Of a stretch of 64,000 nucleotides of DNA, positions 1 to 64,000 are shown piece by piece. The DNA lies in contig CALNYX010000017.1 in assembly GCA_942490925.1 (NCBI GenBank), positions 1,345,159 through 1,409,158 on the forward strand. The letters are read 5' to 3'. The notes under the pieces are model-generated. The model searched no databases, was not told the DNA's origin, and was given only the letters and a program-made list of their open reading frames with translations. How positions within the stretch are numbered: the stretch's first letter is position 1; the number at the start of each line of letters is the position of its first letter. The translations under genes were made by a program, and so were the position numbers. The stretch comes from an uncultured Chlamydiaceae bacterium (GTDB taxonomy: Bacteria > Chlamydiota > Chlamydiia > Chlamydiales > JAAKFR01).

Positions 1-9093: not shown

Positions 9094-9275
9094 GAGCGTG
9101 CCACAAAGGTGGAAACCTTGTCAATAACCCTGTTAGTGGAGTGTCTAAAAACTCGATAGAACTGTTGATAAAATCAGAAGGTGTCAATAACTCACTATTT
9201 ATGTACGCTTGTTGAACAGACCGTGAACAACAAATAAACATAGAGGAATTGGCCGTGTTATCAACATTTCCACAC
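9094..9275. other. Candidate chromosomal replication origin / DnaA-box cluster
   Basis: Five 9-mers lie within 1 mismatch of TTWTNCACA: rc-TGTCAATAA at 9119-9127 and 9182-9190, rc-TGTTGATAA at 9163-9171, TTATCAACA at 9258-9266, and ATTTCCACA at 9266-9274. The cluster sits in the thyX-hemB divergent spacer. Confidence 0.35.
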
Positions 9276-10319
9276 GACTCGAAGAGGAAGAAACAAAGAA
9301 AAGATATATTCTCTTCTTCTTCAGGAAACCTTGAAGTGCTGACACGTCGTCCGCGTCGCAATCGAAAAACAGCGGCAATACGTGCCCTTGTACAAGAAAC
9401 ACGCCTCCACACCTCAGACCTCATCTATCCACTGTTTGTTAAAGAGGGGGCTTGTGAAGAGGTCTCAAGCCTACCTGGTGTTCGAAGACTCAACCTCACA
9501 GCTTTGCTCAAAGAAGTTGAAAGTGCTGTTTCTGCAGGAATTATTGCTATCGCTCTCTTTCCTATTGTCCCAGCTGGAAAAAAAGACATGCTTGGATCGG
9601 AGGCCTTTAACGAAAAAAACATTCTCTTCAAAGCTGTTCGCGAAATTAAAAAGGCCTTTCCTGAAATTTGCGTCATTACAGATGTCGCTTTAGATCCCTA
9701 TACCTCTCATGCGCACGACGGTCTTGTCGATGGATCTGGTGATGTTGAAAACGATAAGACTGTTGAAGCTCTTGCCCGCGCTGCTCTTTTGCAAGCAGAA
9801 GCAGGGGTAGATATGGTTGCCCCAAGTGACATGATGGATGGACGGGTACTTGCCATTAGAAGAGCGCTAGACACAAATGGATTTCAGCACGTTGCGATTC
9901 AGTCCTACACGGCCAAATATGTCTCATCTCTCTATGCACCGTTTAGAGATGCTGTCTCCTCTCGCCTACGCTGGGGGCATAAGCGAACTTATCAAATGAA
10001 TCCCGCCAATCAACGTGAAGCGCTTATTGAGGCAGCCCTCGATGAACAAGAGGGAGCAGATGTTATAATGGTAAAGCCAGCAGGCTTCTACTTAGATGTC
10101 ATTGCTAAAATTCGCGAAAACACAGAGCTCCCGGTCTCAGCCTTTCAGGTAAGCGGGGAATATGCCATGATCCAAGCGGCCTCCAAAAATGGATGGCTTG
10201 ACGAAACGGATGCGTTATACGAAAGCCTCTTGAGCATCAAGCGCGCGGGAGCTGATATGATCTTTACTTACGGCGCATCAAAAATTGCCTCTCTACTTAC
10301 CAGCGGCGCTCTTGATTGA
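9249..10319 (+). CDS. hemB: Porphobilinogen synthase (delta-aminolevulinate dehydratase)
   Basis: Contains RRPRRNRKTAAIRALVQE, VAPSDMMDGRV and IMVKPA blocks. The track start is TTG 9249. GTG 9336 (VLTRRPRRNR) gives a more typical N-terminus and would place the shared element in the 5' leader. Confidence 0.9.
   Translation: MAVLSTFPHDSKRKKQRKDIFSSSSGNLEVLTRRPRRNRKTAAIRALVQETRLHTSDLIYPLFVKEGACEEVSSLPGVRRLNLTALLKEVESAVSAGIIAIALFPIVPAGKKDMLGSEAFNEKNILFKAVREIKKAFPEICVITDVALDPYTSHAHDGLVDGSGDVENDKTVEALARAALLQAEAGVDMVAPSDMMDGRVLAIRRALDTNGFQHVAIQSYTAKYVSSLYAPFRDAVSSRLRWGHKRTYQMNPANQREALIEAALDEQEGADVIMVKPAGFYLDVIAKIRENTELPVSAFQVSGEYAMIQAASKNGWLDETDALYESLLSIKRAGADMIFTYGASKIASLLTSGALD
9255..9322 (+). 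repeat. Shared upstream/leader element, copy A (upstream of hemB)
   Basis: GTGTTATCAACATTTCCACAC (20/21 identical to 18485-18505) is followed by GAAGAGGAA, a purine tract and CTCTTCT. The purine and pyrimidine tracts are largely self-complementary. Confidence 0.6.
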
Positions 10320-12447
10320 TGGTCTCGTAAAGCGGGATTCCTGTCGATGTAAAGTAGCCCGCATCCCTTAGCCAAGCCGCTGAAGCTGATGAATAAACCT
10401 TCTTGCAGCTACGTCTAGAGAAAAAGTCAAACGGGATCTCCAAGAGAATTCCACGGTTGTAATAGGTTTCCCCATGCATCATGTCATGAGCATCTGTAAA
10501 GGTTATCCACCCACCGAAGCGCAAGCCGTTGTCAAAATAGCGCCAAAACTCAAGTCGAGCACCTTTGTCATATGCAAGAAACTGTCCAATGCTAGCCTTT
10601 GTAAAAAGCTGATACTGGGGAAGGTCAAGATAGAGGGTCAAAAAGTATTGCTGAAGCGTAGAGTAGCTTTGATAGGTTGGAGATCTTCCGTCTAGTCGCC
10701 TCAAAGAGTTCTGAAACCCAAAGCCGTGATAGCGCCGTTTTTTAACAACCGCCCCCTCAATTCCAATTGCGCAATAAGAGCGAGCGGGATACCAAAGAAT
10801 CTCGCCCGCAGCGCCCGCATAGTTAACCTGAAAGTAGCCAAGCGCAGCACGGCTGTAAAAACCGTGGCCATTATTAAAGCTCTTCTGCGCGTAAAGCCGG
10901 TTCCAGTTGTAAGAAGACTCAATAAAATAGCGCACCAAATCAGTCGCTACGTTAGGCAACTGAGAGGGATTATAAAAATCAAAGTCTCCCATTTCGTTTG
11001 AGAGGTTTGCCGCCGCTGTATACGTCCCGTGAAAATCATAGAAGATTTTTCCAGGCAGAAATCCCTGAGCAAAAGCATTGATCCCAAGGCTATACTTATA
11101 TTTCCCCGCGCGGCTTCCTAAAAAGGTTTGATAATTTGGAAAAACACCCGCTTTCCACAGGTCGTACCTTCTGTAGAACAGGGTTTTAGAACAGTTTGGG
11201 TTAGGTAGGGTTGGGTTTTGCCGAGGGGTTAAAAGCTCAAATTCATAGGGGCTGATGTGGTGATTGACATAACGGCGTAATAAACCCTTTGAATAGACAT
11301 ATTGCTGACAGGCGAGGCCATGTGATTCGATGATGACGACAACCTCATCGACATTTGAAGGGAGAAGCGCCGCGAGCAGGCTCTGTATGCGTTCGCGAAA
11401 AATGTGCTCATGAATGTAGCAACAGTTTGTCACGCTTAGCCACAATCGACTGGTGCACGACGCCTCCTCTAACCACCCCTGAATAATCTCAAGCCCCTGC
11501 TTTTGAAAGGCGTATTGCATCGACTGGATCATCACATTTTCTGGGCGGTAGCACCCAATGGGCTCATGATCTTTTGGACCGCAGTAAAGCGGTGGATCTT
11601 TTGTTTTTGGAAAAAAGCCCTCCGTCTTTCCCCAGTTGTAATTCAGTTCGCTACTGATGGTCAGCTCCTCGCCACGCACCTGGCCAATAGAGATTCCTAG
11701 AAGATCTCCATAGGTATATTTTGCGCCAAAGTTTACAGGAGAGCTCGTCGATCTTCCGTGCGGATTTGGCTCTCGCTCAGGATTCGTGTAGTCCACGGGG
11801 TCGTACTCAGCACAAAGCCCTAGTCCGCGCTTCCATTTGTTGTTCGACTCCCACCACGGGAACCATGAAATTCCACCAAAGACGCCACGAGAAGGGCCGA
11901 GCGTGTAGCGTCCCGCACCCCAGCCAAGAGATGTTTCAAGCCCAATTTGTCTCCACACTTGTGTGCCGACAAAAAAGTAGGTAGTAAACTTCTTTGACCC
12001 CATAAAATCTTCTATTCCAAAAGCAAAGCCTGGCAATTGGTAGAGGCTCTCTTCAGGGGTTAGCAGCCCTATTTTAAAGTTTGCCCCTCGATCTGCGTAG
12101 TCGCCAAACCCAAAAGGTGAAAGCCCCGAATCTTCTACACCGCGAAAAACGCGGTAATTAACCGAGAGTTCAACACGCGGGATCGGCTGAACGCGCGCGT
12201 TCCAGTTGAGGTAGGGTGGTACATCTGCAACACCAAGTCCGATCGAGCCCTCTGGGGTCATGCGCGCAGAGGGCGTTGTAAAATAACCAGTCGACAAAAT
12301 GTTGCTGTAGGTAACAGGAAAACGCTCTTCAAGCTTCTTATCAAAATGACGCGCGGTCTCTAAGTCGCGCATGAGCGCAGCAAAATCAGTTTGCGCATAC
12401 AAGACAAGGGGACACAGAATTAATAGGAATCTTAAAAAATAACGCAT
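10297..12447 (-). CDS. Putative outer-membrane beta-barrel protein
   Basis: 716 aa with a signal peptide (MRYFLRFLLILCPLVLYAQ), a Gly/Tyr/Phe/Trp-rich composition with alternating hydrophobicity, and a C-terminal aromatic residue (ERRW). I could not confidently assign a family. Confidence 0.55.
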   Translation of the reverse strand: MRYFLRFLLILCPLVLYAQTDFAALMRDLETARHFDKKLEERFPVTYSNILSTGYFTTPSARMTPEGSIGLGVADVPPYLNWNARVQPIPRVELSVNYRVFRGVEDSGLSPFGFGDYADRGANFKIGLLTPEESLYQLPGFAFGIEDFMGSKKFTTYFFVGTQVWRQIGLETSLGWGAGRYTLGPSRGVFGGISWFPWWESNNKWKRGLGLCAEYDPVDYTNPEREPNPHGRSTSSPVNFGAKYTYGDLLGISIGQVRGEELTISSELNYNWGKTEGFFPKTKDPPLYCGPKDHEPIGCYRPENVMIQSMQYAFQKQGLEIIQGWLEEASCTSRLWLSVTNCCYIHEHIFRERIQSLLAALLPSNVDEVVVIIESHGLACQQYVYSKGLLRRYVNHHISPYEFELLTPRQNPTLPNPNCSKTLFYRRYDLWKAGVFPNYQTFLGSRAGKYKYSLGINAFAQGFLPGKIFYDFHGTYTAAANLSNEMGDFDFYNPSQLPNVATDLVRYFIESSYNWNRLYAQKSFNNGHGFYSRAALGYFQVNYAGAAGEILWYPARSYCAIGIEGAVVKKRRYHGFGFQNSLRRLDGRSPTYQSYSTLQQYFLTLYLDLPQYQLFTKASIGQFLAYDKGARLEFWRYFDNGLRFGGWITFTDAHDMMHGETYYNRGILLEIPFDFFSRRSCKKVYSSASAAWLRDAGYFTSTGIPLYETINQERRW

Positions 12448-12469
12448 CAGTCAAAACGGGAAAGAATAC

Positions 12470-13807
12470 TCAGAAACCCATTTCTTTGGAATAACGATGA
12501 AGGCCTTGCTTCACAATCTCTACCATTTCAATCTTGGAGGGGCAGATGAATGTGGGGAGCGCGAAGTCTTCCGGGGCAACCTCTAAAAGCCCGAGCTGCT
12601 CGGCAAGCTCATAATCTTCGGCTAAAATTGCCTTCACGAGATGCATGGTTGGGATGCGCATGGGCATCACTTTGTTGTAAATTGCGCCATCAATAAAAGC
12701 ACGCTCTTCACCGTGCTGGTTTGTTGTAAAGCGGATCTTTTTGGATGTAAAGAGGCTTGACACATAAGCTCGTGTTGCCGAAAACTTGCCAAACCCAATG
12801 CGCAGAAAGTGAAACATTTGACGCTTGGTGTTCACAGGAATCACCGAAAAAGCTGTGTGGTAAAAGCCTAAAAACTCCCGCTCTTCAATCTTGCTTCCGG
12901 TTAGTGGGTCGCCGGAAATAAATGTAAGGAGCTGCTGAGTGAGGCGGCCAGCTGAAAGCCCTTCAAAAGAGTGGCCCGCCCGACCGCTGTAAAAGCCCGG
13001 CTTGCTAACGCCGTCTCCCCCTAGGCCAATAATGCGCTTGGTAAAGTAGCGCCCCTCTTTAACCATCATGCCAACTGTAATCACATCTACAACCGAAAGG
13101 GTCCATACGACCTCTTCGTGGTTTTGAATCGGTGAAATTTTGTGAATGTGAAGCGAAGCGCTCCCAATTGGGTTTGGGCCACGAGCTGTATGTTTCTCAA
13201 CTCCTTGGGCCGAGAGAAATGCATCGCAGTCACTTTTCTCGTTGTAGACAAGATGTGTTGGAGCAAGGGTTGCCAAGGCTTCTAGGCCCGCCTGAAAATG
13301 CGACTCGTTTCCAGATACTTGCATTTCTGCAGGAGGAACAAAGGGTTGTGATTCAATTGCTTTTACAAAGATCGCCCTCGGCTTTTTGTGTGGGGAGGCG
13401 ACAAGGTCAAATGGCCGCATCCGAATGTGAGGAAAAAGTCCACGCTCCATAAAAAAAGTGAGCAGGTCTTCTTTGGAGCTTCCTTTGTAGGGGGTCGCTG
13501 GTTCGCTCTGCTCGCTATCTGCAACATCGATAACAATGTCAAGAAGCCTTCTTTTAAGGCCGCGACGGATTTCGGCAACGGTGCCGCCGGCGGGTGAAAC
13601 AAAACGCTGCCCCGCAATTGTTTTGCTTTCAACAAGCGGTTGTCCAATGTTTACAGAATCGCCAACACGAACAAGCACTTTAAATCGAATGTCGTCAAAT
13701 GGGTCAAGGTTAAGCGCTAGCTGTTTGGGCTTGGGAAGGGGCTGGACATCCCCGCTTGGACTGTTGCCCATGGGAAGCGAAAGGCCTTTTTTTGTGCGAA
13801 TTCTCAT
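12470..13807 (-). CDS. nqrA: Na+-translocating NADH:quinone oxidoreductase subunit A
   Basis: 445 aa. The N-terminus MRIRTKKGLSLPMGNSPSG and the overall length are typical of NqrA. It neighbours hemB as I recall for Chlamydiaceae. Confidence 0.85.
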   Translation of the reverse strand: MRIRTKKGLSLPMGNSPSGDVQPLPKPKQLALNLDPFDDIRFKVLVRVGDSVNIGQPLVESKTIAGQRFVSPAGGTVAEIRRGLKRRLLDIVIDVADSEQSEPATPYKGSSKEDLLTFFMERGLFPHIRMRPFDLVASPHKKPRAIFVKAIESQPFVPPAEMQVSGNESHFQAGLEALATLAPTHLVYNEKSDCDAFLSAQGVEKHTARGPNPIGSASLHIHKISPIQNHEEVVWTLSVVDVITVGMMVKEGRYFTKRIIGLGGDGVSKPGFYSGRAGHSFEGLSAGRLTQQLLTFISGDPLTGSKIEEREFLGFYHTAFSVIPVNTKRQMFHFLRIGFGKFSATRAYVSSLFTSKKIRFTTNQHGEERAFIDGAIYNKVMPMRIPTMHLVKAILAEDYELAEQLGLLEVAPEDFALPTFICPSKIEMVEIVKQGLHRYSKEMGF

Positions 13808-13829
13808 GTAGAAAGACTATAGTCTCCGC

Positions 13830-14234
13830 CTACAATTGCATCCAATCTTTTCTTTTAACGAGCTTGCGCTTTTTCTTTTTCTTTGGCGGCTCAGCCTTGG
13901 TTTCATGTGCTGTCCCGTCGACTGAACTTAGGGCTCTTTGTTTAAACCCTTCACACTCTTGCTTTACCTTCTGTAAGGCGTCCCACTGCTCTTTTGTGAA
14001 ATTGTCAGGGTTAGATCCATAGGCGTCAAGCTCCTCGGGAGACATGCCCATTTCATCATAGATCTCTTGAGCCTGCTCATTAAGCTCGTCCAGTTTTTCA
14101 CGGGTTTTAGAAATAGCTTCCGCATAATCTACAACCTCATCATCATTAGGCGTTAGTGAGTCTGGCTCCAACTCTATATTGTAGAGCTTTAAAATCTCTT
14201 CAACCGACTTGTACAACTCTTCTTCTTTTCCCAT
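13830..14234 (-). CDS. Small acidic protein with basic C-terminal tail, hypothetical
   Basis: 134 aa, Glu/Asp-rich, ending in KKKKKRKLVKRKDWMQL. It sits between nqrA and greA, where Chlamydiaceae also carry a small hypothetical ORF. Confidence 0.6.
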   Translation of the reverse strand: MGKEEELYKSVEEILKLYNIELEPDSLTPNDDEVVDYAEAISKTREKLDELNEQAQEIYDEMGMSPEELDAYGSNPDNFTKEQWDALQKVKQECEGFKQRALSSVDGTAHETKAEPPKKKKKRKLVKRKDWMQL

Positions 14235-14289
14235 GTTTTTAAGTATACTAAAAAAAACTTAACTCTTACAGGTTTCTATTGCTCTTTTT

Positions 14290-14318
14290 TTAACAAGGGG
14301 GTATATTTTCCCTATACT
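14290..14318 (+). promoter_or_regulatory. Sigma-70/66-type promoter candidate for greA
   Basis: TTAACA (14290-14295), a 17-nt spacer, then TATACT (14313-14318), about 20 nt upstream of the greA ATG at 14339. Confidence 0.35.
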
Positions 14319-14338
14319 ATTACAAAAAGGGACACAAA

Positions 14339-16492
14339 ATGAGTTACTTGGAGGAGTTTCAACGGCTTCTGGGGGAAGAGAAGCTAACCCCATTTTTGAA
14401 AATGTGGGAAGAGTACTGCCTAGCGGATCAGGTAGATGGTGTTGAGTTGGGTATTATTCTCAATATGATCAAGGATTCCGTCTTAGCAAAGTCTTTTGGG
14501 CAAGTGGCTGAAACTGTGCTTCCTTTGTGGGAAAGGATCAAGGAAGAGGATGTGGCGAATAATATTTTGCGACTAACCGTTGATCTCCAAACCACCAATT
14601 CACCCCTTCTGGCTGATTTGTCAACTCACTACCTAACAACACATTACGGGGAAGAAGAGAATCACGCAGAAAAGATGCGTATCGTTGGTCTTCGTTCTCG
14701 ACACTCCTTTAAGGGGGCTATTACCAACTACGGGCTTCTTTCTCACATGAACAAGGGTAATTTTGTCTTTCACACGGGCGGCTGGGGAGCTGGCGAGGTT
14801 ATGGATATCTCGTTATTGCAAGAACATGTGCTTCTGGAGTTTGAGGGTATTGGAGCACTTAAAGACCTCTCCTTTGAAAATGCGTTTAAACATCTTATCT
14901 ACCTTCCTTCAGACCACTTTCTGGCGCGTCGCTTCGGTGACCCCGACAAATTAGAAGCAGAGGGGCGCGAAGACCCAGTTGCATTGATCCACCTTTTATT
15001 AAGAGACTTAGGGCCTAAAACAGCACAGGAAATCAAAGAGGAGCTCTGCGAGCTTGTGATTCCCGAGCCAGACTGGTCAAAATGGTGGCAGACAACTCGA
15101 ACAAAACTGAAGAAGGACACCAAAATTCTCTCTCCTAAGTCAACCAAGCAGCCGTTTGTGTTGCGAGAGGAGGGTATCCCCCACGATGTACAATTCCTTG
15201 AGGCTCTTAAGAGCGCCAAATCTATCGACGCTCTGATTCAAACGGCCTATCATTTTGTGCGAGATTTCTCCGAGGTTCTGAAAAACGACTCTGTGAAATC
15301 AGAGTTAAAAGAGCGCCTAATGGGGGGGTTAGAGGGAGACCCGGCGGTTCCAGCTGCCAGTTTAGCGCGCAAGATCCAAATCTCTTTTCTGTTGGAAGAT
15401 ATTTTTCCTCAAGAGTTTCCCCAGGCTGCAACCAGCCTGGTTCAGTCTGTGGACAACCTAGAAGAAATGCTGGGTTTAGTTGATATTTTGGCGTTTAAAA
15501 AACGTGTCTTAATAACCGTCCACCAATCTCGAGAAGATTGGGAGCAGATCTTTTTACAACTTCTGTTTGTCGTCGACCAAAACCCTCTTAGAGACTACAT
15601 ATTTAGAGAGTTAAGCAGCTCATCCCCAGAGTTGATAAAAGGCAAAATCAACGAACTCCTTCACAACATGAACCTCTATCCCGAAGCCTTTTTCTGGTAT
15701 TTTCAAAAAGTTATCGGGAAAGATGAGGTGCCTCTTAATGACCAAGAAAACCGCTACAAGTTTTTAGAAGCCTTCTTAATCTTGCTTCATTACATCGAAG
15801 AGAATGCAGACTACAGGGATCTTGCAAAAAAAATGTACACCCTAATGGTTGCTAAGCGCTACGCGACAATCCGCGCGCTGATTGAAGGGGGATCTATTCC
15901 ATTTTTGAAGGAGTTCTTGTTACTAGCAAGTAAGTGCAGCAGCTTTTCTAAACAAGACCTACGCATTTTCCGCTCCCTGGCAGAGGTTGTCCAGCCTACC
16001 CTTGCAGAAAAGAAAAAAGCCGATCCTAATGATGAGGTGATTTGGACCACGGTTGATGGGTACCAAAAGCTACAAAAGCGCATTCAAGAGATCGGCACCG
16101 TTGAGATGATTGATAATGCACGTGAAATTGAAGCTGCCAGAGCACACGGTGACTTACGTGAAAATGCAGAGTATAAATTTGCTCTTGAGAGGCGATCTCG
16201 CCTACAGGCTGAGCTTCAAATGCTTTCCCGCCAACTCAACAAAGCGCGTATTTTAACCAAAGATGACATGGTCAAAGATGAAGTTGGTCCTGGAACAGTC
16301 GTTGAGGTAAAAAAGGGTGATGGTAAAAAAGAGCAGTTCACACTTCTTGGTCCTTGGGATGCTGACCCCGAGCAAAACATTCTCTCATTCCAATCAAAAT
16401 TTGCACAGGCGATGATAGGACATAGGACTGGAGATTCTTTTGATTTCCAAGGAAATCACTACTCCATCCAAGCGATCAATAGTTTTATCTAA
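14339..16492 (+). CDS. greA: Transcription elongation factor GreA with approximately 560-aa N-terminal extension
   Basis: The C-terminal approximately 155 aa are GreA-like (AREIEAARAHGDLRENAEYKFALERRSRLQAELQML...). The long N-terminal extension is the form I recall for Chlamydiae. Confidence 0.85.
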   Translation: MSYLEEFQRLLGEEKLTPFLKMWEEYCLADQVDGVELGIILNMIKDSVLAKSFGQVAETVLPLWERIKEEDVANNILRLTVDLQTTNSPLLADLSTHYLTTHYGEEENHAEKMRIVGLRSRHSFKGAITNYGLLSHMNKGNFVFHTGGWGAGEVMDISLLQEHVLLEFEGIGALKDLSFENAFKHLIYLPSDHFLARRFGDPDKLEAEGREDPVALIHLLLRDLGPKTAQEIKEELCELVIPEPDWSKWWQTTRTKLKKDTKILSPKSTKQPFVLREEGIPHDVQFLEALKSAKSIDALIQTAYHFVRDFSEVLKNDSVKSELKERLMGGLEGDPAVPAASLARKIQISFLLEDIFPQEFPQAATSLVQSVDNLEEMLGLVDILAFKKRVLITVHQSREDWEQIFLQLLFVVDQNPLRDYIFRELSSSSPELIKGKINELLHNMNLYPEAFFWYFQKVIGKDEVPLNDQENRYKFLEAFLILLHYIEENADYRDLAKKMYTLMVAKRYATIRALIEGGSIPFLKEFLLLASKCSSFSKQDLRIFRSLAEVVQPTLAEKKKADPNDEVIWTTVDGYQKLQKRIQEIGTVEMIDNAREIEAARAHGDLRENAEYKFALERRSRLQAELQMLSRQLNKARILTKDDMVKDEVGPGTVVEVKKGDGKKEQFTLLGPWDADPEQNILSFQSKFAQAMIGHRTGDSFDFQGNHYSIQAINSFI

Positions 16493-16547
16493 GGGGCCCC
16501 TTAAAGATGATTGAACTAACCTCCTGCAGATTATTCAGAGGCTTCCC

Positions 16548-17159
16548 ATGAATCTTGACCGCCTTCTCATAGCCTCGACAAATGGCCACAAAATTCGTGA
16601 GATTCGCTCAGCGCTTTCTCATCTGAAAACATGTGATATTTATTCACTACTCGACTTTCCAGACTTTGTGCCTCCCGTAGAAGATGGAGAGACTTTTGAG
16701 GCTAATGCCAAGCTCAAGGCCGTCAAGGCCGCAACAGAGTTAAATATGTGGGTAATTGCCGATGATTCGGGTCTTGTTGTTCCCGCTTTACAAGGAGCTC
16801 CTGGTGTTTATTCTGCCCGTTATGCCGGCGAGAATGCAACTGATAAAGAGAACCGAAAAAAACTGCTCGCTGAAATGGCTTCTCTAGAAAATGGTTTGCG
16901 TAGCGCTTTCTTTGAATGTTGCCTCGTTCTAGCTCGACCAGATGGAAGCATCAAGAAGTGCGCTAAGGGAATTTGCGAAGGTATCATTGTTGAGCGTGAG
17001 CGCGGAGGGTCTGGCTTTGGCTATGACCCGTTGTTTGTTAAGCATGAGTATAATCAAACATTCGCGGAGCTTGGCGAGACACTGAAAAATCAGATCTCTC
17101 ACCGTGCCAAAGCACTTTCTAAACTGACTCTCTACTTAGATGGAGAGAGTTCTCGATAG
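16548..17159 (+). CDS. rdgB: Non-canonical purine NTP pyrophosphatase (Ham1/RdgB family)
   Basis: Family blocks are present: ASTNGHKIREI, IADDSGL, GFGYDPLF and SHRAKA. Confidence 0.85.
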   Translation: MNLDRLLIASTNGHKIREIRSALSHLKTCDIYSLLDFPDFVPPVEDGETFEANAKLKAVKAATELNMWVIADDSGLVVPALQGAPGVYSARYAGENATDKENRKKLLAEMASLENGLRSAFFECCLVLARPDGSIKKCAKGICEGIIVERERGGSGFGYDPLFVKHEYNQTFAELGETLKNQISHRAKALSKLTLYLDGESSR

Positions 17160-17350
17160 GCTGATTCAAGCTTACCCCTCACTTCATGCATCAATGAAAA
17201 AGCATAGTCAACCTGAGCTTGCATTTCCTCAAGCTGTTTCATTGCCTGAGAGGGTTGCATTGCATCGAGGTTTTGTACGCTCTCCATTGAGGCCTGTCTT
17301 TTTGAAGTCAGGCGGCTTGTTGCTTGTAGTCCGCTAATTTCTTCACTCAT
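17132..17350 (-). CDS. Small coiled-coil protein with FliE-like termini, hypothetical
   Basis: 72 aa. Its ATGA start/stop overlap with ung (17347-17350) suggests co-translation. The N-terminal ISGLQAT and C-terminal EVRGKLESAYRELS resemble FliE ends (ISQLQAT ... VRNKLVxAYQE). The competing + strand ORF 17140..17337 has no such support. Confidence 0.45.
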   Translation of the reverse strand: MSEEISGLQATSRLTSKRQASMESVQNLDAMQPSQAMKQLEEMQAQVDYAFSLMHEVRGKLESAYRELSPSK

Positions 17351-18048
17351 GGGATCATCCAGTCAATAGGTTGCTTACCTTGTCTTTTAAGCAGATCATT
17401 GATTTTTGAAAAGTGTCGTGATCCAAAAAAACCAGAATGCGCTGCATAAGGCGAGGGATGAGGAGAGGTCAACACATGGTGACGCTCTGTTGTTTTATCG
17501 AGAATCGCACGGCACTTCTCTTGAGCTGATTTTCCCCACAACACAAAGATTACTGGATCCCGGCGAGCGCAGAGCGCCTCAATGACAGCATCGGTGAATT
17601 GCTCCCACCCCTTTCCATAGTGAGATTTTGGATTACTAGCCCGCACAGTAAGCGTTGCATTAAGCATCAACACCCCTTGGCTTGCCCAAGATGTTAGACA
17701 TCCATGGGTTGGCGGCTCTATTCCCAAATCGTCTTGTATCTCTTTGAAAATATTTTTTAGTGATGGGGGCTGCCGTATTTCTTTGGCCACACTGAAACTT
17801 AGTCCGTGGGCCTGTTTTTCGCCGTGGTAGGGATCTTGTCCCATGATGACGACTTTTACCTTGCTATAAGGAGTATGGGAAAAGGCGTTAAACACCTCTT
17901 TTGGTGGAGGGTAGACAGGATATAAAGCTCGTTCTTGCGCAACAAATTCAGCAAGCTCTTTTAAATAAGGTTTTGACCATTCATTTTTCAAAACCTCTTT
18001 CCAAGACTCTTCAAGTTGTGGGGGTGGTAGAATAGCCATAGGAAACAA
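17347..18048 (-). CDS. ung: Uracil-DNA glycosylase
   Basis: Family-1 UDG blocks are present: GQDPYHG, LLNATLTV and HPSPYAA. Confidence 0.9.
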   Translation of the reverse strand: MFPMAILPPPQLEESWKEVLKNEWSKPYLKELAEFVAQERALYPVYPPPKEVFNAFSHTPYSKVKVVIMGQDPYHGEKQAHGLSFSVAKEIRQPPSLKNIFKEIQDDLGIEPPTHGCLTSWASQGVLMLNATLTVRASNPKSHYGKGWEQFTDAVIEALCARRDPVIFVLWGKSAQEKCRAILDKTTERHHVLTSPHPSPYAAHSGFFGSRHFSKINDLLKRQGKQPIDWMIP

Positions 18049-18098
18049 TGGTACTCTCTATACAGAATTGTTTCAACTTGTTATCATTTCTACCCTCT

Positions 18099-18173
18099 CT
18101 GGGTGTAGCGCAGCTTGGCTAGCGCACTTGCATGGGGTGCAAGGGGTCGGAGGTTCGAATCCTCTCACTCAGA
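18099..18173 (+). tRNA. tRNA-Pro (anticodon GGG)
   Basis: Manual cloverleaf fold. Acceptor CTGGGTG/CACTCAG, D-arm GCGC-AGCTTGGCTA-GCGC, anticodon arm CTTGC-ATGGGGT-GCAAG (GGG with G37), variable loop GGGTC, and T-arm GGAGG-TTCGAAT-CCTCT. The discriminator is A and no CCA is encoded. Confidence 0.85.
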
Positions 18174-18190
18174 ATTTAATCTCCCTCATA

Positions 18191-18217
18191 GACTGCGCGC
18201 GACGCAGTCTTTTTTTT
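18191..18217 (+). terminator. Rho-independent terminator after tRNA-Pro
   Basis: GACTGCG-cgcga-CGCAGTC hairpin followed by T8. Confidence 0.6.
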
Positions 18218-18484
18218 GCCTGAAAAACGCGTACACCTAATCTAGTTACCGATCTTTCCTCCAAAACGCCACCCTCGCCCCCACTAACTCGGGCGGATCA
18301 GGCGAAAAGCAGCCAAAACGATCAGAAACTTGAGTTATTCAACAAAGCACTGGAAAACTTGTTTACAACTCTGTCAAATAAATGTCGGTAATTTTGTTGA
18401 TAGTGCTTGGCTGATGACAAGTCGGGAGTTGTCTTCTTTTTATTGACGCGTTATGATCACGCTTATCTCCTAGATGAAAATAAG

Positions 18485-18548
18485 GTGTTGTCAACATTTC
18501 CACACCCTTCTAGGAAGAGGAAAAAGAAGATAAATAACTCTTCTCTTT
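18485..18548 (+). repeat. Shared upstream/leader element, copy B (upstream of the hexapeptide-repeat gene)
   Basis: GTGTTGTCAACATTTCCACAC is followed by GGAAGAGGAAAAAGAAG and CTCTTCTCTTTT. It sits about 73 nt before ATG 18558, the same distance as copy A from the GTG 9336 start of hemB. Confidence 0.6.
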
Positions 18549-18557
18549 TAATAGACT

Positions 18558-19199
18558 ATGGACTTTTTCACACCTGATCTCTATTTCAATCTTTCCACCT
18601 TCAAACATGCTGACATTTTTGCCACAGCTGAGCCAGTCTGGAAGGTCTTGAGCAAAATACATGATTACTTAATGGAGCAAGCGTTAGGTAACATTGAAGG
18701 CTCAATCGAAACAGGGGCGCACCTTGTGAACCCTGAACTCATTTCAATCGGCAAAGGAACACGCGTTGAAGCGGGCGCTTATATTATCGGTCCTTGTGTG
18801 ATTGGCGAAAACTGCCAGATTCGCCACGGAGCGTACGTTCGCGGCGATGTGCTAGTTGGAGACCAATGTGTGATCGGTCATGCAACAGAGGCTAAGAACG
18901 CCATCTTTATGAACAAATCTCAAGCAGGGCACTTTGCCTACGTCGGAGATTCTGTTCTTGGCAACGGGGTAAACCTTGGCGCAGGAACTAAATGTGCAAA
19001 CCTAAGATTCGATCGGAAGCCTGTTTTGGTGGGCAAGGAGCGGACTGATAGCGGACTGAAAAAATTCGGCGCAATTTTTGCAGATGGTTCGCAAACAGGG
19101 TGTAATACAGTGACCAATCCAGGCACAATCATGGAAAAAAAGAGTTTTACTCTTGCTTGTGCAAGCGTTCAGGGAGTTATTCGTGCTCGAGAAATATAA
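18558..19199 (+). CDS. Left-handed beta-helix (hexapeptide-repeat) protein, GlmU C-terminal-like
   Basis: Imperfect [LIV]-G-x4 hexapeptide repeats run through residues about 60-190 (IGKGTRVEAGAYIIGPCVIGENCQIRHGAYVRGDVLVGDQCVIGH...). Confidence 0.6.
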   Translation: MDFFTPDLYFNLSTFKHADIFATAEPVWKVLSKIHDYLMEQALGNIEGSIETGAHLVNPELISIGKGTRVEAGAYIIGPCVIGENCQIRHGAYVRGDVLVGDQCVIGHATEAKNAIFMNKSQAGHFAYVGDSVLGNGVNLGAGTKCANLRFDRKPVLVGKERTDSGLKKFGAIFADGSQTGCNTVTNPGTIMEKKSFTLACASVQGVIRAREI

Positions 19200-20001
19200 A
19201 AATGCAATTGAAGTAAAAATCTCTGAAGCAATTCATAAAATGGGCGTAAAAACGCCGCTTAGAGACGCTTGCGAATATGCCCTTAGAAACGGGGGAAAAA
19301 GATTTAGGCCAGCTCTTGTTTACTTGATTGCTGAGGGGCTTGGAAAAGAAAATGATATTAGTGACGCAGCCCTAGCAATTGAGCTTTTTCACACAGCTTC
19401 ACTCATTGCGGATGATCTTCCCTGCATGGATGATGAAGAAACGCGCCGTGGCCAAGCCGCTTTACATGTTGTGTATGGAGAGGCGGTGGCTATCTTGGCT
19501 ACTTATGCTCTGATTGCAGAAGGGTATGAGCGGATTCGTCTCAATGCTCAAAAGATGGAAAACGGTGGAGAAATTGCCCTTCTGGCTTTAGAAAATGCTA
19601 CAAAAAACACAGGAATCTGCGGAGCTACAGGAGGGCAGTACTTTGATCTTTTTGCTCCTGAACAAAACTTGGTGGAGATGATTCAAAAGAAGACAGCAAC
19701 GCTTTTTGAAATCTCATTTGTCTTTGGCTGGCTTTTTGGCGGGGGTGAAATTGGTAAGCTTGACATCGTTAAAAAGGCCTCAAATCATTTTGGGGTTGCT
19801 TTTCAACTCTATGATGATCTGATGGATATAGATGAAGATGCGGTCGAAAAAAACTACGCTAAAAAATATGGCATAGAAGAAACAAAAGCAAAACTACTTA
19901 AAGAGCTCGATCTTTTTGAAGAGTGCATGGAACTTCTGTATATGAGTGACTTGCACTTATCTTCGATGATCAAAGCTAAGTGCAAGCCTCTAATGTCCTA
20001 G
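19153..20001 (+). CDS. ispA: Polyprenyl (farnesyl/geranylgeranyl) diphosphate synthase
   Basis: First Asp-rich motif LIADDLPCMDDEETRRG and second motif QLYDDLMD. The start is uncertain: TTG 19153 or GTG 19183, and both overlap the upstream gene. Confidence 0.8.
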   Translation: MLVQAFRELFVLEKYKNAIEVKISEAIHKMGVKTPLRDACEYALRNGGKRFRPALVYLIAEGLGKENDISDAALAIELFHTASLIADDLPCMDDEETRRGQAALHVVYGEAVAILATYALIAEGYERIRLNAQKMENGGEIALLALENATKNTGICGATGGQYFDLFAPEQNLVEMIQKKTATLFEISFVFGWLFGGGEIGKLDIVKKASNHFGVAFQLYDDLMDIDEDAVEKNYAKKYGIEETKAKLLKELDLFEECMELLYMSDLHLSSMIKAKCKPLMS

Positions 20002-20081
20002 TGCTGTGTGCACCACGGAAGGAACATTTGTGCGGCAAACGCTGCTGTAAGTAGCGCTTTAATAATCAGTCCTGGTAGCAT
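19998..20081 (-). CDS. Candidate 27-aa hydrophobic peptide (unannotated sORF)
   Basis: ATG at 20081 is preceded by AGGAGG (20086-20091). The product is MLPGLIIKALLTAAFAAQMFLPWCTQH. It lies downstream of recA on the same strand and is too short for the ORF track. Confidence 0.25.
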   Translation of the reverse strand: MLPGLIIKALLTAAFAAQMFLPWCTQH

Positions 20082-20147
20082 GATGCCTCCTAAAATTTTT
20101 GGATTTAAAACCCGTTTTATATCTAAATGAGAGTTTTTTCTTCAATG

Positions 20148-21185
20148 TTAAACGGCCGCAAGCTCTTCTTTTTTCGTTTTAGCTCTTGGAGCTAGTGAAT
20201 GGCTCACGAGAACTTTCTGCTCAATTTCAGCCGCAAGAGCTCTGTTTTTTCTCAGCTCTAATCGAACAGCTTCACGCCCTTGTCCTAGTCGATTGCCGTT
20301 ATAGCTGAACCAAGCGCCTTTTTTGTCGATAATGTCTTTTTCAACAGCAAGATCGATCAAGGTACCTTCGTAAGAAATTCCTTCGTTGAAGAGGATGTCA
20401 AATTCTGCAATTCTGAAAGGAGGAGCGAGTTTATTCTTTGCTACTTTGACTTTGACGCGATTACCCATGTCCGCATTATCTGGCCCCTTGATAGAACCAA
20501 TGCGTCTGATGTCAAGACGAATTGATGAGTAGAATTTCAAAGCGCGTCCACCCGTTGTTGTCTCCGGGCTACCAAACATCACACCAATTTTTTCACGGAT
20601 TTGGTTGATGAAAATGGCGCAAGTATTCGAGCGCGAGAGTGTGGCTGTAAGTTTTCTCAAGGCTTGTGACATCATGCGCGCTTGTAGCCCGACATGTGTA
20701 TCTCCGATTTCACCATCGAGTTCTGTTTTTGGAACAAGCGCTGCAACCGAGTCGATGACAACAACATCAACAGCATTAGAGCGTGCAAGCATTTCTGCAA
20801 TGTTCAGGGCGTCTTCTCCACAGTCGGGCTGAGAGATCATCAATTCATTGACATTTACGCCAATACGAGCGGCATAAGCAGGATCTAGGGCATGCTCGGC
20901 ATCGATGTAAGCGGCCAGCCCACCATTTTTTTGTGCATTGGCCACGATATGTGTTGCAAGTGTTGATTTTCCAGACGATTCAGGGCCGTAAATTTCGACG
21001 ACGCGTCCACGTGGAACACCGCCAATACCAAGAGCAACGTCTAGAGAAAGAGCTCCCGTGCTAATAGTCGAAATTTCCCGTGTTGAGGAGTGTTTTCCAA
21101 GTGTCATTAAAGAGCCTTCTCCAAACTGCTTTTCAATGTGCTGCACGGCGATTTCTAATGCTTTTTTGCGCTCTGAATTGTCCAT
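20148..21185 (-). CDS. recA: Recombinase A
   Basis: The track ORF runs to 21326; the canonical N-terminus starts at ATG 21185 ([25 protein letters not shown]). Walker [10 protein letters not shown] and the remaining RecA blocks are present. Confidence 0.95.
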
Positions 21186-21475
21186 AGGGTGAGATCCTTG
21201 TGTGTATGTTTTGAGGCCATTGTCGAGAATGAAGTTGGAGAAGTCAAGCTTAGAATTCTCGAGGGGATACTTTGTTGAATAACCCCAGTTTCTGACCGTT
21301 TTGGCTGCTTTTTGTCTGACTTGCACGCGCGCTCGCTTGCCCTATCACCTATAGTAGCTGCTACTGTGAGCGTCCAATTGAGAACAAAAATCCCCAAAAT
21401 GCTTCGACTTCATTTTCGCATTGAACGGAAAGAATTTTTGAGATTTTTTCAACACTCGCTCGAAGGAGCAATCTT

Positions 21476-21997
21476 TTACACAAGGGTGAGTGCAGTTAGC
21501 GGATGGTCGTGAGCTTCAGTGGGAAGGTTTTTTACAAACTGCTCTTTAAAACCAACTCCGAGACTCTGAATATTGAAATAGGTTTGGAGCAGGCGGTCGT
21601 AGTATCCTTTACCGTAGCCAATGCGATGATTGTGTGAATCGAAAGCTAGGCCGGGGACGAGAATAATAGAGGGTGATTGCTTAGAGCATCTGGTTGGGTC
21701 GGGCTCTAAAATGTTCAATGTATTGGCAATCAAATCACCCTTGGGATCACAAACACGATAAATTTCAAGGTGATCGTGGTGTATGCGCGGAAGAAGTAAG
21801 CGCCCTTCATTCGCAAGGATTTGATTGAGGGGGGATAGATCGATTTCACCAGGAAGTGAAGCAAAGGAGAGAACGTATTGATGTTCCTCTAGCAATGGAA
21901 GGAGTTTAAGGAGAAGGGTGGTGCGCGCCACCTCTCGTCTCTGCTCTGAGAGGGCGGCTCTTTGTTTGCGTAGGGTGGTGCGCAGCTCATGTTTCAC
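21476..21997 (-). CDS. ygfA: 5-formyltetrahydrofolate cyclo-ligase
   Basis: 173 aa with N-terminal LRKQRAAL and C-terminal GYGKGYYDR family blocks. It has a 4-nt overlap with the upstream gene. Confidence 0.8.
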   Translation of the reverse strand: MKHELRTTLRKQRAALSEQRREVARTTLLLKLLPLLEEHQYVLSFASLPGEIDLSPLNQILANEGRLLLPRIHHDHLEIYRVCDPKGDLIANTLNILEPDPTRCSKQSPSIILVPGLAFDSHNHRIGYGKGYYDRLLQTYFNIQSLGVGFKEQFVKNLPTEAHDHPLTALTLV

Positions 21998-23259
21998 TCT
22001 AAAGGTTTGCCATCCTGATAGTAGATTTTCTTGGAGAAGTTTCCATCCGCATTGAACAGGCTTGCGACCCCCTTCCCCTTTTCTATTTTTGAGACGGGAA
22101 TTTTTTCTCCCATGCGGTAGTACTCGCCTTTCAAGAGCTTGTCATTGTCGTACTCTTCAACGAGCATGAGTGCTCCAGAGCGGAACCAGGCTGTTAGCAG
22201 TCCTGTTTTCTTGTTATCACACATTTCACGTTGGCTCTCAAGTCCCCCTTCGGGATACCAGGTTTTTACAGGGCCTTGCAACACACCACTATGCCACGTT
22301 AGCAAGAGCTTTTGTTGCGAGCCTCCTGGAAAATAGTCGATCTCTTCACCTTGCTTTTCGCCATGCTTGATGTGATAGGTGCGTAAAACGGTTTTGTTTT
22401 CATCAAAAAAAGTGACGCGCCCCTCCTGCACTCCTCGCTTAAATTCTTGCAACTCCTGCAAGTGGGCTCTTCCAAAAATCGCGCGCTCACCATTTCCACC
22501 GCGTATTTGAGAAAGAATTTCCCCTTGAGGGTCATAGTATGTCGCATCTAAAAGTTTACCGCCTTTATACCGCTCTTGGTAGGCGATTGCACCTCCCGCC
22601 CAGTAGCGAAAAGCATCGCCGCACTTCTGCCCGCGTTGGTAGTCGGCTGTTTGAAACAAAGAGCCCTCTTCTAAGAAAACTTTTTGTGTTCCATGCACGA
22701 GATTTTTGCTGTACGGAATCGATTTCCAAATGGAGCCGTTGTTGTGATAGTAACGCGCCTCGCCTTCGAGCTCTCCTTTTGCGTAGGAAATCTCAGCAAT
22801 TAAACGTCCCTCTTCATCCCATGCTTTACTCACACCATCAAATAGCCAACTCTCTTCTGCTTGGGTGTTCAGATCTGCCACACCACCAATCACACGCGTT
22901 TCTACTTTGATCTGCCCATTTGCAAACCATTCTCTATAGGTGCCCAAAGCGCGATTATTCAGAGATTCTAGGTATTGCTTGATCTGGCCATTTGGGTGGT
23001 AGCTTGTGATTTGTGCGCGCACATCGCCGTTTTTTTCCTTCCCATAAACGCGCATGACTTTTTGATAGGGTTGCGCGGCTAAGAAGTTTGTTTTGTCGAA
23101 TTCACAGAGCCTGTTTTTTGAGCTGATGGTTTCGGAGAGTCCATTACGATCAACAATATTAATGCTTGTAATCTTTGCCGGGTCAATAGCTTCTTGGGTA
23201 AAACGGCAGCCTGTAAAGCAGGCCATACAAATAAGAAGGAGAAGAAAAGTTTTTCTCAT
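21994..23259 (-). CDS. Lipoprotein with MORN-variant (YwqK-like) repeats
   Basis: Lipobox LLICMACFTGC, then many repeats of the Y-x-NG-x-hydrophobic type (YHPNGQIKQY, REWFANGQIKVE, YYHNNGSIWKS, TWYPEGGLES). Confidence 0.65.
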   Translation of the reverse strand: MRKTFLLLLICMACFTGCRFTQEAIDPAKITSINIVDRNGLSETISSKNRLCEFDKTNFLAAQPYQKVMRVYGKEKNGDVRAQITSYHPNGQIKQYLESLNNRALGTYREWFANGQIKVETRVIGGVADLNTQAEESWLFDGVSKAWDEEGRLIAEISYAKGELEGEARYYHNNGSIWKSIPYSKNLVHGTQKVFLEEGSLFQTADYQRGQKCGDAFRYWAGGAIAYQERYKGGKLLDATYYDPQGEILSQIRGGNGERAIFGRAHLQELQEFKRGVQEGRVTFFDENKTVLRTYHIKHGEKQGEEIDYFPGGSQQKLLLTWHSGVLQGPVKTWYPEGGLESQREMCDNKKTGLLTAWFRSGALMLVEEYDNDKLLKGEYYRMGEKIPVSKIEKGKGVASLFNADGNFSKKIYYQDGKPLE

Positions 23260-23870
23260 GATGTTGTAAACTCTCGTTTAATAAGGGATAGGGTTAGCTC
23301 AAAAACTTCTGTTTTAGAGTGCGTTGAGTTTTTTTGTAGCTTTAGGTCTGTGACGATTAACTGAGGTTGGTCTGGGTGCTCTCCATCGATCAGGTCAAGG
23401 AGGTTTGTTAGATCGTCCATATCAAGCTCAACTGGATGGGTAAGCACTTCAAGGGTCTCGCGCATCCCTTCAGCAACCTCAACGCCACGTTCAGCAAAAA
23501 GCAAGCGGTTTGTCTCTCCTGCTAGAAAAGCATATCTGTTTTCTGCAACATCATCACCTGTAAATGCAGGGCGATTAAAGAGCTCTTCAAGGGCTTTTTT
23601 CTCTTTGCTTAGAAGAGAAAGAGACTCTAGGTGTTGGTCAATGTAAAGCGGGTTTGCGTTTGTAAAGCGTTTGCGAACAAGGTTGTTTGGGGCTTGCCGA
23701 AGCCCCTTGACTTGCGTTAGGTGCTGAACGGTTTCAAGGTGCTTCGAAACTTCCGTCCACGCTTTTTTCTCTTTTGTATAGAAGTACCCAATGCCGATGA
23801 TTGGTAGAAGGCCGATCAGCAACAGGTATAAAATAACACGAGAAAAAGGAATGTCACGCAAGCTAAACAT
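23256..23870 (-). CDS. PilO/GspM-like bitopic membrane protein (tentative)
   Basis: 204 aa with a single N-terminal TM helix (VILYLLLIGLLPIIGIGYF), a coiled segment and a small C-terminal domain. It lies immediately downstream of, and overlaps, the PilM-PilN-like gene. Confidence 0.4.
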   Translation of the reverse strand: MFSLRDIPFSRVILYLLLIGLLPIIGIGYFYTKEKKAWTEVSKHLETVQHLTQVKGLRQAPNNLVRKRFTNANPLYIDQHLESLSLLSKEKKALEELFNRPAFTGDDVAENRYAFLAGETNRLLFAERGVEVAEGMRETLEVLTHPVELDMDDLTNLLDLIDGEHPDQPQLIVTDLKLQKNSTHSKTEVFELTLSLIKREFTTS

Positions 23871-25251
23871 ATTTTGTTTTGTCCTTTAGATAGAAGGTGG
23901 CGCGGTAACTTCCATCTTTATTCATAGTCCACTGCACTTCGCCTTTAGCGTCAACAAAGGGATTAGGGGCAATAAGCGCTTCGTGAAAGGCGCGAGCAGC
24001 GCTTGGGGTTTGGGCTGTAAAGTCAAGAGAAACACGGACTCGATACCGCTCTTTTTTCTGCGTGAGATCGGGACGCTTGATCATATTGTAATTGAGAGTA
24101 GAGATCTCGATCATCCCGTTGGCATTTGGGTGCGTTGCTAGCCAACTGAGAACGTCTGATGCTTTGGGAACAGCTGGTAGTAGAGCAAAGGTTTCGGGGC
24201 GGGCCTTAACTTCTTGTTCGATCTCGTTAAGCTGGGCGTGGTACTCGCCAGGGCTGCGAGGAGACCGGCTGCTTCTTTTTTCTTGGATCAAAAGAGTTTG
24301 AAAGTGCGCGTCAACACCCATTTTCTGGTGAGTTAGGGCAAGTCGACTCCAGGACATAAGGGAGAAAAAGAGAATGGTTGTAGAGGCAAAAAAGAGAATA
24401 AGAGGTTTCTTTACCCGTTTCCAAGGGTATGAAGAAGGGAGTATATTTTGACGGAAATTGATCCCTTTTTTCTCAGCCCCAATCATCGCGGCTCCAATAG
24501 CAGGCGCAAACTCCATGAGTTGTTTTTGAGAAAAGTCAAAACACCCTTGAGATGGAAGGAGCGTTTTTTTACCGACGGTGTCACTAACAAGATCTATTGC
24601 TGAGCGATTGCCAAGTAATAGGACTGATTCAAATTTCCCAGACCCGAAAGCAAGAACAACTTTACGTACCTCCGCTTCAAAATCGGCCTGTATATCAAAG
24701 GTGTGGGCGCGCAGCAGCCTCCCTTTTTCCACAAGACAGCAAAAAACATTTTGCTTACCGGAGTAGATGAGAAGCTGTCGAAAACGACCCTCAGGAAAGA
24801 GGCCTGAAAAGGCGGCCAAAGCAAAATGTGTAGAGGTGACAACGTCAGGGGTGATGGGCAACGATTGGATGTGCGACGAAATCAAGTTTTTTTGAGCAGC
24901 GGCCACGCTAAGACGGGTCTGTCCGGCATCGCGCTTGACAATCTGACCTTGAACAACAGCATTTTCAATGGCGAAAGGGAAGAGCGACTCAGCCTGAAAG
25001 GAGAGAGCTGAAAAAATATCTTTATCCCTTTTTAGGGGAATATCGAGCGAGCGGATCAAAATATCTCTAGAGCTAATAGTCGATGAAAAAATTGCGTCAT
25101 CAGAAAATGCTTCAAGTTGATCGAGGTTTTCACCCTCTTGAAGCGCCAAGATCTGCCAATTGCCACGCTTTTTGCAAAGCGTCGCAATTTTTAGGGTAGA
25201 CATTTCGTAATCAATGCCGATATAATGCTGGTTTTTTGGGAAGAAAGACAT
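23863..25251 (-). CDS. PilM-PilN fusion / GspL-like secretion or pilus assembly protein (tentative)
   Basis: The N-terminus is actin-like and PilM-type (IGIDYEMSTLKIATL; RSLDIPLKRDKDIFSALSFQAESLFPFAIENAVV). An INFRQNILP motif (compare the PilN INLLP) is followed by a TM helix (LILFFASTTILFFSLMSW) and an approximately 170-aa periplasmic domain. Confidence 0.5.
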   Translation of the reverse strand: MSFFPKNQHYIGIDYEMSTLKIATLCKKRGNWQILALQEGENLDQLEAFSDDAIFSSTISSRDILIRSLDIPLKRDKDIFSALSFQAESLFPFAIENAVVQGQIVKRDAGQTRLSVAAAQKNLISSHIQSLPITPDVVTSTHFALAAFSGLFPEGRFRQLLIYSGKQNVFCCLVEKGRLLRAHTFDIQADFEAEVRKVVLAFGSGKFESVLLLGNRSAIDLVSDTVGKKTLLPSQGCFDFSQKQLMEFAPAIGAAMIGAEKKGINFRQNILPSSYPWKRVKKPLILFFASTTILFFSLMSWSRLALTHQKMGVDAHFQTLLIQEKRSSRSPRSPGEYHAQLNEIEQEVKARPETFALLPAVPKASDVLSWLATHPNANGMIEISTLNYNMIKRPDLTQKKERYRVRVSLDFTAQTPSAARAFHEALIAPNPFVDAKGEVQWTMNKDGSYRATFYLKDKTKYV

Positions 25252-25304
25252 AATTTCACCGAGATTATAAATAGATAATGGGGATTTATCAAGGGAAATA
25301 AATC

Positions 25305-25550
25305 GTGCTTTACATATTAGAAATTTTATTTACCACCTACACGTTCATGCTCCTGCTTAGGGTGTTTGGTTCGTGGTTTCCTCGTTTCGCTCAAAGCGCC
25401 TTTATGCGCTTTATTGCAAGCTATACAGATCCTTATTTAAACGTCTTTCGTCGAGTTATTCCTCCTATAGGAATGATGGATCTAAGTCCGATGATTGCCT
25501 TCATATCTCTACAGTTGATTCAATGGATTCTTTTTTCAATTCTGGGTTAA
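25305..25550 (+). CDS. yggT: YggT-family membrane protein
   Basis: 81 aa with two TM helices. The block YTDPYLNVFRRVIPPIGMMDLSPMIAF is typical of YggT. Confidence 0.7.
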   Translation: MLYILEILFTTYTFMLLLRVFGSWFPRFAQSAFMRFIASYTDPYLNVFRRVIPPIGMMDLSPMIAFISLQLIQWILFSILG

Positions 25551-26497
25551 GCCTCGGCAAGCTCGAGCTAAAAAATCGTGTTATTTACTCTCCTTTAGCA
25601 GGATGTTCTGACTACCCCTTTCGGAAAATTGCAGCGCGTTATCGACCGGGCTTGATGTTTTGTGAAATGGTCAAGATGGAGCCTCTTCTGCTTGGAAATC
25701 AAAACACGCTGCAGATGCTCGATTATTCTGATGATATGCGTCCTATAGGAGGACAAATTTGCGGTTCACGCAGAGAGTTAGCTGGAAAATCAGCCAAAAT
25801 CATTGAAGATCTCGGGTTTGATGTTGTCGACCTGAATTGTGGCTGCCCTGTCGATAAAGTCACCAAAGATGGAAGCGGCTCGGGAATGTTGAAAGATCCC
25901 CAGAGAATAGGAGAGTTGATTGCTGAGATGGTAGCAGCTGTATCGATTCCTGTGACAGTGAAGATTCGTGCAGGTTGGGATGATAAGAGCATTGTTGCTC
26001 AAGAGGTTGTTAGGGTTGCTGAAGAGGCGGGTGCCTCTGCTATTTTTGTGCATGGCAGAACACGCAAACAGGCCTATAACGGCCCTGCAAATTGGGATCA
26101 TATCCGTGATTGCAAAGAGGCTGCGCGCACAATCAAAGTCGTCGGTAATGGAGATGTCTTTTCTCCTGAGGCCGCTATTCGTATGTTTGAGCAGACAAGC
26201 TGCGATGCAGTTCTCGCCTCTCGAGGAACAATGGGACACCCTTGGCTTGCAGAGGATATTTGCCGTGCCATTCAGGGGCTTGATCCAATCGAACGAAACT
26301 TTGCAGACTTTAAACAGGCCTTTTTAGACCATTTTGAGCTCTCAGCTGGTTACAAGTCTGAAAGAGGGGCTTTAATCGATATGCGAAAAGTCTGTTGCTG
26401 GTACTTGAAAAACACTCCTGGAGCGCGAGAGATGCGCTCAAAGGCAAGTAAGATGAAAACCCTCGAAGAGATCCGAGAAATGATTTATGCAATATGA
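25523..26497 (+). CDS. dus: tRNA-dihydrouridine synthase
   Basis: The track ORF starts at 25373 in a frame overlapping yggT; the likely start is ATG 25523. Blocks PLAGCSDYPFR, DLNCGCPV and VHGRTR are present. Confidence 0.85.
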   Translation: MDSFFNSGLSLGKLELKNRVIYSPLAGCSDYPFRKIAARYRPGLMFCEMVKMEPLLLGNQNTLQMLDYSDDMRPIGGQICGSRRELAGKSAKIIEDLGFDVVDLNCGCPVDKVTKDGSGSGMLKDPQRIGELIAEMVAAVSIPVTVKIRAGWDDKSIVAQEVVRVAEEAGASAIFVHGRTRKQAYNGPANWDHIRDCKEAARTIKVVGNGDVFSPEAAIRMFEQTSCDAVLASRGTMGHPWLAEDICRAIQGLDPIERNFADFKQAFLDHFELSAGYKSERGALIDMRKVCCWYLKNTPGAREMRSKASKMKTLEEIREMIYAI

Positions 26498-26762
26498 GCT
26501 CCATGCGATTTTTTATGGGGTTGTGCAAGGGGTCTGTTTTCGCAGCACAGTCGTCGATCATGCCAGGCAACTTGATGTCCCCGGGTCGGTGCGTAATCTA
26601 AGCGATGGATCTGTCGAGGTCTACGCACAGGGGGCTAAAAAGACCTTAAACTCTTTTTTAGAAAACATTCAAAAAGCTCCTGGGTTCGCTCGAATTGAAA
26701 AACAGACTCATGAGTTTTGTGAAATCAAAAAAACATTCAACGGGTTTCGGGTCATTTACTAA
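26487..26762 (+). CDS. acyP: Acylphosphatase
   Basis: 91 aa with the VQGVCFR motif and VRNLSDGSVEV. Confidence 0.8.
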   Translation: MQYELHAIFYGVVQGVCFRSTVVDHARQLDVPGSVRNLSDGSVEVYAQGAKKTLNSFLENIQKAPGFARIEKQTHEFCEIKKTFNGFRVIY

Positions 26763-26873
26763 AAAAAGCATGTGTGCTAAAGTAGAAACATGGAATTCAA
26801 CCCCCGTTTCTCTTTTTGGTTTACATGGCGTTTCTAAACGCTATCTATTCTTAATTTTAACCAGAGAGAAATC

Positions 26874-28076
26874 ATGTATTCAAAAAATCAAGGCAGTGTT
26901 TTAGGGGGAATTCTTCTCGTAGCGGGAAGCTGTATCGGAGCAGGAATGCTCGCTCTACCAGTCATAACCGGTGTTGGGGGATTTGGTCCCGCAATGGTTC
27001 TTTTTCTAGCCGCGTGGCTCTTCATGGTCATTACCGGCTTTCTACTCCTTGAGGTCAATCTAACACTCGGATATCGCCTTAGTCTTGTCTCGCTAGCTGA
27101 AAAGACGCTCGGCTCGTTCGGTAAAATTTTAAGTTGGGTCCTCTTTCTCTTTCTTTTCTACTCTCTGAGCGTTGCTTATATCTCGGCTAGCGGTGAGATC
27201 CTGCAGTCGATAGCCTCCGATCTATTTGGTGTGACGCTCTCCAGCGCAACTGGGGGAATTTTATTCACAGCCTTTTTTGGCATTATTCTCTACGCTGGGG
27301 TGCGCCAAGTCGATCTTGTCAACCGCCTATTGATGCTCGGACTGATTGTCACCTACTTAGCTCTCGTGTTTTTGGGCTCTCGCTACATCAGCCTAGATAA
27401 CCTGATGGCACATGAGTGGAAGTATGCCTTTGCAGCGATGCCGATTTTGATCATTTCATTTGGATTTCATAACATGATTCCAAGCTTAGCAATGTACTTG
27501 AAAGGGGATGCTAAACGACTTCGACTCACGCTATTTATTGGAAGTGTCATTCCGCTTGCGATCTACTTTGTCTGGCAGGTTGTCATGCTTGGCATGATTC
27601 CCATTGACGAAAGGGCGATTGCTTTGACAAATGGAGAGGTTGCTACGACAACATTGCGAGCTGTCACAGGTCGCGGATGGATTAATACAGCCGCGCAATT
27701 TTTTGCCCTGTTTGCAATCACCACCTCCTTTTTGGCTCAGTCACTGAGTTTAGTTGACTTTCTTGCCGATGGCATGAAAATGGCAAAACAGGGGCTCAAA
27801 CGTCTTTTCCTTATTGGATTGACACTTGTGCCACCGCTACTTTTTGCGCTACTTAATCCAGGGATTTTCATCCGTGCCATTCAGGTTGCTGGAGGCCTTT
27901 CAGCTGTGATCCTATTTGGTGTCATGCCGGCGCTTATGGTTTGGGTATTGCGCCGAGAAAAGCCGCAAGTTACCGTCAGCCGTCTTGTGCTGTCGACCGT
28001 TCTGATTGTTGGAGCGAGCATTTTTCTAGTTGAAATTGCGGGTGAGCTTGGGCTTCCCCTACTACCGAGGGTCTGA
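26874..28076 (+). CDS. tyrP: Aromatic amino acid (Tyr/Trp) permease, HAAAP family, copy 1
   Basis: About 11 TM helices, with an N-terminal [20 protein letters not shown] block typical of TyrP/Mtr/TnaB. Confidence 0.8.
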   Translation: MYSKNQGSVLGGILLVAGSCIGAGMLALPVITGVGGFGPAMVLFLAAWLFMVITGFLLLEVNLTLGYRLSLVSLAEKTLGSFGKILSWVLFLFLFYSLSVAYISASGEILQSIASDLFGVTLSSATGGILFTAFFGIILYAGVRQVDLVNRLLMLGLIVTYLALVFLGSRYISLDNLMAHEWKYAFAAMPILIISFGFHNMIPSLAMYLKGDAKRLRLTLFIGSVIPLAIYFVWQVVMLGMIPIDERAIALTNGEVATTTLRAVTGRGWINTAAQFFALFAITTSFLAQSLSLVDFLADGMKMAKQGLKRLFLIGLTLVPPLLFALLNPGIFIRAIQVAGGLSAVILFGVMPALMVWVLRREKPQVTVSRLVLSTVLIVGASIFLVEIAGELGLPLLPRV

Positions 28077-29254
28077 TGTTAGGAAAAACTAATCGATTAA
28101 TTGGAGCGATTCTACTTGTTAGCGGTACAACAGTTGGAGCTGGAATGTTGGCTCTACCTGTCACAACAGGCTTAGCTGGCTTTATACCAGCACTACTCAT
28201 TATGCTTCTCATTTGGGCCTTCATGATGCTGACGGCCTTTTATTTCCTTGAGGTGAACCTGCGTATGCCAGGTGAGAGTAATCTCATCTCCATGGTAGGC
28301 AAAACTCTTGGCACTACAGGACAGGTGATATCCTGGGTTTTCTACCTCCTTTTGCTCTATGCACTCATGACAGCCTACCTGATGGGATGCAGTCAAATTT
28401 TAGGAGATCTTATTCCTATTCCTCAGTGGACATGGGCTCTGATTCTCTTTGCGGCATTTGCCCTCTTCATTTACTTTGGTACCCAAGCAACAGATATGCT
28501 CAATCGTATCTTTATCCTTGGAATGGTTATCACCTATATCTGTGTTGTTGCCTTTGGATGTTGTAAAGTAGAGCCTCCACTTTTGTTGCACTTCAACTGG
28601 AACTACTTCCTCCCCTCCCTTTCTGTTGTGCTCACTACTTTCGGGTATCACATCATCATTCCTACGCTTAGTACCTACCTTGAGCACGATGTAAAATCAC
28701 TCAAAAAAGCCATTTTCATTGGGAGCTTGCTTCCACTTGTGATCTATATCTTGTGGCAGTTTGTTGTCATGGGCATTGTCCCTTCAGAAAGTCTGCACAT
28801 CGCTGCCGAGCAAGGAGTGCAAGTCACCTTCTTTTTGAAAAAGCAGCTCATGGTACAGTGGATCGGTGAAGCACTTCGTCTTTTCGCCCTTTGCGCCATT
28901 GTAACGTCTCTTTTAGGCGTTTCATTGAGCCTCACAGACTTTTTATCTGATGGCCTTCATATTAAACGGACACATTGGGGTAAGTTTTTAATCGTGCTGC
29001 TCACCTTCTGCCCACCGCTCTTTTTCACTCTTTTCTATCCTGAAGGGTTTATTGCAGCGCTTCGTTATGCAGGTATTTTTGTTGTCATCTTGCTTGCTCT
29101 TCTACCAGCGCTCATGGCTTGGTTTGAGAGGTATCGGGAAGAGAAAGAGAACCTCTTTGTCAAATCCCGCTTTAAAGTCCCTGGCGGAAAACCAGTCGTA
29201 TTGTTTACCATCCTCTTTTCTATCGTACTACTTGGATTTGAGCTTTTCATATGA
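28076..29254 (+). CDS. tyrP: Aromatic amino acid (Tyr/Trp) permease, HAAAP family, copy 2
   Basis: Tandem paralogue ([20 protein letters not shown]). Its start overlaps the copy-1 stop by 1 nt (TGATG, TGA 28074-28076 and ATG 28076-28078), and its stop overlaps the trpS start. Confidence 0.8.
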
Positions 29255-30288
29255 AAAAACGGATACTAACAGGCGATCGTCCAACAGGCAAACTCCACCT
29301 TGGACATTACATCGGCTCAATCAAAAACCGCGTGGCCTTGCAAGATGAGTACGACTGCTTTTTTCTCATTGCAGACTTGCATACACTCACCACCAAGCCT
29401 CGCAAAGAACAGATCTTAGAGATGCGCTCACACATCCATGACACTGTTCTGGACTGGCTTGCTTGTGGTATTGATCCTGAAAAGTCGGTCATCTACTTGC
29501 AATCCGCTGTTCATGAGATCTATGAACTCAACCTGCTGTTTGAAATGCTTGTCTCTGTCAATCGCCTAACCGGCCTGCCGAGCCTCAAGGAGATGGCGCG
29601 CAACGCCCACATCGATGAGCAGAGCATCTCGTTTGGCCTCATTGGCTACCCTGTTTTGCAAACAGCTGACATCCTACTTCCAAAAGCGCATCTCGTCCCT
29701 GTTGGAAAAGACAACGAAGCGCATATTGAGCTAGCGCGCGACATTGCAAGGCGCTTTAATCAATACTACGAAGATCTCTTTCCACCTCCCGAAGTACTCC
29801 TGTCAGAAACACCAACACTTATTGGCACCGATGGCAAAGGAAAAATGAGTAAATCGGCAGGTAACTGCATCTACCTCTCTGATGATGCTAAAACCGTTGA
29901 GAAAAAAGTGCGTGGCATGTTTACAGACTCGAACCGCGTGCATGCAAACGTTCCGGGCACAATTGAAGGGAATCCTCTTTTTATTTTCCATGATCTGTTT
30001 AACCCCAACAAAGATGAAGTTGCTGAATTTAAAAAGCGCTACCAGCAAGGGAATATTGGTGATGTAGAGATCAAAACGCGTCTTGCACAAGAGCTCAACA
30101 CGTTTTTAGAGCCGCTTCGTGAAAGAAGACGTCACTTTGAAGAGCAAAAGCACTATGTCGAAAAAGTGATCTATGAAGGAACACTAAAAATGAGTGAAGT
30201 TGCCAAAGCGACCCTTAAAGAGGTGCGTGCAGCAATGGGATTGACCGGCGCTTGGAACAAAATTTCTCGTTTAGCGCGTAAGCTTTGA
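29251..30288 (+). CDS. trpS: Tryptophanyl-tRNA synthetase
   Basis: The HIGH-type motif (GKLHLGHY) and KMSKS are both present. 345 aa. Confidence 0.95.
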
Positions 30289-30346
30289 GAAATCTCTGAA
30301 TTTTGACAAAAATCTCGACACTCCAATAGGGGTTTCTTGACAGATA

Positions 30347-31342
30347 GTGATAATTTATTTTACAACGATTGTTGTGAAAAAATTCTTTACCATTCTTCTT
30401 CTTTTTTGCGGCACTATTCTAAAGGCTGATTGTTGCGACGATCGTGGTTACTTCCAGTTTTCTGGCGAATGGCTCTACTTTATCCCCTCTTTTGATCAAT
30501 CGGAATATATTGTTAAAGGTGGAGTTGGCTCAGACTCTACTGGTCTGACTGAGCGCCTCGGTGTTGATCAATCATTTGCTTCTGGCTATCGCCTCGAGGG
30601 CGTCTACTTACTTTGCAATCGGCAAAATGCTTTTGCCTTTCGCTATACACAATTCCATGATGTCCCTAAAAGTTCAGTTGGAAGCTCAGCCAACGACTTA
30701 TTACCGATTATCGGAATTCCTGGTCTAATTTCAAATCAAGGAGCATCAGGAAATGCATTGTTTCAAAGAGATTATAACTACTATTCGATAGAAGGACTCT
30801 ATAGGCTCTGCTGCTTAGAAGCCTGTTGTACGCAGACAAAATTACTCATTGGAGTTGAGTACAATCACCTCCATATCAAAGAAGAGGGGCGGTTTCCTGG
30901 ACAAACTAACTTCGTCGTGGATAACGACATGCAAGCCTTCCAGCTCGGACCAGAGTTTGCTCTTGAAGCCTGTTGGGATTTCTCTGACTGTTTGAGCCTT
31001 CTTGGGCGCGCTCAAGGATCGATCTTTTCCACGTGGAACCGCTCAAAATTGACGAGTTCGAGTCAAAATGCCGTACTGCTCATCAAAAATAAACCGAATT
31101 TTTGGCACGTAACACCCGCTTGGGGTGCACGTCTTGGCCTCTCAGCGGACCACTTGATCACTTTACCTCGTTGTTGGGGAGCGTGCGGCTTTCATATTGA
31201 AGCTGGCTACGAATGGTACCTTGCGATGGACGCTGTTGATCGGATCTATTTTGTTGATAGTAGCGCCAGCGGATTTTCCCTCAATGAGTGGTCGAACTTC
31301 ACCCTTCAGGGACCTTATGTCCGCATAAACCTATCTTTCTAA
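30347..31342 (+). CDS. Cysteine-rich putative outer-membrane beta-barrel protein
   Basis: Signal-like N-terminus (KKFFTILLLFCGTILKA) and about 12 Cys, including CC doublets (DCCDD, LCCLEACC). Beta-strand-like alternation is seen, and the protein ends in YVRINLSF (terminal Phe). The start within the first 10 codons is uncertain. Confidence 0.55.
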   Translation: MIIYFTTIVVKKFFTILLLFCGTILKADCCDDRGYFQFSGEWLYFIPSFDQSEYIVKGGVGSDSTGLTERLGVDQSFASGYRLEGVYLLCNRQNAFAFRYTQFHDVPKSSVGSSANDLLPIIGIPGLISNQGASGNALFQRDYNYYSIEGLYRLCCLEACCTQTKLLIGVEYNHLHIKEEGRFPGQTNFVVDNDMQAFQLGPEFALEACWDFSDCLSLLGRAQGSIFSTWNRSKLTSSSQNAVLLIKNKPNFWHVTPAWGARLGLSADHLITLPRCWGACGFHIEAGYEWYLAMDAVDRIYFVDSSASGFSLNEWSNFTLQGPYVRINLSF

Positions 31343-31369
31343 GGCCTGTTTTTCTAAAATAGCGGGCAA

Positions 31370-33343
31370 ATGCCAGCTTTTGAACTCAATACAGACTTTG
31401 CTCCTTGCGGTGACCAGCCGCAAGCAATAGAGAGACTTGTTGCAGGTTTGCAACAAGATAAGCCTGCCCAGGTCCTCCGTGGAGTTACAGGCTCTGGCAA
31501 AACCTTCACGATGGCCAATATTGTAGCGGCTGTGCAAAAGCCAACGCTTGTCCTGGCTCACAATAAAACACTTGCCGCGCAACTCTACCAGGAATTCAAA
31601 AACTTTTTCCCTAATAACGCCGTTGAGTACTTTGTCTCCTACTACGACTACTATCAACCAGAAGCCTACCTTCCACGCACCGACACCTACATCGAAAAAG
31701 ATCTCTCCATCAATGATGAAATTGATCAGATGCGTCTTTCTGCAACGCGCTCTCTTTTCGAGCGGGATGATGTACTCATTGTAGCTTCTGTTTCTTGCAT
31801 CTACGGCTTGGGAATGCCCGAGCACTATGCTCAGATGAACCTCGTCTTTGAAGTGGGTAAACAGCAGAGGCGCGATGAGATGCTCTTGCATCTGATTGAG
31901 ATGCACTATAAGTGCAACGATCACGATTTTTTCCGCGGGATCTTCCGAGTGCGTGGCGATGTCATTGAAATCTATCCCGCCTATGAAGCTGACTTGGCTC
32001 TTCGCATCGAATTTTTCGATGATGAAGTGGAGCGGATTAGTGAAATCGACCCCTTGACGGGGAAGGTGATCAAGCGGCTTGACAAGGTCACACTCTACCC
32101 CGGCTCACACCACGTCACACCCGCGCAAATCCGTTTCCAAGCGATTGAAACCATCCGCGCCGAGCTGGGCGAGAGAATAGCACACTTTGAAAAAGAGCAG
32201 ATGCTCGTTGAAGAGCAACGGATTCGTCAACGGACGCTTTACGACCTTGAGATGATCAAAGAGGTTGGTTTTTGCAAAGGGATTGAAAACTACTCACGTC
32301 ATTTTTCAGGAAGGCCTCCTGGAGGCTCACCTCCCACACTGCTCGACTACTTCCCTGACGATTTTCTCTTCTTCATCGATGAGTCGCACCAGTCGATTCC
32401 CCAGCTGCACGCCATGTATAATGGCGATAAAGCGCGTAAACAGGCCCTTGTCGATTTTGGATTTCGCCTCCCTTCAGCCTATGACAATAGACCCCTTAGG
32501 TTTGAAGAGACCTACTCCCATTTTCACCGTGTGATCTATGTCTCCGCAACACCAGGTCCTTGGGAGATTCAAGAGGCTGAAGGAGAGGTTGTTGAGCAAG
32601 TAATTCGCCCTACTGGACTTTTGGATCCACCAATCGAAATCCGCCCCGCACAGGGACAAGTCGATGATGTACTCGATGAAATCAGACGGCATACAGAGAG
32701 TGGCGGCCGCGTTTTGGTGACAACACTGACCAAAAGACTCTCCGAAGATCTCGCAAAATACCTCCTTGAGCTCGATGTCAAAGCCAAGTATCTCCACTCC
32801 GATATCGACACCCTTGAGCGCGTTCAAATCTTACGCGATTTACGCTTAGGAAAATTCGATGTACTCGTCGGGATCAACCTGCTTAGAGAGGGACTTGACC
32901 TACCAGAAGTTTCGCTAGTTGCGATCTTGGATGCTGATAAACAAGGGTTTTTGCGCAGTGAAACAGCTCTAGTACAGACTTGTGGAAGAGCGGCGCGTAA
33001 TGTAGAGGGGCGTGTAATCATGTATGCTGATAAAATGACCCCTGCAATTCGTAATACACTCCATATTACCGAGATGCGCCGCAAAAAGCAGATGGAATAT
33101 AATAAAAAGCACGGGATTACACCTCGGACAATTCAGCGTGATTTGGGCACTGAAATGGGGCTTGGCAAAGAGGAAGAGGAGATTTTAGAGGAGCAGCGCG
33201 AGAGTTATCTTACTTCTAAAGAGATTGAGGCGAAGATTAAAGAGTATGAAAAAGCGATGCAACAGTCTGCTAAGAGTTATGATTTTGAAGAGGCTGCTCG
33301 TTTTCGTGATTTAATGCATAAGTATCAAAAGTTATTAATGTAG
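31370..33343 (+). CDS. uvrB: Excinuclease ABC subunit B
   Basis: Walker A GVTGSGKT, a DESH box, helicase C blocks and a C-terminal UVR domain (YDFEEAARFRDLM). Confidence 0.95.
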   Translation: MPAFELNTDFAPCGDQPQAIERLVAGLQQDKPAQVLRGVTGSGKTFTMANIVAAVQKPTLVLAHNKTLAAQLYQEFKNFFPNNAVEYFVSYYDYYQPEAYLPRTDTYIEKDLSINDEIDQMRLSATRSLFERDDVLIVASVSCIYGLGMPEHYAQMNLVFEVGKQQRRDEMLLHLIEMHYKCNDHDFFRGIFRVRGDVIEIYPAYEADLALRIEFFDDEVERISEIDPLTGKVIKRLDKVTLYPGSHHVTPAQIRFQAIETIRAELGERIAHFEKEQMLVEEQRIRQRTLYDLEMIKEVGFCKGIENYSRHFSGRPPGGSPPTLLDYFPDDFLFFIDESHQSIPQLHAMYNGDKARKQALVDFGFRLPSAYDNRPLRFEETYSHFHRVIYVSATPGPWEIQEAEGEVVEQVIRPTGLLDPPIEIRPAQGQVDDVLDEIRRHTESGGRVLVTTLTKRLSEDLAKYLLELDVKAKYLHSDIDTLERVQILRDLRLGKFDVLVGINLLREGLDLPEVSLVAILDADKQGFLRSETALVQTCGRAARNVEGRVIMYADKMTPAIRNTLHITEMRRKKQMEYNKKHGITPRTIQRDLGTEMGLGKEEEEILEEQRESYLTSKEIEAKIKEYEKAMQQSAKSYDFEEAARFRDLMHKYQKLLM

Positions 33344-33382
33344 ATTTTGTTGAAAAACTCTTTTGAACTTAAGAGGCCTTTT

Positions 33383-33403
33383 GACCACGGCTCTGCCGTG
33401 GTT
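33383..33403. repeat. GGC-NNN-GCC hairpin (member 1)
   Basis: (G)ACCACGGC-tct-GCCGTGGT(T), between the uvrB stop and the transposase stop. Confidence 0.6.
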
Positions 33404-33406
33404 CAT

Positions 33407-34270
33407 TCAGATGGCTAGAGCATTCATTTTATTGAGTAATAGGCAGCGAAGGTGATTTTCAACACTCTGACTATCAGATCTTTTTGAAAATAACCTAGAG
33501 CCAAAGAGCCTTTTCATTCTTGAGAAGGCTGATTCAACAAGAGCTCTTCGGCTATATCCCGTCATTTTACTCCACAAAGATTTAGCAACTTGATCCCCAC
33601 CTAATGCTCGGATGATGCGCAATGCATCATCCCGATCTGGATCTTTGTTTCGTATTCGACCATTCTTGGGTGGAGGGATGAGCCCTCGAGCACCTCTTTT
33701 TGTAATAGCCTCTCTAGAAGCTCTTCCATCATATGCACCATCAGCCAAAACAGTATCTACAGAATCACTCACTTGGCTGAGGAGAACCTCAGTCATTTGA
33801 CCATCGTGTACATGCCCTTGAGTTGTTGTTTGAGCTACAATTTCCCCAGTATCCGTATCGACTGCTATATGGATTTTTACCCATCGCCGTCGTTTTGACT
33901 TTCCATGAATTTTAACCTTCCATTCTCCCTCCCCATAGACTTTAACTCCAGAAGCATCGATAGCAACAACAGAAGCATTTGACTGGCTTAAAGCAGGGAG
34001 CTTCAATTTTCTAGCTCTCTTGCATATCAATGAGTAAGAAGGAATGGAATATTTTGTAAATGACTCAGCAAAGCCTTGCAGAGCCCTATAAGCCAAATGG
34101 TAATGAATCTTGACCATCATAAGCATGGTAATCAAAGAATCGGAGAAAATCTGAGGTCTGCCACCAGTTTTAGACTTTTTGTTTTTGAACAACTTAGGGT
34201 CGATGAGAAAAGTAATGCTTCCCCTTTGAACTAGCTGTTTGTTATATTGCTTCCAATTGCGTTTACGCAT
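33407..34270 (-). CDS. DDE transposase (IS4/IS5 type)
   Basis: 287 aa with an N-terminal MRKRNWKQYNKQLVQRGS. Catalytic-region blocks are AIDASGVKV, LADGAYD and ESAFSRMKRLFG. Confidence 0.85.
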   Translation of the reverse strand: MRKRNWKQYNKQLVQRGSITFLIDPKLFKNKKSKTGGRPQIFSDSLITMLMMVKIHYHLAYRALQGFAESFTKYSIPSYSLICKRARKLKLPALSQSNASVVAIDASGVKVYGEGEWKVKIHGKSKRRRWVKIHIAVDTDTGEIVAQTTTQGHVHDGQMTEVLLSQVSDSVDTVLADGAYDGRASREAITKRGARGLIPPPKNGRIRNKDPDRDDALRIIRALGGDQVAKSLWSKMTGYSRRALVESAFSRMKRLFGSRLFSKRSDSQSVENHLRCLLLNKMNALAI

Positions 34271-34350
34271 CCTGAGACTCCTTGTAGCTGTGATTAGCCA
34301 AGGAGTTTCTTTTTTTTAAGGAATTTTTATCAATAGCTTCCGCGAGTTTA

Positions 34351-34369
34351 GGTCAGGCTCCGCCTGCCC
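34351..34369. repeat. GGC-NNN-GCC hairpin (member 2)
   Basis: GGtCAGGC-tcc-GCCTGcCC. Confidence 0.5.
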
Positions 34370-34383
34370 AAAACATCACGTCC

Positions 34384-34412
34384 AGCAAGCTGAGGCAAAG
34401 CCTCAGCTTGCT
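34384..34412. repeat. GGC-NNN-GCC hairpin (member 3, 13-bp perfect stem)
   Basis: AGCAAGCTGAGGC-aaa-GCCTCAGCTTGCT. Confidence 0.7.
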
Positions 34413-34421
34413 ACCTGAAAG

Positions 34422-34444
34422 AAGCAGCGGCGGAGCCGCTGCTT
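34422..34444. repeat. GGC-NNN-GCC hairpin (member 4, 10-bp perfect stem)
   Basis: AAGCAGCGGC-gga-GCCGCTGCTT followed by TT; it could act as a weak + strand terminator. Confidence 0.65.
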
Positions 34445-34549
34445 TTGAAGGGAAATGTCTACTTGCTCTCTCGGGCTTTTGAAACACAGTCATTAATGTA
34501 GTCTTTAAAAAGCGTGTAATATATCATATCTATAAAACTAGGTAAAAAG

Positions 34550-36445
34550 ATGTTTAAAGTTAATTATTTAGATGATATAGTCCCTCAAGTTAATTGTTCA
34601 GATGATACAGTTCCTCTTCTCTGTCCAGATGCTCAAAGAAGTGCTCAAGCAGAGAGTGTAACTTCTGTTTACGAACGCCATGTTCTAAGAAAGCTCTCTG
34701 GACATCAGAAGCCAATTATCAGTTGCTTAAAGATTAATGATGAAAGGGTAATGACCAGTTCAGGCGATGGCACTGTGCGCGTGTGGGACCTGAAAGGTCA
34801 TGAACCACCTACTATTCTGCGCATCAAGCAGGGGTGCCTTTTGTGGGCGCAGCTTCATGATGGTAGAATCCTTTCTTCAACCCCTTGTAGAAAACAACTC
34901 CATTGGTGGTCAATTGAGCCTTTTGAGCTGCAAAAGAGTTATGGGACCTTCGGGGCAGTAAGCGCAGCGATTGAGTTGACTGTTTTCCCAAATAGCGTTG
35001 CCTATGGGACTGAAATGGGAAAAATTGTCATTTTAAATTACGAAAGAGGGTGTGCACTAAAGGTTATTGATCAGGCTCACAAAGGACCAATTAATTGCCT
35101 CTACCAGCTTAGTGGCCATCAACTTCTTTCATCTGCGCGTGATGATAAGACTATCCATTGGGACATGAATGATTTTACACAGCTTTCAAAAAAAGGGGGG
35201 GTAGAGACGTTGTGTTGCCTAGAGATAAATGGATGCATCGTAACAGGTGGGAGTGATGATACTTTGCGTAGCGGCGATACAGTTGTTCAAAGCAATGATC
35301 GAATCTATGCTCTTCGAAAAATTGATGAGCGTTATTTTGCCTCAGCCTCAAATACTTCTAGAGTCCAAGTGTGGGATTTCCAGACGCTTGAACAAGTTGC
35401 CTGTTTAAAAGGGCATATTGGTACAGTATGTGGAGTTTTTAGCGTGAGCAATGGCTCAATTGCTTCATTTGGGTATGATGATCCCTTACTATATGTTTGG
35501 TCAGCGGCAAGTCAAGTTGACCCTTCCGGCTATGTTCTCCCTGAAAGTGATGCCAAAATAGCAGCGGTCATCACAAGTGGAGAACTTTTTCAAAATTTCT
35601 CATATGTTCAGTTGCTAGCCGGGGATAATGTAAAGCAGATTGTCAGTATAAACGCCCATCGAATGATTTGCTGTCTCAAATCAGGAGGATTTTGCTTTCT
35701 AGAAAGTCAAGGGGTGAGCAAGGTTTATTTAGGTGATAACACGATTCTACTCTCACCTTGGGATGATCAGCAAGCCGTAATTGGATTGGATGGGAAAGTC
35801 CTGGCTATATGGAACTTTGCACAGAAGAAGGCAGTACATCGTACTGTAGGGCCTAAGGAGAAAAGCATCAGTTGTGTTTTGCCTGTCAGTTCTGAAAACA
35901 TTGCTTTTGGCTGCACAGATGGAAGTGTTTGGGTTTGGAATCTCAATTCACAGAACTGCAGATTACTGAAAAAAAATCAACACGCAGGACCTGTAAGAAA
36001 ATTAGTGCTGGGGCTAAATGGGGCATTTATGTCTGTTGGAGAAGATAAGACCCTCTATTGGAGTCTAGGAAATGATCCTAAGGAGAAAACGGAGTGTTAT
36101 GCACTCTGTTTACCAAGTGGGAATGTGATCTACCGCCCTGAAAAATCAATGCTACTTTTTACAGCTCTTGGCCAGGCTTTACATACATTTAGTTACAAGG
36201 GAGGCGCTGTCGTAAAAGCGATTCCGCTTGCTGGTAGTGATAAGCTTTTTGCAACAGCTTCAGAAGATGGAACGATCTGTATTTGGAATATTGAAAAGAG
36301 AAATCCCCTGGCAACGCTGAGAGGGAATAATACTTTCCTCTCAGACCTTGTTCAAAGGTCTGATGGTTGCCTGATCGCTTGTGGTAATAAGGGAGTCGAT
36401 AGATTCACTTTTGCTCTTCCAAAGAAGAAGAGCTGGTTCAAATAA
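34550..36445 (+). CDS. WD40/beta-propeller repeat protein (eukaryote-like)
   Basis: 631 aa with recurrent WD-type units (GHQKPIISCL...SSGDGTVRVWDL; HKGPINCLYQL...SSARDDKTIHWDM; GHIGTVCGVF...; ASEDGTICIWNI). Confidence 0.8.
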   Translation: MFKVNYLDDIVPQVNCSDDTVPLLCPDAQRSAQAESVTSVYERHVLRKLSGHQKPIISCLKINDERVMTSSGDGTVRVWDLKGHEPPTILRIKQGCLLWAQLHDGRILSSTPCRKQLHWWSIEPFELQKSYGTFGAVSAAIELTVFPNSVAYGTEMGKIVILNYERGCALKVIDQAHKGPINCLYQLSGHQLLSSARDDKTIHWDMNDFTQLSKKGGVETLCCLEINGCIVTGGSDDTLRSGDTVVQSNDRIYALRKIDERYFASASNTSRVQVWDFQTLEQVACLKGHIGTVCGVFSVSNGSIASFGYDDPLLYVWSAASQVDPSGYVLPESDAKIAAVITSGELFQNFSYVQLLAGDNVKQIVSINAHRMICCLKSGGFCFLESQGVSKVYLGDNTILLSPWDDQQAVIGLDGKVLAIWNFAQKKAVHRTVGPKEKSISCVLPVSSENIAFGCTDGSVWVWNLNSQNCRLLKKNQHAGPVRKLVLGLNGAFMSVGEDKTLYWSLGNDPKEKTECYALCLPSGNVIYRPEKSMLLFTALGQALHTFSYKGGAVVKAIPLAGSDKLFATASEDGTICIWNIEKRNPLATLRGNNTFLSDLVQRSDGCLIACGNKGVDRFTFALPKKKSWFK

Positions 36446-36514
36446 GCGCGATAAACTTTTCCTGCATACCAGGATCGACTCAAGACACATAAAATTTGAA
36501 ATACAGGGTTTGCT

Positions 36515-38365
36515 GTGCTACAGTCAATCCCTATGAATGAAAAGCTCAAACGGATTTATCGAGAAGCATACGATGTTGTTATCCCCGACCTTGACTACTA
36601 TCTAAGGCAAATCGATTGTCGCGACGGTTGCCCTGTAAACACTGACGGTCGTGGCTACATGCTGGCTATTCACTCTGGAAATCTGTTGGAGGGATACAAA
36701 ATTGCACGCGGTCCCAATCCCTTTGCTTCGATCTGCGGCATCATTTGTGGTGCTCCTTGTGAAATTGCATGCCGGCGCGATCGTGTCGATAAAACTCTGA
36801 CGATCCGCGCGCAGAAGCGCTATCTAGATGAGTGGTTTGGGCTCGATAAACAGGCGCATATCAAATCACTAGAATTTAGCTATGCGCGCGGCTCTACAAC
36901 ACCAAAGTCAAATGGTTTGAAAGTCGCATGTGTCGGCGCCGGGGTTGCGTCACTCACTTGTGCACATGACTTATTACGTTTGGGCTACGCTGTTGATGTT
37001 TATGAACAGATGCCGTTGCCAGGCGGCTTACTTGTCTACGGAGTGCCGAACTATCGGTTGAAAAATGAGGTCGCGATCAATGAGTGCGCAGCGATTGAGC
37101 ATTTGGGAGCCAGGATTCACTACAATACGAAAGTTGGGCGAGATATCACACTTAGTGAACTTGAAAAGCAATACGATACGATATTTATCGGTAATGGGCT
37201 GTGGAAATCTCGAGAGTTACCAATCCCAGATTTTGAAGCACCAGATATCATTCGTGGTGTCGAATATCTACGGCTACTTTGCGCAGAGCAGAAGTGGAAG
37301 ATAGGGGAACAAGTTATCGTTGTTGGCGGGGGAAACGTCGCATTTGATGTCGCCCGCTCTTCTGTCCGCAATGGAGCTAAACATGTGACGATGGTTTGCT
37401 TGGAGGCGCGCGATGAACAGACTGCTGATGAATTTGAAATCGAAGATGGGATGGAAGAGGGCGTTGCGATTGTCAACCGTGTCGGCCCTGTCTCTGTTGA
37501 GCGCGATGGGAGTGGAAAGATCATTGGGATCAAACTGCAACGAGTTCACTCGCTATTTGATGCAGATGGACGGTTTGCTCCCGACTTCATTGCCGAAACA
37601 GAGTTTGTCATCCCCTGTGATACGATAGCGCTTGCCATTGGCCAGGGGATGGACATGAGTCTGTTTGATGGGTGGGAGCGAAAAAACGAATTTGTCCTTG
37701 AGCGAGGTGTCATCAAAACAGAGAGAGAAACAGGGCGTACTTCAATCAAAGGGATTTATGCAGGCGGAGATGGGGCTTTTGGTCCAGCACTTTTCATCGA
37801 TGCTGTGCGTCACGGTCAGAACTCAGCAAGAGCAATTGATGCAGACTTGCGCGGCACACGTCCCTACCAGGAATTTGTTGGTGAGTTTACAACTGTGCCA
37901 CCGATGCGCGATAAGGCCTACTTGCGTACAAGTTGGTCTTTGCCAACAATGCAACCGGTTGAAAAACGGAAGCACTCTTTGCAACTGGTCGAAAACAACT
38001 ACACAGACGAAGAGGTGCATCAACAATCCAATCGCTGCCTTCAGTGTCACATCTCTCCAGTGTTTGATGGCTCTTTATGCATCAAGTGCAATGGGTGTGT
38101 CGATGTCTGTCCTACCAATTGTTTAAAGCAGGTTTACATTTCCCAGATGAATTTGGATTTGGGTGAAGGGAATATGCGTAAAGCTGTTGATAATCACTAT
38201 GGAGTTGATTCAGCGAGTATGAGTGATGAGGAGTTGAACCAGCTTGGCTCAGCGATGTTGAAGGATGAAGACCTTTGCATTCGGTGTGGGCTGTGCGCAG
38301 AAAAGTGTCCGACGCAAGCTGTGACGATGGATCTGATGAATTATTCGTTCAGATGGATCGGGTAA
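36515..38365 (+). CDS. GltD-like NAD(P)H-dependent FAD/Fe-S oxidoreductase with C-terminal 2x[4Fe-4S] ferredoxin domain
   Basis: N-terminal Cys cluster region (CRDGCPVNTD; ICGIICGAPCEIACRR), two dinucleotide folds (VACVGAGVASLTCA...GG; VIVVGGGNVAFDVA) and GIYAGGDGA. The C-terminal motifs are CIKCNGCVDVCPTNC and CIRCGLCAEKCPTQ. The start may be ATG 36533. Confidence 0.8.
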   Translation: MLQSIPMNEKLKRIYREAYDVVIPDLDYYLRQIDCRDGCPVNTDGRGYMLAIHSGNLLEGYKIARGPNPFASICGIICGAPCEIACRRDRVDKTLTIRAQKRYLDEWFGLDKQAHIKSLEFSYARGSTTPKSNGLKVACVGAGVASLTCAHDLLRLGYAVDVYEQMPLPGGLLVYGVPNYRLKNEVAINECAAIEHLGARIHYNTKVGRDITLSELEKQYDTIFIGNGLWKSRELPIPDFEAPDIIRGVEYLRLLCAEQKWKIGEQVIVVGGGNVAFDVARSSVRNGAKHVTMVCLEARDEQTADEFEIEDGMEEGVAIVNRVGPVSVERDGSGKIIGIKLQRVHSLFDADGRFAPDFIAETEFVIPCDTIALAIGQGMDMSLFDGWERKNEFVLERGVIKTERETGRTSIKGIYAGGDGAFGPALFIDAVRHGQNSARAIDADLRGTRPYQEFVGEFTTVPPMRDKAYLRTSWSLPTMQPVEKRKHSLQLVENNYTDEEVHQQSNRCLQCHISPVFDGSLCIKCNGCVDVCPTNCLKQVYISQMNLDLGEGNMRKAVDNHYGVDSASMSDEELNQLGSAMLKDEDLCIRCGLCAEKCPTQAVTMDLMNYSFRWIG

Positions 38366-38426
38366 GGAGTCCTGGAGCATTATTTAGTGACTCCTTAAGA
38401 AACCTCTGAAATTAAATAAAGTTGAG

Positions 38427-38576
38427 TTGAATATCGAGATCTTTTGGTTTATCATATTTTCTTTGATCGGTGGCATCGCCGCACTTGTGGTCTTTCTCTA
38501 CTGTTTGAAGAAAGGACAGTTTGAGGATGTTGAAGAGACCAAGTACCAGGTGTTTCGCGATGATGAGGAGGATTAG
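38427..38576 (+). CDS. CcoS/FixS-like mini membrane protein (unannotated sORF)
   Basis: 49 aa from TTG 38427: NIEIFWFIIFSLIGGIAALVVFLYCLKKGQFEDVEETKYQVFRDDEED. One TM helix is followed by K-x-GQ-F/Y-[DE]-D and an acidic tail, as in CcoS. The stop TAG overlaps the Rieske GTG (TAGTG). Confidence 0.55.
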   Translation: MNIEIFWFIIFSLIGGIAALVVFLYCLKKGQFEDVEETKYQVFRDDEED

Positions 38577-39088
38577 TGCCAAAATATCGAAATAGTCTGC
38601 GCGTTGTTAAAGATACAAAAGAGCCAAAAGTTTCTAGACGTAAGTTTTTAGCGCTCATTGGTTGGGGCGCCGTAGCGGGTGTTGGTGGCATCTTGGCATC
38701 TGCAATGGGAGGCTTTCTCTATCCGAACGCTCTTAAGATTCCCCCAAGTGTTTTTTCCATTGGCAGGCCAGACGATGTTCTCTCTTCTGAAGGGCGCGTA
38801 TTTCTTCCCGGACAGAAAGTTTTTGTTGAAGTTGCTCGTGGTCGTGTGCGTTGTCTCACAGCGATTTGCACACACCTAGGTTGTACTGTGAATGGTGTTG
38901 AAACGGGTTTTAAATGTCCATGTCACGGTTCGACATACGATTTGGATGGAAAAAATACGGGCGGACCAGCTCCAAGCCCGCTTGTCTACTTCCAGGTCTA
39001 CAAAGGGGCCTCAGGAGAATTACTTGTTGATAAAAGTCGCGAAATCCATGTGCCAGCTGAATCATGGTACTCGCCAACTGCTGCGTGA
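38576..39088 (+). CDS. Rieske [2Fe-2S] protein with twin-arginine signal/anchor
   Basis: SRRKFLALIGWGAVAG (Tat motif plus TM) and the cluster boxes CTHLGC and CPCHGS. Confidence 0.9.
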   Translation: MPKYRNSLRVVKDTKEPKVSRRKFLALIGWGAVAGVGGILASAMGGFLYPNALKIPPSVFSIGRPDDVLSSEGRVFLPGQKVFVEVARGRVRCLTAICTHLGCTVNGVETGFKCPCHGSTYDLDGKNTGGPAPSPLVYFQVYKGASGELLVDKSREIHVPAESWYSPTAA

Positions 39089-39093
39089 AAAAG

Positions 39094-40422
39094 ATGGCCT
39101 CATTTAAAGGGAAACCAAAAAAAAGCTTTTGGCAAACACTCGAAACGCTTCCTGCTGATTTTGTGCGTTCGATTTTTCGTCATCGCTATCCAAGCAATGA
39201 TGTCGATCGCTCTGAGATCGTCTTCAAAAACTTTTTCCTCCACATCCATCCAGTCAAGTGTCACAAAACAGCTGTTGATCCTTTTCACACACTCGGACTT
39301 GGCGCCATAACGGCAAGTCTTTTCTTCTTGCTTGTCATCACAGGCGTTGTCTTGATGTTTTTCTACATTCCTGCTGTTGATCGCGCCTACACTATTCTTG
39401 TCGACTGGCTTGACACGACACCATTTGCGATGATGTGGCGCAACATTCATCGATGGAGCGCGCAGTTGATGGTGCTCTTTGTCTTCCTCCACATGAGTCG
39501 CGTCTTTTACATGGGGGCCTATAAGGGAGAGCGGAAATTCAATTGGATGATCGGTGTGATCTTGATGGTCATTACCCTTTTTCTCTCATTCACTGGCTAT
39601 CTTTTACCTTGGGATCAACTCGCTTTTTGGGCCATTACAGTCGGCTCTGAGATTGCGGGTTATGTTCCAGGGATTCCAGGGATGCAGTATAACATCAACA
39701 AACTGATGCTATTGGGGTCGACAACGGTGGGGCAAGATGCATTGATTCGCTTCTACGTTCTGCACGTGATGGTCCTACCCCTTCTTTTAGGAACCTTTTT
39801 AGGGGTCCATTTCTGGAGAATCCGAAAAGATGGAGGGTTAGCTCGTCCTCCAGATCGTTGGCGTCCAGATCCTTATAGAGTTGTGCAACGCTCTGACACC
39901 AAAGAGTCATTTGCCCCTGGTGTCCGTCGAACCTATGGCTTGATGGAGCTTGTCAGGGGTGCAAATCCCACAGTCGACAGAGGACCAGAGAATTACGTCT
40001 TTACCTGGCCAAACTTGCTCAGAGCAGAATTAATGGTCTTTTTGGGCACTGCTGCACTTGTTGTGCTCCTTTCGCTCTTTATTGATGCACCTCTAGAAGA
40101 GATCGCAAACCCTTCTAAACCAACAAATCCTGCAAAAGCACCCTGGTATTTCTTAGGGTTACAAGAGATGGTCTCTTACAATGCTTTTTGGGGAGGTGTG
40201 GGTATTCCGATGTTGATTATCATAGGGTTAGCGCTTATTCCTTATCTTGATCGGAATCCTCAAGGTGAAGGTGTTTGGTTCCACAAGAGCCGCTATTTCG
40301 GTATTTTTCTCTACACAACATTCATGACAATCCAAGGGCTTTTAGTCGTAGTTGGAGTCTTTTTCCGAGGCCCCAACTGGAGTTGGATTTGGCCATGGAC
40401 TGACAATTTTGCGAGGCATTAG
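39094..40422 (+). CDS. Cytochrome b (b6-like, with fused subunit-IV-like C-terminal part)
   Basis: The track ORF starts at 39064; ATG 39094 lies 6 nt after the Rieske stop. The helix B pair is IHRW...x13...LHMS and the helix D pair is LHVM...x14...VHFW (b6-type spacing). The APWYFLGLQE block is present. Confidence 0.9.
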   Translation: MASFKGKPKKSFWQTLETLPADFVRSIFRHRYPSNDVDRSEIVFKNFFLHIHPVKCHKTAVDPFHTLGLGAITASLFFLLVITGVVLMFFYIPAVDRAYTILVDWLDTTPFAMMWRNIHRWSAQLMVLFVFLHMSRVFYMGAYKGERKFNWMIGVILMVITLFLSFTGYLLPWDQLAFWAITVGSEIAGYVPGIPGMQYNINKLMLLGSTTVGQDALIRFYVLHVMVLPLLLGTFLGVHFWRIRKDGGLARPPDRWRPDPYRVVQRSDTKESFAPGVRRTYGLMELVRGANPTVDRGPENYVFTWPNLLRAELMVFLGTAALVVLLSLFIDAPLEEIANPSKPTNPAKAPWYFLGLQEMVSYNAFWGGVGIPMLIIIGLALIPYLDRNPQGEGVWFHKSRYFGIFLYTTFMTIQGLLVVVGVFFRGPNWSWIWPWTDNFARH

Positions 40423-43400
40423 TGCGCTATCAAACAGGTTATCAATACGCTTTGATCTTTTTTGCAGCGCTTGTCGTCTTTTCAATTGGTGTGTTTGTCT
40501 ACAAAGAGCTTTTTCCTGAGTATAAGACCTACCAGTATGCCTATAAAGAGCTTGAGGCACTACGTTCAAAGGTGACTGGAGAAAAACCGGCTCCATTTGC
40601 AACAGGGATTCGTCAGATCATGATTCCTGATCCTGACAATGGCCCTGAAGTGATTGATCGTTGCACGTCGTGTCACGTCGCAATGAACCTCCCTCATTTT
40701 TCTCCAAAGCGTCTGGCGCTTGATGTGAATGACAATCCCATTGTCGATGCTCAAGGTGATCCTGTACTGGAAGCTAACCCGAGTTACATCTGGACAGAGG
40801 TAGGCGAGAAGGCGAAGCATCTAGACACAAAAGAAATGCGCATGGCGCTGATGGCTCACCCGCTGATAGGAGCTGAAACACGACCTTTTGAATACCATTC
40901 AATGGAAGAGTATGGCTGTACAACTTGTCACAGTGGTAATGGACGTGCACTGGTTGCAAAACGTGCTCATGGACCTGTTTTCGACGAAACGTATGAACCG
41001 GCTGACCTGGGCAAGAAGCCGCAATTCTTAGAGATCGATGAGGAGCATGATCCACTTCTTGCGAGGATGTATAACAACAAGCCTGGTCATGATTTGGTCT
41101 TTCAGACAACGCCGCTTTTTGTTGGGCCGCTCATGACAGCAAAGTGTATGCAGTGTCACCAGTCGACTGCATCAGAGATGCAGGCAACGCTTGAGAAGAT
41201 TACAGATTTGGAAGCAAAGAAAAAAGAGCAGGTCGCACTTCTAGAAAAAGGGATTGAAGATGATAAATCAGCGCTAGCTGCATTGACGGATTTACAAGCG
41301 CGTTTGAAGAGTGAGGGATATGCCAAGACAATTGCTTGGTTGCAAGAGCAGCTGGGGGATTTTCGCCTCTCTTCGGAGCAACTCGATGCATACGCTGGGC
41401 AGCTGACATTCATGCAGACGAACAAAGAGAATCCAGATGAAGCGATTGTCAAACAGCTTGACATGCTTGGGAAGCATTCTATTTTGGCAAAAGAGCAGAT
41501 GTTGGCAGAAATTGAGCCAACGCTTGAAATGTTTGATCGAGCAAAGGCTCCTCTTTTTGTTGCAGGTCAAGATAAGCAAGTGGTAAGTAAGATGCGCTCA
41601 CAAGTTGACCGGTTAACGGTGAGCTACCAAAGAGGGCAAGAACTTTTTCTTTCTCAGGCCTGTTATGCTTGCCATCGCATTGCTGGCTTTTCACGCTCGA
41701 GTGTTGGTCCTGAGTTGACAACTGCAGGTTTGAGTTATCCCTGGTTTATCAAAGAGTCGATTGTATGGCCTCAGGCTGATTTGCCCTCTTCAACGATGCC
41801 GAATTTTCATCTCGATCATGAAGAGCTTGGCGATCTGATGGCATTTTTGATGGCACAAACAGGTAATCGCAAGGTGCAATCAGAAGTGGAACATCAAATC
41901 GCGCTCAACCAGTGGGAAGCTGGCGAGAAAATGGCGTGGGAAAAACCCGTTGCTCCGACGCAGATTCATGACTTGCGCGCTGGGATGATGATCTATGCAA
42001 CACAAGGGTGCGCCGCTTGTCACAAGTTGGAAGGGTTTGAATCTAATCTTGCAGTTGAAGATGAGCTCTGGTTCAAAAAGTTGTTTCCTGAACAGATTAC
42101 AGGATCAAAGTTAGCAGCAGTAGTTGAAGCACATGGCAAAGAGATCGAAGCGCAGTTTAAGCAGGTTCGCAAGAATGGGATCTTAGAAGAGATTGAGCTC
42201 GGCTATCCCGGATTGCTTATGGGGTACTACTCTAACTTCAAGTTTGCAGCGCGCAAAGGAAATGAAGACTTATTGAACAAGGTGTTGATGGGTTATATTC
42301 AAGCCTATGGACTTGGTCGTGACATTGCACCAGCGCTTAATTGGTCAGGAGTCTACCGAGATAATGCCTGGCTAATGGGACATTTTCACAATCCAAATGC
42401 TTATACTGCAAAATCGATCATGCCTGTCATGCCATTTGATGATACGAAATTCTACACACTCAACTACATGTTGCATAAGCTAGGGGAAAAAAATCGTGAT
42501 GCATTGCAACAAGTTTGGAAAAAAGATGGATTTGATCCGCCAGCAGCTTATACAGCGCTTTGCTCTTCCTGTCATGGCCCAAATCGCCAAGGAAATGGAC
42601 TTGTCTCTGAGTGGATCTACCCGATCCCTAAAAACCTGAGAGATCCTGTTTTCTTACGCAGTTTGACTAAAGAGCGTGCAATCGATTCGATCTGGCACGG
42701 CGTTTCTGGCACACCGATGCCGCCTTGGGGAGAGACTATCGAAGGGGAACCTGTACTCAACTATGCTCAGATTGTAAAGCTAGTCGACTGGTTGTATCAA
42801 GGATTGCCACCAATGCCGCGGCAAGCAAGTGAAGAAGAGAAGTGGAACTATACTCCAGAGATGGTTGTGCAAGAGATGGAAAAAGAGCGCGAGCTGTTGC
42901 AGCCCTCACACAAACCTGTCGATGTTGCAACCTACTTTGAAGTGCGCCCCAATCCGATTCCTGGCCCAGATAAAGAGCTCTATTTCATCAGAGAGCAGTT
43001 TTATACCCCTGAGAATTTGGAGGAGGGAAGAGAGTACTACGATGTGAACTGCGCAACTTGTCATGGAAAAGATGGTGGAGGAACAGGTTTACGCTCGACA
43101 TCCATGGTTGAAGCAAAACCTCGTATGCTCACCAATTTGCCTTGGATACGTTCACGCGATGATCTCCGTTTACTTCGCTCCATCAAATATGGTGTAGCTG
43201 GCACTGCGATGATCCCTTGGGGAGATCAGACAACCGCGGCTCAACGAATGGAACTGGTGATGTACATTCGAGAGCTGACACGTATGCAAATTCTGCGCGA
43301 TGACTTTGAAGAAGTGATCTATGATGTGTTCGATCGCCGAGAACTCGAACTGAATGAAGCACGCATTCCAAACTATGAAGCACTGGAGAAATTACAAACA

Positions 43401-43853
43401 GCCTATGATCAAGCTGTTTTAGAGGGTGCTCCGCTCACCATGAAAAAAGAGCTAGCTGAAAAGCGAGCAATTGATGCGCGCTACCTAGAAGAGATTGAGC
43501 TTCTTCAGCAAGAGCGTGAAATCTATAGAACACTCGGCTTGCAGCTCATTGGTAAGGAGCTTCCCTCGCCGATTATTGAGAGTTACTTTGAGTTTCTACA
43601 TGAGCGCAAAGGTGAGCCTCTTGCAGTGATTGGCTATCTTGATCAAGTGATCGCGGATTATCAGAAGCAGCTTGATGATCTCACCCAAGGACTCAGTGAT
43701 ATGGAAATTGTCCAGAATAAGCGTGTACAAAAAGTGATTACAGAGCAACGTGGCTACATCAACTTGCGCACGAAGCTAATGATGGGGGTTTCAAACGGTA
43801 AAAGACTGCAGGAAAAACAGCGAGACCTCTATAATGCCCTCCATGATGCATGA
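40422..43853 (+). CDS. Membrane-anchored heptahaem cytochrome c with CcoP-like dihaem module
   Basis: 1143 aa with an N-terminal TM helix. The seven CxxCH motifs start at residues 81, 166, 242, 413, 530, 714 and 877. Domains 6-7 (CSSCHGPNRQGNG...GTPMPPWG; CATCHGKDGGGTG...GTAMIPWG) look like FixP/CcoP. The GTG start overlaps the cyt b stop (TAGTG). Confidence 0.85.
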   Translation: MRYQTGYQYALIFFAALVVFSIGVFVYKELFPEYKTYQYAYKELEALRSKVTGEKPAPFATGIRQIMIPDPDNGPEVIDRCTSCHVAMNLPHFSPKRLALDVNDNPIVDAQGDPVLEANPSYIWTEVGEKAKHLDTKEMRMALMAHPLIGAETRPFEYHSMEEYGCTTCHSGNGRALVAKRAHGPVFDETYEPADLGKKPQFLEIDEEHDPLLARMYNNKPGHDLVFQTTPLFVGPLMTAKCMQCHQSTASEMQATLEKITDLEAKKKEQVALLEKGIEDDKSALAALTDLQARLKSEGYAKTIAWLQEQLGDFRLSSEQLDAYAGQLTFMQTNKENPDEAIVKQLDMLGKHSILAKEQMLAEIEPTLEMFDRAKAPLFVAGQDKQVVSKMRSQVDRLTVSYQRGQELFLSQACYACHRIAGFSRSSVGPELTTAGLSYPWFIKESIVWPQADLPSSTMPNFHLDHEELGDLMAFLMAQTGNRKVQSEVEHQIALNQWEAGEKMAWEKPVAPTQIHDLRAGMMIYATQGCAACHKLEGFESNLAVEDELWFKKLFPEQITGSKLAAVVEAHGKEIEAQFKQVRKNGILEEIELGYPGLLMGYYSNFKFAARKGNEDLLNKVLMGYIQAYGLGRDIAPALNWSGVYRDNAWLMGHFHNPNAYTAKSIMPVMPFDDTKFYTLNYMLHKLGEKNRDALQQVWKKDGFDPPAAYTALCSSCHGPNRQGNGLVSEWIYPIPKNLRDPVFLRSLTKERAIDSIWHGVSGTPMPPWGETIEGEPVLNYAQIVKLVDWLYQGLPPMPRQASEEEKWNYTPEMVVQEMEKERELLQPSHKPVDVATYFEVRPNPIPGPDKELYFIREQFYTPENLEEGREYYDVNCATCHGKDGGGTGLRSTSMVEAKPRMLTNLPWIRSRDDLRLLRSIKYGVAGTAMIPWGDQTTAAQRMELVMYIRELTRMQILRDDFEEVIYDVFDRRELELNEARIPNYEALEKLQTAYDQAVLEGAPLTMKKELAEKRAIDARYLEEIELLQQEREIYRTLGLQLIGKELPSPIIESYFEFLHERKGEPLAVIGYLDQVIADYQKQLDDLTQGLSDMEIVQNKRVQKVITEQRGYINLRTKLMMGVSNGKRLQEKQRDLYNALHDA

Positions 43854-45258
43854 CGATAGACCCGTTAAACAGATGTTGTACCCCGCAGTTCTCTTTTTAC
43901 TCGTTGGGCTGCTCATCGGTATTTTCATTTCTATCAACGGTTTTCTCTTTCCCGATTACTTCTCAGGTGAATATATCCACTTTGGGCGCGTCCGTCCTGT
44001 ACATGTTGGCACAGTCACAATCTTGTGGCTCCTTTCTGCTGATATGGGACTCCTCTACTATTTTGTTCCCCGTCTAGCAGGCACTCCATTATGGAGCTTC
44101 AAGCTCGCTTGCGTCACAACAGTCATCTGGTGGGTAAGCGCTGTGTTGGGTATCTTCTCCTATCCAACAGGTACGAATTTTGGTTGGGAATATGCTGAAT
44201 TCCCCATGACAATTGGGAAGGGACTGATCCCCATCAAACTGCTTATGACAATTGGTTGGGTGCTATTTGCTATTAACATCTTTGCCACCATCATGAAGCG
44301 GAAGCATAAACAGATGTATGTTTCGCTCTGGTATGCTCTTGGAACCCTTATTTGGACCTCTATTACCTTTGTGGTTGGTAACTTTCTCATCTTGCTTGTC
44401 CCCTATGGAATTTCACGGGTTAACACGAGTTTTTTCTATGTTCACAACCTTGTCGGCTTGATTTTTACTCCGATGGGTCTTGCCATTGCCTACTACTTCA
44501 TTCCCAAAATTTCCAAGACACCGATCTACAGTCATCGCTTGTCGATGGTTGGATTTTGGTCGATTGCATTTTTCTATGCCTGGATCGGTGCGCATCATAT
44601 GTTGCATGGACCCGAGTCACAGTGGTTACAAACAACGAGCATTATCTTTTCGATGTGGTTAATCATTCCAGTTTGGACCGTAGTGACCAATTTATTTGGA
44701 ACGGTGAAACGTGGCTGGGAGATGTATAGTAAAAGTGCTCCATTGCGCTTTTTAACCATGGGAGTCGCGTTCTACCTGATCGTCTGTTTGCAAGGCTCTT
44801 TGCAATCGTTGCGCAACGTGAATGAGGTGATCTCAAAAACCGATTGGATCATCGGACATGCTCACATGTCACTACTAGGCACATTCAGCTTTTTTGCAAT
44901 TGGAGGTGTTTACTACGCCATTCCACAAATCACAGGCAAACCCCTTTGGTCTGAGAGGTTGGCTAACTGGCATTTCACTCTTGCACTTACAGGCTCAGTG
45001 CTCATGTTTGTCGTCCTATGGATTGGAGGTTTTCATCAAGGACTCATGTGGGCAAATTGGGGCACAGGGACAACCTACTCACAGTTTCATGAAAATCTTA
45101 GCCGCGTTCCTTTCTTACTTACCGTTGAAAAGATGTGGTGGTGGTGGTTTTGGAGAATGATTGGAGGCGTCATCATTTTCATCGGATGCGCTATATTTGC
45201 TTTCAATATCTTCAATACCATTATCCTTGATCCTCCTTCAGAGGAGGGAGACGCATGA
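43834..45258 (+). CDS. ccoN: cbb3-type (C-family) haem-copper oxidase subunit I
   Basis: 12-TM protein with His ligand contexts RPVHVGT, FFYVHNL, GAHHMLHG and GHAHMSLLG. The start is among ATGs at 43834-43846 and overlaps the cytochrome c stop. Confidence 0.85.
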   Translation: MPSMMHDDRPVKQMLYPAVLFLLVGLLIGIFISINGFLFPDYFSGEYIHFGRVRPVHVGTVTILWLLSADMGLLYYFVPRLAGTPLWSFKLACVTTVIWWVSAVLGIFSYPTGTNFGWEYAEFPMTIGKGLIPIKLLMTIGWVLFAINIFATIMKRKHKQMYVSLWYALGTLIWTSITFVVGNFLILLVPYGISRVNTSFFYVHNLVGLIFTPMGLAIAYYFIPKISKTPIYSHRLSMVGFWSIAFFYAWIGAHHMLHGPESQWLQTTSIIFSMWLIIPVWTVVTNLFGTVKRGWEMYSKSAPLRFLTMGVAFYLIVCLQGSLQSLRNVNEVISKTDWIIGHAHMSLLGTFSFFAIGGVYYAIPQITGKPLWSERLANWHFTLALTGSVLMFVVLWIGGFHQGLMWANWGTGTTYSQFHENLSRVPFLLTVEKMWWWWFWRMIGGVIIFIGCAIFAFNIFNTIILDPPSEEGDA

Positions 45259-46487
45259 AAAAACTTGAATGGTCAGCCATCTGGACAGTCATCGGTGTGA
45301 TCATTCTGTTTGCTTCTGCTATTTTTGTGACCCTATGGGCTCCAAGGCATATCGATCCCAGTTGGCAACAGGCCTCTAGCACTTATCAAGTGCAGATGTA
45401 TGAAGTTTCAGATCCTAACGTCTATATCAGCACCTCGAATCCAGGCGGCTGGGGATTACAATATGTCTATCACTTGCAAAGCGGCCAAACATTGCATGCA
45501 TTTCAAGAGAGTGAAACAGTGCGTATTTTGGCTTCTAAGGAACTTGAGCCTTATGTAACGCGCCTTGGAGATCCCGACTTAAAGTTGACTTCCAAAGTCC
45601 TTTTACTCCGTCAACCCGCTTCACAAGCGGATGAAAAATCTTTTCGCAAAAAGCTGGAAGGTGATTTGCATTACGAAGTTCTTGAGCTCTATGACCCGCA
45701 AAAAGAGCAGGCATTTGCGGTGACTGAAACAGATGGTGTGATTGAAAACTGGGCAGAGGGAAATTTCAAGCTTCTAGGAGCTCAACCCTCCTACTACACA
45801 GAGCATGGTGTCATCTATATCAACAATCCCAAAGAGTATCGCGTCACCAAAACTGTTTTCCAAGGCGACCCTTACTGGCTCTATGATGAGAATGGAGAGC
45901 CGATTACAGATCTGCCTGAATTGAAGGGGGGAAGACAGGGCTTCTTATCTCGCCAAAGCCTCATCAAGATGGGTGAAGACATCTATCGGGTAGAAGGGTG
46001 TTGGTATTGCCATACAGATCAGACGCGCACACTCATTCAAGATACCGTTCTCAATGGAGCTCCAGACTATCCTGCGCCACCTTCTGCAGCCAATGAATAC
46101 ATTTATCAGCGCGTTACATTTCCAGGGACAAGACGGATTGGGCCTGACATTTCTCGTGTTGGGATTAAAAGACCACACAGGGACTGGCACCAATCACATT
46201 TTTGGTCACCCAAATCAGAGAGTAAAGGGAGTGTGATGCCAGCTTTTGGACATTTCTTTGATAATGACCCGACTGGAACAGCGCGTAACCCTTACGGCGT
46301 GCCGAATTACAAGTTTGAGGCAATTTTCCAATATCTGATGACAAAAGGAACGCGCATGTTGCCTCCAACGCAAGCCTGGTGGCTTGGTAAGGATCCAATT
46401 CAGACAATCGACATTATTGAGGGAAAACCTCTAAAAAATGCGCACATGGAATCTAGCATCGATCTTTCCAATAAGGTTCCAAAATGA
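45255..46487 (+). CDS. ccoO: CcoO-like monohaem subunit with approximately 190-aa insertion
   Basis: N-terminal TM helix, then YRVEGCWYCHTDQTR, and RIGPDISRVGIKRPHRDWHQSHFWSPKSESKGSVMPAF (compare the canonical GPDLxRVGxK...W...H...P...S.MP). ATGA overlaps occur at both ends. Confidence 0.8.
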   Translation: MKKLEWSAIWTVIGVIILFASAIFVTLWAPRHIDPSWQQASSTYQVQMYEVSDPNVYISTSNPGGWGLQYVYHLQSGQTLHAFQESETVRILASKELEPYVTRLGDPDLKLTSKVLLLRQPASQADEKSFRKKLEGDLHYEVLELYDPQKEQAFAVTETDGVIENWAEGNFKLLGAQPSYYTEHGVIYINNPKEYRVTKTVFQGDPYWLYDENGEPITDLPELKGGRQGFLSRQSLIKMGEDIYRVEGCWYCHTDQTRTLIQDTVLNGAPDYPAPPSAANEYIYQRVTFPGTRRIGPDISRVGIKRPHRDWHQSHFWSPKSESKGSVMPAFGHFFDNDPTGTARNPYGVPNYKFEAIFQYLMTKGTRMLPPTQAWWLGKDPIQTIDIIEGKPLKNAHMESSIDLSNKVPK

Positions 46488-46672
46488 TTGATAGTACAGG
46501 AGCTTATGGATTTTATTTGCATTATGCCTGCCTTTTTCTTTTTCTAATTGGTGCTCTGAGCGTATTTATTTATTTGGCATGTAAAGGGCGACTTGATATG
46601 AATGAAGATCCAAAATATCATGTCTTTGATGAGGAGCTAGAGGATGAGCGAGGAAATTCCTCCGACAGATGA
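46484..46672 (+). CDS. Mini membrane protein in CcoQ position, paralogous to the CcoS-like sORF
   Basis: 62 aa with one TM helix, then YLACKGRLDMNEDPKYHVFDEELED. This parallels YCLKKGQFEDVEETKYQVFRDDEED at 38427-38576. Confidence 0.5.
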   Translation: MIDSTGAYGFYLHYACLFLFLIGALSVFIYLACKGRLDMNEDPKYHVFDEELEDERGNSSDR

Positions 46673-46856
46673 GAAAAAAATCCCCCTATTTTTGTACATC
46701 ACTTATGTCGTGGTGTTGTTATGGGGACTGTGGGCTTTCTATGCCTACTGGAATGGCTCTCAAGGTTTTTTAGGGCATGGTTATTGGCGCCCCTTGCAAA
46801 AAGCCGCAGCAACTACGTATCCATTTGAGAAAAAGAGTCCACATCTACACTCTTAA
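46644..46856 (+). CDS. Mini membrane protein, possibly a stand-alone FixP/CcoP N-terminal anchor
   Basis: 70 aa. EKKIPLFLYITYVVVLLWGLWAFYAYW resembles the NPLPxWW...F..T...A..Y anchor region of CcoP. It overlaps the previous ORF by 29 nt. Confidence 0.4.
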   Translation: MSEEIPPTDEKKIPLFLYITYVVVLLWGLWAFYAYWNGSQGFLGHGYWRPLQKAAATTYPFEKKSPHLHS

Positions 46857-46965
46857 TACACTGACCTGTTTGCCAAAGTGAAAAAGAGCTCTCTCTCCGC
46901 AAAGAGTAAAATACCGTTGAGAGCAGCTATGGTGTCACTATCGCAAGCATGGCAAAAAAATAAGT

Positions 46966-47655
46966 TCAACTCTTAGAGAATTTTGCATAAAGAATTGTCG
47001 ACTCATAAAGTAGCATGAGAGGCAAAGCTAGAAGCAATTGAGAAAGGACATCAGGAGGCGTCAGAATTGCTGCCAGGATGAAGATTGCGAGAATGACATA
47101 GCGCCTACCCTTTGCAAGTAGAGAGGCGCTTAAAAGTCCAAAATGAACGAGAATCAGTAGGGCAACAAAGAGTTCAAAGGCGAGACCATGTGCAAGAAGC
47201 AGCGAGAGTACAAATTGCAGAGTTTTCGAAAAACTCCAGAGGTTAAGGCCTAGGGGCGCGTTGAAACGGACAAAGAAATCGATCACCAGTGGGAGTGATA
47301 CGAAATAGGCAAACAGGACACCTCCAGTGACAAAAAGAGATGAGAGAAAAAGAAAGGGAAAGATGAGTTTTTTCTCGTTTGAATGTAAAGCGGGAAGAAG
47401 AAATTGCACAATCATGTAAAGCCAAATTGGAGAAGTTGCAATGAGCGCTGCCCAAAATGAGACTTTAAGTGCTGAGGTGAAACCCTCGATTGGATTGAGG
47501 AAGACTAAATTTTCATGGACAGGGGCCAGCACCAAACCGAGCAGTTGGCGGTGGAAAATCAGGGCTATGAGGAAACCAAAAAAAAGAACACCTCCAATCC
47601 GAATAAGGGTTTTCCTTAGGATTGCAAGGTGTTCCCAGAAGGTAAGGTCAGTCAT
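46966..47655 (-). CDS. tatC: Twin-arginine translocase subunit TatC
   Basis: 229 aa with 6 TM helices and an N-terminal FWEHLAILRKTLIRI block. Confidence 0.85.
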   Translation of the reverse strand: MTDLTFWEHLAILRKTLIRIGGVLFFGFLIALIFHRQLLGLVLAPVHENLVFLNPIEGFTSALKVSFWAALIATSPIWLYMIVQFLLPALHSNEKKLIFPFLFLSSLFVTGGVLFAYFVSLPLVIDFFVRFNAPLGLNLWSFSKTLQFVLSLLLAHGLAFELFVALLILVHFGLLSASLLAKGRRYVILAIFILAAILTPPDVLSQLLLALPLMLLYESTILYAKFSKS

Positions 47656-47672
47656 CTGCTAAAACCACTGAT

Positions 47673-47840
47673 TTATTTATCAGGGGTTTCTTTCTTGTCA
47701 TCTTCAATGATGCCTTGAGAAGCCTTCTTGAATTCGCGCAAACCTTTTCCAAGGTTTTTTGCAAATTCGGGAAGCTTCTTTCCTCCGAAAAGGACCAGAA
47801 CAACCATTAAGATAACAATCAGCTCCCAACCACCAATCAT
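47673..47840 (-). CDS. tatA: Twin-arginine translocase subunit TatA/E (unannotated sORF)
   Basis: 55 aa: [43 protein letters not shown]... The ATG overlaps the stop of the upstream gene (ATGA at 47837-47840). Confidence 0.85.
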
Positions 47841-48379
47841 AGTGCTAGTTGTTTGAGTCTTTCACCGATTAGGTTCAACTCTTTCTTGAATTTATCCAAT
47901 TCTTCTTTCCCTTTTGGTGCCTTTTCAAACTCCTGCAGACGGCCCGCAAAGTGTTGCAAAAGGTGCACTGTGTTTTGCGGATCTGAAAGAAAGAGAAACT
48001 CTTCTCCGTCAATCCGGCGAATACGATTGAGCAACGCACTCTCTTCTTGCTGTGTGACGATATCAGAAGTGATGATATTGATGAATTCACCACGCTCATA
48101 GATCTCTTTTGCCAAGCGAGCAGGGATTGTAAAGAGTTTGATGATCTCTTCTAAAATCTCCTGATGCTTCTCATTTGCCAAGTTCCCTTTGATCTGACCT
48201 GTGAGTAGAGTCTCAAACAGATAGTTAGCAAGATCTTGGTTTTGGTTGGTGCATGTGAGAATCACATTTTGCAATTCGCGAAACGTAGAGCGTGTGATGT
48301 TCATCGCAAAGATCCGCTTGAGATGTCCTTCAAATAGGGTCAAAATGCGATCATCTAAACTGACCATTTGTGCTGTCAT
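47837..48379 (-). CDS. CT584/Cpn0803-family protein (T3S-associated in Chlamydiaceae)
   Basis: 180 aa. Blocks [30 protein letters not shown] and [17 protein letters not shown] match what I recall of CT584. Its position after the gp6D-like gene and near thrS is consistent with that assignment. Confidence 0.5.
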
Positions 48380-49089
48380 TTTACTAATCCTTTTAGTGTA
48401 TTAAGTTGTTGTGAAATAAGTTTTTTCTGGTCATCAGACAAGTGAGCAGAAGAGGCCGCTTCAATCAGGCGATTGAGAGCTTTGATTAACCCCTCACCAA
48501 CGTTTTCACGTCGTTTGTCTGTTTCATTTAAAGGGAATGTTGTACGAATCAAAGAGATCATCTGCTGCTTGGTCTCTCCTTTGTAGTTCCGCACGATTTC
48601 CTCTTTCTTTTCGAGCTCACCATCTCGACTAGCTAATGTATAAACAGCCTGCCTAGGCATTGACTCAACTTGTGCGCGCAGTTGTTGTGGCACTTGAGAG
48701 TAAAAATCGAAATATTGAAGAAAATTGTAAGGTGTTTGGCGGTTGCCATAAGTTGTCATCAACCAAGCTGTAAATGCTCCCTCACGATATTTCTTCAAAA
48801 TCGTTTGGGCTCGCTTGATCCGCTCACCATGTAAAATAGCAGCTTGGTTAGTGATTGCTTTCACTTCACGCGTGACAGCAATCAGGTCATCTAAATCGTC
48901 ATCAAGAGCACTCTCTTCTTGAGTATATTTTTCAAGAATATGAGAGAGTTCAGCGCGCTCTTTTTCTCCAAAATCACCCATTCGAAACTGACCTGAAAAG
49001 ACCGCAAGATCTCTTTCGGGTTCGTCTTCTTTGGGCTTCTCTTTTCTCTTCAAGAAACGGTCTTGTAACATCGTAGTGAGCTTGGCCAT
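48376..49089 (-). CDS. pGP6-D-related (chlamydial plasmid paralogue family) protein
   Basis: 237 aa. The central region VKAITNQAAILHGERIKRAQTILKK...FTAWL...PYNFLQYFDFY...ESMPRQAVYTLASRDGELEKK parallels pGP6-D as I recall it (IKSIQKQHVLLLGEKIYNARKIL...FSSWI...AYNALAYYELF...QSIPYKSAYILAARKGDLKTK). Confidence 0.6.
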   Translation of the reverse strand: MAKLTTMLQDRFLKRKEKPKEDEPERDLAVFSGQFRMGDFGEKERAELSHILEKYTQEESALDDDLDDLIAVTREVKAITNQAAILHGERIKRAQTILKKYREGAFTAWLMTTYGNRQTPYNFLQYFDFYSQVPQQLRAQVESMPRQAVYTLASRDGELEKKEEIVRNYKGETKQQMISLIRTTFPLNETDKRRENVGEGLIKALNRLIEAASSAHLSDDQKKLISQQLNTLKGLVK

Positions 49090-49199
49090 ATCAGTATCAT
49101 CTCGTTAAAGGTTCATTTGTAGAGGCGCCTTTGACTATGTCGCGGCTTTACAGTCTTGAGGGAAATGTAACATATCACCATTTTTTCAAGAAGGAATTT

Positions 49200-51095
49200 T
49201 CATCCTTTGCGGAGGCTCTTCTCTTGTTGGATCTTAGAAATAAAAGCATCTAGCGCCATCTCGCCATGGACAACGTTATCGCGGCTGCGCAGTGAAATTG
49301 TTTGATTTTCCACTTCTTTATCCCCAATGGTGAGCATGTAGTTAACCTGTTCGAGCTGAGCGAGTCGAATTTTTTTGCTGACAGACTCGTGACTCTCATC
49401 GATTTCACAATGAAAATCACTCAAAGCTTCTCCAAGCTTACGAGAGTATTCAAGGTGACGATCCGCAACTGGAATGATGCGCACTTGTCTTGGGCTGAGC
49501 CAGAAGGGAAACTTCCCGCCAAAGTGTTCAATCAAGATTCCTAAGAAGCGTTCAATTGAACCGTAAAGCGCGCGATGAATCATGATGGGGCGTGAGCGAT
49601 TACCCTCTCGGTCAACATACTCCAAATCGAAACGCTCAGGAAGCGCCATGTCGAGTTGAATGGTTCCACACTGCCAAGTACGTCCAATTGCGTCGCGGAT
49701 ATGCAGATCGATTTTAGGACCATAAAATGCGCCTTCTCCTTCGCTGATCACGTATGGCTTTTCGCTACGGTCAAGTGCGTTTTTGAGAGCAAGAGTTGCA
49801 TGCTCCCACTGCTCATCTGTCCCGATTGTATCTTCATCAGGACGAGTCGAAAGTTCTAAATGATAGTCCAAACCAAAAACAGAATAGATCTCATCAACCA
49901 GCTGGAGTACGCGTAAGATCTCATCTTCAATTTGCTCTGATTCCATAAAGATATGCGCATCATCTTGGTGAAAGCTGCGCACGCGCATCAATCCTGAAAG
50001 GGCACCAGAAGCTTCGTGGCGATGAACCAGTCCAATCTCTGCAATCCGCAGAGGAAATTCGCGATAACTGTGCATTTCTGAGCGGTAAAGCAACATGCAG
50101 CCAGGACAATTCATAGGCTTGATCGCAAACTCACGCTCTTCAATCGCTGAGGTGTACATGTTTTGGCGGTAATTTTCCCAGTGACCCGACTTCTCCCAAA
50201 GCTCACGGCGCATCATCACAGGCGTTTTGATCTCGAGATAGCCGGCTCTTCGATGACACTCATGCCAAAAATCTAAGAGTGCCTGCCACACAAGCATCCC
50301 CTTTGGATGAATGAATGGCATGCCTGGAGCCTCTTCATTGTGAGAAAAAATTCCAAGTTTTGGACCGAGTATTTTATGGTCCCGTTTTTTAGCTTCTTCA
50401 AGTTGACGGAGATATTCACGTAAGAGCTTTTTGTCAGGAAATGTGACAGCGTAAATGCGAGTGAGCATCTCACGGTTGCTATCGCCACGCCAGTAAGCAC
50501 CAGAAGTTTTCAACACTTTCAAAGCGCGTACTTTTCCAAGATTGGGAATGTGCGGACCGCGGCAAAGGTCGTAAAACTCACCTTGGCGATAAGCTGTCAT
50601 CTCAACATCCTCAAATCCTTCGATCAACTCTGATTTATAAGGGTTATTGCTAAAGGCCTGTAAAGCAGCTTTTCTGTTAGCCAAAACCTCACGTTCTGGC
50701 TTGTAATTCTGCTTGACAATCGCTTCCATCTCTTTTTCGATTTTTCCAAAATCTTCATCTGAGATGTGTAAGTTGGCAAAGTCATAATAGAAACCTGTTT
50801 GAATCGGTGGGCCGATCGTTGGCTGAGCATCTGGCCAGAGACGAAGGACAGCTTGAGCCAAGATGTGCGCAGAGCTATGCCAGTAGATCTCTTGTCCCTC
50901 AGGATCACTAAAGTTCCAAAGACGCACCTCATCACCCTCTTTCAGCGCATGTGAAAGATCAACAGACTTTCCGTTGACGCAAGCAGCGAGCGCTTGGTCA
51001 GGAGCGGTTTGATTGAGCTGTTTGGCGAGATCTTCCGCCGTGCTCCCTTCAGGAAGCTCAACCATCTTTTCTTTAATACGAACAGTAATTCCCAT
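49200..51095 (-). CDS. thrS: Threonyl-tRNA synthetase
   Basis: The track ORF runs to 51164; the TGS-domain N-terminus starts at ATG 51095 ([18 protein letters not shown]). Class II motifs and the anticodon-binding domain are present. Confidence 0.95.
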
Positions 51096-51162
51096 AATAA
51101 GAGAAAGAATCTTATACAAAAGCGGTTGAAAAGAAAAGCGCAAAGATTCAGAATCGCCTCTC

Positions 51163-52239
51163 ATGAGACAAAAAACTGCTCTTATTACAGGGATTACGGG
51201 TCAAGATGGCGCTTATTTAGCAGAATTTCTGCTTGAAAAAGGGTATGCTGTTCATGGGATTGCCCGTCGCAGTTCGACTCCTAACACCAGCCGTATTCAA
51301 GCTCTTCTTGCTGATGGATTGACGCTTCATTTGGGCGATTTGACAGACGCCAATAGCCTTTTTCAAATATTGGCAAAAACAGAGCCTGATGAAATCTATA
51401 ATTTGGCTGCGCAAAGCGATGTGGCAGTCTCTTTTGAAAATCCTGAATATACAGCCAATGTCAATGGCTTGGGGACCATTCGAATTTTAGAGGGGCTTCG
51501 CACCCTTGGATTGAAAAGTCGCTTTTACCAGGCCTCGACATCTGAGCTTTATGGACTTGTACAGCAAGTTCCTCAAACAGAGAAAACACCTTTTTACCCT
51601 CGTTCTCCCTATGCGGTTTCGAAGCTATATGCTTATTGGATGACAGTGAATTATCGTGAATCCTACGATTTTTTTGCTTGCAATGGTATTCTCTTCAATC
51701 ACGAATCTCCAAAACGGGGCGAGAACTTTGTCACACGCAAAATCACCCGAGCTCTTGGAAAAATCATGGTTGGACTTCAGGATTGCCTCTATCTGGGTAA
51801 CCTCGATGCAAAACGTGATTGGGGGCATACGCGCGACTTTGTCGAAATGCAGTGGTTGATTATGCAGCAAGAGAAGCCAGATGATTATGTCATTGCAACG
51901 GGCAAACAGCACTCTGTACGTGACTTCGTGACACTTGCAACTAAAAAACTTGGGATCACCCTTCGATTTGAGGGGCAGGGAATTACTGAGCGAGGCATCA
52001 TCGAATCGATTGACTCCTCTTATCCACATACACTTTGTCCTGGAACAACGATTGTTACTGTTGACCCCCGTTTCTTTCGCCCTGCAGAAGTTGATACCCT
52101 GCTTGGAGATGCAACGAAAGCCCATGAAAAACTTGGCTGGAAACCTAAGATCTCTTTTGAGCAGCTTGTTAGCGAGATGGCTCATGAAGATTTTTTGCTC
52201 GCTAAGCAAGAGGCGCGCCTTGAAGAGGTGCTTGCTTGA
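51163..52239 (+). CDS. gmd: GDP-mannose 4,6-dehydratase
   Basis: [28 protein letters not shown], the SDR catalytic context ([12 protein letters not shown]) and NHESPKRG are present. Confidence 0.9.
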
Positions 52240-53258
52240 AGCTCTGTGTTGATGCGCGGCTTTTACATGCATCGGGCATTGGCACCTTTCTTAAAAATCT
52301 CCTCCCTTATTTTGACAAAGAATTAGATCTCGTTGTGCTCCATAAAGAGGGCGAAGATGTGCCTTATGCAGGCATCCCAATGAAAAGCCGGATTTACACG
52401 ATTGCAGAACAGTGGGAGCTCTTTCGAAAAATCCCCAAATGCGATCTCTTTTTCTCCCCCCATTACAATATTCCGCTCTTGCCAATTCGAGCAAAAAAAA
52501 GAGTTGTAACCATTCACGATGCTTATCCACTCGCATTTGCCCAAACATTGACCTTTGCCCAAAAGGCCTATGCAAAACTCTTTTTTGCTGCTGCGATGAA
52601 ATACTCGGATCAAATCGTGACAGTATCGGAGTTTTCGAAACAAGAGTTGCAAAAGTATTGCCCTTCCCAAAAGCCTATACATGTCATTCCCAATACACTT
52701 TCCCCTCAGTTTACTTACCAAGAAGGGGCAAAAGATGAGGAGTACCTCCTTTGTGTTGGAAATGTAAAGCCGCACAAGAATTTATTGCGTCTGGTGCAGG
52801 CTTATGCCCGGCTGATGCCAAAGGAGAAGCTGCTCATCATTGGGAAGAAAGAGGGGCTTTTAACGCGAGATGAGACCGTTTTAGATTTTGTTGAGCAGCA
52901 TCTTAAAAATCGGATCATTTTTACAGGTTACGTACCAGACAAAGAGTTGCCAGCTCTCTATTCCGGAGCCAAGTTATTTATTTTTCCTTCTTACTATGAG
53001 GGGTTTGGTTTTCCTCCGCTTGAAGCGATGGCCTGTCACTGTCCTGCTCTTGTCGCTAGAGCAGCTAGCCTGCCTGAAGTGTGTGGTGATGCTGTTGAAT
53101 ATGTCGATCCTCTTTCGGTTGATTCTATTTACGAAGGGATGAAGAGTCTTTTACAAAATCCCTCAAGAAGACTAGAGTTGGTGGAAAAAGGAAAAGAGCG
53201 TGCTGCCCAGTATCATCCTGAAAGCTCAGCTCAACGCTACATTGAGCTTCTATGTTAG
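52236..53258 (+). CDS. Glycosyltransferase family 4 (GT-B, GT1 clan)
   Basis: C-terminal [20 protein letters not shown] (E-x7-E region). ATGA-type overlap with gmd. Confidence 0.8.
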
Positions 53259-54379
53259 TGAAAGAAAGAGGAAACTCCCGACTTAGACTTATCGATCGTT
53301 ATCTGGGTATTCCGATTATTTTCTTACTTGGTTTATTTAGAATTAAGAGAAAACAGATTCCCCATTTCCAATCTATTGCACTACTTAAAACTTCTGGGAT
53401 TGGAGATACGGTTCTTCTCTCAGGTGTGATCGAGGATTTGAAAAGACAATTTCCTGGGAAAAAAATCACTCTATTTACCGGGCATCTAAACTTTGAAATG
53501 GGGAAGTTGATTTCGGGGTGTCAGGTCATTTCTCTTCCAGTCACGAAACCTTGGCAAGCAATACGCATTTTACGGCAACATCAATTCGATCTATGGATGG
53601 ATTTTGGGCCATGGCCACGGATTAATGCATTATTATCCTATTTTGCTCGAGCCAAATACAGAGTTGGGTTTAAAACTGCTGGGCAATTTCGACACTATAT
53701 TTATGATAAAACGATTTCTCATAGCTTCAAGAGGCATGAAATTGAAAACTACCGTGATTTTGTGCGCATGTTGGGAATTTCAAAGCATTCCTTTCCAACA
53801 ATTGGATGCTGTAAGGTACAATCAGTAAAAAAGAAGCGTATTGCACTTCATCTTTTCCCTGGAGGATCACGCGCTTATTTGAAGATGTGGCCAGATCACA
53901 AATGGGAAGAGTTGATTCATTATCTAGGCCAACATGGCTATGAAGTGATATTTACCGGATCAGGGAAAGACCGAAACGCTATTGAAAAATTCCTGAGTGG
54001 GAATTCTCAACAAATTAACTTAGCTGGAGAGCTTACTTTACAAGAGACAGCAGAATATCTAACTTCTTGTGAATGTGTTATTAGTGTTGATACTGGCATC
54101 ATGCATCTTGCAGCAGCCTTAGGATGTCAAGTGATCGCTTTACATGGACCAACTTCCCCAAATCGTTGGGGTGCAGTTGGGAAAAAAGTGACTGCAATTA
54201 CACCTGACATCGACTATACTCCTTGCATTCAGTTAGGGTTTGAGGCTAAATGCCAAGCAAATCGATGTATGCAAGCAATAGAATTGAAACAAGTTACAAA
54301 TATATTAAGAGGTTTAGATGAAGTGTTTGATTCTGGCGGGGGGGAGCGGGACGAGGCTATGGCCATGGTCTCGAAGTAA
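53252..54379 (+). CDS. Glycosyltransferase family 9 (heptosyltransferase-like)
   Basis: GIGDTVLLSGVIEDLKRQFP and VSVDTGIMHLAAALGCQVIALHGPTSPNRWG blocks are present. Confidence 0.75.
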   Translation: MLVKERGNSRLRLIDRYLGIPIIFLLGLFRIKRKQIPHFQSIALLKTSGIGDTVLLSGVIEDLKRQFPGKKITLFTGHLNFEMGKLISGCQVISLPVTKPWQAIRILRQHQFDLWMDFGPWPRINALLSYFARAKYRVGFKTAGQFRHYIYDKTISHSFKRHEIENYRDFVRMLGISKHSFPTIGCCKVQSVKKKRIALHLFPGGSRAYLKMWPDHKWEELIHYLGQHGYEVIFTGSGKDRNAIEKFLSGNSQQINLAGELTLQETAEYLTSCECVISVDTGIMHLAAALGCQVIALHGPTSPNRWGAVGKKVTAITPDIDYTPCIQLGFEAKCQANRCMQAIELKQVTNILRGLDEVFDSGGGERDEAMAMVSK

Positions 54380-55670
54380 ATACCCGAAACAATTTCTCTC
54401 TGTAATCGGAGGAACCTCTTTTTTTCAACGCACTCTTAAACGAGCACTTTTATTCACTAAGGCTGAAGAGATCTTTGTGATCACTCATGCCGATTTTTTT
54501 CACACAATTGCTGCACAAGCAGCAGAAATCGATACCAAAATTGTCGATAATATTCTGCTGGAACCTGCTCCAAAAAATACAGCCCCTGCCATTGCATTTG
54601 CTATGGAAGCTATGAAAAAAAGAGGTGTCAAACCAAATGAAACGCTCTTTGTCTGCCCCGCAGATCACATGATTGCTCCAGAAGAAAAATTCGCTGACTA
54701 TGTCAAGCAAGCAGATGTTCTTGCCAAACAAGGCAAACTTGTCACTTTTGGAATTCGCCCTTCAAAGCCCGAAACAGGATATGGCTACATCAAAGCCGAT
54801 GGGAATGAAGTGAAAGAGTTCGTTGAAAAGCCGGATTTACAAACAGCTCAAGCTTATGTTCTAAGTGGTGACTACTTTTGGAATTCAGGGATGTTTCTCT
54901 TTTCTATCAATACGATGGAAAAGGAGCTGAAAAAGCATTGTCCAGATTTGAGTGAGCCCATTTCAATCGACTATGCAGTGATGGAAAAATCTGATTGTGT
55001 CGCGATGCTTCCACTTGATTTGGCGTGGTCAGATGTAGGCTCATGGGAAAATATCTACGAACTGCTCGACAAAGATGAAAACCATAACGTCACCCGTGGC
55101 AATGTCATGGCTTTTGACACCAAGAACTCTTTGATTTTAGCGCAAAAACGTCTGGTCTCAACGATTGGACTCGATGATATGCTTGTCGTTGAAACAGATG
55201 ATGTAGTACTAGTTGCACCGAAAAGTGAGTCGCAAAGAGTAAAGGATATTGTTGGTCAATTACGTGATCTGGGTAAAGAAGAAGTCGATGAACATTTAAC
55301 AGTCAATCGTCCTTGGGGAAGCTTTACAGTCTTGGAAGAAGAACCTCGTTTTAAGATTAAGCGCATTACTGTAAATCCATTAGCTACACTGAGTTTGCAG
55401 ATGCATTACCACCGTAGTGAACATTGGGTTATTGTCAGTGGAACAGCGAAGGTGACGATTCAAGATAAGGAAAAAGTCGTACATGAAGGTGAGAGTATTT
55501 TCGTGCCTAAATCAGCGATTCACCGGGTAGAAAATCCAGGGAAAGTCCCCTTAGAGATTATCGAAGTCCAAGTCGGTGAATATCTCGGCGAAGATGATAT
55601 CATCCGGTTCGAAGATGTTTATGGCAGGCTTAAAGAAGATGAATCATTCCGTATTTTGATGAAGAAATAG
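54318..55670 (+). CDS. manC: Mannose-1-phosphate guanylyltransferase with C-terminal cupin (ManC/CpsB type)
   Basis: N-terminal MKCLILAGGSGTRLWPWSR and a cupin region (RPWGSF...LSLQMHYHRSEHWVIVSGTA). It overlaps the GT9 gene by 62 nt. Confidence 0.85.
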   Translation: MKCLILAGGSGTRLWPWSRSKYPKQFLSVIGGTSFFQRTLKRALLFTKAEEIFVITHADFFHTIAAQAAEIDTKIVDNILLEPAPKNTAPAIAFAMEAMKKRGVKPNETLFVCPADHMIAPEEKFADYVKQADVLAKQGKLVTFGIRPSKPETGYGYIKADGNEVKEFVEKPDLQTAQAYVLSGDYFWNSGMFLFSINTMEKELKKHCPDLSEPISIDYAVMEKSDCVAMLPLDLAWSDVGSWENIYELLDKDENHNVTRGNVMAFDTKNSLILAQKRLVSTIGLDDMLVVETDDVVLVAPKSESQRVKDIVGQLRDLGKEEVDEHLTVNRPWGSFTVLEEEPRFKIKRITVNPLATLSLQMHYHRSEHWVIVSGTAKVTIQDKEKVVHEGESIFVPKSAIHRVENPGKVPLEIIEVQVGEYLGEDDIIRFEDVYGRLKEDESFRILMKK

Positions 55671-55703
55671 CCTAAATCTTTTTTTTAGATATACTGCGCA
55701 GTA

Positions 55704-56861
55704 ATGAAAGGACTCATCTGTGTTTTACTTCTGGTCAATACCCTATTTGCTGTTGGTTCAATCAAAGTAGGGGTTCTCCACTCGCTTTCAGGCTCTATGG
55801 TAGATAGTGAGGCTCCTGTTGTGGATGCAACGTTACTTGCTATCGAAGAAATTAATGCCAGAGGTGGAATAATTGGAAAAAAGCTTCAACCGGTTGTTAT
55901 AGATGGTGCATCGGATGATTTAGAATTTGCCAAAGGTGCTAAAAAGCTCATTCTTGAAGATAAAGTGAGCGTTGTTTTTGGCTGTTGGACATCGGCAAGC
56001 CGCAAAGCAGTTAAACCTATATTCGAAGAGCACGATAGTCTGCTATTTTATCCTGTGCAATATGAAGGATTAGAGAGTTCTAACAATATTGTTTACACAG
56101 GCGCCGCTCCTAATCAACAAATTATTCCTGGTGCATCATGGGCATGTCAAACAGTTGGACAACGTATTTTTCTTGTTGGATCTGATTATGTTTTCCCACG
56201 CCGTGCTAATGAAATCATTCAAAAGGTGATTTATGCATTTGGAGGAGAAATTCTTGGGGAAGAATATATTCCACTAGGCAGTCAAAATGTAGATGAGGTA
56301 GTCCAAAAGATTGTAGAGGCAAAGCCAGAGTTAATTTTAAATACACTCAATGGCATCTCAAATCGCTACTTTTTTGAAGCTCTACGAAAAGCGGGTGTCG
56401 ATTCCTTTCAAACTCCAACTATGTCGTTTAGTATTGGTGCAACAGAGCTTATTGCTTATAATCTAATCGACAAGTGCAAGGGAGATTTCACGGCATGGAA
56501 TTATTACGAATCGATCGAATCTAAACAGAACAAACGCTTCATTCAAGCATTTAAGAAGCGCTATGGCAAAGAGAGGCATATTAGTGATCCAATGGAGGCT
56601 GCCTACTTTGGTGTCTATCTTTGGGCGCAAGCAGTTGAAGAGTCTGGTGTTGCAAAAAGCGAAATAATAAAAAACACAATAAAAACGCAGGTACTATTAG
56701 CTCCTGAAGGCATGGTTTATGTTGATCCAGATACCAATCATGTTTGGAAAACAGTAAGAATTGGACAGCTAGACGCCAATGGTGTTTTTAATATTATTTG
56801 GTCTTCTGAAAAGTCGATTAAACCGTTCCCCTACCCCTTAATTTGGGGTTTGAAATCATGA
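55704..56861 (+). CDS. Periplasmic binding protein, UrtA/AmiC (urea/short amide) type
   Basis: Signal peptide, then IKVGVLHSLSGSM...LLAIEEINARGGIIGKKL...VVFGCWTSASRKAVKPIFEEHDSLLFYPVQYEG, very close to the UrtA/AmiC pattern. No ABC permease or ATPase genes are adjacent. Confidence 0.8.
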   Translation: MKGLICVLLLVNTLFAVGSIKVGVLHSLSGSMVDSEAPVVDATLLAIEEINARGGIIGKKLQPVVIDGASDDLEFAKGAKKLILEDKVSVVFGCWTSASRKAVKPIFEEHDSLLFYPVQYEGLESSNNIVYTGAAPNQQIIPGASWACQTVGQRIFLVGSDYVFPRRANEIIQKVIYAFGGEILGEEYIPLGSQNVDEVVQKIVEAKPELILNTLNGISNRYFFEALRKAGVDSFQTPTMSFSIGATELIAYNLIDKCKGDFTAWNYYESIESKQNKRFIQAFKKRYGKERHISDPMEAAYFGVYLWAQAVEESGVAKSEIIKNTIKTQVLLAPEGMVYVDPDTNHVWKTVRIGQLDANGVFNIIWSSEKSIKPFPYPLIWGLKS

Positions 56862-58765
56862 AAATTTTTGTTAAACTTCTCCTCGTATTCCTTTCTCTGT
56901 CTGTCATTCCGCTGATTATCTTTTTTGGCATTGTAAATCATAATTTCTACAACTACTTTCTTGAGGAACAAGAGCTTATTTTAGAAGGGATTGCAGATGA
57001 AAAAATTCAAGATATTTCAAACTTATTCAAGACTCTTCGAAACGAAGCTCAATTGATTGCGAGCAGTGACACGGTCATTGGGTATCTAACAAAACCAGAA
57101 TCTAAAGTTATTAGGAAAGAAGAGAAGTTATTCGATATATTTAGTGGTTTTTATCAACTCAATAACATTTATCTAGTTAATCCAACGGGAAAGATTGTCT
57201 TTGCAATGGAGGAGCTAGGGTTAGATAAGGACTTAAACACCGGCTTTTATAAGCAACCCCCCACTCATGCTCTTATCGAATCAGTCGATGAACTTTCTGA
57301 TAACCTAAAAGTTTTTCAGGGATTTTCTGAAGAAAATGAACTAAGCAAGGTTTTTAACAATACGAAGATTTTATTAGAACCAACTCTATCAAATTTTTCC
57401 TATTTTTCCCCAAGTCGTCAACCCGTTGTGTTTATGGGTGTTCCAGTGTTTTATGAACAGAAATTCATAGGTGTTTTAATACTCGAGCTACCTGATGAAG
57501 TCATCTATAGCATTTTTCGAAACTATAGTTCGCTTGGAAAAACAGGAGAGATGCTTGTTGCAAAACAGGTCGGGCAAAAACTTTTATATCTGAACCCTAT
57601 CCGGCATCAACCCGATGCAGCATTTAATCTCGAAATTGAAATGGGTTCTGATCAGGCACTTCCGATGCAAGCTGCAGTACAGGGTGTTAAAGGTCGAGGG
57701 GTCTCTATTGATTATCGTGGAGAAAAGGTGCTTGCGATATGGAATTATTTCCCTTATCTCCAACTTGGAATTGTTGTAAAAATAGATTTTGATGAGATTT
57801 TCGGACCACTTTATCACATTCGCAATTTGGTCCTTATTTTTGGTTCGATTACATTTGTTTTTGTATTAGGAATCATTGTTTATATTTCTAAAACAATTTC
57901 TCGCCCCATCCAAAAACTGCAAGAGGGAGTCAAGATTGTTGGGAGTGGAAATCTAGATTACAAAGTTAGCAATAATAAGCATGACGAAATAGGTGATTTA
58001 TCAAGAGCTTTTGACCAGATGGTTGAACACCTGAAGGAGTCAACGACATCGATTGAGCGCTTGAATGAAGAAGTTGAACAACGTAAGAGCGCAGAAGAAG
58101 TTAAAGCCGGTTTTTTCTCCATGGTTGCCCATGAATTACGGGGGCCTATTGCGCCTATTCGTGATGGGATTACACTTATTTTAGATGGAGAAGCTGGGGA
58201 AATTAATGCTGAGCAGAAGCGGTTCTTAGGAATCTCATTACAGAATACTAATCGTTTATTAGTTGTTATTAACGATATTCTGGATTTTCAAGGAATTGAA
58301 TCTGGTAAACTCAAGTATAATATTAGCGATAATGATATCAATTCAGTCCTTTTGACGACTGTAGAAATGTATCAACAGATGATTCGTAAGAAAAAACTGC
58401 AACTGGATTTAGACTTGGCTGAAAATTTACCTGCAGCTCCTTTTGATAAAAATCGCATTATTCAAGTGATCGGAAATTTACTAAGCAATGCCATTAAATT
58501 CACGGAGCAGGGCAGGCTTTCTATTAAGAGCTCATTGCAGGGACAAAATCTTCAAATTGAAATTTCGGATAGCGGAGAAGGAATTGCTAAAGAAGACATT
58601 GCAAAGCTTTTCCAAACTTTTGTTCGCCTTAATGTTAAAGTACACGGTACAGGTCTTGGTCTTACCATCTGCAAAAAAATCATTGAGGACCATAGAGGAG
58701 AAATTTGGGTTGAGTCTATTGAAGGGGAAGGGTCTTCCTTTTTCTTTACTCTTCCTGTCGAATAA
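56858..58765 (+). CDS. Sensor histidine kinase (TM, approximately 300-aa extracytoplasmic sensor domain, TM, HAMP, HisKA, HATPase)
   Basis: The likely start, ATG 56858, overlaps the binding-protein stop (ATGA). The H-box is FFSMVAHELRGP. N, G1 and G2 boxes are present (LLSNAIKF, DSGEGI, GTGLGLTICKKI). No response regulator is adjacent. Confidence 0.85.
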   Translation: MKIFVKLLLVFLSLSVIPLIIFFGIVNHNFYNYFLEEQELILEGIADEKIQDISNLFKTLRNEAQLIASSDTVIGYLTKPESKVIRKEEKLFDIFSGFYQLNNIYLVNPTGKIVFAMEELGLDKDLNTGFYKQPPTHALIESVDELSDNLKVFQGFSEENELSKVFNNTKILLEPTLSNFSYFSPSRQPVVFMGVPVFYEQKFIGVLILELPDEVIYSIFRNYSSLGKTGEMLVAKQVGQKLLYLNPIRHQPDAAFNLEIEMGSDQALPMQAAVQGVKGRGVSIDYRGEKVLAIWNYFPYLQLGIVVKIDFDEIFGPLYHIRNLVLIFGSITFVFVLGIIVYISKTISRPIQKLQEGVKIVGSGNLDYKVSNNKHDEIGDLSRAFDQMVEHLKESTTSIERLNEEVEQRKSAEEVKAGFFSMVAHELRGPIAPIRDGITLILDGEAGEINAEQKRFLGISLQNTNRLLVVINDILDFQGIESGKLKYNISDNDINSVLLTTVEMYQQMIRKKKLQLDLDLAENLPAAPFDKNRIIQVIGNLLSNAIKFTEQGRLSIKSSLQGQNLQIEISDSGEGIAKEDIAKLFQTFVRLNVKVHGTGLGLTICKKIIEDHRGEIWVESIEGEGSSFFFTLPVE

Positions 58766-58854
58766 ATATTTTATGGAGTGATTTAAAGAAGAATTTCAGA
58801 TGCTTTTTTTCTGTTTTTTTTTTATAATGAACTCTTTGATATCGCAACCTGTAG

Positions 58855-59790
58855 ATGGCTATGAATCTCATCTTTGTCTTTCTCAACTTCTTTATCTGGG
58901 GCTCCTCATTTTCGTTAGCGAAAGCGGCGATGAAATTCTCTCCTCCTCTTTATTTAACAGGGGTGAGGATGTGTATCGCAGGAATTATTTTACTCGCATT
59001 TCTCCTGCTCTTTCGTAGACAAGATTTTAAAGTGCGCAAGACTCAAATTTTACCTTTGGTTTTGCTGGCTCTTTCAAGTGTTTATTTAACAAATGCGTTT
59101 GAATTTTGGGGGCTTCAGTATCTTACAGCAGCGAAGGCCTGTCTCATCTATAGTCTATCCCCATTCTTAGCTGCGCTCTTCTCCTACTTCCAGTTCCGGG
59201 AAAAGATCACAATACGAAAAATCATAGGCCTCACTATCGGCTTTATCGGTTTTTCTCCAGTCTTCCTTTCGGATTCTGGTTCAGAACATTTACTCGGAAA
59301 ATTTTTGATCTTTTCATGGGCAGAAGTCGCGCTCATTCTTGCGACAGTCACGTCTGTTTATGGCTGGATCTTATTGCGTAAGCTCGGCAAGGATGAAGGG
59401 ATGTCTCCCGTAATGGCAAATGGCTCATCGATGTTACTTGGGGGACTTTTTGCTCTTGTTCACTCACTATTCGTAGATTCTTGGGCACCGACACCTGTTG
59501 TCGATTATGGAGGGTTTTTAAGCTGGGTCATGCTCATTGTTGTGATCTCTAATCTGCTTTGCTACAACTTGTATGGATGGTTATTAAAGCGCTTTACAGC
59601 AACCTTTCTTTCGTTTGCAGGCCTGTTAACCCCACTCTTTGCAGCAATCTGGGGTTGGATGATGCACGCTGAAGGAATTCCATGGCCATTCTATCTCTCA
59701 ATGGGAGTGATTGCTCTAGGACTTTGGCTTGTTTACTCTGAAGAGCTTCGCTTGGGCTACATCGTGAAAAGGTCTAAAGTAGCGCAGTAA
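58855..59790 (+). CDS. DMT-superfamily (EamA) permease
   Basis: About 10 TM helices with duplicated EamA-like halves (FIWGSSFSLAKAAM...). Confidence 0.7.
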   Translation: MAMNLIFVFLNFFIWGSSFSLAKAAMKFSPPLYLTGVRMCIAGIILLAFLLLFRRQDFKVRKTQILPLVLLALSSVYLTNAFEFWGLQYLTAAKACLIYSLSPFLAALFSYFQFREKITIRKIIGLTIGFIGFSPVFLSDSGSEHLLGKFLIFSWAEVALILATVTSVYGWILLRKLGKDEGMSPVMANGSSMLLGGLFALVHSLFVDSWAPTPVVDYGGFLSWVMLIVVISNLLCYNLYGWLLKRFTATFLSFAGLLTPLFAAIWGWMMHAEGIPWPFYLSMGVIALGLWLVYSEELRLGYIVKRSKVAQ

Positions 59791-60514
59791 CTGTCGCATG
59801 CCGTCCGCTTTTCTGAAGGCGACGGTAAGAGAAGAAGTCTGTTTCATTTTCATAGGTGCAAATCGAAGCAATTTCAATATGCTTATCTAGTACACCAGAC
59901 TGCCTGAGTTGCCATCTAGAAATTTCCCAAAAATCAAAGTAAGTGGGCCTAATTTGAAAGGGCCAAAACTCTTTGGGGAGTTCGCTTTGAAAATTGCGAA
60001 ACTCTGCCGCTTTAGGACCGAGGCTAGGAGAAATACCAACAAGCAAGTCCTTAGGATTGGTTTTGTAAAGGAGTTGCATTGTATCGATCGTTTCTTTGTA
60101 GATGTTTGCGACACTCCCGCGCCATCCACAGTGGACATTTGCTAAAGCATGGTGGACAGGGTCATAGAAGATGGCAGCTTGGCAATCAGCATGTAAGACC
60201 AAGAGGCCACGATGCGGTTGATTAGTCACAAGGCCATCACCCTTCAGTTGCTCATCTGAAGCTTCATGCACCACGTTGCCATGCACCTGCCAGAGGGTGG
60301 AGGTTTGATTGAGGTCAAAAACAGAGAGGATTTTCTGACGATTGGCTTTAACAGATTGAGGATCATCTCCTGAGGAGTAGCCAAGGTTTAATGAGTGGTA
60401 GGGCTCCTGGCTGACGCCTCCATGTCGGAGGAAAATGCCGTGTTGAATGGGCAAGCTATCAAATAGTGAAAAATTCAGCCAATGAACCCCGTCTTGTTCA
60501 TGTCTTTGCATCAT
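59774..60514 (-). CDS. pgeF: YfiH/PgeF (DUF152, laccase-domain) protein
   Basis: QVHGNVV, LHADCQAAIFYDP and NVHCGWRG blocks are present. Confidence 0.8.
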   Translation of the reverse strand: MMQRHEQDGVHWLNFSLFDSLPIQHGIFLRHGGVSQEPYHSLNLGYSSGDDPQSVKANRQKILSVFDLNQTSTLWQVHGNVVHEASDEQLKGDGLVTNQPHRGLLVLHADCQAAIFYDPVHHALANVHCGWRGSVANIYKETIDTMQLLYKTNPKDLLVGISPSLGPKAAEFRNFQSELPKEFWPFQIRPTYFDFWEISRWQLRQSGVLDKHIEIASICTYENETDFFSYRRLQKSGRHATVTALL

Positions 60515-60533
60515 AATAGGGGGTTATATCATT

Positions 60534-60570
60534 AAACAAAAAAAAACGCTCGGCTTATGGCCGAGCGTTT
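60534..60570 (-). terminator. Rho-independent terminator of the translocator-like gene
   Basis: On the minus strand, ACGCTCGGC-cataa-GCCGAGCGT is followed by about 9 T. Confidence 0.65.
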
Positions 60571-60579
60571 GTCTATTCA

Positions 60580-61806
60580 TTAGACTGAAGTGTGAGCTGC
60601 TTGAGCTGCACCTGTAGAGATGTGTTGGAAGGCAGCTAAGACGTCAGAGAATGTGCTATAGACATCTGTTGCTCCTTGAATCTCTTGTGTCGCAACGTTT
60701 ATCGACTGCTTTGTCCCTTGTTGGAATACGCGGAAGATGTTAGATGCTAAACTCTGTTGGCCAGAGGCCTCACCAGTCTGACGAAGTAAGTTCGCCTGAT
60801 CATTATACATTGTTGCAAGCTGCGTCGACTCAATACCAGAGACTAAAGTAGGTGTTGCAAACATCCCGGAACCAACGGCTCCAATCAGGAATTTCATACC
60901 TCTTTTCATACCTTTCTTAGCACCTTTAACAGCTAGATCATCAGCCTCTTTACGTAGAGCCTGAGCAGCCTCTTTTGCCTGATCACCCACTGTCTCACCT
61001 AGTGAATCACCTAAACCGTCAACAGTAGCATCGGTAGCTGCTGATGCAGCTTCGGTAATACCACTTGTTGCAGCCTCTCCAACTGTCTCTGTGATTGCAC
61101 TTGATAGGGCGTCGTTTGTTCCTCCCATTGCTTCACTAAGAGTGCGTGTACTAAATTCCATTGGAGCGTCATCAGCTGCAGCTTCACTAGCGCCAGCTCC
61201 GGCATCTGTCACAATATCAGTCAATACGCCTCCTGCAGAGTCAGCAGCGCCCTCAATGGCTGAGTCTCCACCTGCCATAAGTTCAAATTCCTCAGGAAGG
61301 GCTGATTCTGAAGCTCCACCTGTCACCACTCCAGAAATAACTGTGGCAGCGATCACAACAACCATCAAGACCGAAAAGACGATACTCAAGAACTTAAGGA
61401 TTGGGCCCCACTTTTTCTGTTCAGCCTGAATATGCTGGTAGTGCTTAATCGCTTGGTTTTGCTTATTAATCTGCAAGGTTGTCGATCTTAGAACGACATT
61501 TGAGTTGTTAACGTTGTTTCGCTGATCTGAGGCTACAACCTCTTGAGCTGTAATAGCCGACTCACCCATCGTTTGGAAAATCTTAACAAATGCTGCTGCT
61601 AATGTTGTTAAAACTTGTTGGTTTTGTGGTTGTGCTGGTGGCAGTTTTGGACGCTCAACATCCTTAACAGCAGCTTTAAGAGCCGCCTGCTTAGCGCTAG
61701 AGATTGTATCGACTTTTCCCGCTGCTTTAGCGTGAGCGAGTTTTTCAAGTGCTGGTAAGCTAAGAGCTGGACTCTGAGTTTGTACACTACTTGGAGTAAT
61801 ACTCAT
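60580..61806 (-). CDS. T3S translocator-like protein (CopB/CopD-like, tentative)
   Basis: 408 aa with a Ser/Thr/Pro-rich N-terminus (MSITPSSVQTQSPALS). Two separated hydrophobic segments (ILKFLSIVFSVLMVVVIAATVISGVV; FLIGAVGSGMFATPTLVSGI) flank an Ala/Gly/Asp/Thr low-complexity region. It lies directly downstream of a class II T3S chaperone gene. Confidence 0.5.
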   Translation of the reverse strand: MSITPSSVQTQSPALSLPALEKLAHAKAAGKVDTISSAKQAALKAAVKDVERPKLPPAQPQNQQVLTTLAAAFVKIFQTMGESAITAQEVVASDQRNNVNNSNVVLRSTTLQINKQNQAIKHYQHIQAEQKKWGPILKFLSIVFSVLMVVVIAATVISGVVTGGASESALPEEFELMAGGDSAIEGAADSAGGVLTDIVTDAGAGASEAAADDAPMEFSTRTLSEAMGGTNDALSSAITETVGEAATSGITEAASAATDATVDGLGDSLGETVGDQAKEAAQALRKEADDLAVKGAKKGMKRGMKFLIGAVGSGMFATPTLVSGIESTQLATMYNDQANLLRQTGEASGQQSLASNIFRVFQQGTKQSINVATQEIQGATDVYSTFSDVLAAFQHISTGAAQAAHTSV

Positions 61807-61859
61807 ATAATTTCCCCTTATATTGTTATAATACTTTAATCTATTAAAATTACTTAATT

Positions 61860-61888
61860 ATTATAACACTAATTGGAATAAAATTCAA
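61860..61888 (-). promoter_or_regulatory. Near-consensus extended -10 promoter upstream of the translocator-like gene
   Basis: On the minus strand: TTGAAT (61888-61883), a 17-nt spacer, then TGtTATAAT (-10 at 61865-61860), about 54 nt before ATG 61806. The RBS-like AAGGGGA lies 7 nt before the ATG. Confidence 0.45.
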
Positions 61889-61891
61889 ATA

Positions 61892-62410
61892 TTAATTAGA
61901 AGAGTGTTTATCTGTTAATGTTTTCTTAATAAGTTCGCACTTTTCCCCAAGCTCTTTATGCTCAGGTTTAAGTTTACAAAGCTCTATTGTGATTTTAAGA
62001 AAATGTAAAGCATCTGAATATCCCTCAAGATTGAGGAAACAATCAGCTAGATAGAATGTTGGCATAGGATTCATCGGCTCGAGGGCATGAGCTGTATAAA
62101 AACCTAGTGAGGCGTTAATGAAGTCTTTATGTTGGTGGTGAGCAGAAGCGAGTCCATAGATATATTTGAACTCATTTGGATTGAGTTTGGCTAAGACTTG
62201 AAATAGAGTCGCTGCTTCGAGGTATTTGCCTTGATCATAGTAGCCATGGGCAATCGCGTAGATCTCCTCTTCCATCTCATCTGAGACGCCAGAGGCCTCT
62301 TTGAGGGTTTTCCCCTCTTTCTCCATCTTTTGAAAGAGCTCGGCTGCAACCTCATCCAATTTCTCTTCATTAAGATTGTCTAAAATCTTAGCTAATTCGT
62401 TTTTGTCCAT
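61892..62410 (-). CDS. Class II type III secretion chaperone (SycD/LcrH/Scc2 family, TPR)
   Basis: 172 aa. LKEASGVSDEMEEEIYAIAHGYYDQGKYLEAATLFQVLAKLNPNEFKYIYGLASAHHQHKDF matches the LcrH/SycD TPR pattern. Confidence 0.75.
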   Translation of the reverse strand: MDKNELAKILDNLNEEKLDEVAAELFQKMEKEGKTLKEASGVSDEMEEEIYAIAHGYYDQGKYLEAATLFQVLAKLNPNEFKYIYGLASAHHQHKDFINASLGFYTAHALEPMNPMPTFYLADCFLNLEGYSDALHFLKITIELCKLKPEHKELGEKCELIKKTLTDKHSSN

Positions 62411-62467
62411 ATTTATACGTTATAATAATGAGAAAATTATATCAAATGAATTAACATTGTTATTATA

Positions 62468-64000: not shown

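Follow-up and report, generated by a model that had tools for sequence, protein, structure and literature searches.

A probable oriC-type DnaA-box array, conserved upstream of hemB and paralogous to a second array 9 kb away, in an uncultured environmental chlamydia

The stretch of DNA analyzed here (64 kb; the window) is from an uncultured environmental chlamydia (GC content, 44.7%). Its left part carries thyX (7444 to 9060, minus strand; ATG at 9060; P0001, 100% identical), which encodes the long chlamydial form of FAD-dependent thymidylate synthase, and hemB (9336 to 10319, plus strand), which encodes porphobilinogen synthase and was identified by its match to NCBIfam NF006762 (E = 4e-140). 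An array of DnaA-box-like 9-mers, array 1, extends from about 9108 to 9322 in the spacer between them, immediately upstream of hemB and with thyX as its left neighbor. Transcription of both genes is directed away from the array, and no DnaA family member was found among the scanned open reading frames of at least 150 aa in the window (46 of the 48 in the gene list). A window without dnaA, together with flanking genes that both point away from the array, is the chlamydial pattern. The start of hemB is most likely the GTG at 9336, rather than 9249 or 9256: the NCBIfam match begins only at residue 31 of the 9249 reading frame, and the annotated hemB starts of relatives lie downstream of the motif, which is kept at the DNA level in differing reading frames. 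With hemB starting at 9336, both plus-strand boxes described below (9258 to 9266 and 9266 to 9274) would be noncoding.

Boxes were scanned for as matches to the relaxed DnaA box TTWTNCACA with at most one mismatch. The first-pass annotation had listed five such 9-mers; all five are present where it had placed them, and a sixth, TTTTAGACA at 9142 to 9150 (minus strand), had been overlooked. The minus-strand boxes begin with the outermost, b1, GTTTCCACC (9108 to 9116), which has two mismatches to TTTTCCACA and aligns with TGTGGAAAA in relatives. It is followed by TTATTGACA (9119 to 9127), whose TTGACA doubles as the putative thyX -35 hexamer, then by the overlooked box, by TTATCAACA (9163 to 9171), the exact DoriC motif of Parachlamydia and Simkania, and by a second TTATTGACA (9182 to 9190). 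On the plus strand, two degenerate boxes, TTATGTACG (9199 to 9207) and TGTTGAACA (9210 to 9218), align with good boxes in relatives, and the array ends in an overlapping twin box, TTATCAACA (9258 to 9266) plus ATTTCCACA (9266 to 9274), that is nearly invariant in 11 lineages. TTATCAACA has no mismatch to TTTTCCACA and occurs twice in exact form; ATTTCCACA has one mismatch and occurs once. The inverted TTATCAACA pair that had been pointed out earlier has arms at 9159 to 9171 and 9258 to 9270, each 13 nt long and 92% complementary. The consensus of the boxes is TTWTNNACA, with TTATCAACA as its best form; position 6 mostly departs from the C of the Escherichia coli consensus. No IHF consensus site was found in either of the two arrays of the window, and no Rfam family matches the thyX-hemB region; a reading as an RNA element was rejected, the lone miRNA match being a chance one (23 bits, where the gathering threshold is 80).

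The density of these boxes was compared with several backgrounds. The whole window contains 194 matches with at most one mismatch, or 0.55 per 182 bp, and the other 21 intergenic regions contain 12 matches in 3,858 bp. The 275-bp spacer thus holds 6 boxes where 0.86 are expected from the intergenic background (Poisson P = 2.6e-4). No other cluster in the window is as dense as this one. When 64 kb of sequence was simulated 200 times with a first-order Markov model, the 182-bp maximum reached at least six matches once and at least five in 17 cases; five boxes alone are therefore only marginal window-wide, and six are significant. When a weight matrix built from relatives only was used, this spot again ranked first, with five sites of at least 10 bits against at most two elsewhere. 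Another box-dense spot, at about 54.4 kb, was rejected: it is located inside, or at the beginning of, a mannose-1-phosphate guanylyltransferase gene (54318 to 55670), has none of the module described next, and scores far under both arrays.

Five nucleotides past the twin box is a trio-like purine triplet run, CGA AGA GGA AGA (9280 to 9291, plus strand), which on the opposite strand reads 3'-GCT TCT CCT TCT-5'. A candidate DNA-unwinding element (9288 to 9318) begins 14 bp past the twin box; no other 30-mer of the spacer is less stable, and it falls in the lowest 0.9% of the window. The succession of twin box, triplet run, and AT-rich stretch is nearly invariant among lineages, the AT-rich part keeping its composition and not its sequence. 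The distance from twin box to triplets varies by exactly 3 nt, the triplet register relative to the box is constant (offset of 5 or 8) in 18 of 19 modules, and the AT-rich length ranges from 13 to 22 nt. A pyrimidine run, TTCTCTTCTTCTTC (9309 to 9322, plus strand), repeats the purine run imperfectly in inverted orientation and is conserved less well. A hairpin or cruciform formed by the two runs was rejected, since the folding energy is within the shuffled range (z = -0.3 to -1.1), the 3' arm is poorly conserved, and compensatory changes are absent.

A second, paralogous array, missed in the first pass, lies 9 kb from array 1, at 18336 to 18553 (box-bearing part, 18336 to 18504, in plus orientation). 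Between the two arrays are hemB, a yjbH-family gene, nqrA, greA, rdgB, ung, and tRNA-Pro. The tRNA gene, tRNA-Pro(GGG) (18098 to 18174, plus strand), is the left neighbor of array 2 and holds the same position in the relatives L172 and L173; directly 3' of the array is a gene for a hexapeptide-repeat (LbH, GlmU/LpxA-like) transferase (18558 to 19199, plus strand). Array 2 has the same layout as array 1, with minus-strand boxes starting at 18360, 18372, 18383, and 18395, plus-strand boxes starting at 18440 and 18451, and a plus-strand twin box, TTGTCAACA (18488 to 18496) plus ATTTCCACA (18496 to 18504). The triplet run GGA AGA GGA (18513 to 18521, plus strand) follows 8 nt past the twin box, and the least stable 30-mer of the spacer (18523 to 18553) falls in the lowest 0.25% of the window, making the AT-rich flank equally good or better. 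Array 2 has one match with at most one mismatch, compared with six in array 1. Pairwise identity between arrays is 60 to 69% throughout, which is too near background to date the duplication.

Array 1 is conserved in 10 related uncultured Chlamydiales, giving 11 lineages in which ThyX is 69 to 79% identical and the spacer has otherwise diverged. Over these lineages there are 60 boxes, compared with 11.4 expected (P of about 4e-24). Orientation is nearly always the same, boxes near thyX being minus-oriented and those near hemB plus-oriented, and the common architecture consists of opposed half-arrays, the twin box TTATCAACA/TTTCCACA, purine triplets, the least stable AT-rich DNA, and then hemB. 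Boxes within half-arrays are spaced 11 or 22 bp apart, distances between same-orientation neighbors peak at 8, 11, and 21 to 23 bp, and a TTTCCACA-type box closes the array at each outer edge. Array 1 occurs in one subclade only: 23 of 34 thyX-hemB spacers have no array, and more distant chlamydiae keep the thyX-hemB adjacency and wholly lack the boxes. Synteny alone therefore does not mark an origin. The conserved thyX-hemB-nqrA order proposed earlier holds for thyX-hemB, but a YjbH-family gene intervenes before nqrA. Among relatives, array 2 is conserved more widely than array 1; each of the six that were examined has it in front of the LbH orthologue, including one (L088/L172) whose thyX-hemB spacer has no array, indicating that array 1 is dispensable for some lineages. 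In relative L174, two arrays lie 0.9 kb apart in a 1.2-kb region without sizeable open reading frames or Rfam matches. On long contigs of relatives, arrays are located at about 510.5 and 520.7 kb of JAJACK010000001.1 and at about 1,285.9 and 1,296.9 kb of JBAJGS010004116.1, and array 2 at about 386 kb of ERZ25039522 contig_6795.

Both arrays abut the start of the downstream gene and must therefore overlap or contain its promoter; a regulatory role is compatible with this position. At the other edge of array 1, we infer that 9095 to 9124 (minus strand) is the thyX promoter, with TTGACA as the -35 element (9119 to 9124), an 18-nt spacer ending in TGTGG (9101 to 9105), and CACGCT as the -10 element (9095 to 9100). 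The pattern CTTGAa-N17/18(TRTGG)-CAnnCT recurs 5' of thyX in class A, class B, and hemB-less loci. This putative promoter overlaps boxes b1 and b2 at the left edge of array 1 and, as a conserved promoter, would explain those two boxes; the remaining boxes, including the TTGACA-bearing one at 9182 to 9190, have no -10 partner. On the hemB strand, no sigma-70-type promoter passed the scan. Class B genomes, in which the array is absent, have hemB behind an ordinary TTGACA-N18-GATAAT promoter. A sigma-54 reading of GTGCCACAA/TGGCAC was also rejected, since the -12 GC is missing from relatives and, in the window, lies too close by one base.

Within the window, strand asymmetry changes near the arrays. 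The cumulative G-C minimum within the window is at 12,141, between the arrays and 2.9 kb from array 1, within a broad minimum that is flat from 10 to 17 kb, and the local G-C skew changes from negative to positive within approximately 3 kb. The left 9.2 kb has a skew of -0.029, under that of every 9.2-kb segment to the right (mean, +0.040; standard deviation, 0.027); on that right-hand side, the plus strand carries 68% of the coding DNA. Skew is negative left of array 1, about zero between the arrays, and climbs steeply from about 18 kb. In relatives, the flanks of ±10 kb show a positive skew step in five of five class A loci and in none of five class B loci, an effect of about 0.03 that is within noise.

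The thyX-hemB array is a genuine, conserved oriC-type DnaA-box array, and taken together these data suggest, with a probability of roughly 0.6, that it is one of two paralogues that jointly mark the chromosomal origin region. The first-pass annotation had placed a candidate oriC at 9094 to 9275. The oriC-type character, the DoriC motifs, and the position beside hemB speak for that proposal, but the site is only one of two paralogous arrays, and the other is the more widely conserved. Array 1 could have one of three roles: an origin in its own right beside a second one, one half of a bipartite origin, or an accessory cluster for DnaA. To our knowledge, chlamydial origins have been located by computer prediction only.

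If array 1 acts as an origin, DnaA would bind about 10 9-mers of the lineage type TTWTNNACA, with TTATCAACA as the best form, in two opposed half-arrays phased at 11/22 bp that would resemble the left and right DnaA-oligomerization regions of E. coli oriC. The hemB-proximal twin box TTATCAACA/TTTCCACA would anchor a DnaA filament, which would extend across the in-register triplets; the strand used by canonical origins reads 3'-TCT-5' here, C-centered rather than A-centered. The filament would then melt the adjoining AT-rich stretch of approximately 30 bp, where the helicase could be loaded, and forks would depart toward thyX and hemB. Array 2 may be a second origin or may cooperate with array 1. 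DnaA on the thyX-proximal boxes, which lie over the -35 element and the promoter spacer, might couple thymidylate synthase expression to initiator occupancy. A bolder proposal is that this chlamydial group has a duplicated origin, with arrays 1 to 13 kb apart, in which the twin box guides DnaA onto natural C-centered 3'-TCT-5' triplets; we regard it as speculative and, as a whole, doubtful. Chlamydial genomes are reported to encode two DnaA paralogues, and a duplicated origin could relate to them.

It is also conceivable, if unlikely, that array 2 alone is the functional oriC and that array 1 is a clade-specific duplicate serving as an accessory DnaA-box cluster. Array 1 might then titrate or recycle DnaA, as datA, DARS, and the Bacillus subtilis clusters do, or allow DnaA to control thyX and hemB. 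This explanation draws on the presence of array 2 in six of six relatives, including the one without array 1, on the 23 of 34 spacers from which array 1 is missing, and on an array 2 AT-rich flank that is at least as unstable. The onset of the steep skew rise near 18 kb and the overlap of array 1 with the putative thyX promoter point the same way. However, array 1 has the better boxes, with two exact copies of TTATCAACA and six matches with at most one mismatch against one, and its full module is strongly conserved over 11 lineages, which would be needless for a pure titration site. In addition, the skew has negative values already on the left side of array 1 and is near zero from there to array 2.

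We consider it improbable that the origin lies elsewhere on the chromosome and that the two arrays serve hemB and the LbH transferase gene as promoter cassettes that depend on DnaA or are modulated by it. Each module does stop 10 to 70 nt short of a co-oriented start codon, and in most modules TAnnnT hexamers can be read within the AT-rich segment. Behind tRNA-Pro is a terminator-like hairpin, which makes it probable that the LbH gene depends on a promoter between 18220 and 18557. Nevertheless, the failure of the hemB strand in the promoter scan argues against such cassettes, and the putative -10 element is not positionally conserved, being missing in the window and in relative L082. The 3-nt steps in box-to-triplet distance and the variable AT-rich length are a misfit with a promoter of fixed spacing. 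About 10 phased sites in opposed half-arrays are far more than known operators have, and the first array of L174 has no annotated gene directly downstream (nearest open reading frame, only 30 aa). Moreover, class B hemB has its ordinary promoter without an array, and the two arrays, 9 kb apart, bracket the skew minimum of the window. Least credible is that the 9-mers are sites of a non-DnaA transcription factor or divergent-promoter elements merely resembling DnaA boxes: TTATTGACA, the sequence of two of the boxes first listed, contains the -35 consensus TTGACA, which in one of them would serve thyX, and position 6 usually differs from the E. coli C, but the best form of TTWTNNACA is the exact DoriC motif of environmental chlamydiae, and the second TTGACA box has no -10 partner. 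Moreover, the sites point both ways, are phased at 11 bp, and finish in a TTTCCACA-type box at each edge, and the region has neither an Rfam match nor a hairpin stabler than shuffled sequence.

The analysis replaces the general idea of an oriC near hemB with a base-resolved, cross-lineage map of about 10 phased boxes, a twin box, a triplet run, and a 30-bp AT-rich stretch, in a region that has two arrays and in which thyX-hemB synteny by itself is no marker of an origin. If both arrays fire, they would provide a natural example of dual origins in compact form. If the C-centered triplets are functional, the sequence definition of the bacterial unwinding system would widen: A-centered DnaA-trios are near-universal, and the triplets would be a natural counterpart of the A-to-C trio substitutions that stay functional in B. 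subtilis (PMC10721633). The boxes over the putative thyX promoter suggest a direct link between initiation and thymidylate supply.

Chlamydial oriC has been predicted adjacent to hemB, and genomes have been renumbered from there (PMC4009838, PMC3932018), in agreement with what the first-pass annotation had stated. Like the Ori-Finder/DoriC origins of Chlamydiae (PMC2275245, PMC4009838, PMC3932018), array 1 is intergenic and directly upstream of hemB, bears TTATCAACA/TTTCCACA motifs as a lineage-specific box type, is not adjacent to dnaA, and lies near a local switch in base-composition asymmetry. The DoriC box is TTATCAACA in Parachlamydia and Simkania, TTTTCAACA in Chlamydophila, and [TA]TTTCCACA in C. 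trachomatis and C. muridarum (PMC8287927, supplement); a full-text literature search for TTATCAACA returned nothing relevant. In contrast to those origins, array 1 belongs to an uncultured environmental lineage, many of whose relatives keep the thyX-hemB adjacency without an array, and an equally oriC-like second array lies 9 kb away, which the papers cited here on those origins do not mention.

Array 1 shares with E. coli oriC the opposed box sets (reverse, then forward), the spacing of about 11 bp, an outermost box directed toward AT-rich DNA at a distance of one to three helical turns, and a gene flanking the DNA-unwinding element (DUE) that is transcribed away, these being the criteria used in a preprint (10.1101/2025.08.05.668638). 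A box density above background and an AT-rich candidate element beside the outermost box are likewise features of bacterial oriC. Unlike E. coli oriC, array 1 has no IHF consensus site and no 13-mer repeats, and its terminal box is an overlapping twin. Because the array is laid out symmetrically, the DUE could in principle lie on either side.

The basal unwinding system (BUS) of B. subtilis and other bacteria (PMC8287927, PMC10721633) is defined by a box or tandem pair with at most two and at most four mismatches and by at least three trios, 3'-NAN-5', within 16 bp. As in the BUS, both arrays have a co-oriented box pair of which the upstream box is the better, a spacer of 5 to 8 bp (13 to 16 bp from the upstream box), three or four in-register triplets, and AT-rich DNA beyond. 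Unlike the BUS, the strand with the TGTGNAWAA boxes bears C-centered 3'-TCT-5' and not 3'-GAT-5', and the A-centered GAA is on the opposite strand; the published rule (.A.){3,} consequently fails at the conserved flank. Array 1 thus combines the box pair and the distal AT-rich region with no canonical A-centered trios beside the twin box, and a canonical A-centered BUS was rejected at the conserved flank of both modules. On the thyX side there is a formal trio match (box 9108 to 9116, 11-nt spacer, five trios), which falls inside the thyX leader and lacks conservation.

E. coli datA and DARS1/2 and the B. subtilis DnaA-box clusters (DBCs) also consist of clustered boxes near the origin, and, like them, the arrays could regulate initiator availability or neighboring genes; those clusters, unlike the arrays, have fewer phased sites and no conserved module of twin box, triplets, and AT-rich DNA. 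Finally, the predicted oriC1 and oriC2 of Pseudomonas and Halomonadaceae are dual origins (preprint 10.1101/2025.08.05.668638), and these, as well as the bipartite origins at the dnaA flanks of B. subtilis and Helicobacter pylori, resemble the present locus in having two clusters about 1 to 13 kb apart at a skew minimum, here that of the window. In contrast to the clusters of B. subtilis and H. pylori, what separates the present two is not dnaA but six protein-coding genes plus tRNA-Pro. The present clusters differ from bipartite and dual origins in general in that each array has its own AT-rich flank and that the two are direct-repeat paralogues sharing their fine structure.

The spacer between thyX (7444-9060, minus strand) and hemB had been proposed as a candidate oriC on the strength of five DnaA-box-like 9-mers at 9094-9275. 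All five were found in place, each differing from TTWTNCACA at no more than one position, and the inverted pair TTATCAACA/TGTTGATAA is real and belongs to a 13-nt inverted repeat. A sixth box, TTTTAGACA, which the first-pass annotation did not list, occupies 9142-9150 on the minus strand. Matches with at most one mismatch number 194 across the window (0.55 per 182 bp), 12 of them in the 3,858 bp of the other 21 intergenic regions. At the rate of those 21 regions, 0.86 boxes would be expected in the 275-bp spacer, versus the 6 observed (Poisson P = 2.6e-4), and this cluster is the densest of the window. When first-order Markov sequences were simulated, the 182-bp maximum was at least six in 1 of 200 runs and at least five in 17 of 200; thus, six boxes exceed background, whereas the five originally listed are alone only marginal. 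The cluster also came first under a weight matrix derived from relatives alone, where 5 sites scored 10 bits or more versus at most 2 elsewhere in the window.

The neighborhood comprises a topA-SWIB fusion (4911-7427, plus strand), thyX, hemB (plus strand), a YjbH-family gene (10297-12447, minus strand), nqrA (12470-13807, minus strand), and, beyond nqrA, a greA fusion, rdgB, and ung. Scanning 46 of the 48 listed window ORFs, each 150 aa or longer, revealed no DnaA. The most likely hemB start is the GTG at 9336: the family profile match begins at residue 31 of the ORF starting at 9249, the conserved motif precedes the starts called in relatives, and between lineages the purine run sits in differing reading frames. 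With this start, both plus-strand boxes are noncoding. Within hemB, 9446-9450 reads five G in the window and four in L081, a Logan contig of the same organism, where the shorter run frameshifts the gene (called at 271 aa); the difference is due either to an error in assembly or to variation in homopolymer length. In another fetched locus, L087, hemB (2641-3632) is broken into ORFs of 107 and 223 aa and may be a pseudogene or frameshifted; the array upstream of it is intact.

The source organism is an uncultured environmental chlamydia (window GC content, 44.7%). Its ThyX matches without a difference a protein encoded on a 1.80-Mb NCBI contig, and the nearest relatives (identity, up to 79%) come from MAGs labelled Chlamydiales. 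We compared thyX loci obtained by exact protein look-up (n = 6) and from metagenomes (n = 80), and found divergent thyX-hemB adjacency in 34 lineages, window included. Eleven of these, including the window, form class A (ThyX at least 69% identical; spacers of 275 to 451 bp), and all 11 spacers contain the array (60 boxes versus 11.4 expected; P ~4e-24). The 23 more distant lineages of class B have spacers of 68 to 215 bp and no array (14 boxes versus 7.3 expected). The synteny that had been offered in support of an origin therefore recurs but is by itself no origin marker. Short class B spacers (e.g., in L115, L117, and L151) have a common motif containing AATTGACA and lack the box array; in L117, this motif makes a plain hemB promoter, TTGACA-N18-GATAAT.

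Alignment of class A showed that the spacer has diverged save for three features: a promoter-like motif, the box positions, and a terminal module. The thyX-proximal motif, CTTGAa-N17/18-(TRTGG)CAnnCT, precedes thyX in most of the fetched loci, those of class A, class B, and hemB-less lineages among them. The window copy spans 9095-9124 (minus strand) and takes its -35 element, TTGACA, from the box at 9119-9127, so DnaA boxes overlap the putative thyX promoter. Each class A array (here array 1, ~9108-9322) has about 10 box positions with the consensus TTWTNNACA, position 6 being most often A. With few exceptions, thyX-side boxes are reverse oriented (TGTGGAAAA, TGTTGATAA, TGTTCATAA, and similar) and hemB-side boxes are forward oriented (TTTTCGACA, TATCAACA, TTATCAACA); distances between same-orientation neighbors peak at 8, 11, and 21 to 23 bp. 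The terminal module is nearly invariant: an overlapping twin box, TTATcAACA/yTTCCACA, a 5-bp spacer, four purine triplets (consensus, TGA AGA AGA AGA), an AT-rich stretch of 13 to 22 bp whose sequence varies, and a pyrimidine run, after which hemB begins within 15 to 70 nt. In the window, no 30-mer of the spacer is less stable than the AT-rich part at 9288-9318, which ranks among the lowest 0.9% window-wide.

The relatives-only matrix placed its next-best cluster at 18369-18568, where the sequence is a paralogue of the complete array and module. This array 2 (18336-18553, plus strand) is flanked by tRNA-Pro and a hexapeptide-repeat transferase (LbH) gene starting at 18558. Its boxes start at 18360, 18372, 18383, and 18395 in reverse orientation and at 18440, 18451, 18488, and 18496 in forward orientation. 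Pairwise alignment of 9100-9345 with 18320-18565 gave 74% identical columns, with GTGTTrTCAACATTTCCACAC, the purine run, AT-rich DNA, and CTCTTCT in common, and a profile of the eleven array 1 modules matched 18487-18549 (E = 6e-8). By stability, the AT-rich 30-mer at 18523-18553 belongs to the bottom 0.25% of the window. The window as a whole is enriched in TTATCAACA at one mismatch or fewer (44 matches versus 19.4 expected from shuffles; 44 was reached in 0 of 100), and the excess reaches well outside both arrays.

LbH orthologues were taken from six relatives, and all six have the array and module upstream. Three are class A genomes, with their two arrays ~10 to 13 kb apart on the same contigs; in L088/L172, the array precedes LbH and the thyX-hemB spacer has none; another of the six is L174. 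Conservation is thus wider for array 2 than for array 1. This conservation, together with the overlap of array 1 with the putative thyX promoter, would suit an origin at array 2 alone, with array 1 accessory. We consider this unlikely, since array 1 has the better boxes and a fully conserved module.

Across the 64-kb window, the cumulative G-C curve declines from the first base, passes through a plateau between ~10 and 17 kb that includes the minimum (12,141), and climbs thereafter. The left 9.2 kb has a skew of -0.029, lower than every 9.2-kb segment to its right (mean, +0.040; SD, 0.027), where 68% of coding DNA is on the plus strand. Measured locally, within the window, this turn from negative to positive is of origin type and is bracketed by both arrays; in relatives, the ±10-kb flanks were too noisy for use. 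Skew is also locally negative at 27 to 33 kb, directly upstream of a DDE transposase (IS) gene (33407-34270, minus strand) adjoining two large WD40-repeat protein genes (34550-38365). A respiratory cluster follows at 38576-46487, with a cytochrome b-like gene, a cbb3-type oxidase subunit I-like gene (matches under NCBIfam cutoffs), and a 1,143-aa ORF that matched no NCBIfam family at E <= 1e-25.

Both arrays lie directly upstream of genes and might be promoter cassettes. A conserved -10 element is absent, though, spacing is variable, the phased sites are numerous, class B genomes have an ordinary hemB promoter, and the skew turn lies between the arrays. In addition, the more distant relative L174 has two arrays with modules 0.9 kb apart within a 1.2-kb stretch (1807-3000) containing no ORF of >62 aa and no Rfam match, and one of them has no annotated gene directly downstream. 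These observations make promoter cassettes improbable. Sites of a factor other than DnaA, or chance, are argued against by the box statistics and by a match to DoriC motifs. An RNA element or hairpin reading of the array was rejected. As judged from sequence, the region holding both arrays is probably the replication origin region, of which the array first flagged is only one of two, and the oriC proposal is supported in part.

Triplet register relative to the twin box is identical in 18 of 19 modules. The intervening spacer is 5 nt in most array 1 modules and 8 nt in most array 2 modules, so length changes are multiples of three in noncoding DNA. Only one or two independent events lie beneath this pattern, and register conservation is therefore suggestive, not proof. 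The twin box may load DnaA onto C-centred triplets and so open the adjoining AT-rich DNA.

A hemB-adjacent chlamydial oriC is already a known kind. Ori-Finder/Z-curve papers place the Chlamydiae oriC beside hemB instead of dnaA (PMC4009838), and C. pecorum genomes were renumbered so that position 1 falls in the oriC region upstream of hemB (PMC3932018), in agreement with the first-pass annotation on both points. Proposed chlamydial boxes include TTTTCCACA (PMC2275245) and, in DoriC, TTATCAACA (Parachlamydia, Simkania), TTTTCAACA (Chlamydophila), and [TA]TTTCCACA (C. trachomatis, C. muridarum), with several predicted sites at genome coordinates 6 to 151 (PMC8287927, supplementary table). The boxes here are thus of the expected kind. 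The array layout also agrees with origin criteria of a recent preprint (10.1101/2025.08.05.668638) in having a flanking gene transcribed away, AT-rich DNA, a contiguous box array, and an outermost box facing the AT-rich DNA at one to three helical turns. The present case stands apart by its paired arrays and its noncanonical, in-register triplet element, and is a variant worth testing. Canonical origins carry A-centred trios on the strand whose box sequence is TGTGNAWAA (PMC8287927), a strand convention confirmed by the E. coli row of its table. Array 1 differs from this canonical basal unwinding system: its TGTGNAWAA-type strand reads 3'-GCT TCT CCT TCT-5', which is C-centred, and the A-centred GAA reading lies on the opposite strand.

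Follow-up and report, generated by a model that had tools for sequence, protein, structure and literature searches.

At a syntenic position, environmental chlamydiae share a nine-gene operon in which a quinol-oxidising Rieske/cytochrome b module is joined to a high-affinity cbb3-type oxidase that lacks CcoP. This direct genetic link is chlamydia-specific: ccoN lies downstream of the Rieske/cytochrome b module in 4/4 chlamydial loci and in 0/28 non-chlamydial ones. The component parts are already known, and the joint operon is unstudied in the literature. We read it, with slightly better than even confidence, as a single two-module branch of respiration, which would oxidise menaquinol with O2 while an NAD(P)-linked flavoprotein taps the low-potential haem-b chain.

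In the window, the 64,000-nucleotide stretch of DNA analysed here, nine co-directional open reading frames occupy positions 36515-46856 of the + strand with overlapping or near-abutting junctions, and Pfam and NCBIfam profile searches bore out the original prediction of nine same-strand genes and of what they encode. The tight coupling proposed for the junctions was verified in the sequence. Stop/start overlaps of the form TAGTG are found at 38574-38578 (ccoS/Rieske) and 40420-40424 (cytochrome b/giant cytochrome), ATGA overlaps at 45255-45258 (ccoN/ccoO) and 46484-46487 (ccoO/62-aa mini protein), and three in-frame ccoN ATGs (43834, 43843 and 43846) precede the giant-cytochrome stop TGA at 43851-43853. 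The gap ahead of cytochrome b, described earlier as 6 nt, is 5 nt (Rieske stop 39086-39088, ATG 39094). Shine-Dalgarno-like GAGGAGG/GGAGG sequences stand ahead of several operon starts. It is also true of the operon that it contains no ccoP and no c1/f gene, and its layout is indeed unlike a textbook bc1, b6f or ccoNOQP arrangement.

The role of gene 1 (36515-38365) was missed by the original prediction. It encodes a GltD/NfnB-like, NAD(P)-linked FeS flavoprotein with Pyr_redox_2, Fer4_20 and two C-terminal 4Fe-4S motifs (Pfam, NCBIfam). The product is 616 aa long from GTG 36515 and 610 aa from ATG 36533, and the latter is probably the start because orthologues measure 610-611 aa. It is cytoplasmic, without a TM helix, and its cysteines (Cys 35/39/74/78/82/86 and those of the CxxCxxCxxxC motifs at 522 and 588) account for about four FeS sites. 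In the PDB, the NfnABC Bfu-type chain 9bov/9bp5 scores best (E 4e-84, residues 35-602), and the C-terminal Fer4 part matches FwdF 5t5i; these are the templates that Hauser et al. obtained for anammox Kuste4570. In blastp it aligns over its full length with the Kustd1483-type subunit of the Kuenenia-type locus L009 (31% identity, E 1e-88). On these alignments gene 1 is no bystander: its homologue in anammox Rieske/cytochrome b complexes is the subunit with NAD(P) oxidoreductase function.

The Rieske 2Fe-2S protein (38576-39088, 170 aa) carries the Tat signature RRKF (residue 21), a single TM anchor and the cluster boxes CTHLGC (98) and CPCHGSTY (114). Ser119 and Tyr121 make it an 'SY' type, as in 6/6 chlamydial metagenome loci; potentials of 300-350 mV are given for S/Y-type Rieske proteins by Baymann et al. 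2012 (PMC3509893). Its top PDB matches are the anammox proteins 9rk3 (Kustd1480, E 3e-18) and 9rk4 (Kuste4569, E 4e-16), with b6f Rieske proteins ranking below, and it shares 36% identity with the L009 Rieske protein (blastp, E 2e-32). Cytochrome b (39094-40422, ORF from 39064; 442 aa) likely starts at ATG 39094, because orthologues open with MA.FKG. It matches Cytochrome_B (130 bits) and the NCBIfam profiles ExtP and ExtQ, and joins a b6-like part (4 TM helices) and a subunit-IV-like part (3 TM helices) in one unsplit chain. The predicted ligand spacing H-x13-H / H-x14-H was verified (H119/H133 and H224/H239), the Qo motif is APWY (349), and the haem-cN cysteine is replaced by Gly68. PDB matches are stronger to b6 (E 4e-38) than to bc1 cytochrome b (E 1e-24), and blastp against L009 gives 47% identity to b6 (E 2e-62) and 49% to subunit IV (E 1e-41).

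The products of gene 1, the Rieske gene and the cytochrome b gene are full-length homologues of subunits of the Kustd1480-1485-type complex of anammox bacteria, which bears an NAD(P) oxidoreductase. There are differences. The haem-cN cysteine is present in anammox b6 and is Gly in all chlamydial sequences, and the subunit-IV part has three TM helices in chlamydiae, not five as in anammox. The cytoplasmic face is therefore unlike that of the modelled anammox complexes. The His proposed for an extra interfacial haem b (H50 in the window) is conserved family-wide, even in loci without a flavoprotein gene, and is therefore not specific evidence.

An alternative is an ordinary proton-motive Q-cycle, in which a quinol:cytochrome c reductase feeds cbb3 and the product of gene 1 is no subunit but only shares the transcript, perhaps serving redox balance or regulation. 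It would suit cytochrome b, in which none of the four haem ligands is lost and a Qo-type motif is kept, as well as the 61 nt between gene 1 and ccoS, which together with ccoS itself separate gene 1 from the Rieske gene. The flavoprotein gene is also missing from 16/20 loci with split cytochrome b, so the core functions without it. We nevertheless regard this possibility as unlikely. The flavoprotein gene is invariable in chlamydial and group-2 loci, standing upstream of the Rieske gene in 6/6 and 11/11 metagenome loci respectively and beside the cytochrome b gene in the same 6/6 and 11/11, against 6/8 other fused and 4/20 split loci. Among chlamydial loci its product is highly conserved (74-84% identity), comparably to cytochrome b (75-91%). 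The position of the anammox homologue between the b6 and subunit-IV genes also argues against a bystander, as does the co-migration of the anammox complex subunits cited in PMC12954380. On the preferred reading the flavoprotein would be physically associated with cytochrome b.

Downstream follows a membrane-anchored heptahaem cytochrome c (40422-43853, 1143 aa) with CxxCH motifs at residues 81, 166, 242, 414, 530, 714 and 877, all seven of which are retained in 116-117 of 117 homologues. Behind an N-terminal TM helix (9-27) come a trihaem block (81, 166, 242) and a helical hairpin (249-383). The haems at 414, 530 (CcoO-like motif), 714 and 877 then each have a mono-haem domain, and a C-terminal helical bundle (939-1142) completes the protein. 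The AF2 model (pLDDT 82.5, pTM 0.81) gave Foldseek matches to the Kuenenia dihaem protein 6h5l_B (E 1e-4) and to ACIII ActE (6lod_E/6f0k_E), which the terminal class-I domains resemble. The original prediction was that this protein seemingly replaces both ccoP and a c1/f-type cytochrome. What stands is that, as a membrane-anchored multihaem protein, it is supported as the sole candidate link from the Rieske protein to CcoO. It is no CcoP/c1 hybrid, being colinear with the 462-aa hexahaem subunit in group-2 loci of the same cytochrome b clade, and a PDB sequence search with it returned no CcoP chain at E <= 0.01. By this colinearity it is an expanded form of the Rieske/cytochrome b module's own c subunit.

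The oxidase half opens with CcoN (43834-45258, 474 aa), the catalytic subunit of a C-family (cbb3) haem-copper oxidase, which may start at 43843 or 43846 instead. It matches COX1 (PF00115, 285 bits) and P. stutzeri CcoN 3mk7_A (E 1e-63), and all C-family ligands are present in the alignment (H57, H204, the helix-VII cross-link Tyr Y248, H254, H255, H342, H344 and E119). Its best NCBIfam profile is ccoN, at 276 bits under an equivalog cut-off of 583; neither ccoN nor ccoO reaches its NCBIfam equivalog cut-off, a point against our preferred explanation. CcoO (45255-46487, 410 aa) is twice the normal size, and its FixO match is restricted to residues 236-338. An N-terminal TM helix is followed by a beta-rich insert of about 190 residues (~40-230) and a mono-haem domain that retains the CxxCH motif and the Met ligand (CWYCH 249, Met328). 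The insert is modelled by AF2 at pLDDT 84-98, finds no fold match in the PDB by Foldseek (best E 1.7) and no Pfam match even at E 10, and matches 29 representative proteins among 1.84 billion, nearly all at the same protein position. All of its named homologues are chlamydial; it is a new, chlamydia-specific domain. CcoN and CcoO form the minimal functional cbb3 unit (PMC5697931).

Three mini-proteins with one TM helix each accompany these subunits. CcoS/FixS, a cbb3 maturation protein (38427-38576, 49 aa, TTG start), scores 40.4 bits against PF03597 (cut-off 23.1) and 29.9 bits against TIGR00847 (cut-off 28.35). Its gene holds the same position in all chlamydial loci, including L006 with its displaced ccoNO. 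An assembly gene for cbb3 inside the Rieske/cytochrome b half is a chlamydia-specific feature. The 62-aa protein in the 'ccoQ position' (46484-46672), conserved in all chlamydial loci, and the 70-aa protein (46644-46856) match no family in Pfam/family searches. Against an HMM of chlamydial CcoS proteins, orthologues of the 62-aa protein score 16-29 bits in 10/10 cases, compared with a top score of 7.8 bits for 500 composition-preserving shuffles; by this profile comparison it is a divergent second CcoS/FixS-like protein. The 70-aa protein, kept in all chlamydial loci reaching that far (36-64% identity, motif FWNGSxGWxDRGxWxxLQxAAxT), is presumably a subunit of the oxidase or supercomplex. Convergent with the operon on the - strand are TatC (46966-47655; PF00902, E 2e-56) and TatA (47673-47840; PF02416, E 1.5e-21), also found downstream of the L007 operon. 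They are likely the export route for the Rieske protein, as accessory factors whose association is inferred.

The nine-gene order is present in Waddlia chondrophila WSU 86-1044 and in L003, L007, L011, L014 and L015, and in L010 as far as the contig extends (into ccoN). The original prediction saw the operon as adding substantially to the metabolism of a chlamydial genome, but this identical order recurs in every chlamydial locus recovered, at a syntenic site. Recent horizontal acquisition of a metabolic island, to which an IS transposase (33407-34270) and a WD40 gene immediately upstream might point, is refuted by synteny and is very improbable: the flanks (RecA...Dus-acylphosphatase; TatC/TatA, CT_584-like, UPF0137, ThrRS) are shared with Waddlia and L007, the operon GC of 0.45-0.47 is similar to the remainder of the window, and the nearest giant-cytochrome and CcoO homologues are all chlamydial where the source names them. 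Ancestral reconstructions in the literature assign CcoN/O to the last common chlamydial ancestor and PetBD to the G2 ancestor, with loss in Chlamydiaceae only (Dharamshi et al. 2023, PMC9816063), and "PetBD" and "CcoNO" are on published record for non-Chlamydiaceae chlamydiae. Baymann et al. 2012 (PMC3509893) had grouped the cytochromes b of Parachlamydia and Waddlia with their Kuenenia counterparts. A KEGG-based report on Neochlamydia S13 (PMC3991601), which lists the oxidase but no 'cytochrome c reductase', counts against our preferred explanation.

The proposed obligate supercomplex is unproven. Insertions fall exactly at the giant-cytochrome/ccoN junction in L001 (one gene), L012 (~1 kb) and L006 (5.6 kb, three opposite-strand genes), which shows that the two modules can be parted genetically. 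In many lineages without an adjacent oxidase, the same cytochrome b clade is also followed by multihaem c subunits of 400-1400 aa. Both observations suit co-expressed but separate complexes, in which the heptahaem protein would shuttle electrons on a tether, as cytochrome cy does, instead of bridging the complexes structurally, a reading we consider plausible though short of an even chance. Against it, the operon has no gene for CcoP or a soluble cytochrome c, the chlamydia-specific helical bundles of the cytochrome and new domain of CcoO always co-occur, and ccoS is embedded in the opposite half. We infer direct transfer from the heptahaem cytochrome to CcoO within a supercomplex.

In our preferred explanation, module 1 (genes 1, 3, 4 and 5) would be a chlamydial member of the Rieske/cytochrome b family with a cytoplasmic flavoprotein and its own multihaem c, as described in anammox bacteria (Kustd1480-1485, Kuste4569-4574), and module 2 (genes 6-9 and assembly gene 2) a CcoP-less cbb3 oxidase. 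Menaquinol, which chlamydiae produce (as menaquinone; PMC5826181), would be oxidised at the Qo site of cytochrome b. One electron would pass through the Rieske protein, the heptahaem cytochrome, CcoO haem c and CcoN haem b to haem b3/CuB and O2. The other would travel through haems bL/bH to the cytoplasmic face, the site of the flavoprotein, where four FeS clusters and FAD could reduce NAD(P)+, or run in reverse with NAD(P)H feeding in.

The reverse direction amounts to a distinct explanation, possible but doubtful, in which electrons from NAD(P)H pass via FAD and FeS to haem bH or the Qi site and reduce the b haems or menaquinone. As a cytochrome c reductase for cbb3, the complex would in that case oxidise both NAD(P)H and menaquinol, comparable to the docking of FNR on b6f during cyclic electron flow. 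Homology and adjacency fit both directions equally well. GltD/NfnB-type proteins normally accept electrons from NADPH, which supports NAD(P)H input and weighs against NAD(P)+ reduction, and electrons would run downhill from NAD(P)H to menaquinone. Heterotrophic chlamydiae also lack an obvious need of reverse electron flow to NAD(P)H. A further point for input is that chlamydiae, as heterotrophs, have a TCA cycle and a pentose-phosphate pathway (PMC5451489). However, Na+-NQR is already encoded in the genome (NqrA, 12470-13807), and energy would be wasted by NAD(P)H oxidation through an uncoupled route. A Rieske protein of the S/Y type with its predicted high potential, paired with menaquinone, also better fits a very low-potential b chain; it is the same mismatch from which Hauser et al. 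argue for NAD(P)+ reduction. NAD(P)+ reduction in environmental chlamydiae is slightly favoured and would be an O2-driven quinol bifurcation, the counterpart of the anammox proposal.

All nine open reading frames originally predicted at 36515-46856 are present on the plus strand, and each assignment was backed by profile searches. Gene 1 (36515-38365, probably starting at ATG 36533) encodes a GltD/NfnB-type flavoprotein with Pyr_redox_2, Fer4_20 and two C-terminal ferredoxin motifs. It is followed by a CcoS/FixS gene that exceeds both curated cut-offs (38427-38576), a Rieske protein with an RRKF Tat motif (38576-39088), cytochrome b, whose start at ATG 39094 agrees with the N-termini of its orthologues, and a giant cytochrome c (40422-43853) with seven CxxCH motifs and one N-terminal transmembrane (TM) helix. 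Gene 6 encodes a COX1-family protein for which ccoN is the best NCBIfam model, gene 7 a 410-aa CcoO whose FixO/CcoO match is confined to residues 236-338, and genes 8 and 9 single-helix proteins of 62 and 70 aa. The predicted TAGTG overlaps at 38574 and 40420 and ATGA overlaps at 45255 and 46484 can be read from the sequence, as can the overlap of the ccoN ATGs with the giant-cytochrome stop codon; the small gap before cytochrome b also exists, but is 5 nt long rather than 6 nt. GGAGG motifs resembling Shine-Dalgarno sequences lie upstream of several starts. Promoter and terminator scans of the operon did not differ from shuffled sequences and were uninformative. We hold the composition of the operon as assigned here with high confidence.

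A gene-neighbourhood search recovered the same nine-gene order in Waddlia chondrophila WSU 86-1044 (CP001928), on two more long contigs and in four metagenomic loci, all of them chlamydial; in a fifth such metagenomic locus, L010, it holds as far as the contig end, inside ccoN. Identity to the window proteins across the chlamydial loci is 75-91% for cytochrome b, 74-84% for the flavoprotein, 59-83% for CcoN, 58-83% for the Rieske protein, 52-77% for CcoO, 38-58% for the giant cytochrome and 36-69% for the two mini proteins. All nine are thus real genes under selection. For the giant cytochrome, 673 homologues were detected; among the best 120, the named ones all belong to Chlamydiales, Parachlamydiaceae or Waddliaceae, and the W. 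chondrophila protein is 41% identical to that of the window.

The window itself is chlamydial (CT_584-like and UPF0137 genes, a TopA-SWIB fusion, NqrA), and the GC content of the operon is the same as that of the remainder. An upstream flank (RecA...Dus-acylphosphatase) is shared with Waddlia, and the chlamydial locus L007 shares both permeases-TrpRS-UvrB upstream and TatC-TatA-CT_584-UPF0137-ThrRS downstream. The comparison points to vertical inheritance and not to an island, in agreement with the reconstruction of CcoN/O in the last common chlamydial ancestor (Dharamshi et al. 2023, PMC9816063). The operon had been described as a major metabolic addition to a chlamydial genome; it is therefore one relative to Chlamydiaceae only. 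Between UvrB and the operon lie an IS-type DDE transposase (33407-34270, minus strand) and a 631-aa WD40-repeat protein (34550-36445, plus strand). Neither is found at the corresponding position in L007 or Waddlia, so the pair was apparently inserted locally, immediately ahead of the operon promoter region. Directly downstream, TatC and TatA (46966-47840, minus strand) converge on the operon, with the same neighbours in L007. The obvious and perhaps the main Tat substrate in these genomes is the Rieske protein, which carries the RRKF motif.

The Rieske protein and cytochrome b belong to the Rieske/cytochrome b family by their cluster boxes (CTHLGC at 98, CPCHGS at 114) and two His pairs (H119/H133 and H224/H239), the second pair having the b6-type spacing H-x14-H. 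Cytochrome b is one 442-aa polypeptide in which a b6 part runs into a subunit-IV-like part, with approximately 4+3 TM helices; its PDB matches to b6 chains (E 4e-38) are 14 orders of magnitude better than those to bc1 chains (E 1e-24), and its NCBIfam matches are ExtP and ExtQ. The 14-residue His spacing and the 4+3 helices are thus shared with cytochrome b6f, but in that complex b6 and subunit IV are split, the haem-cn ligand is Cys35, where the aligned chlamydial residue is Gly68, and a cytochrome f is present, for which the operon has no gene. Cytochrome bc1 differs in having 8 TM helices against about 7, a 13-residue spacing in both His pairs, and a cytochrome c1, which the chlamydial operon likewise does not encode.

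The best PDB match of gene 1 is the Bfu-type NfnABC chain (9bov/9bp5, E 4e-84, residues 35-602), with FwdF (5t5i) also found. Exactly these templates were obtained by Hauser et al. (PMC12954380) for Kuste4570, a flavoprotein subunit of anammox (Kuenenia) bacteria. The two best PDB matches of the Rieske protein are 9rk3 and 9rk4. We compared the window proteins directly with those of a Kuenenia-type locus (L009), which encodes a Rieske protein, b6, a flavoprotein, subunit IV and a 945-aa octahaem cytochrome c. The flavoproteins align over their full length (residues 19-611 against 3-564; 31% identity, E 1e-88), the Rieske proteins at 36% identity (E 2e-32), and cytochrome b at 47% in its b6 part (E 2e-62) and 49% in its subunit-IV part (E 1e-41); the giant cytochrome matches weakly, through class-I domains only (E 5e-10). 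The chlamydial flavoprotein also has a double-ferredoxin C-terminus like the Kustd1483/Kuste4570 type. On these blastp and PDB matches, genes 1, 3, 4 and 5 are assigned as a chlamydial version of the anammox-type Rieske/cytochrome b module.

The resemblance to the anammox clusters Kustd1480-1485 and Kuste4569-4574 (Kartal et al. 2013, as cited in Hauser et al. 2025, PMC12954380) covers the Rieske, b6-type, subunit-IV and GltD-like flavoprotein components (E 1e-32 to 1e-88), a Rieske box of high-potential type, the APWY Qo and LHxHP motifs, and the replacement of c1/f by an N-terminally anchored multihaem cytochrome c with long helices. There are also differences. In chlamydiae one fused polypeptide comprises b6 and subunit IV and has 3 C-terminal TM helices, the last two of the 5 anammox subunit-IV helices being absent; its C-terminal part aligns only to residues 35-175 of the 277-aa subunit IV. 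The haem-cN cysteine is missing, TWCMGG of the Kuenenia type being TLGLGA in all five aligned chlamydial sequences. The flavoprotein gene comes first in chlamydiae, whereas the anammox gene stands between b6 and subunit IV; the chlamydial cytochrome has seven haems, the anammox ones six or eight, with only the weak similarity noted for L009; and the partner is a cbb3 O2 reductase in place of a HAO-like protein or none.

A scan of metagenome contigs with an alignment of chlamydial and Kuenenia cytochromes b returned 80 loci, whose neighbourhoods were classed by blastp against the window proteins. Six are chlamydial. About 20, from soil and peat (L016-L037, 'group 2'), have cytochromes b approximately 50% identical and flavoproteins 35-42% identical to those of the window, lack the cN cysteine, and share the order flavoprotein, Rieske, fused cytochrome b, multihaem c. 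Unlike the chlamydial loci, they have no ccoS, ccoN or ccoO, their Rieske box is mostly S/F, and their c subunit is compact (454-580 aa, six haems). From the Solibacter entries of Baymann et al., our guess is that they are Acidobacteria. In the remaining loci cytochrome b is mostly split, a flavoprotein may or may not be present, and c subunits carry 4-10 haems in 400-1400 aa. Where coverage was adequate, a flavoprotein gene lies upstream in 6/6 chlamydial, 11/11 group-2, 6/8 other fused and 4/20 split loci, and ccoN lies downstream in 4/4 chlamydial versus 0/28 non-chlamydial loci. Large multihaem c subunits are a trait of the family, whereas the link to cbb3 is the chlamydial innovation. Two candidate correlates of the flavoprotein gene were examined. 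The histidine suggested as a ligand for an additional interfacial haem b does not correlate with it, LHxHP occurring family-wide even in loci with no flavoprotein gene, and was dropped as evidence; the haem-cN cysteine showed no clean correlation. Baymann et al. 2012 (PMC3509893) had already placed the Parachlamydia and Waddlia cytochromes b with two Kuenenia enzymes in their 'group A2'. In group-2 locus L017, the gene after the hexahaem cytochrome (12664-14085) encodes a 473-aa, Gly/Tyr-rich protein of beta-barrel-like sequence and no Pfam family, with one CxxCH near its N-terminus, possibly an acceptor or partner in these lineages.

Colinearity between the giant cytochrome and the hexahaem protein of group 2 extends from the N-terminal helix through IRQI..PD..DRCTxCH, GCTxCHxGxGRA and xxCxQCH (haems 1-3), and onwards through a CcoO-like domain and class-I domains with the later haems. 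The heptahaem protein is therefore an enlarged version of the c subunit that belongs to this module. Among the 117 homologues with 1000 aa or more, each of the seven CxxCH motifs is kept in 116-117; the helical regions at about 255-395 and 960-1143 are poorly conserved in sequence. A confident AlphaFold2 model (pLDDT 82.5, pTM 0.81) consists of a TM helix, a trihaem region of low confidence, a long helical hairpin (249-298 and 338-383), four mono-haem domains and a C-terminal bundle of very long helices (939-1142). Foldseek matched it to the Kuenenia dihaem cytochrome 6h5l_B (E 1e-4) and to ActE of alternative complex III, and a PDB sequence search agreed. We also considered a CcoP-like C-terminus and rejected it: the TIGR00782 hit is partial and of 50 bits (cut-off 180), PDB sequence and fold searches returned no CcoP chain, and the closest folds are ActE and the Kuenenia dihaem protein. 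The haem-5 domain carries a CcoO-like motif, GxxxAPxLxW...HFxNPxxxxxxSxMP. FixO (CcoO-like) domains occur in the multihaem c subunits of this clade, at residues 630-680 of the window protein (40422-43853) and in L017 at 11232-12620, the group-2 match reaching E 1e-20, which hints that CcoO and these c subunits share an origin.

CcoN, in the oxidase half of the operon, can be aligned over its whole length with the P. stutzeri protein (E 1e-63). The haem b ligands H57 and H344 (P. stutzeri H60, H347), the haem b3 ligand H342 (H345), the CuB ligands H204, H254 and H255 (H207, H257, H258) and the helix-VII cross-link Y248 (Y251) are all kept, as is E119. CcoO scores 78 bits for FixO (cut-off 29.6), with CWYCH at 249 and Met328 in MPxF, and this mono-haem protein is encoded beside CcoN with an ATGA overlap. 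All metal and haem ligands and the C-family tyrosine are thus retained, and the enzyme is an O2-reducing one of cbb3 type. The NCBIfam equivalog cut-offs are not reached (ccoN 276 bits against 583, ccoO 64 against 200.65); both proteins are divergent, non-proteobacterial members of the C-family. Canonical ccoNOQP operons share with this one a CcoN in which every ligand and the cross-linked Tyr are present, a CcoO with a single haem, and CcoS for maturation, but no ORF for the dihaem CcoP exists in the chlamydial operon, CcoO has an extra domain of about 190 residues, and the 'ccoQ slot' holds a CcoS-like paralogue and then another mini protein.

The extra domain of CcoO, between TM anchor and haem domain, is confidently modelled by AlphaFold2 as beta-rich (pLDDT 84-98) and gave no fold match in the PDB and no Pfam match. 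Among 1.84 billion proteins, only 29 cluster representatives match it, nearly all in the same place behind an N-terminal helix, and the named homologues are all chlamydial. The one match that is not CcoO-like, an 881-aa protein (P0379), has ten tandem matches to insert residues 18-59, so a beta-hairpin-like unit of about 40 residues occurs elsewhere as a repeat. Neither mini protein matches CcoQ/FixQ in Pfam, and that assignment was dropped. The first (46484-46672) scores 16-29 bits on a chlamydial CcoS HMM in 10/10 orthologues, the best of 500 shuffles reaching 7.8, and has in common with CcoS a TM helix and K(K/G)x(F/L)(D/E)xxE(D/P)xKYxxF. It is a divergent CcoS paralogue, so each half of the operon has one CcoS-like gene. 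The second has a conserved FWNGSxGWxDRGxW motif and no known relatives.

Cofactor-binding motifs for a complete chain between the Qo site and haem b3/CuB are present, as is a cytoplasmic FAD/FeS protein homologous to the anammox subunit, and the parts are strictly co-inherited. The heptahaem protein would pass electrons directly to CcoO, because no other c-type carrier is encoded in the operon, a cbb3 assembly gene lies inside the Rieske/cytochrome b half, and the lineage-specific extensions of the cytochrome and CcoO could form an interface. The flavoprotein may dock at the cytoplasmic face of cytochrome b; the anammox subunits co-migrate according to PMC12954380. The original prediction spoke of hard-wiring into an obligate quinol:O2 supercomplex. 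Operon order is indeed kept in chlamydial loci, but in three of them insertions lie exactly between the giant cytochrome gene and ccoN: a 261-aa secreted protein in L001 (3750-4535), one or more foreign genes in L012 (about 15460-16480), and aconitase with two other genes on the opposite strand in L006 (13555-18573). No breakpoint other than this junction was seen in the operon. We consider the chances of a physical supercomplex to be even.

Known supercomplexes offer partial parallels. The P. aeruginosa bc1-c4-c5-cbb3 (PMC10556555) and engineered R. capsulatus (PMC7876108) assemblies also run from quinol to O2 via a Rieske/cytochrome b complex and a C-family oxidase with bound c-type carriers, but use a bc1-type cytochrome b (8 TM helices), cytochrome c1, CcoP and separate c4/c5 or cy, are encoded in separate operons, have no flavoprotein and oxidise ubiquinol. 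Actinobacterial bcc-aa3 and Flavobacterium ACIII-aa3 are obligate supercomplexes with no soluble cytochrome c, in which an extra c-type haem domain of the quinol oxidase passes electrons straight to the oxidase; in the giant cytochrome, the final haem domain is similar to ActE of ACIII. Their oxidases, however, are of the A-family, and their quinol-oxidising modules are unrelated (ACIII) or use a dihaem QcrC.

One possible function of the flavoprotein is O2-driven reduction of NAD(P)+. The Rieske box CPCHGSTY of the window and of 6/6 chlamydial loci is of the S/Y type, which Baymann et al. 2012 (PMC3509893) equate with 300-350 mV, and chlamydiae make menaquinone at about -70 mV (PMC5826181). 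From the same Rieske/quinone mismatch, Hauser et al. (PMC12954380) deduced a bL of very low potential that could reduce NAD(P)+. Oxidation of menaquinol would then send one electron through the S/Y Rieske protein, seven c haems, CcoO and CcoN to O2, and this exergonic branch would drive the second over b haems of very low potential and then four FeS clusters to FAD and NAD(P)H. Against such a role, chlamydiae are heterotrophs with Na+-NQR, haem cN is missing, and the putative extra-haem His is family-wide, even where there is no flavoprotein. GltD-type proteins, moreover, usually oxidise NADPH. Even for anammox, physical incorporation of the flavoprotein and quinol-bifurcating NAD(P)+ reduction are a proposal only (PMC12954380). 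We regard O2-driven NAD(P)+ reduction as doubtful, and a single supercomplex performing O2-driven quinol electron bifurcation as unlikely; if true, the latter would be an aerobic counterpart of the putative anammox mechanism.

Elsewhere in the 64-kb window, HemB for haem synthesis (9249-10319), NqrA of Na+-NQR (12470-13807) and a polyprenyl synthetase (19153-20001) fit an organism whose respiratory chain is complete and depends on haem and quinone. Other genes encode TopA with a C-terminal SWIB domain (4911-7427), a ThyX-like protein of double length (7444-9093, 549 aa), a 717-aa protein with GreA domains at its C-terminus only (14339-16492) and a eukaryote-like PI3/PI4-kinase domain protein (62468-63838).

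The components and their presence in environmental chlamydiae are already known, and public genomes have contained the gene order from the Waddlia sequence onwards. The searchable literature yielded no account of the enlarged CcoO or the heptahaem subunit, none that counts the flavoprotein into a chlamydial 'complex III', and none that treats the Rieske/cytochrome b-cbb3 fusion as a unit. An earlier account of the chlamydial gene context is possible, as these clusters may be discussed by ten Brink et al. 2013 (BBA, 'Multiple Rieske/cytb complexes in a single organism'). The 'complex III + cbb3' boxes of published chlamydial reconstructions conceal a non-canonical machine, whose parts include a heptahaem wire, a flavoprotein uncounted as respiratory, and a CcoO bearing a domain that matches no known fold. 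For Neochlamydia S13, a KEGG-based analysis reported cytochrome c oxidase but no 'cytochrome c reductase' (PMC3991601), which reflects either a real CcoNO without the Rieske/cytochrome b module or an unusual module that went unrecognised. In Protochlamydia, the class of respiratory-chain genes shows late expression, in the elementary-body stage (PMC5451489).

For oxidase evolution, the operon is a clear case of a cbb3 enzyme without CcoP, in which electron entry would have been taken over by the quinol oxidase's own cytochrome. In anammox bacteria, the idea of a bifurcating, NAD(P)-reducing Rieske/cytochrome b complex is still hypothetical; these bacteria are difficult to work with, and it is uncertain which exergonic reaction is the partner. 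Chlamydiae have the same core module in one operon with a defined partner, a cbb3 O2 reductase. Because this partner is unambiguous and Waddlia and Parachlamydia can be cultivated in amoebae, the NAD(P) direction and the supercomplex are directly testable, and the chlamydial operon is chiefly valuable because it makes the anammox bifurcation hypothesis open to experiment, O2 being the defined acceptor.

Follow-up and report, generated by a model that had tools for sequence, protein, structure and literature searches.

The window, by which we mean the whole 64,000-nucleotide stretch of DNA that was analyzed, encodes a tight cluster of genes on the same (+) strand that comprises, in order, a GltD/NfnB-like iron-sulfur flavoprotein with a C-terminal 2x[4Fe-4S] ferredoxin domain (hereafter GltD-Fdx; 36515-38365), ccoS, a Rieske protein, a cytochrome b (cyt b), a heptaheme cytochrome c, ccoN, and ccoO. 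The flavoprotein gene lies at the head of this Rieske/cyt b cluster, as the first-pass annotation of this DNA had indicated, and the synteny is conserved in relatives. The open reading frame at 36515-38365 was confirmed to be present and codes for 616 aa; its assignment is based on Pfam and NCBIfam profiles, an AlphaFold2 (AF2) model, Foldseek comparisons, and the N-termini of homologs. Because homologs comprise 608-613 aa and begin with M-[SD]-E-K-L, the true start is probably the ATG at 36533 (610 aa) and not the GTG at 36515.

Profile searches of the 616-aa product identified Fer4_20 (residues 34-108) and Pyr_redox_2 (residues 136-434) domains, along with a match to NAD_binding_8. The N-terminal Fe-S ligands reside in CRDGCP (aa 35-40) and CGIICGAPCEIAC (aa 74-86), which span 36617-36772, and C39, C78, C82, E83, and C86 are invariant columns among the 60-61 family members aligned. 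The FAD dinucleotide-binding motif GAGVAS (aa 141-146; 36935-36952), in which G141 and G143 are invariant, is covered by the Pyr_redox_2 and NAD_binding_8 matches. A second Rossmann motif, predicted to bind NAD(P), is GGGNVA (aa 271-276), and alignment places V-C-L-E-A-R (aa 294-299) where NfnB and DsrL-2 have YRR (37325-37411). These FAD and Rossmann motifs agree with the earlier description of the product as an NAD(P)H flavoprotein, but the cofactor of the chlamydial protein is predicted to be NAD(H) and not NADP(H), since CLE replaces the NADP-specifying YRR motif, whose role in NADP(H) binding has been described (PMC7596348). An invariant RCLQC (aa 507-511) is followed by a dicluster ferredoxin domain with two Fer4 motifs, CIKCNGCVDVCP (aa 522-533) and CIRCGLCAEKCP (aa 588-599), between which lies an insert of ~55 aa (38033-38311 for the entire region, from the alignment). 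The AF2 model (pLDDT 93.5) has no transmembrane segment, and its fold matches those of NfnB-like modules, GltD, and DPD; the top Foldseek matches were 9bov_A, 8oh5_C, and 9n5u_A, with E values that, 4ylf_B included, range from 1e-47 to 6e-35. Collectively, the Pfam domains, the two Fer4 motifs, and the confident AF2 model bear out the earlier reading of a GltD-like protein with an extra dicluster ferredoxin tail.

Downstream of the flavoprotein gene, a 49-aa CcoS/FixS-like cbb3 maturation protein with a TTG start is encoded at 38427-38576 (PF03597, E 2.5e-10); its TIGR00847 score of 29.9 bits is just over the cutoff of 28.35. The Rieske [2Fe-2S] subunit (38576-39088), identified by profile matches, has an RRKFL Tat-like N-terminus and the cluster-binding boxes CTHLGC and CPCHGSTY, and its best matches among solved structures are 9rk3 (Kustd1480) and 9rk4 (Kuste4569). 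A fused cytochrome b6/subunit IV-like protein with the Qo motif APWY (aa 359-362) was assigned to 39064-40422 from profile matches and alignment, with a probable start at ATG 39094. It is followed by a 1143-aa membrane-anchored cytochrome c that contains seven CxxCH motifs and has a C-terminal domain resembling CcoP (40422-43853; profile matches and motif count). The cluster ends with the cbb3-type oxidase catalytic subunit CcoN (43834-45258; PF00115, E 9.6e-85; TIGR00780 275.8 bits, below the 583.15 cutoff) and a 410-aa CcoO-like monoheme subunit with a long N-terminal extension (45255-46487; PF02433, E 7e-22; one CxxCH at aa 249). NqrA is also encoded in the window.

The flavoprotein and ccoS genes are separated by 61 nt (38366-38426), as noted previously. 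The first-pass annotation had described an 8-bp inverted repeat at 38365-38397 with no T-run; the repeat exists and lacks a T-run, but its position is 38364-38396, one base off. It extends to 9 bp (38363-38371/38389-38397), such that the resulting stem-loop (38363-38397), seen in both the sequence and its folding, starts on the TAA stop codon of the flavoprotein gene. A 101-nt fold around the repeat has a free energy of -27.1 kcal/mol (z = -3.07), and the window contains a single copy of the repeat sequence. Perfect inverted repeats of 9 bp are not unusual in the window (24 k-mer matches in ~14 places versus 8.8 +/- 4.5 in Markov simulations), a terminator scan returned only a weak 5-bp stem at 38358-38375, and no Rfam family matched the hairpin. 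Moreover, the spacer and hairpin are absent from four other chlamydial loci, with the start of ccoS overlapping the flavoprotein stop codon in three (L086, L002, and L080) and lying across a 4-nt gap in the fourth (L047). Since ccoS overlaps or abuts the flavoprotein stop in these four relatives, the earlier suggestion of a processing or attenuation structure is unsupported. A conserved regulatory element was rejected on the basis of the same missing spacer, the negative Rfam search, the weak terminator-scan result, and the single occurrence of the repeat sequence. The spacer and hairpin are real but lineage-specific.

The first-pass annotation had called for a survey of the co-occurrence of this flavoprotein with Rieske/cyt b genes across PVC genomes; the survey reported here extends beyond the PVC group. 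Of 80 genome loci that represent at least 12 phyla, 73 have a gene for a member of the flavoprotein family (~600-650 aa) next to Rieske and/or cyt b genes. These loci are affiliated with the Acidobacteriota, Ignavibacteriota, Verrucomicrobiota, Planctomycetia, Lentisphaerae, Chlamydiota, Bacteroidota, Chloroflexota, Nitrospirota, Zixibacteria, Calditrichota, and Kryptoniota, among others. In a survey that started from cyt b, the flavoprotein gene was carried by 57 of 80 metagenome loci, which corresponds to 57 of the 62 informative loci that remain once 18 truncated loci are set aside. The position of the flavoprotein gene varies among loci: it may precede Rieske, follow ccoO, or precede cyt b. 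The order GltD-Fdx, ccoS, Rieske, and cyt b was identified in 10 of 11 chlamydia-like metagenome loci and in the four chlamydial loci named above. Thus, the pairing, which had been considered unexpected in another PVC lineage, is instead the rule in a family that spans at least 12 phyla. The linkage is not absolute: a chlamydia-like cluster (L090) has no flavoprotein gene upstream, four clusters with APWY-type cyt b (L154, L155, L165, and L166) are without the flavoprotein gene, and flavoprotein genes were found with no Rieske/cyt b genes within 10 kb (L021) or within a downstream flank of 1.1 kb (L044).

Most family members are encoded beside Rieske, cyt b, and cytochrome c genes without an oxidase or ccoS, with ccoN nearby in only ~11 of the 80 genome loci. 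The oxidase-attached layout is also present in Ignavibacteriota and several Acidobacteriota classes; in chlamydiae and Ignavibacteriota, ccoS comes immediately after the flavoprotein gene, which is also present in Acidobacteriota clusters that have ccoS. Matrices describing the pairwise distances of the flavoprotein and of cyt b were positively correlated across 73 loci (r = 0.87, Mantel p ~0.001). A neighbor-joining tree placed the window protein and the Kustd1483-type protein of a Kuenenia-type cluster (L084) in one clade that comprised 172 of 232 sequences, with the oxidase-linked groups of Ignavibacteriota and Acidobacteriota lying closer to the chlamydial clade than Kuenenia did. Because this tree is without bootstraps, only its coarse groupings are used here.

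Rieske/cyt b clusters with a putative NAD(P) reductase (Kuste4570 and Kustd1483) have been described in anammox bacteria (PMC12954380), which matches what the first-pass annotation had stated about such clusters and their GltD-like NAD(P) oxidoreductases. The relation of the window cluster to these complexes is supported when the flavoprotein, Rieske, and cyt b subunits are compared directly. A cluster of the Kuenenia kustd1480-85 type (L084) was reached by searching with the 9rk3 sequence rebuilt from the PDB alignment; since its match to 9rk3 is 96% identity, L084 represents a close relative that is not necessarily strain-identical. The window flavoprotein is 31% identical to the Kustd1483-type protein of L084 (E 3e-89) and is colinear with it (residues 19-611 versus 3-564), including in the RCLQC/ferredoxin region, and the cyt b proteins are 47% identical. 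The structural neighbors of the window flavoprotein are those reported for Kuste4570 (9bov/9bp5 and 5t5i).

The APWY motif was present in essentially all linked cyt b. His60 of the window cyt b, within an N-F-F-L-H motif, aligns with His62 of Kustd1481, which is the proposed ligand of a novel interfacial heme b in a model prediction (PMC12954380). This residue is invariant in all 73 linked cyt b that were aligned, and its equivalent is absent from the canonical cyt b of L045. However, APWY cyt b that are unlinked to the flavoprotein also keep His60, and the residue is therefore a marker of the APWY clade and not proof of docking. The heme ci cysteine is carried by only two of the 73 aligned linked cyt b, those of Kuenenia (L084) and L072; the window protein has TLGLG at this site. 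Among linked Rieske proteins, 144 of 145 have the Ser of the high-potential signature (C-x-C-H-G-S), and the CPCHGSTY box means that both redox-tuning residues, Ser and Tyr, are present in the window protein. Potentials of +303 and +335 mV were measured for two Kuenenia Rieske proteins of the C-x-C-H-G-S type (PMC12954380), and a high-potential Rieske center is predicted for the window cluster on the basis of this signature, the measured potentials being those of the Kuenenia proteins only.

The architecture of the flavoprotein, its homology to Kuste4570 and Kustd1483, its conserved gene linkage, the sequence signatures of the cluster, and the co-evolution of flavoprotein and cyt b lead us to lean toward the reading that the gene encodes a cytoplasmic iron-sulfur flavoprotein that binds NAD(H) and is the partner of an APWY-type Rieske/cyt b complex. 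In such a complex, FAD would exchange a hydride with NAD(H), and four Fe-S clusters, one pair in the N-terminal domain of GltD type and the other in the ferredoxin domain at the C-terminus, would serve as a wire to the cytoplasmic (n) side of cyt b, possibly via an extra heme held by His60 of both monomers. Menaquinol would be oxidized at the Qo site, with one electron passing downhill through the high-potential Rieske protein to the heptaheme cytochrome c, the cbb3 oxidase, and O2, while the other would be pushed via the b hemes and the Fe-S wire onto NAD+. We put the chance that electrons flow in this direction, such that quinol-based electron bifurcation makes NADH in place of a Q cycle, at a little short of even. 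By our own estimate, reducing NAD+ against the membrane potential would be energetically marginal. Given that NqrA is encoded in the window, quinol-derived NADH would be re-oxidized, and its production would be sensible only as an energy-conserving loop or as a means of redox balancing.

A flavoprotein docked to the same complex could also operate in reverse by oxidizing NADH, with electrons entering cyt b on the n side and reducing quinone at Qi. This would amount to a Mitchell-type Q cycle with the dehydrogenase as second donor, and hence a self-contained NADH:cytochrome c/O2 oxidoreductase. This direction accords equally well with the evidence from gene linkage and homology, the predicted NAD(H) specificity (CLE for YRR) would suit a catabolic donor, an O2 reductase lies at the end of the cluster, and n-side donation to cytochrome b6f by FNR/ferredoxin is a discussed precedent (PMC7908018). 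Nevertheless, the energy span from NADH to quinone would be wasted even though the window encodes NqrA, a ground on which Hauser et al. rejected this direction for Kuenenia (PMC12954380), and the high-potential Rieske signature and APWY Qo site would be left unexplained. We therefore regard reverse operation as unlikely, if still deserving of consideration.

The remaining alternatives dispense with docking. A soluble, free-standing NAD(P)H:ferredoxin or acceptor oxidoreductase akin to SfrB, DsrL, or Nfn-type enzymes, merely co-transcribed with the Rieske/cyt b genes (e.g., for redox balancing), would be in keeping with database names of homologs ('ferredoxin--NADP reductase,' 'NADPH-Fe(3+) oxidoreductase subunit beta,' and 'formate dehydrogenase beta subunit'), with a fold that is that of soluble NfnB-like modules and an AF2 model devoid of membrane spans, and with the occurrence of some family members and some APWY clusters apart from one another. 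We nonetheless judge it improbable, given the adjacency in at least 12 phyla and in three gene orders (including the Kuenenia insertion between cyt b and subunit IV), the strong co-evolution of flavoprotein and cyt b, and the finding that no alternative partner (NfnA, DsrAB, a molybdopterin subunit, or GltB) adjoins the gene in the loci examined. Even less probable is that the flavoprotein, in a function comparable to that of the polyferredoxin CcoG, serves as a reductase during maturation or assembly of the cbb3 oxidase. Such a role would account for the chlamydial and Ignavibacteriota gene order, in which ccoS immediately follows the flavoprotein gene, and for the presence of the gene in ccoS-bearing Acidobacteriota clusters; most family members are without a nearby oxidase, which makes this role unlikely, and the anaerobic Kuenenia-type cluster has the flavoprotein gene without cbb3 genes. 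Finally, the GltD fold and matches to gltD/gltA models are what a conventional GltD small subunit with GltB encoded elsewhere would display, but the additional ferredoxin domain is foreign to GltD and the scores fall far below model cutoffs (TIGR01317, 161.2 versus 447.7; TIGR01318, 198.4 versus 482.95; TIGR01316, 244 versus 472), and this reading is effectively refuted. The 64-kb window contains no GltB-sized open reading frame, the longest being that of the 1143-aa cytochrome, and gltB was never found beside the homologs.

If the flavoprotein is indeed a partner of the Rieske/cyt b complex, a broader and more doubtful conjecture is that quinol-based bifurcation onto NAD+ is not peculiar to anammox bacteria but is a common way for 'complex III' to operate in phyla that probably rely mainly on menaquinone, such as Acidobacteriota, Ignavibacteriota, Verrucomicrobiota, Chloroflexota, and environmental Chlamydiota. 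The chlamydial version would then be hard-wired to the cbb3 oxidase via its heptaheme CcoP-like cytochrome, and the low-potential electron would leave as NADH and re-enter via Na+-NQR or complex I. If true, such a loop would provide additional coupling by exploiting the large span between menaquinol and O2.

To date, the proposal that Rieske/cyt b complexes reduce NAD(P)+ has been based on a pair of gene clusters from anammox bacteria, which grow slowly. Our search of the accessible literature found the pairing of this flavoprotein with Rieske/cyt b described for anammox bacteria only, although key reviews may have mentioned it more widely. The flavoprotein/Rieske/cyt b module is the norm for the uncharacterized APWY cyt b clade, in at least 12 phyla and including aerobic versions wired to cbb3, and the question is thereby open to attack in organisms other than anammox bacteria. 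For chlamydiae, the flavoprotein would be an unrecognized component of the 'PetBD + CcoNO' respiratory branch of amoeba-associated members, with a bearing on their NADH balance. Further, the current gene names (glutamate synthase beta, ferredoxin-NADP reductase, and formate dehydrogenase beta) are misleading for this flavoprotein family.

Several known systems share features with the window cluster. FNR/ferredoxin at the n side of cytochrome b6f, as discussed for cyclic electron flow (PMC7908018), likewise places an NAD(P)H flavoprotein on the n side of a b6-type complex; however, FNR is unrelated in fold, lacks an Fe-S wire, binds loosely in an association that is debated, and does not share an operon with b6f. 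The best sequence and structure matches are NfnB/NfnABC/StnABC (Bfu-family) modules, ranked as 9bov_A, then 8oh5_C and 9n5u_A, then 4ylf_B and 5jca_L, with 9bov_A covering residues 35-602 and thus the ferredoxin extension. The window protein has the two N-terminal clusters, FAD, and NAD(P) site of the NfnB fold. It differs in having CLE in place of the YRR of the NADPH site, no NfnA- or HydABC-like partner among its neighbors, and no fused molybdopterin-like domain. Flavin-based bifurcation needs a second exit from the flavin, and the window protein gives no indication of one. DsrL has the same domain order (N-terminal 2x[4Fe-4S], FAD domain with embedded NAD(P) domain, linker, and C-terminal 2x[4Fe-4S]), uses its ferredoxin domain to reach its partner enzyme, and has a YRR/non-YRR split that predicts NADP(H) versus NAD(H) (PMC7596348). 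The partner of DsrL is DsrAB, whereas here it would be Rieske/cyt b, and no dsr genes were identified in the window or in 160 related loci.

In the accessible part of Kao and Hunte (2014), the APWY clade is described as polyphyletic, uncharacterized, possibly reverse-operating, and paired with Rieske proteins of mid to high potential, and cultured Blastopirellula marina and Solibacter usitatus are listed as carrying APWY cyt b; that part mentions no flavoprotein partner and does not list chlamydiae. The window cyt b and the linked cyt b share the Qo motif of this clade, APWY, and not PEWY or PDWY.

The closest likeness is to the anammox complexes, which are known only from genomics, proteomics, and AlphaFold3 models (PMC12954380). 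The two differ in that the flavoprotein gene lies between cyt b and subunit IV in Kuenenia and is first in the operon in the window, where cyt b and subunit IV are fused; in the replacement of the anammox YRR by CLE; in the heme cn/ci cysteine (CxGG, WCMGG) of the Kuenenia model, which the window cyt b lacks; and in their electron sinks, with a cbb3 oxidase and ccoS in the window cluster as opposed to HAO-like or unknown sinks. Common to both are a Rieske protein, a b6-like cyt b with subunit IV, and a multiheme cytochrome c that replaces cyt f/c1, represented in the window by the Rieske subunit, the fused cyt b/SUIV (ExtP- and ExtQ-like), and the seven-heme cytochrome c within a single cluster. 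Also shared are an FAD flavoprotein with four Fe-S sites that is predicted to be cytoplasmic, the APWY Qo motif together with the conserved His proposed to ligate the extra heme, and a basic residue before the last Cys (Arg550 of Kustd1483, Lys597 in the window protein). The near-constant pairing of the flavoprotein with APWY-type Rieske/cyt b in at least 12 phyla suggests that the NAD(P)-linked version of Rieske/cyt b proposed for anammox bacteria is widespread and that, in this chlamydial lineage, it feeds an oxygen reductase.

The flavoprotein is encoded on the forward strand by an open reading frame (36515-38365) that translates to 616 aa. Because homologs are 608-613 aa in length and share the N-terminus M-[SD]-E-K-L, translation probably begins at the ATG at 36533, with position 36515 having been overcalled by selection of the longest reading frame. 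A promoter-like element (TTGAAA-17-TACAGT, 36496-36524) would directly precede the start codon if the flavoprotein begins at ATG 36533. Pfam searches identified a Fer4_20 domain (GltD/DPD-type Fe-S domain; residues 34-108) and a pyridine-nucleotide-disulphide oxidoreductase domain (residues 136-434), and two ferredoxin motifs, CIKCNGCVDVCP (522-533) and CIRCGLCAEKCP (588-599), are located C-terminal to the flavin domain. Of the NCBIfam models, PRK12771 (‘NAD(P)-binding protein’, full-length) scored highest, at 385 bits against a cutoff of 516. An AlphaFold2 model generated from 60 family members was confident (pLDDT 93.5, pTM 0.91), and its top full-length structural matches were the NfnB-like modules of NfnABC (9bov_A), StnABC (8oh5_C), and Thermococcus NfnABC (9n5u_A), followed by NfnI, NfnB, Xfn, GltD, and DPD; a PDB sequence search returned the same ranking. 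Collectively, the Pfam domains, the two C-terminal Fer4 motifs, and the structural model bear out the GltD-like architecture with an extra dicluster ferredoxin tail proposed in the first-pass annotation. Cysteines that are invariant in the family (C35/C39 with C508/C511, C74/C78/C82/C86 with E83, and two CxxCxxCxxxCP motifs) would suffice for four Fe-S clusters, to which individual residues can be assigned provisionally.

Six same-strand (+) genes that overlap one another by 1-25 nt are located downstream of the flavoprotein gene: ccoS (38427-38576), a Rieske protein (38576-39088), a fused cyt b6/subunit IV (39064-40422), a membrane-anchored cytochrome c of 1143 aa that has seven CxxCH motifs and, at its C-terminus, a CcoP-like domain (40422-43853), ccoN (43834-45258), and a long ccoO-like gene (45255-46487). 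The cyt b of relatives comprises 442 aa, suggesting that the window cyt b probably starts at ATG 39094 and that 39064 was likewise overcalled by the longest reading frame. The CcoP-like domain of the heptahaem cytochrome, the absence of a separate ccoP from the 40422-46487 region, and a CcoO-like protein of roughly double the typical length (410 aa) are suggestive of a supercomplex in which Rieske/cyt b and cbb3 are hard-wired.

Upstream of the flavoprotein gene, an IS transposase (DDE_Tnp_1; 33407-34270, minus strand) and a WD40-repeat protein of 631 aa (34550-36445) represent an insertion relative to L002, a syntenic 2.4-Mb chlamydial contig in which the flavoprotein gene comes immediately after uvrB. 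Perfect inverted repeats flank the IS side (34384-34412 and 34422-34444). In a Logan contig with an identical flavoprotein sequence (L001), the WD40 gene is predicted in three fragments and the cytochrome c and cyt b genes are split otherwise than in the window, which points to misassembly or to frameshifts in a nearly identical strain. The window is chlamydial in origin, since all named close homologs are from Chlamydiales, Parachlamydiaceae, or Protochlamydia MAGs; other chlamydia-type content includes TopA/SWI and GreA fusion proteins. An ORF at 30347-31342 (331 aa, Cys-rich, with a hydrophobic N-terminus) resembles a chlamydial outer-membrane protein. Also encoded are hemB (9249-10319) and nqrA, subunit A of the Na+-translocating NADH:quinone reductase (12470-13807, minus strand), and the latter indicates that the organism possesses a conventional NADH:quinone route, at least in part.

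The flavoprotein shares 75-86% identity with more than 120 protein clusters, and those that are named are all chlamydial; a single representative of them remains at 50% clustering. The next relatives (34-46% identity, ~600-650 aa) have both ferredoxin motifs. An alignment of family proteins, searched against one genome per species, returned 80 loci, which were annotated from six-frame ORFs by phmmer with the window proteins as queries. The majority were from Acidobacteriota, and others were from Ignavibacteriota, Verrucomicrobiota, Planctomycetia, Victivallales, Bacteroidota, Zixibacteria, Chloroflexota, Calditrichota, Kryptoniota, Eisenbacteria, Nitrospirota, a deltaproteobacterium, Armatimonadota, Waddliaceae, and Chlamydiales. 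Rieske and/or cyt b genes directly adjoin the flavoprotein gene in 73 of these 80 loci, and the co-occurrence that had been singled out for checking thus extends far beyond the PVC lineages. The other seven comprise two contig-truncated fragments of such a cluster, three uninformative contig ends, and two apparent exceptions. Among the clearest exceptions is a Capsulimonadaceae chromosome (L021), in which the 10 kb to each side of the family member contains no Rieske/cyt b genes; none were found across the 1.1 kb of downstream flank of locus L044.

The commonest gene order is flavoprotein-Rieske-cyt b-cyt c, with flavoprotein-cyt b-cyt b-Rieske in Chloroflexota and ccoS-Rieske-cyt b-cyt c-ccoN-ccoO-flavoprotein in Blastocatellia, Holophagae, and Thermoanaerobaculia. 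The order in the window, including ccoS and the cbb3 genes, was also identified in Ignavibacteriota and one Acidobacteriota MAG (L004-L006). A reciprocal scan of metagenomes with the window cyt b as query returned 80 loci; APWY was the Qo motif in every one, 57 encode the flavoprotein, and 18 are too truncated to judge. The flavoprotein gene is missing from five informative loci (L090, L154, L155, L165, and L166), including a chlamydia-like ccoS-Rieske-cyt b-cyt c-ccoN cluster (L090, 1-6332) that is preceded by three unrelated, apparently secreted proteins. The partnership is therefore strong and not obligatory in cis. Distances among flavoproteins and among their matching cyt b are correlated (r = 0.87, Mantel p ~0.001, 73 loci), and the nearest non-chlamydial relatives of both window proteins are from oxidase-linked Ignavibacteriota/Acidobacteriota clusters and Verrucomicrobiota.

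The sole gap in the window cluster is the 61-nt spacer behind the flavoprotein gene, for which the first-pass annotation proposed a hairpin acting in processing or attenuation. The inverted repeat exists (38363-38371/38389-38397), and the fold around it is better than shuffles (z = -3.07). A regulatory role was rejected, given that L086 and L002 lack the spacer altogether (overlaps TAGTG and TGATG, respectively), that it is reduced to 4 nt in L047, and that ccoS of L080 overlaps the flavoprotein gene at its 3' end; furthermore, the hairpin matched no Rfam family and 9-bp inverted repeats are only modestly enriched in the window. We read the hairpin as a small lineage-specific insertion that is an mRNA-stabilising stem-loop at most. 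The overlap of these genes in relatives argues for co-transcription of the flavoprotein gene with those downstream.

Rieske proteins encoded beside a flavoprotein gene carry C-x-C-H-G-S followed by x-F or x-Y in 144 of 145 cases, and the window Rieske has S and Y at the two hydrogen-bond-donor positions. Such donors are associated with high potential, and potentials of +303 and +335 mV were measured for the Kuenenia Rieske proteins (PMC12954380). All linked cyt b share the APWY Qo motif, which defines a clade described by Kao and Hunte as uncharacterised, spread by transfer, possibly reverse-operating, and coupled to Rieske proteins of mid to high potential. His60 of the window cyt b corresponds to Kustd1481 His62, a ligand of the extra interfacial haem in Kuenenia models (PMC12954380); it is invariant in 73/73 linked cyt b, is kept in unlinked APWY cyt b, and has no equivalent in the canonical cyt b of L045. 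The N-terminal motif to which His60 belongs, N-x-x-L-H (39229-39303), is invariant in APWY-type cyt b and missing from the L045 protein. Among the 73 aligned linked cyt b, the haem ci cysteine (WCMGG) is found only in L072 and the Kuenenia-type cluster L084; it also occurs in unlinked metagenome loci L154, L165, and L166, and the chlamydial cyt b has Gly at this position. With respect to the NAD(P) site, YRR binds the 2'-phosphate in NfnB and DsrL-2, and DsrL enzymes that lack it use NAD(H) (PMC7596348). C-L-E takes its place in the window flavoprotein and in 47 of the 61 members aligned (37394-37411; C-L-E-[SA]-R in most members, including all chlamydial ones), which predicts specificity for NAD(H), whereas YRR in the Kuenenia-type flavoprotein and one basal subgroup predicts NADP(H).

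The best-supported interpretation of these sequence features is that the flavoprotein would be the cytoplasmic partner module of APWY-type Rieske/cyt b complexes, with an NAD(H) site, FAD, and four Fe-S clusters. A free-standing soluble enzyme is less likely, a reductase for cbb3 maturation less likely again, and a true GltD the least likely of the three, given that every glutamate synthase model in NCBIfam scored far under its cutoff. For a flavoprotein-Rieske/cyt b complex, we favor quinol-driven NAD+ reduction, in which the high-potential electron would pass from the Rieske centre through the heptahaem cytochrome and cbb3 to O2. This direction is suggested by the high-potential Rieske signature, by a Qo site without the usual acidic residue, and by the occurrence of the family in phyla believed to rely mainly on menaquinone. 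The same directional argument has been made for Kuenenia (PMC12954380). The opposite direction, with NADH feeding the Qi side of cyt b, is tenable: it resembles Mitchell’s original Q cycle or b6f/FNR proposals and would be consistent with specificity for NAD(H), as predicted, and with an aerobic setting.

Quinol-driven NAD+ reduction by such a complex would have its closest parallel in anammox bacteria, some of whose Rieske/cyt b clusters were correctly described in the first-pass annotation as carrying an NAD(P) oxidoreductase (PMC12954380). AlphaFold3 models of the anammox complexes place four Fe-S clusters from the cyt b dimer to FAD, and their proposed role is to generate NAD(P)H via bifurcation at the Qo site (PMC12954380). 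The best solved relatives of the window Rieske are Kustd1480 (9rk3, E 3e-18) and Kuste4569 (9rk4, E 4e-16), with every b6f and bc1 Rieske protein ranking lower. L084, a Kuenenia-type kustd1480-85 cluster retrieved with the 9rk3 sequence rebuilt from the PDB alignment, encodes a 566-aa flavoprotein that is colinear with that of the window (31% identity, E 3e-89) through RCLxC and the two ferredoxin motifs; the cyt b are 47% identical. A neighbour-joining tree of 232 sequences, constructed without bootstraps, grouped the Kuenenia-type protein with the linked flavoproteins in a single clade of 172, with relatives of 650-700 aa and of >1000 aa outside it and the chlamydial branch not sister to Kuenenia. 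In the searchable literature, pairing of this flavoprotein with Rieske/cyt b was found for anammox only, and an earlier mention is possible in older reviews outside that scope. Chlamydial studies name PetBD and CcoNO without the flavoprotein gene, and the passages of Kao and Hunte that were consulted mention no flavoprotein partner. Collectively, these comparisons suggest that the putative complex encoded in the window is a variant of the anammox type, itself hypothetical, that differs from the Kuenenia system in being oxidase-coupled, predicted to be NAD(H)-specific, devoid of the haem ci cysteine, and broadly distributed.

Follow-up and report, generated by a model that had tools for sequence, protein, structure and literature searches.

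The gene directly downstream of the Rieske/cytochrome b genes in the window (the whole stretch of DNA analysed, 64,000 nt) encodes a membrane cytochrome with seven haems, real and conserved, from an environmental chlamydia. With a probability of roughly 70% we take this heptahaem protein to be the membrane-anchored c-type subunit of the Rieske/cytochrome b complex, extended as the electron-entry cytochrome for the downstream cbb3 oxidase. Most likely it carries electrons directly from the bc complex to cbb3 and thereby replaces cytochrome c1, a soluble carrier and CcoP. Table 1 lists the features; haem domains 4-7 are termed D4-D7 below.

Table 1. Coordinates of the heptahaem cytochrome gene, its segments and the neighbouring genes in the window.
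Feature	Position	Strand	Properties and support
GltD-like NAD(P)-binding Fe-S flavoprotein	36515..38365	+	616 aa; Pfam Fer4_20 + Pyr_redox_2 + 2x Fer4; NCBIfam PRK12771
CcoS/FixS cbb3 maturation protein	38427..38576	+	49 aa, TTG start; PF03597 E 2.5e-10; TIGR00847 above cut-off
Rieske iron-sulfur protein	38576..39088	+	170 aa; PF00355; PetC-type NCBIfam matches
Long cytochrome b	39064..40422	+	452 aa; PF00033/PF13631; ExtP + ExtQ matches
Heptahaem cytochrome c gene	40422..43853	+	1143 aa, intact ORF, seven CxxCH
Single N-terminal TM helix / signal anchor	40443..40502	+	~residues 8-27; hydrophobicity, AF2
Trihaem head	40506..41168	+	residues 29-249; CTSCH 81, CTTCH 166, CMQCH 242
Helical charged spacer	41169..41606	+	residues 250-395; AF2 helices 249-398
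Haem domain 4	41607..41873	+	residues 396-484; CYACH 414, Met459; class-I, CcoO-type
Haem domain 5	41934..42521	+	residues 505-700; CAACH 530, Met667; CcoO-type
Haem domain 6	42522..42821	+	residues 701-800; CSSCH 714, Met766; class-I (PF13442 type)
Haem domain 7	42987..43295	+	residues 856-958; CATCH 877, Met930; class-I (PF13442 type)
Haem-free helical tail	43290..43850	+	residues 957-1143; AF2 helices, pLDDT ~90
CcoN, cbb3-type oxidase catalytic subunit	43834..45258	+	474 aa; TIGR00780 E 7e-82; 3mk7_A E 1e-63
Long CcoO	45255..46487	+	410 aa; PF02433 E 7e-22
sm1, CcoS paralogue	46484..46672	+	62 aa, 1 TM; BLASTP to CcoS 45% over 33 aa, E 5e-8
sm2, last cluster gene	46644..46856	+	70 aa, 1 TM; conserved in chlamydial loci

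The reading frame begins with GTG, has no internal stop codon and is translationally coupled to its neighbours at start and stop: the GTG overlaps the cytochrome b stop (TAGTG), and ccoN overlaps the 3' end by 20 nt. Its N-terminus lines up with the consensus of the orthologues. CxxCH motifs begin at residues 81, 166, 242, 414, 530, 714 and 877. The preliminary description had recognised the 1143-aa ORF, its seven motifs and the starts of six of them, and had placed only the fourth differently, at 413. All 14 cysteines belong to these motifs, and shuffles of the same composition yield a mean of 0.003 motifs with a maximum of 1. The strings quoted earlier for D4-D5 (GPELTTAG...MPNF; GRDIAPALNW...HFHNPNAYTAKSIMPVMPF) and for D6-D7 (CxxCHGxxxxGxG...GT.MP.WG, twice) are all present in the protein. 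A single membrane anchor ahead of haems 1-3, likewise proposed earlier, is supported by the one segment with a Kyte-Doolittle score above 1.5; AlphaFold2 places this helix at residues 4-29. The overall model reaches a pLDDT of 77 and a pTM of 0.74 and predicts long helices at residues 249-398 and 939-1142, in agreement with the helical spacer and the helical, charged, haem-free tail assumed before.

The homologues listed number about 120, and all of these come from Chlamydiota. The complete Chlamydiota orthologues (n=77) measure 898-1450 aa and carry the same seven motifs in collinear order, except for Waddlia, which shows CYACL at haem 4. His146, His159, His183, Met459, Met667, Met766 and Met930 are candidate distal ligands; they are invariant and kept together with the seven motifs across the 48-77 orthologues compared. 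Conservation amounts to 56-70% in the haem domains versus ~23% in spacer and tail. It had been considered that a frameshift or assembly error might join separate cytochrome genes, and in one non-chlamydial metagenome locus (L085) separate genes indeed encode haems 1-5 and a monohaem domain of the D6/D7 type. The heptahaem is no such artefact because each of the 77 complete orthologues, which stem from independent assemblies, is encoded by a single ORF. Moreover a 100% identical protein (P0001) is present in an independent dataset, and the start and stop are tied to the adjacent genes as described. The probability of this explanation is therefore negligible.

The cluster is arranged as ccoS, Rieske, cytochrome b, heptahaem, ccoN, long ccoO and two small ORFs, eight genes of which each abuts or overlaps the next; for instance, the ccoS stop overlaps the Rieske start. 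About 80 Chlamydiota loci, that of Waddlia chondrophila among them, keep this order. The position of the heptahaem gene between bc and cbb3 genes, as described initially, is thus confirmed, with Rieske/cytochrome b on one side and ccoN/ccoO on the other. Within the 64-kb window, the cluster holds neither a ccoP gene nor a gene for a soluble cytochrome c. The Rieske protein shows a weak Tat-like signal just below threshold (TIGR01409, 16.5 bits vs a cut-off of 16.7). In the long cytochrome b, a b6 portion is joined to one resembling subunit IV; these are two genes in L085.

The identity of the oxidase bears on the electron acceptor. NorC and CcoO are homologous, the D4 profile matches a NorC-like chain, and CcoN scores 276 bits, less than the 583 bits demanded by the curated ccoN model, all of which would fit a nitric-oxide reductase of the NorB/NorC type that is fed by the heptahaem and reduces NO, not O2. 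However, the best PDB matches of CcoN (E 1e-63 to 7e-50) are CcoN chains throughout, and NorB is not among the matches at E<=1e-5. It keeps all cofactor ligands, and its haem and CuB histidines as well as the cross-link tyrosine align with 3mk7_A. CcoS is encoded here, and FixS and a CcoI-like Cu-ATPase are found in all three outgroup clusters; L089 additionally encodes a full FixG, and L088 a CcoG-like Fe-S protein. We consider a nitric-oxide reductase very improbable.

For the trihaem head, a profile search finds no relative in the PDB, and just 185 of 1.84 billion proteins match it (E<=1e-3); the non-chlamydial matches examined are located after Rieske/cytochrome b genes. The three invariant histidines derived from the alignments would provide bis-His coordination, and the head is modelled at low confidence (pLDDT 30-50). 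The following spacer is variable and dispensable. Its mean identity among orthologues is 23%, nine chlamydial lineages have it shortened so that 28-51 aa separate haems 3 and 4, and compact homologues lack it. The tail (33% charged, 23% mean identity) has no match in Pfam and is absent from compact heptahaems as well.

D4 and D5 are of the CcoO/class-I type, as had been suggested. Aligned with the CcoO of the same operon using hhalign, D4 reaches a probability of 93% (E 3e-7) and D5 of 96% (E 1e-9). In the PDB, the D4 profile (70% conserved domain) matches CcoO at 8.6e-5 and also the cytochrome c domain of caa3 subunit II, SoxX and NorC-like chains, and the best matches of D5 are CcoO chains (7.7e-5), covering both motif regions. 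Both are homologous to the CcoO haem domain with its pattern CxxCH ... GPxL..G....W...H...P....S.MP. In D5 a chlamydia-specific insertion of ~90 aa (residues 541-628) separates the haem motif from the GxxIAPxLxW...H...P...S.MP segment; it is missing from the relatives P0319, P0288, P0299 and P0274. Both domains score below the CcoO/FixO cut-offs (PF02433 22.6 vs 29.6 bits; TIGR00781 20.5 vs 200 bits) and, unlike CcoO/FixO, neither is preceded by a TM helix. An origin of D4-D5 from the adjacent cbb3 genes was rejected, since an older pentahaem core (haems 1-5, trihaem plus CcoO-like) occurs directly after Rieske/cytochrome b in other phyla.

D6 and D7 are haem c domains of class I arranged in tandem, each having a CxxCH motif and an invariant distal Met (C714/M766 and C877/M930). 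They are paralogous (hhalign probability 98.6%), and the best stretch for PF13442 covers residues 865-949 in D7. The preliminary description regarded them as FixP/CcoP-like, which holds in part. D6 matches the first CcoP haem domain (7e-5) and D7 the second (5e-9), hence in collinear order, but both are closer to Kustc0457 of Kuenenia (6h5l_B; 4e-13 and 2e-16). Further matches are ActE (9e-5 for D6, 8e-9 for D7) and, for D7, QcrC (~3e-6). The ccoP model TIGR00782 gives 50.4 bits vs a cut-off of 179.95 and aligns residues 860-953 with model positions 197-282 only. Pfam reports no FixP_N anchor (PF14715) in the heptahaem, the sole TM helix of which precedes the trihaem head. The gene adjoins and overlaps ccoN on the upstream side and does not follow ccoO/ccoQ as in ccoNO(Q)P. 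Foldseek with the AlphaFold2 model, a check proposed at the outset, returns Kustc0457 as best match to the D6-D7 unit (E 1e-4; whole-chain TM 0.58), and the top 50 contain no CcoP chain. Assignment to the CcoP family was rejected on the basis of the model score and the absent FixP_N. Among curated models, ccoP and the CcoO-cytochrome c fusion come closest to D7 and to the separate monohaem protein of L085. D6-D7 are duplicated domains of class I with a distant relationship to the two CcoP haem domains. The QcrC model NF050122 aligns with 29 residues surrounding the haem 7 motif and reaches 36.3 bits vs a cut-off of 200, and no Pfam or NCBIfam match to the c1 or cytochrome f families is found. 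A canonical c1/f identity was rejected; the anchor is N-terminal, not C-terminal, and there are seven haems, not one.

Relatives outside the Chlamydiota show the protein in parts and in a compact form. Besides the window, about 80 Chlamydiota loci as well as L083-L090 have a multihaem cytochrome gene directly downstream of Rieske/cytochrome b. Loci of the pentahaem core are found in Nitrospirota, Poribacteria, Acidobacteria, Planctomycetota and delta-proteobacteria, some with no oxidase nearby. Three of the seven non-chlamydial relatives examined have ccoN directly next, namely the compact heptahaems in L088 and L089 and, in L085, the pentahaem together with its separate monohaem gene; the other four differ in haem count. 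The compact protein of Pontiella desulfatans (L088; PDESU_00656, P0319) has 584 aa, with relatives of ~570-620 aa. Its seven motifs and distal ligands are collinear with the chlamydial ones at ~31% identity and half the size, and it is encoded in the same operon (GltD-like, FixS, Rieske, cytochrome b, heptahaem, ccoN, ccoO, small ORF); the Pontiella genome paper mentions just 'ccoNOP' (PMC7356697). It differs by lacking the helical spacer, the D5 insertion, the long D6-D7 linker and the tail, and its CcoO has a normal length of 194 aa as opposed to the long chlamydial form. On this comparison the chlamydial protein is such a heptahaem plus ~560 aa of fast-evolving helical segments. A fusion peculiar to the source genome was rejected in view of the Pontiella protein.

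A split form, for which a search among orthologues had been recommended, occurs in L085: a pentahaem (P0274, 366 aa) that aligns to haems 1-5 and a 163-aa membrane-anchored monohaem cytochrome resembling the CcoP C-terminal domain (39% identical to D7, 35% to D6) are encoded ahead of ccoNO. This cluster shares the GltD-like gene, FixS, Rieske, cytochrome b, ccoN and ccoO with the chlamydial one, but differs by two cytochrome genes, six haems in total and a cytochrome b separate from subunit IV. Class-I domains are added where cbb3 follows, fused in Pontiella and L089 and as a separate gene in L085.

Anatomy, conservation, operon structure, domain homologies and the split and compact forms are established by the data; the following path is inferred. 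Quinol would be oxidised at cytochrome b/Rieske, and the Rieske cluster would reduce haems 1-3 of the bis-His head close to the membrane. From there electrons would pass to the two CcoO-type His/Met domains (haems 4-5) and on to the duplicated class-I His/Met domains (haems 6-7) in the usual role of CcoP. The latter would reduce the haem of the separate CcoO, followed by haem b and the haem b3-CuB site of CcoN, where O2 is reduced. D6-D7 are placed to do the job of CcoP because the cluster has no ccoP gene. As c1/f-type cytochrome, soluble cytochrome c and CcoP would all be unneeded, a fixed bc-cbb3 supercomplex would be implied. Spacer, D5 insertion, D6-D7 linker and tail, the chlamydia-specific helical additions, probably serve as scaffold or clamps and not in redox chemistry. 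The initial idea of a fusion of bc exit and cbb3 entry largely holds, supported by gene position, the D4-D7 homologies and the L085 split, apart from the protein not being a CcoP member.

Several points speak against such a wire. The supercomplex is deduced from sequence rather than from biochemistry or structure. D6-D7 fail the ccoP cut-off, lack FixP_N and are nearer to Kustc0457 and ActE-like domains. Relatives with several PF13442-type domains adjoin molybdopterin enzymes, not oxidases, and domains of this type are therefore generic wire modules. Moreover our view covers 64 kb of the genome, and a ccoP or soluble cytochrome c gene could be located elsewhere. The heptahaem might accordingly be only the c-subunit of Rieske/cytochrome b, reducing diffusible or other periplasmic acceptors, with CcoNO merely co-transcribed and fed by collision, without fixed supercomplex or CcoP-like docking. 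This would suit the placement of D6-D7 outside the CcoP family as well as core cytochromes that occur without adjacent oxidase (L083, L086, L090) or beside molybdopterin enzymes (L084, L087). It is difficult to reconcile with the overlap of heptahaem and ccoN, with an order fixed in the chlamydial loci, Pontiella and L089, with a cluster devoid of a soluble cytochrome c gene, and with the finding that the three ccoN-adjoining relatives are the two compact heptahaems and the pentahaem accompanied by a monohaem gene. We judge it rather unlikely and retain direct transfer from bc complex to cbb3.

Known systems offer partial precedents. CcoP/FixP (TIGR00782; 3mk7_C, 6xkw_p, 8snh_G), the dihaem subunit III, has two class-I His/Met domains like D6-D7; the differences are the score (50 vs 180 bits), the missing FixP_N and the location of D6-D7 upstream of ccoN within a seven-haem protein. 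QcrC of the actinobacterial bcc-aa3 complex (6hwh, 7e1v) follows the same logic, as a multihaem c-subunit of complex III that passes its electrons straight to the oxidase and does away with a soluble carrier. Besides its weak profile match to D7 there is a Foldseek match; however, it has two haems instead of seven, serves aa3 instead of cbb3, shows no homology over the head and fails at model level (36 vs 200 bits). In the bc1-cbb3 supercomplexes of Rhodobacter capsulatus (6xkx) and Pseudomonas aeruginosa (8smr/8snh), tethered class-I cytochromes transfer electrons from complex III to cbb3 (PMC7876108, PMC10556555). The engineered CcoP-cy fusion of R. capsulatus mimics the natural design of the heptahaem, yet both systems keep separate c1 and CcoP and a bc1-type cytochrome b. 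ActE, the monohaem subunit of alternative complex III (6f0k_E, 6lod_E), carries a class-I domain like D6 and D7, and this complex also forms supercomplexes with oxidases, but has no Rieske/cytochrome b core.

Anammox bacteria provide the other parallel. Kuste4573 and Kustd1485 are TM-anchored multihaem cytochromes that replace c1/f in Rieske/cytochrome b complexes equipped with NAD(P) oxidoreductase subunits, a likeness to the heptahaem drawn from the literature and not from sequence comparison (PMC3509893, PMC12954380, PMC5600118). As expected for this type, the heptahaem follows Rieske and cytochrome b directly, has an N-terminal TM helix and several CxxCH, and is accompanied by a Fer4_20 + Pyr_redox_2 + Fer4 flavoprotein; a GltD-like Fe-S flavoprotein co-occurs with the Kuenenia complexes too. 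In AlphaFold3 models long helices of Kustd1485 wrap the Kuenenia complex (PMC12954380). The partner there is an HAO-like protein or unknown, versus cbb3 here. Kustc0457, the closest structural and sequence match to D6-D7, has the HAO-like Kustc0458 as partner and differs as a soluble two-haem protein of another pathway.

The GltD-like gene is located beside the Rieske/cytochrome b cluster in Chlamydiota and five other phyla, even in the rearranged L089, and synteny is seen at every locus with sufficient flank other than L083. Chlamydial cytochrome b has been placed together with Kuenenia complexes 1 and 2 (PMC3509893), a type that corresponds to cytochrome b subfamily G of Dibrova et al., and for Kuenenia a bifurcation proposal with AlphaFold3 models is published (PMC12954380). 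The main task might then not be respiration: quinol oxidation would be bifurcated, the downhill electron to cbb3/O2 paying for NAD(P)+ reduction by the GltD-like protein, or electrons from NAD(P)H would enter through the flavoprotein. However, the flavoprotein gene and ccoS are 61 nt apart in the window, an attachment of the flavoprotein to cytochrome b and the direction in which it would act are purely hypothetical, and bifurcation is still a hypothesis in Kuenenia itself. We consider this decidedly improbable. That the whole cluster forms one machine of cytoplasmic NAD(P)-linked Fe-S flavoprotein, Rieske/cytochrome b, heptahaem and cbb3, as an O2-driven counterpart of bifurcation or a complete NAD(P)H-to-O2 chain, appears quite improbable as well. 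If it were true, Waddlia, Parachlamydia, Protochlamydia and Pontiella, being culturable, would offer a tractable system for the Kuenenia question. The GltD-like NAD(P) oxidoreductase as companion in any case ties oxidase-linked complexes to the question posed by the anammox Rieske/cytochrome b complexes.

A recent account of the chlamydial respiratory chain comprises Nqr, Sdh, cytochrome bd, cbb3 (CcoN/O) and ATP synthase with no route from quinol to cbb3 (PMC9816063). The heptahaem and its Rieske/cytochrome b neighbours would supply this missing route, and our data suggest that environmental chlamydiae have a hard-wired complex III-IV unit. The relatives can be arranged as a haem-wire series in which a pentahaem core acquires class-I domains, first separate and then fused, followed by a chlamydia-specific doubling in size by helices. 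The insertion in CcoO was seemingly gained in parallel with this helical growth. The long CcoO consists of a TM helix, a periplasmic insertion of ~200 aa and a monohaem FixO domain (residues 236-338), and this form is kept in about 60 chlamydial loci versus 181-194 aa in the outgroups. Of the two small ORFs that follow, sm1 is kept in most chlamydial loci. For sm2 no family match is found, and it weakly matches a 47-aa ORF located after ccoO in L085.

The heptahaem gene is an intact open reading frame encoding 1143 aa. Its GTG start overlaps the stop codon of the cytochrome b gene (TAGTG) and the N-terminus agrees with the orthologue consensus. CxxCH motifs start at residues 81, 166, 242, 414, 530, 714 and 877; the preliminary description had listed the same positions except for the fourth, which it placed at 413. 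All 14 cysteines of the protein lie within these motifs, against a chance expectation of 0.003 motifs (mean) per composition-preserving shuffle. A single hydrophobic helix (approximately residues 8-27) bears out the one membrane anchor proposed earlier. AlphaFold2 with a 48-sequence alignment yielded a pLDDT of 77 and a pTM of 0.74. The class-I-like domains are predicted confidently and the trihaem head (haems 1-3) is modelled poorly. Long helices at residues 249-398 and 939-1142 agree with the helical spacer and tail described before.

The gene is part of a run from ccoS to two small ORFs (sm1, sm2), summarized in the table. Neither a ccoP nor a c1/f-type gene is found within the cluster. A scan of 34.2-47.2 kb for promoters and terminators gave nothing usefully above shuffled sequences.

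Genes of the heptahaem cluster and of its upstream flank (window coordinates)
Feature	Position	Strand	Remark
IS-type DDE transposase gene	33407-34270	-	between uvrB and GltD-like gene
WD40-repeat protein gene, 631 aa	34550-36445	+	between uvrB and GltD-like gene
GltD-like NAD(P)-binding Fe-S flavoprotein gene	36515-38365		61 nt upstream of ccoS
ccoS	38427-38576		run of abutting/overlapping genes
Rieske	38576-39088		run of abutting/overlapping genes
long cytochrome b	39064-40422		run of abutting/overlapping genes
heptahaem gene	40422-43853	+	run of abutting/overlapping genes
ccoN	43834-45258		run of abutting/overlapping genes
ccoO, 410 aa	45255-46487		run of abutting/overlapping genes
sm1, one-TM ORF	46484-46672		run of abutting/overlapping genes
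sm2, one-TM ORF	46644-46856		run of abutting/overlapping genes

Close homologues are found exclusively in Chlamydiota, which together with the genes around the cluster assigns the window to an environmental chlamydia. A 100% identical copy (P0001) stems from an independent read-assembly dataset; apart from this, the best sequenced relative shares 59-62% identity. Using one genome per species, 117 genomes were found to encode a relative and 80 loci were kept. Judged by record title and shared operon all 80 belong to Chlamydiota, including about 12 titled only 'uncultured bacterium' and 2 with other phylum labels. They comprise Parachlamydiaceae, Waddliaceae, Protochlamydia, a Simkania-labelled isolate and many MAG lineages. 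On all contigs of sufficient length the genes run GltD-like, CcoS, Rieske, cytochrome b, heptahaem, CcoN, CcoO, sm1, sm2; the complete genome of Waddlia chondrophila shows this order as well. In one locus (L010) a stop codon lies between the cytochrome b and heptahaem genes.

The 77 complete orthologues are without exception single ORFs (898-1450 aa), and the seven motifs are collinear in all but W. chondrophila. This rules out that a frameshift has artificially joined separate genes, a concern of the preliminary description, and with it the reading of the protein as an artefact. The observation is confirmed as real and strongly conserved. In both W. chondrophila assemblies (L001, L002) haem 4 reads CYACL instead of CYACH, so that the proximal histidine is gone and both cysteines are kept.

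His146, His159 and His183 are invariant among the orthologues and are candidates for the distal ligands of three bis-His haems. Met459, Met667, Met766 and Met930, likewise invariant, are the distal ligands of four His/Met haems. Mean identity amounts to 56-70% in the haem domains and to about 23% in the spacer (residues 250-395) and the tail (957-1143). Since just 28-51 residues separate haems 3 and 4 in nine chlamydial lineages, the spacer is dispensable. The spacer-less proteins (L065, L067, L070, L072, L074, L076, L078, L079, L081) measure as little as 898-1190 aa. Both spacer and tail probably have a structural role; in the Kuenenia complex, long Kustd1485 helices are predicted to wrap around the assembly (PMC12954380).

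For the trihaem head, neither single-sequence nor profile searches against the PDB returned a relative, and Pfam gave only sub-threshold c7 and paired-CxxCH hits. Haem domains 4 and 5 (D4, D5) are CcoO-type class-I domains as judged by profiles. CcoO chains rank best for D5, covering its haem motif and the GPxL..W..H..P..S.MP segment, and are among the top hits for D4. Profile-profile comparison of the hhalign type against CcoO of the same operons supports the resemblance noted earlier with 93% (D4) and 96% (D5) probability. Roughly 90 aa are inserted in D5.

D6 and D7 are paralogous (hhalign 98.6%). Their best match is the dihaem cytochrome Kustc0457 of Kuenenia (6h5l_B), with a Foldseek E-value of 1e-4 over the whole chain and profile E-values of 4e-13 (D6) and 2e-16 (D7). 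CcoP comes next, D6 matching its first haem domain (7e-5) and D7 its second (5e-9), while ActE is comparable to CcoP and QcrC weaker. The top curated NCBIfam models for D7 are a CcoO-cytochrome c fusion and ccoP, the latter at 50 bits with a cut-off of 180. On account of these matches and the sub-cut-off score, D6-D7 resemble CcoP in role and by distant homology but do not belong to its family. The FixP/CcoP likeness claimed before hence holds for distant homology, domain order and role, and fails for family membership.

The head was searched against 1.84 billion representatives (E<=1e-3). The hits, just 185 in number, show an abrupt step beyond roughly 65 chlamydial clusters, followed by remote hits from Nitrospirota, Poribacteria, Planctomycetota, Acidobacteria, delta-proteobacterial MAGs and Kiritimatiellota. 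The metagenomic locus L085 is a split form of the heptahaem, with the order GltD-like, FixS, Rieske, cytochrome b, subunit IV, pentahaem, monohaem, ccoN, ccoO (181 aa), CcoI-like ATPase. Its pentahaem (366 aa) consists of a TM helix, the trihaem module and two CcoO-like domains. A separate gene ahead of ccoN encodes the anchored monohaem cytochrome (163 aa; 39% identity to D7, 35% to D6), to which the CcoO-cytochrome c fusion (PRK14486) and ccoP are the closest curated models. Pontiella desulfatans (L088) exhibits the compact fused form: GltD-like, FixS, Rieske, cytochrome b, a 584-aa heptahaem collinear with the window protein, ccoN, ccoO (194 aa), CcoG-like, DsbD_2, CcoI. 'ccoNOP' has been listed for Pontiella without comment (PMC7356697). 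L089 repeats this arrangement, with the GltD-like gene downstream of ccoO.

Loci from Nitrospirota (L084) and Poribacteria (L087) combine GltD-like, Rieske and cytochrome b genes with a multihaem gene and a molybdopterin oxidoreductase set. The multihaem proteins (891 aa or 777 aa) have the same head plus extra class-I domains. In L084 (10734-13397) and L087 (9362-15794) the multihaem gene is followed by the oxidoreductase with its Fe-S subunits, in L087 also by EB_dh and NarJ-like genes; this arrangement hints at a periplasmic enzyme of the Nar/Nxr type that is wired to the Rieske/cytochrome b complex. L083, L086 and L090 have the same core with no oxidase adjoining. These contexts imply that haems 1-5 are an old, portable c-subunit of this Rieske/cytochrome b class, to which class-I domains are added to suit the partner enzyme. 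In the chlamydial protein, the cbb3-linked heptahaem is enlarged by about 560 aa of helical additions. The proposed fusion of a bc exit with a cbb3 entry is largely upheld and is backed by the split relative; it needs correcting in that the CcoO-like domains belong to the ancestral bc-associated core and that D6-D7 are not CcoP members.

A nitric-oxide reductase encoded downstream of the heptahaem gene was considered and rejected: CcoN aligns over its full length with that of P. stutzeri (E 1e-63) and NorB chains gave no match. CcoN also retains its haem and CuB histidines along with the cross-link tyrosine. Between its TM helix and the FixO haem domain (residues 236-338), CcoO has a periplasmic insertion some 200 aa long that matches no family. 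About 60 chlamydial loci keep this long form, whereas outgroup CcoO measures 181-194 aa; the insertion was acquired in parallel with the heptahaem additions. Pfam and NCBIfam assign no family to sm1 or sm2. In pairwise comparison sm1 (62 aa) is 45% identical to CcoS (49 aa) over 33 aa, the cluster thus holding two CcoS/FixS-like genes. The last gene, sm2 (70 aa), is kept in chlamydial loci and weakly resembles a 47-aa ORF located behind ccoO in L085. Possibly it serves as a small cbb3 subunit, either CcoQ-like or in place of the CcoP anchor.

The cytochrome b is of the fused b6 plus subunit-IV type (ExtP and ExtQ matches); its L085 homologue is split into two genes. TLGLG replaces the CxGG haem-cn motif of b6-type proteins, so haem cn is probably absent. 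Cytochromes b of Waddlia and Parachlamydia have been placed with Kuenenia complexes 1 and 2 (PMC3509893), and the long genes of clade G' lie in 'large conserved operons ... of unknown function' (PMC5600118).

The evidence best supports a hard-wired path from quinol to O2, whose haem order and physical contacts we infer. Electrons would pass from quinol via the Rieske protein to haems 1-3, 4-5 and 6-7, and on through the CcoO haem and CcoN to O2. The heptahaem would thereby do the work of c1/f, the soluble carrier and CcoP, implying an obligate bc-cbb3 supercomplex; less probably, the same components might act with no fixed supercomplex. The hard-wired path follows the same logic as the QcrC-mediated bcc-aa3 supercomplex of actinobacteria and an engineered CcoP-cy fusion in Rhodobacter (PMC7876108). 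The heptahaem would then act as a multihaem c-subunit of complex III, hard-wiring an oxidase. The open-access literature yielded no account of this cytochrome in Chlamydiae, though an older subscription paper could be missed, nor of the family with its split, compact and expanded forms. Chlamydial cbb3 is described there solely as CcoO/N, in a reconstructed chain without complex III (PMC9816063).

A further, less likely alternative is an NAD(P)-linked bifurcating function. Subfamily G cytochrome b co-occurs with NAD(P)-binding Fe-S proteins (PMC5600118), and the heptahaem would gain interest should the GltD-like flavoprotein turn out to belong to the same machine. The combination with Rieske/cytochrome b corresponds to the anammox-type complex with an NAD(P) oxidoreductase, linked to cbb3 in the present cluster. 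The GltD-like gene is syntenic with Rieske/cytochrome b in Chlamydiota, Kiritimatiellota, Nitrospirota, Poribacteria, Acidobacteria and delta-proteobacterial loci (the window, L001, L084-L090), even under the rearranged order of L089.

The WD40 gene is absent from every locus examined, and Waddlia has different genes at the transposase/WD40 site. Neighbouring genes in the window include CT_584-like, UPF0137, Trp/Tyr permeases and Dus, a set characteristic of chlamydiae.
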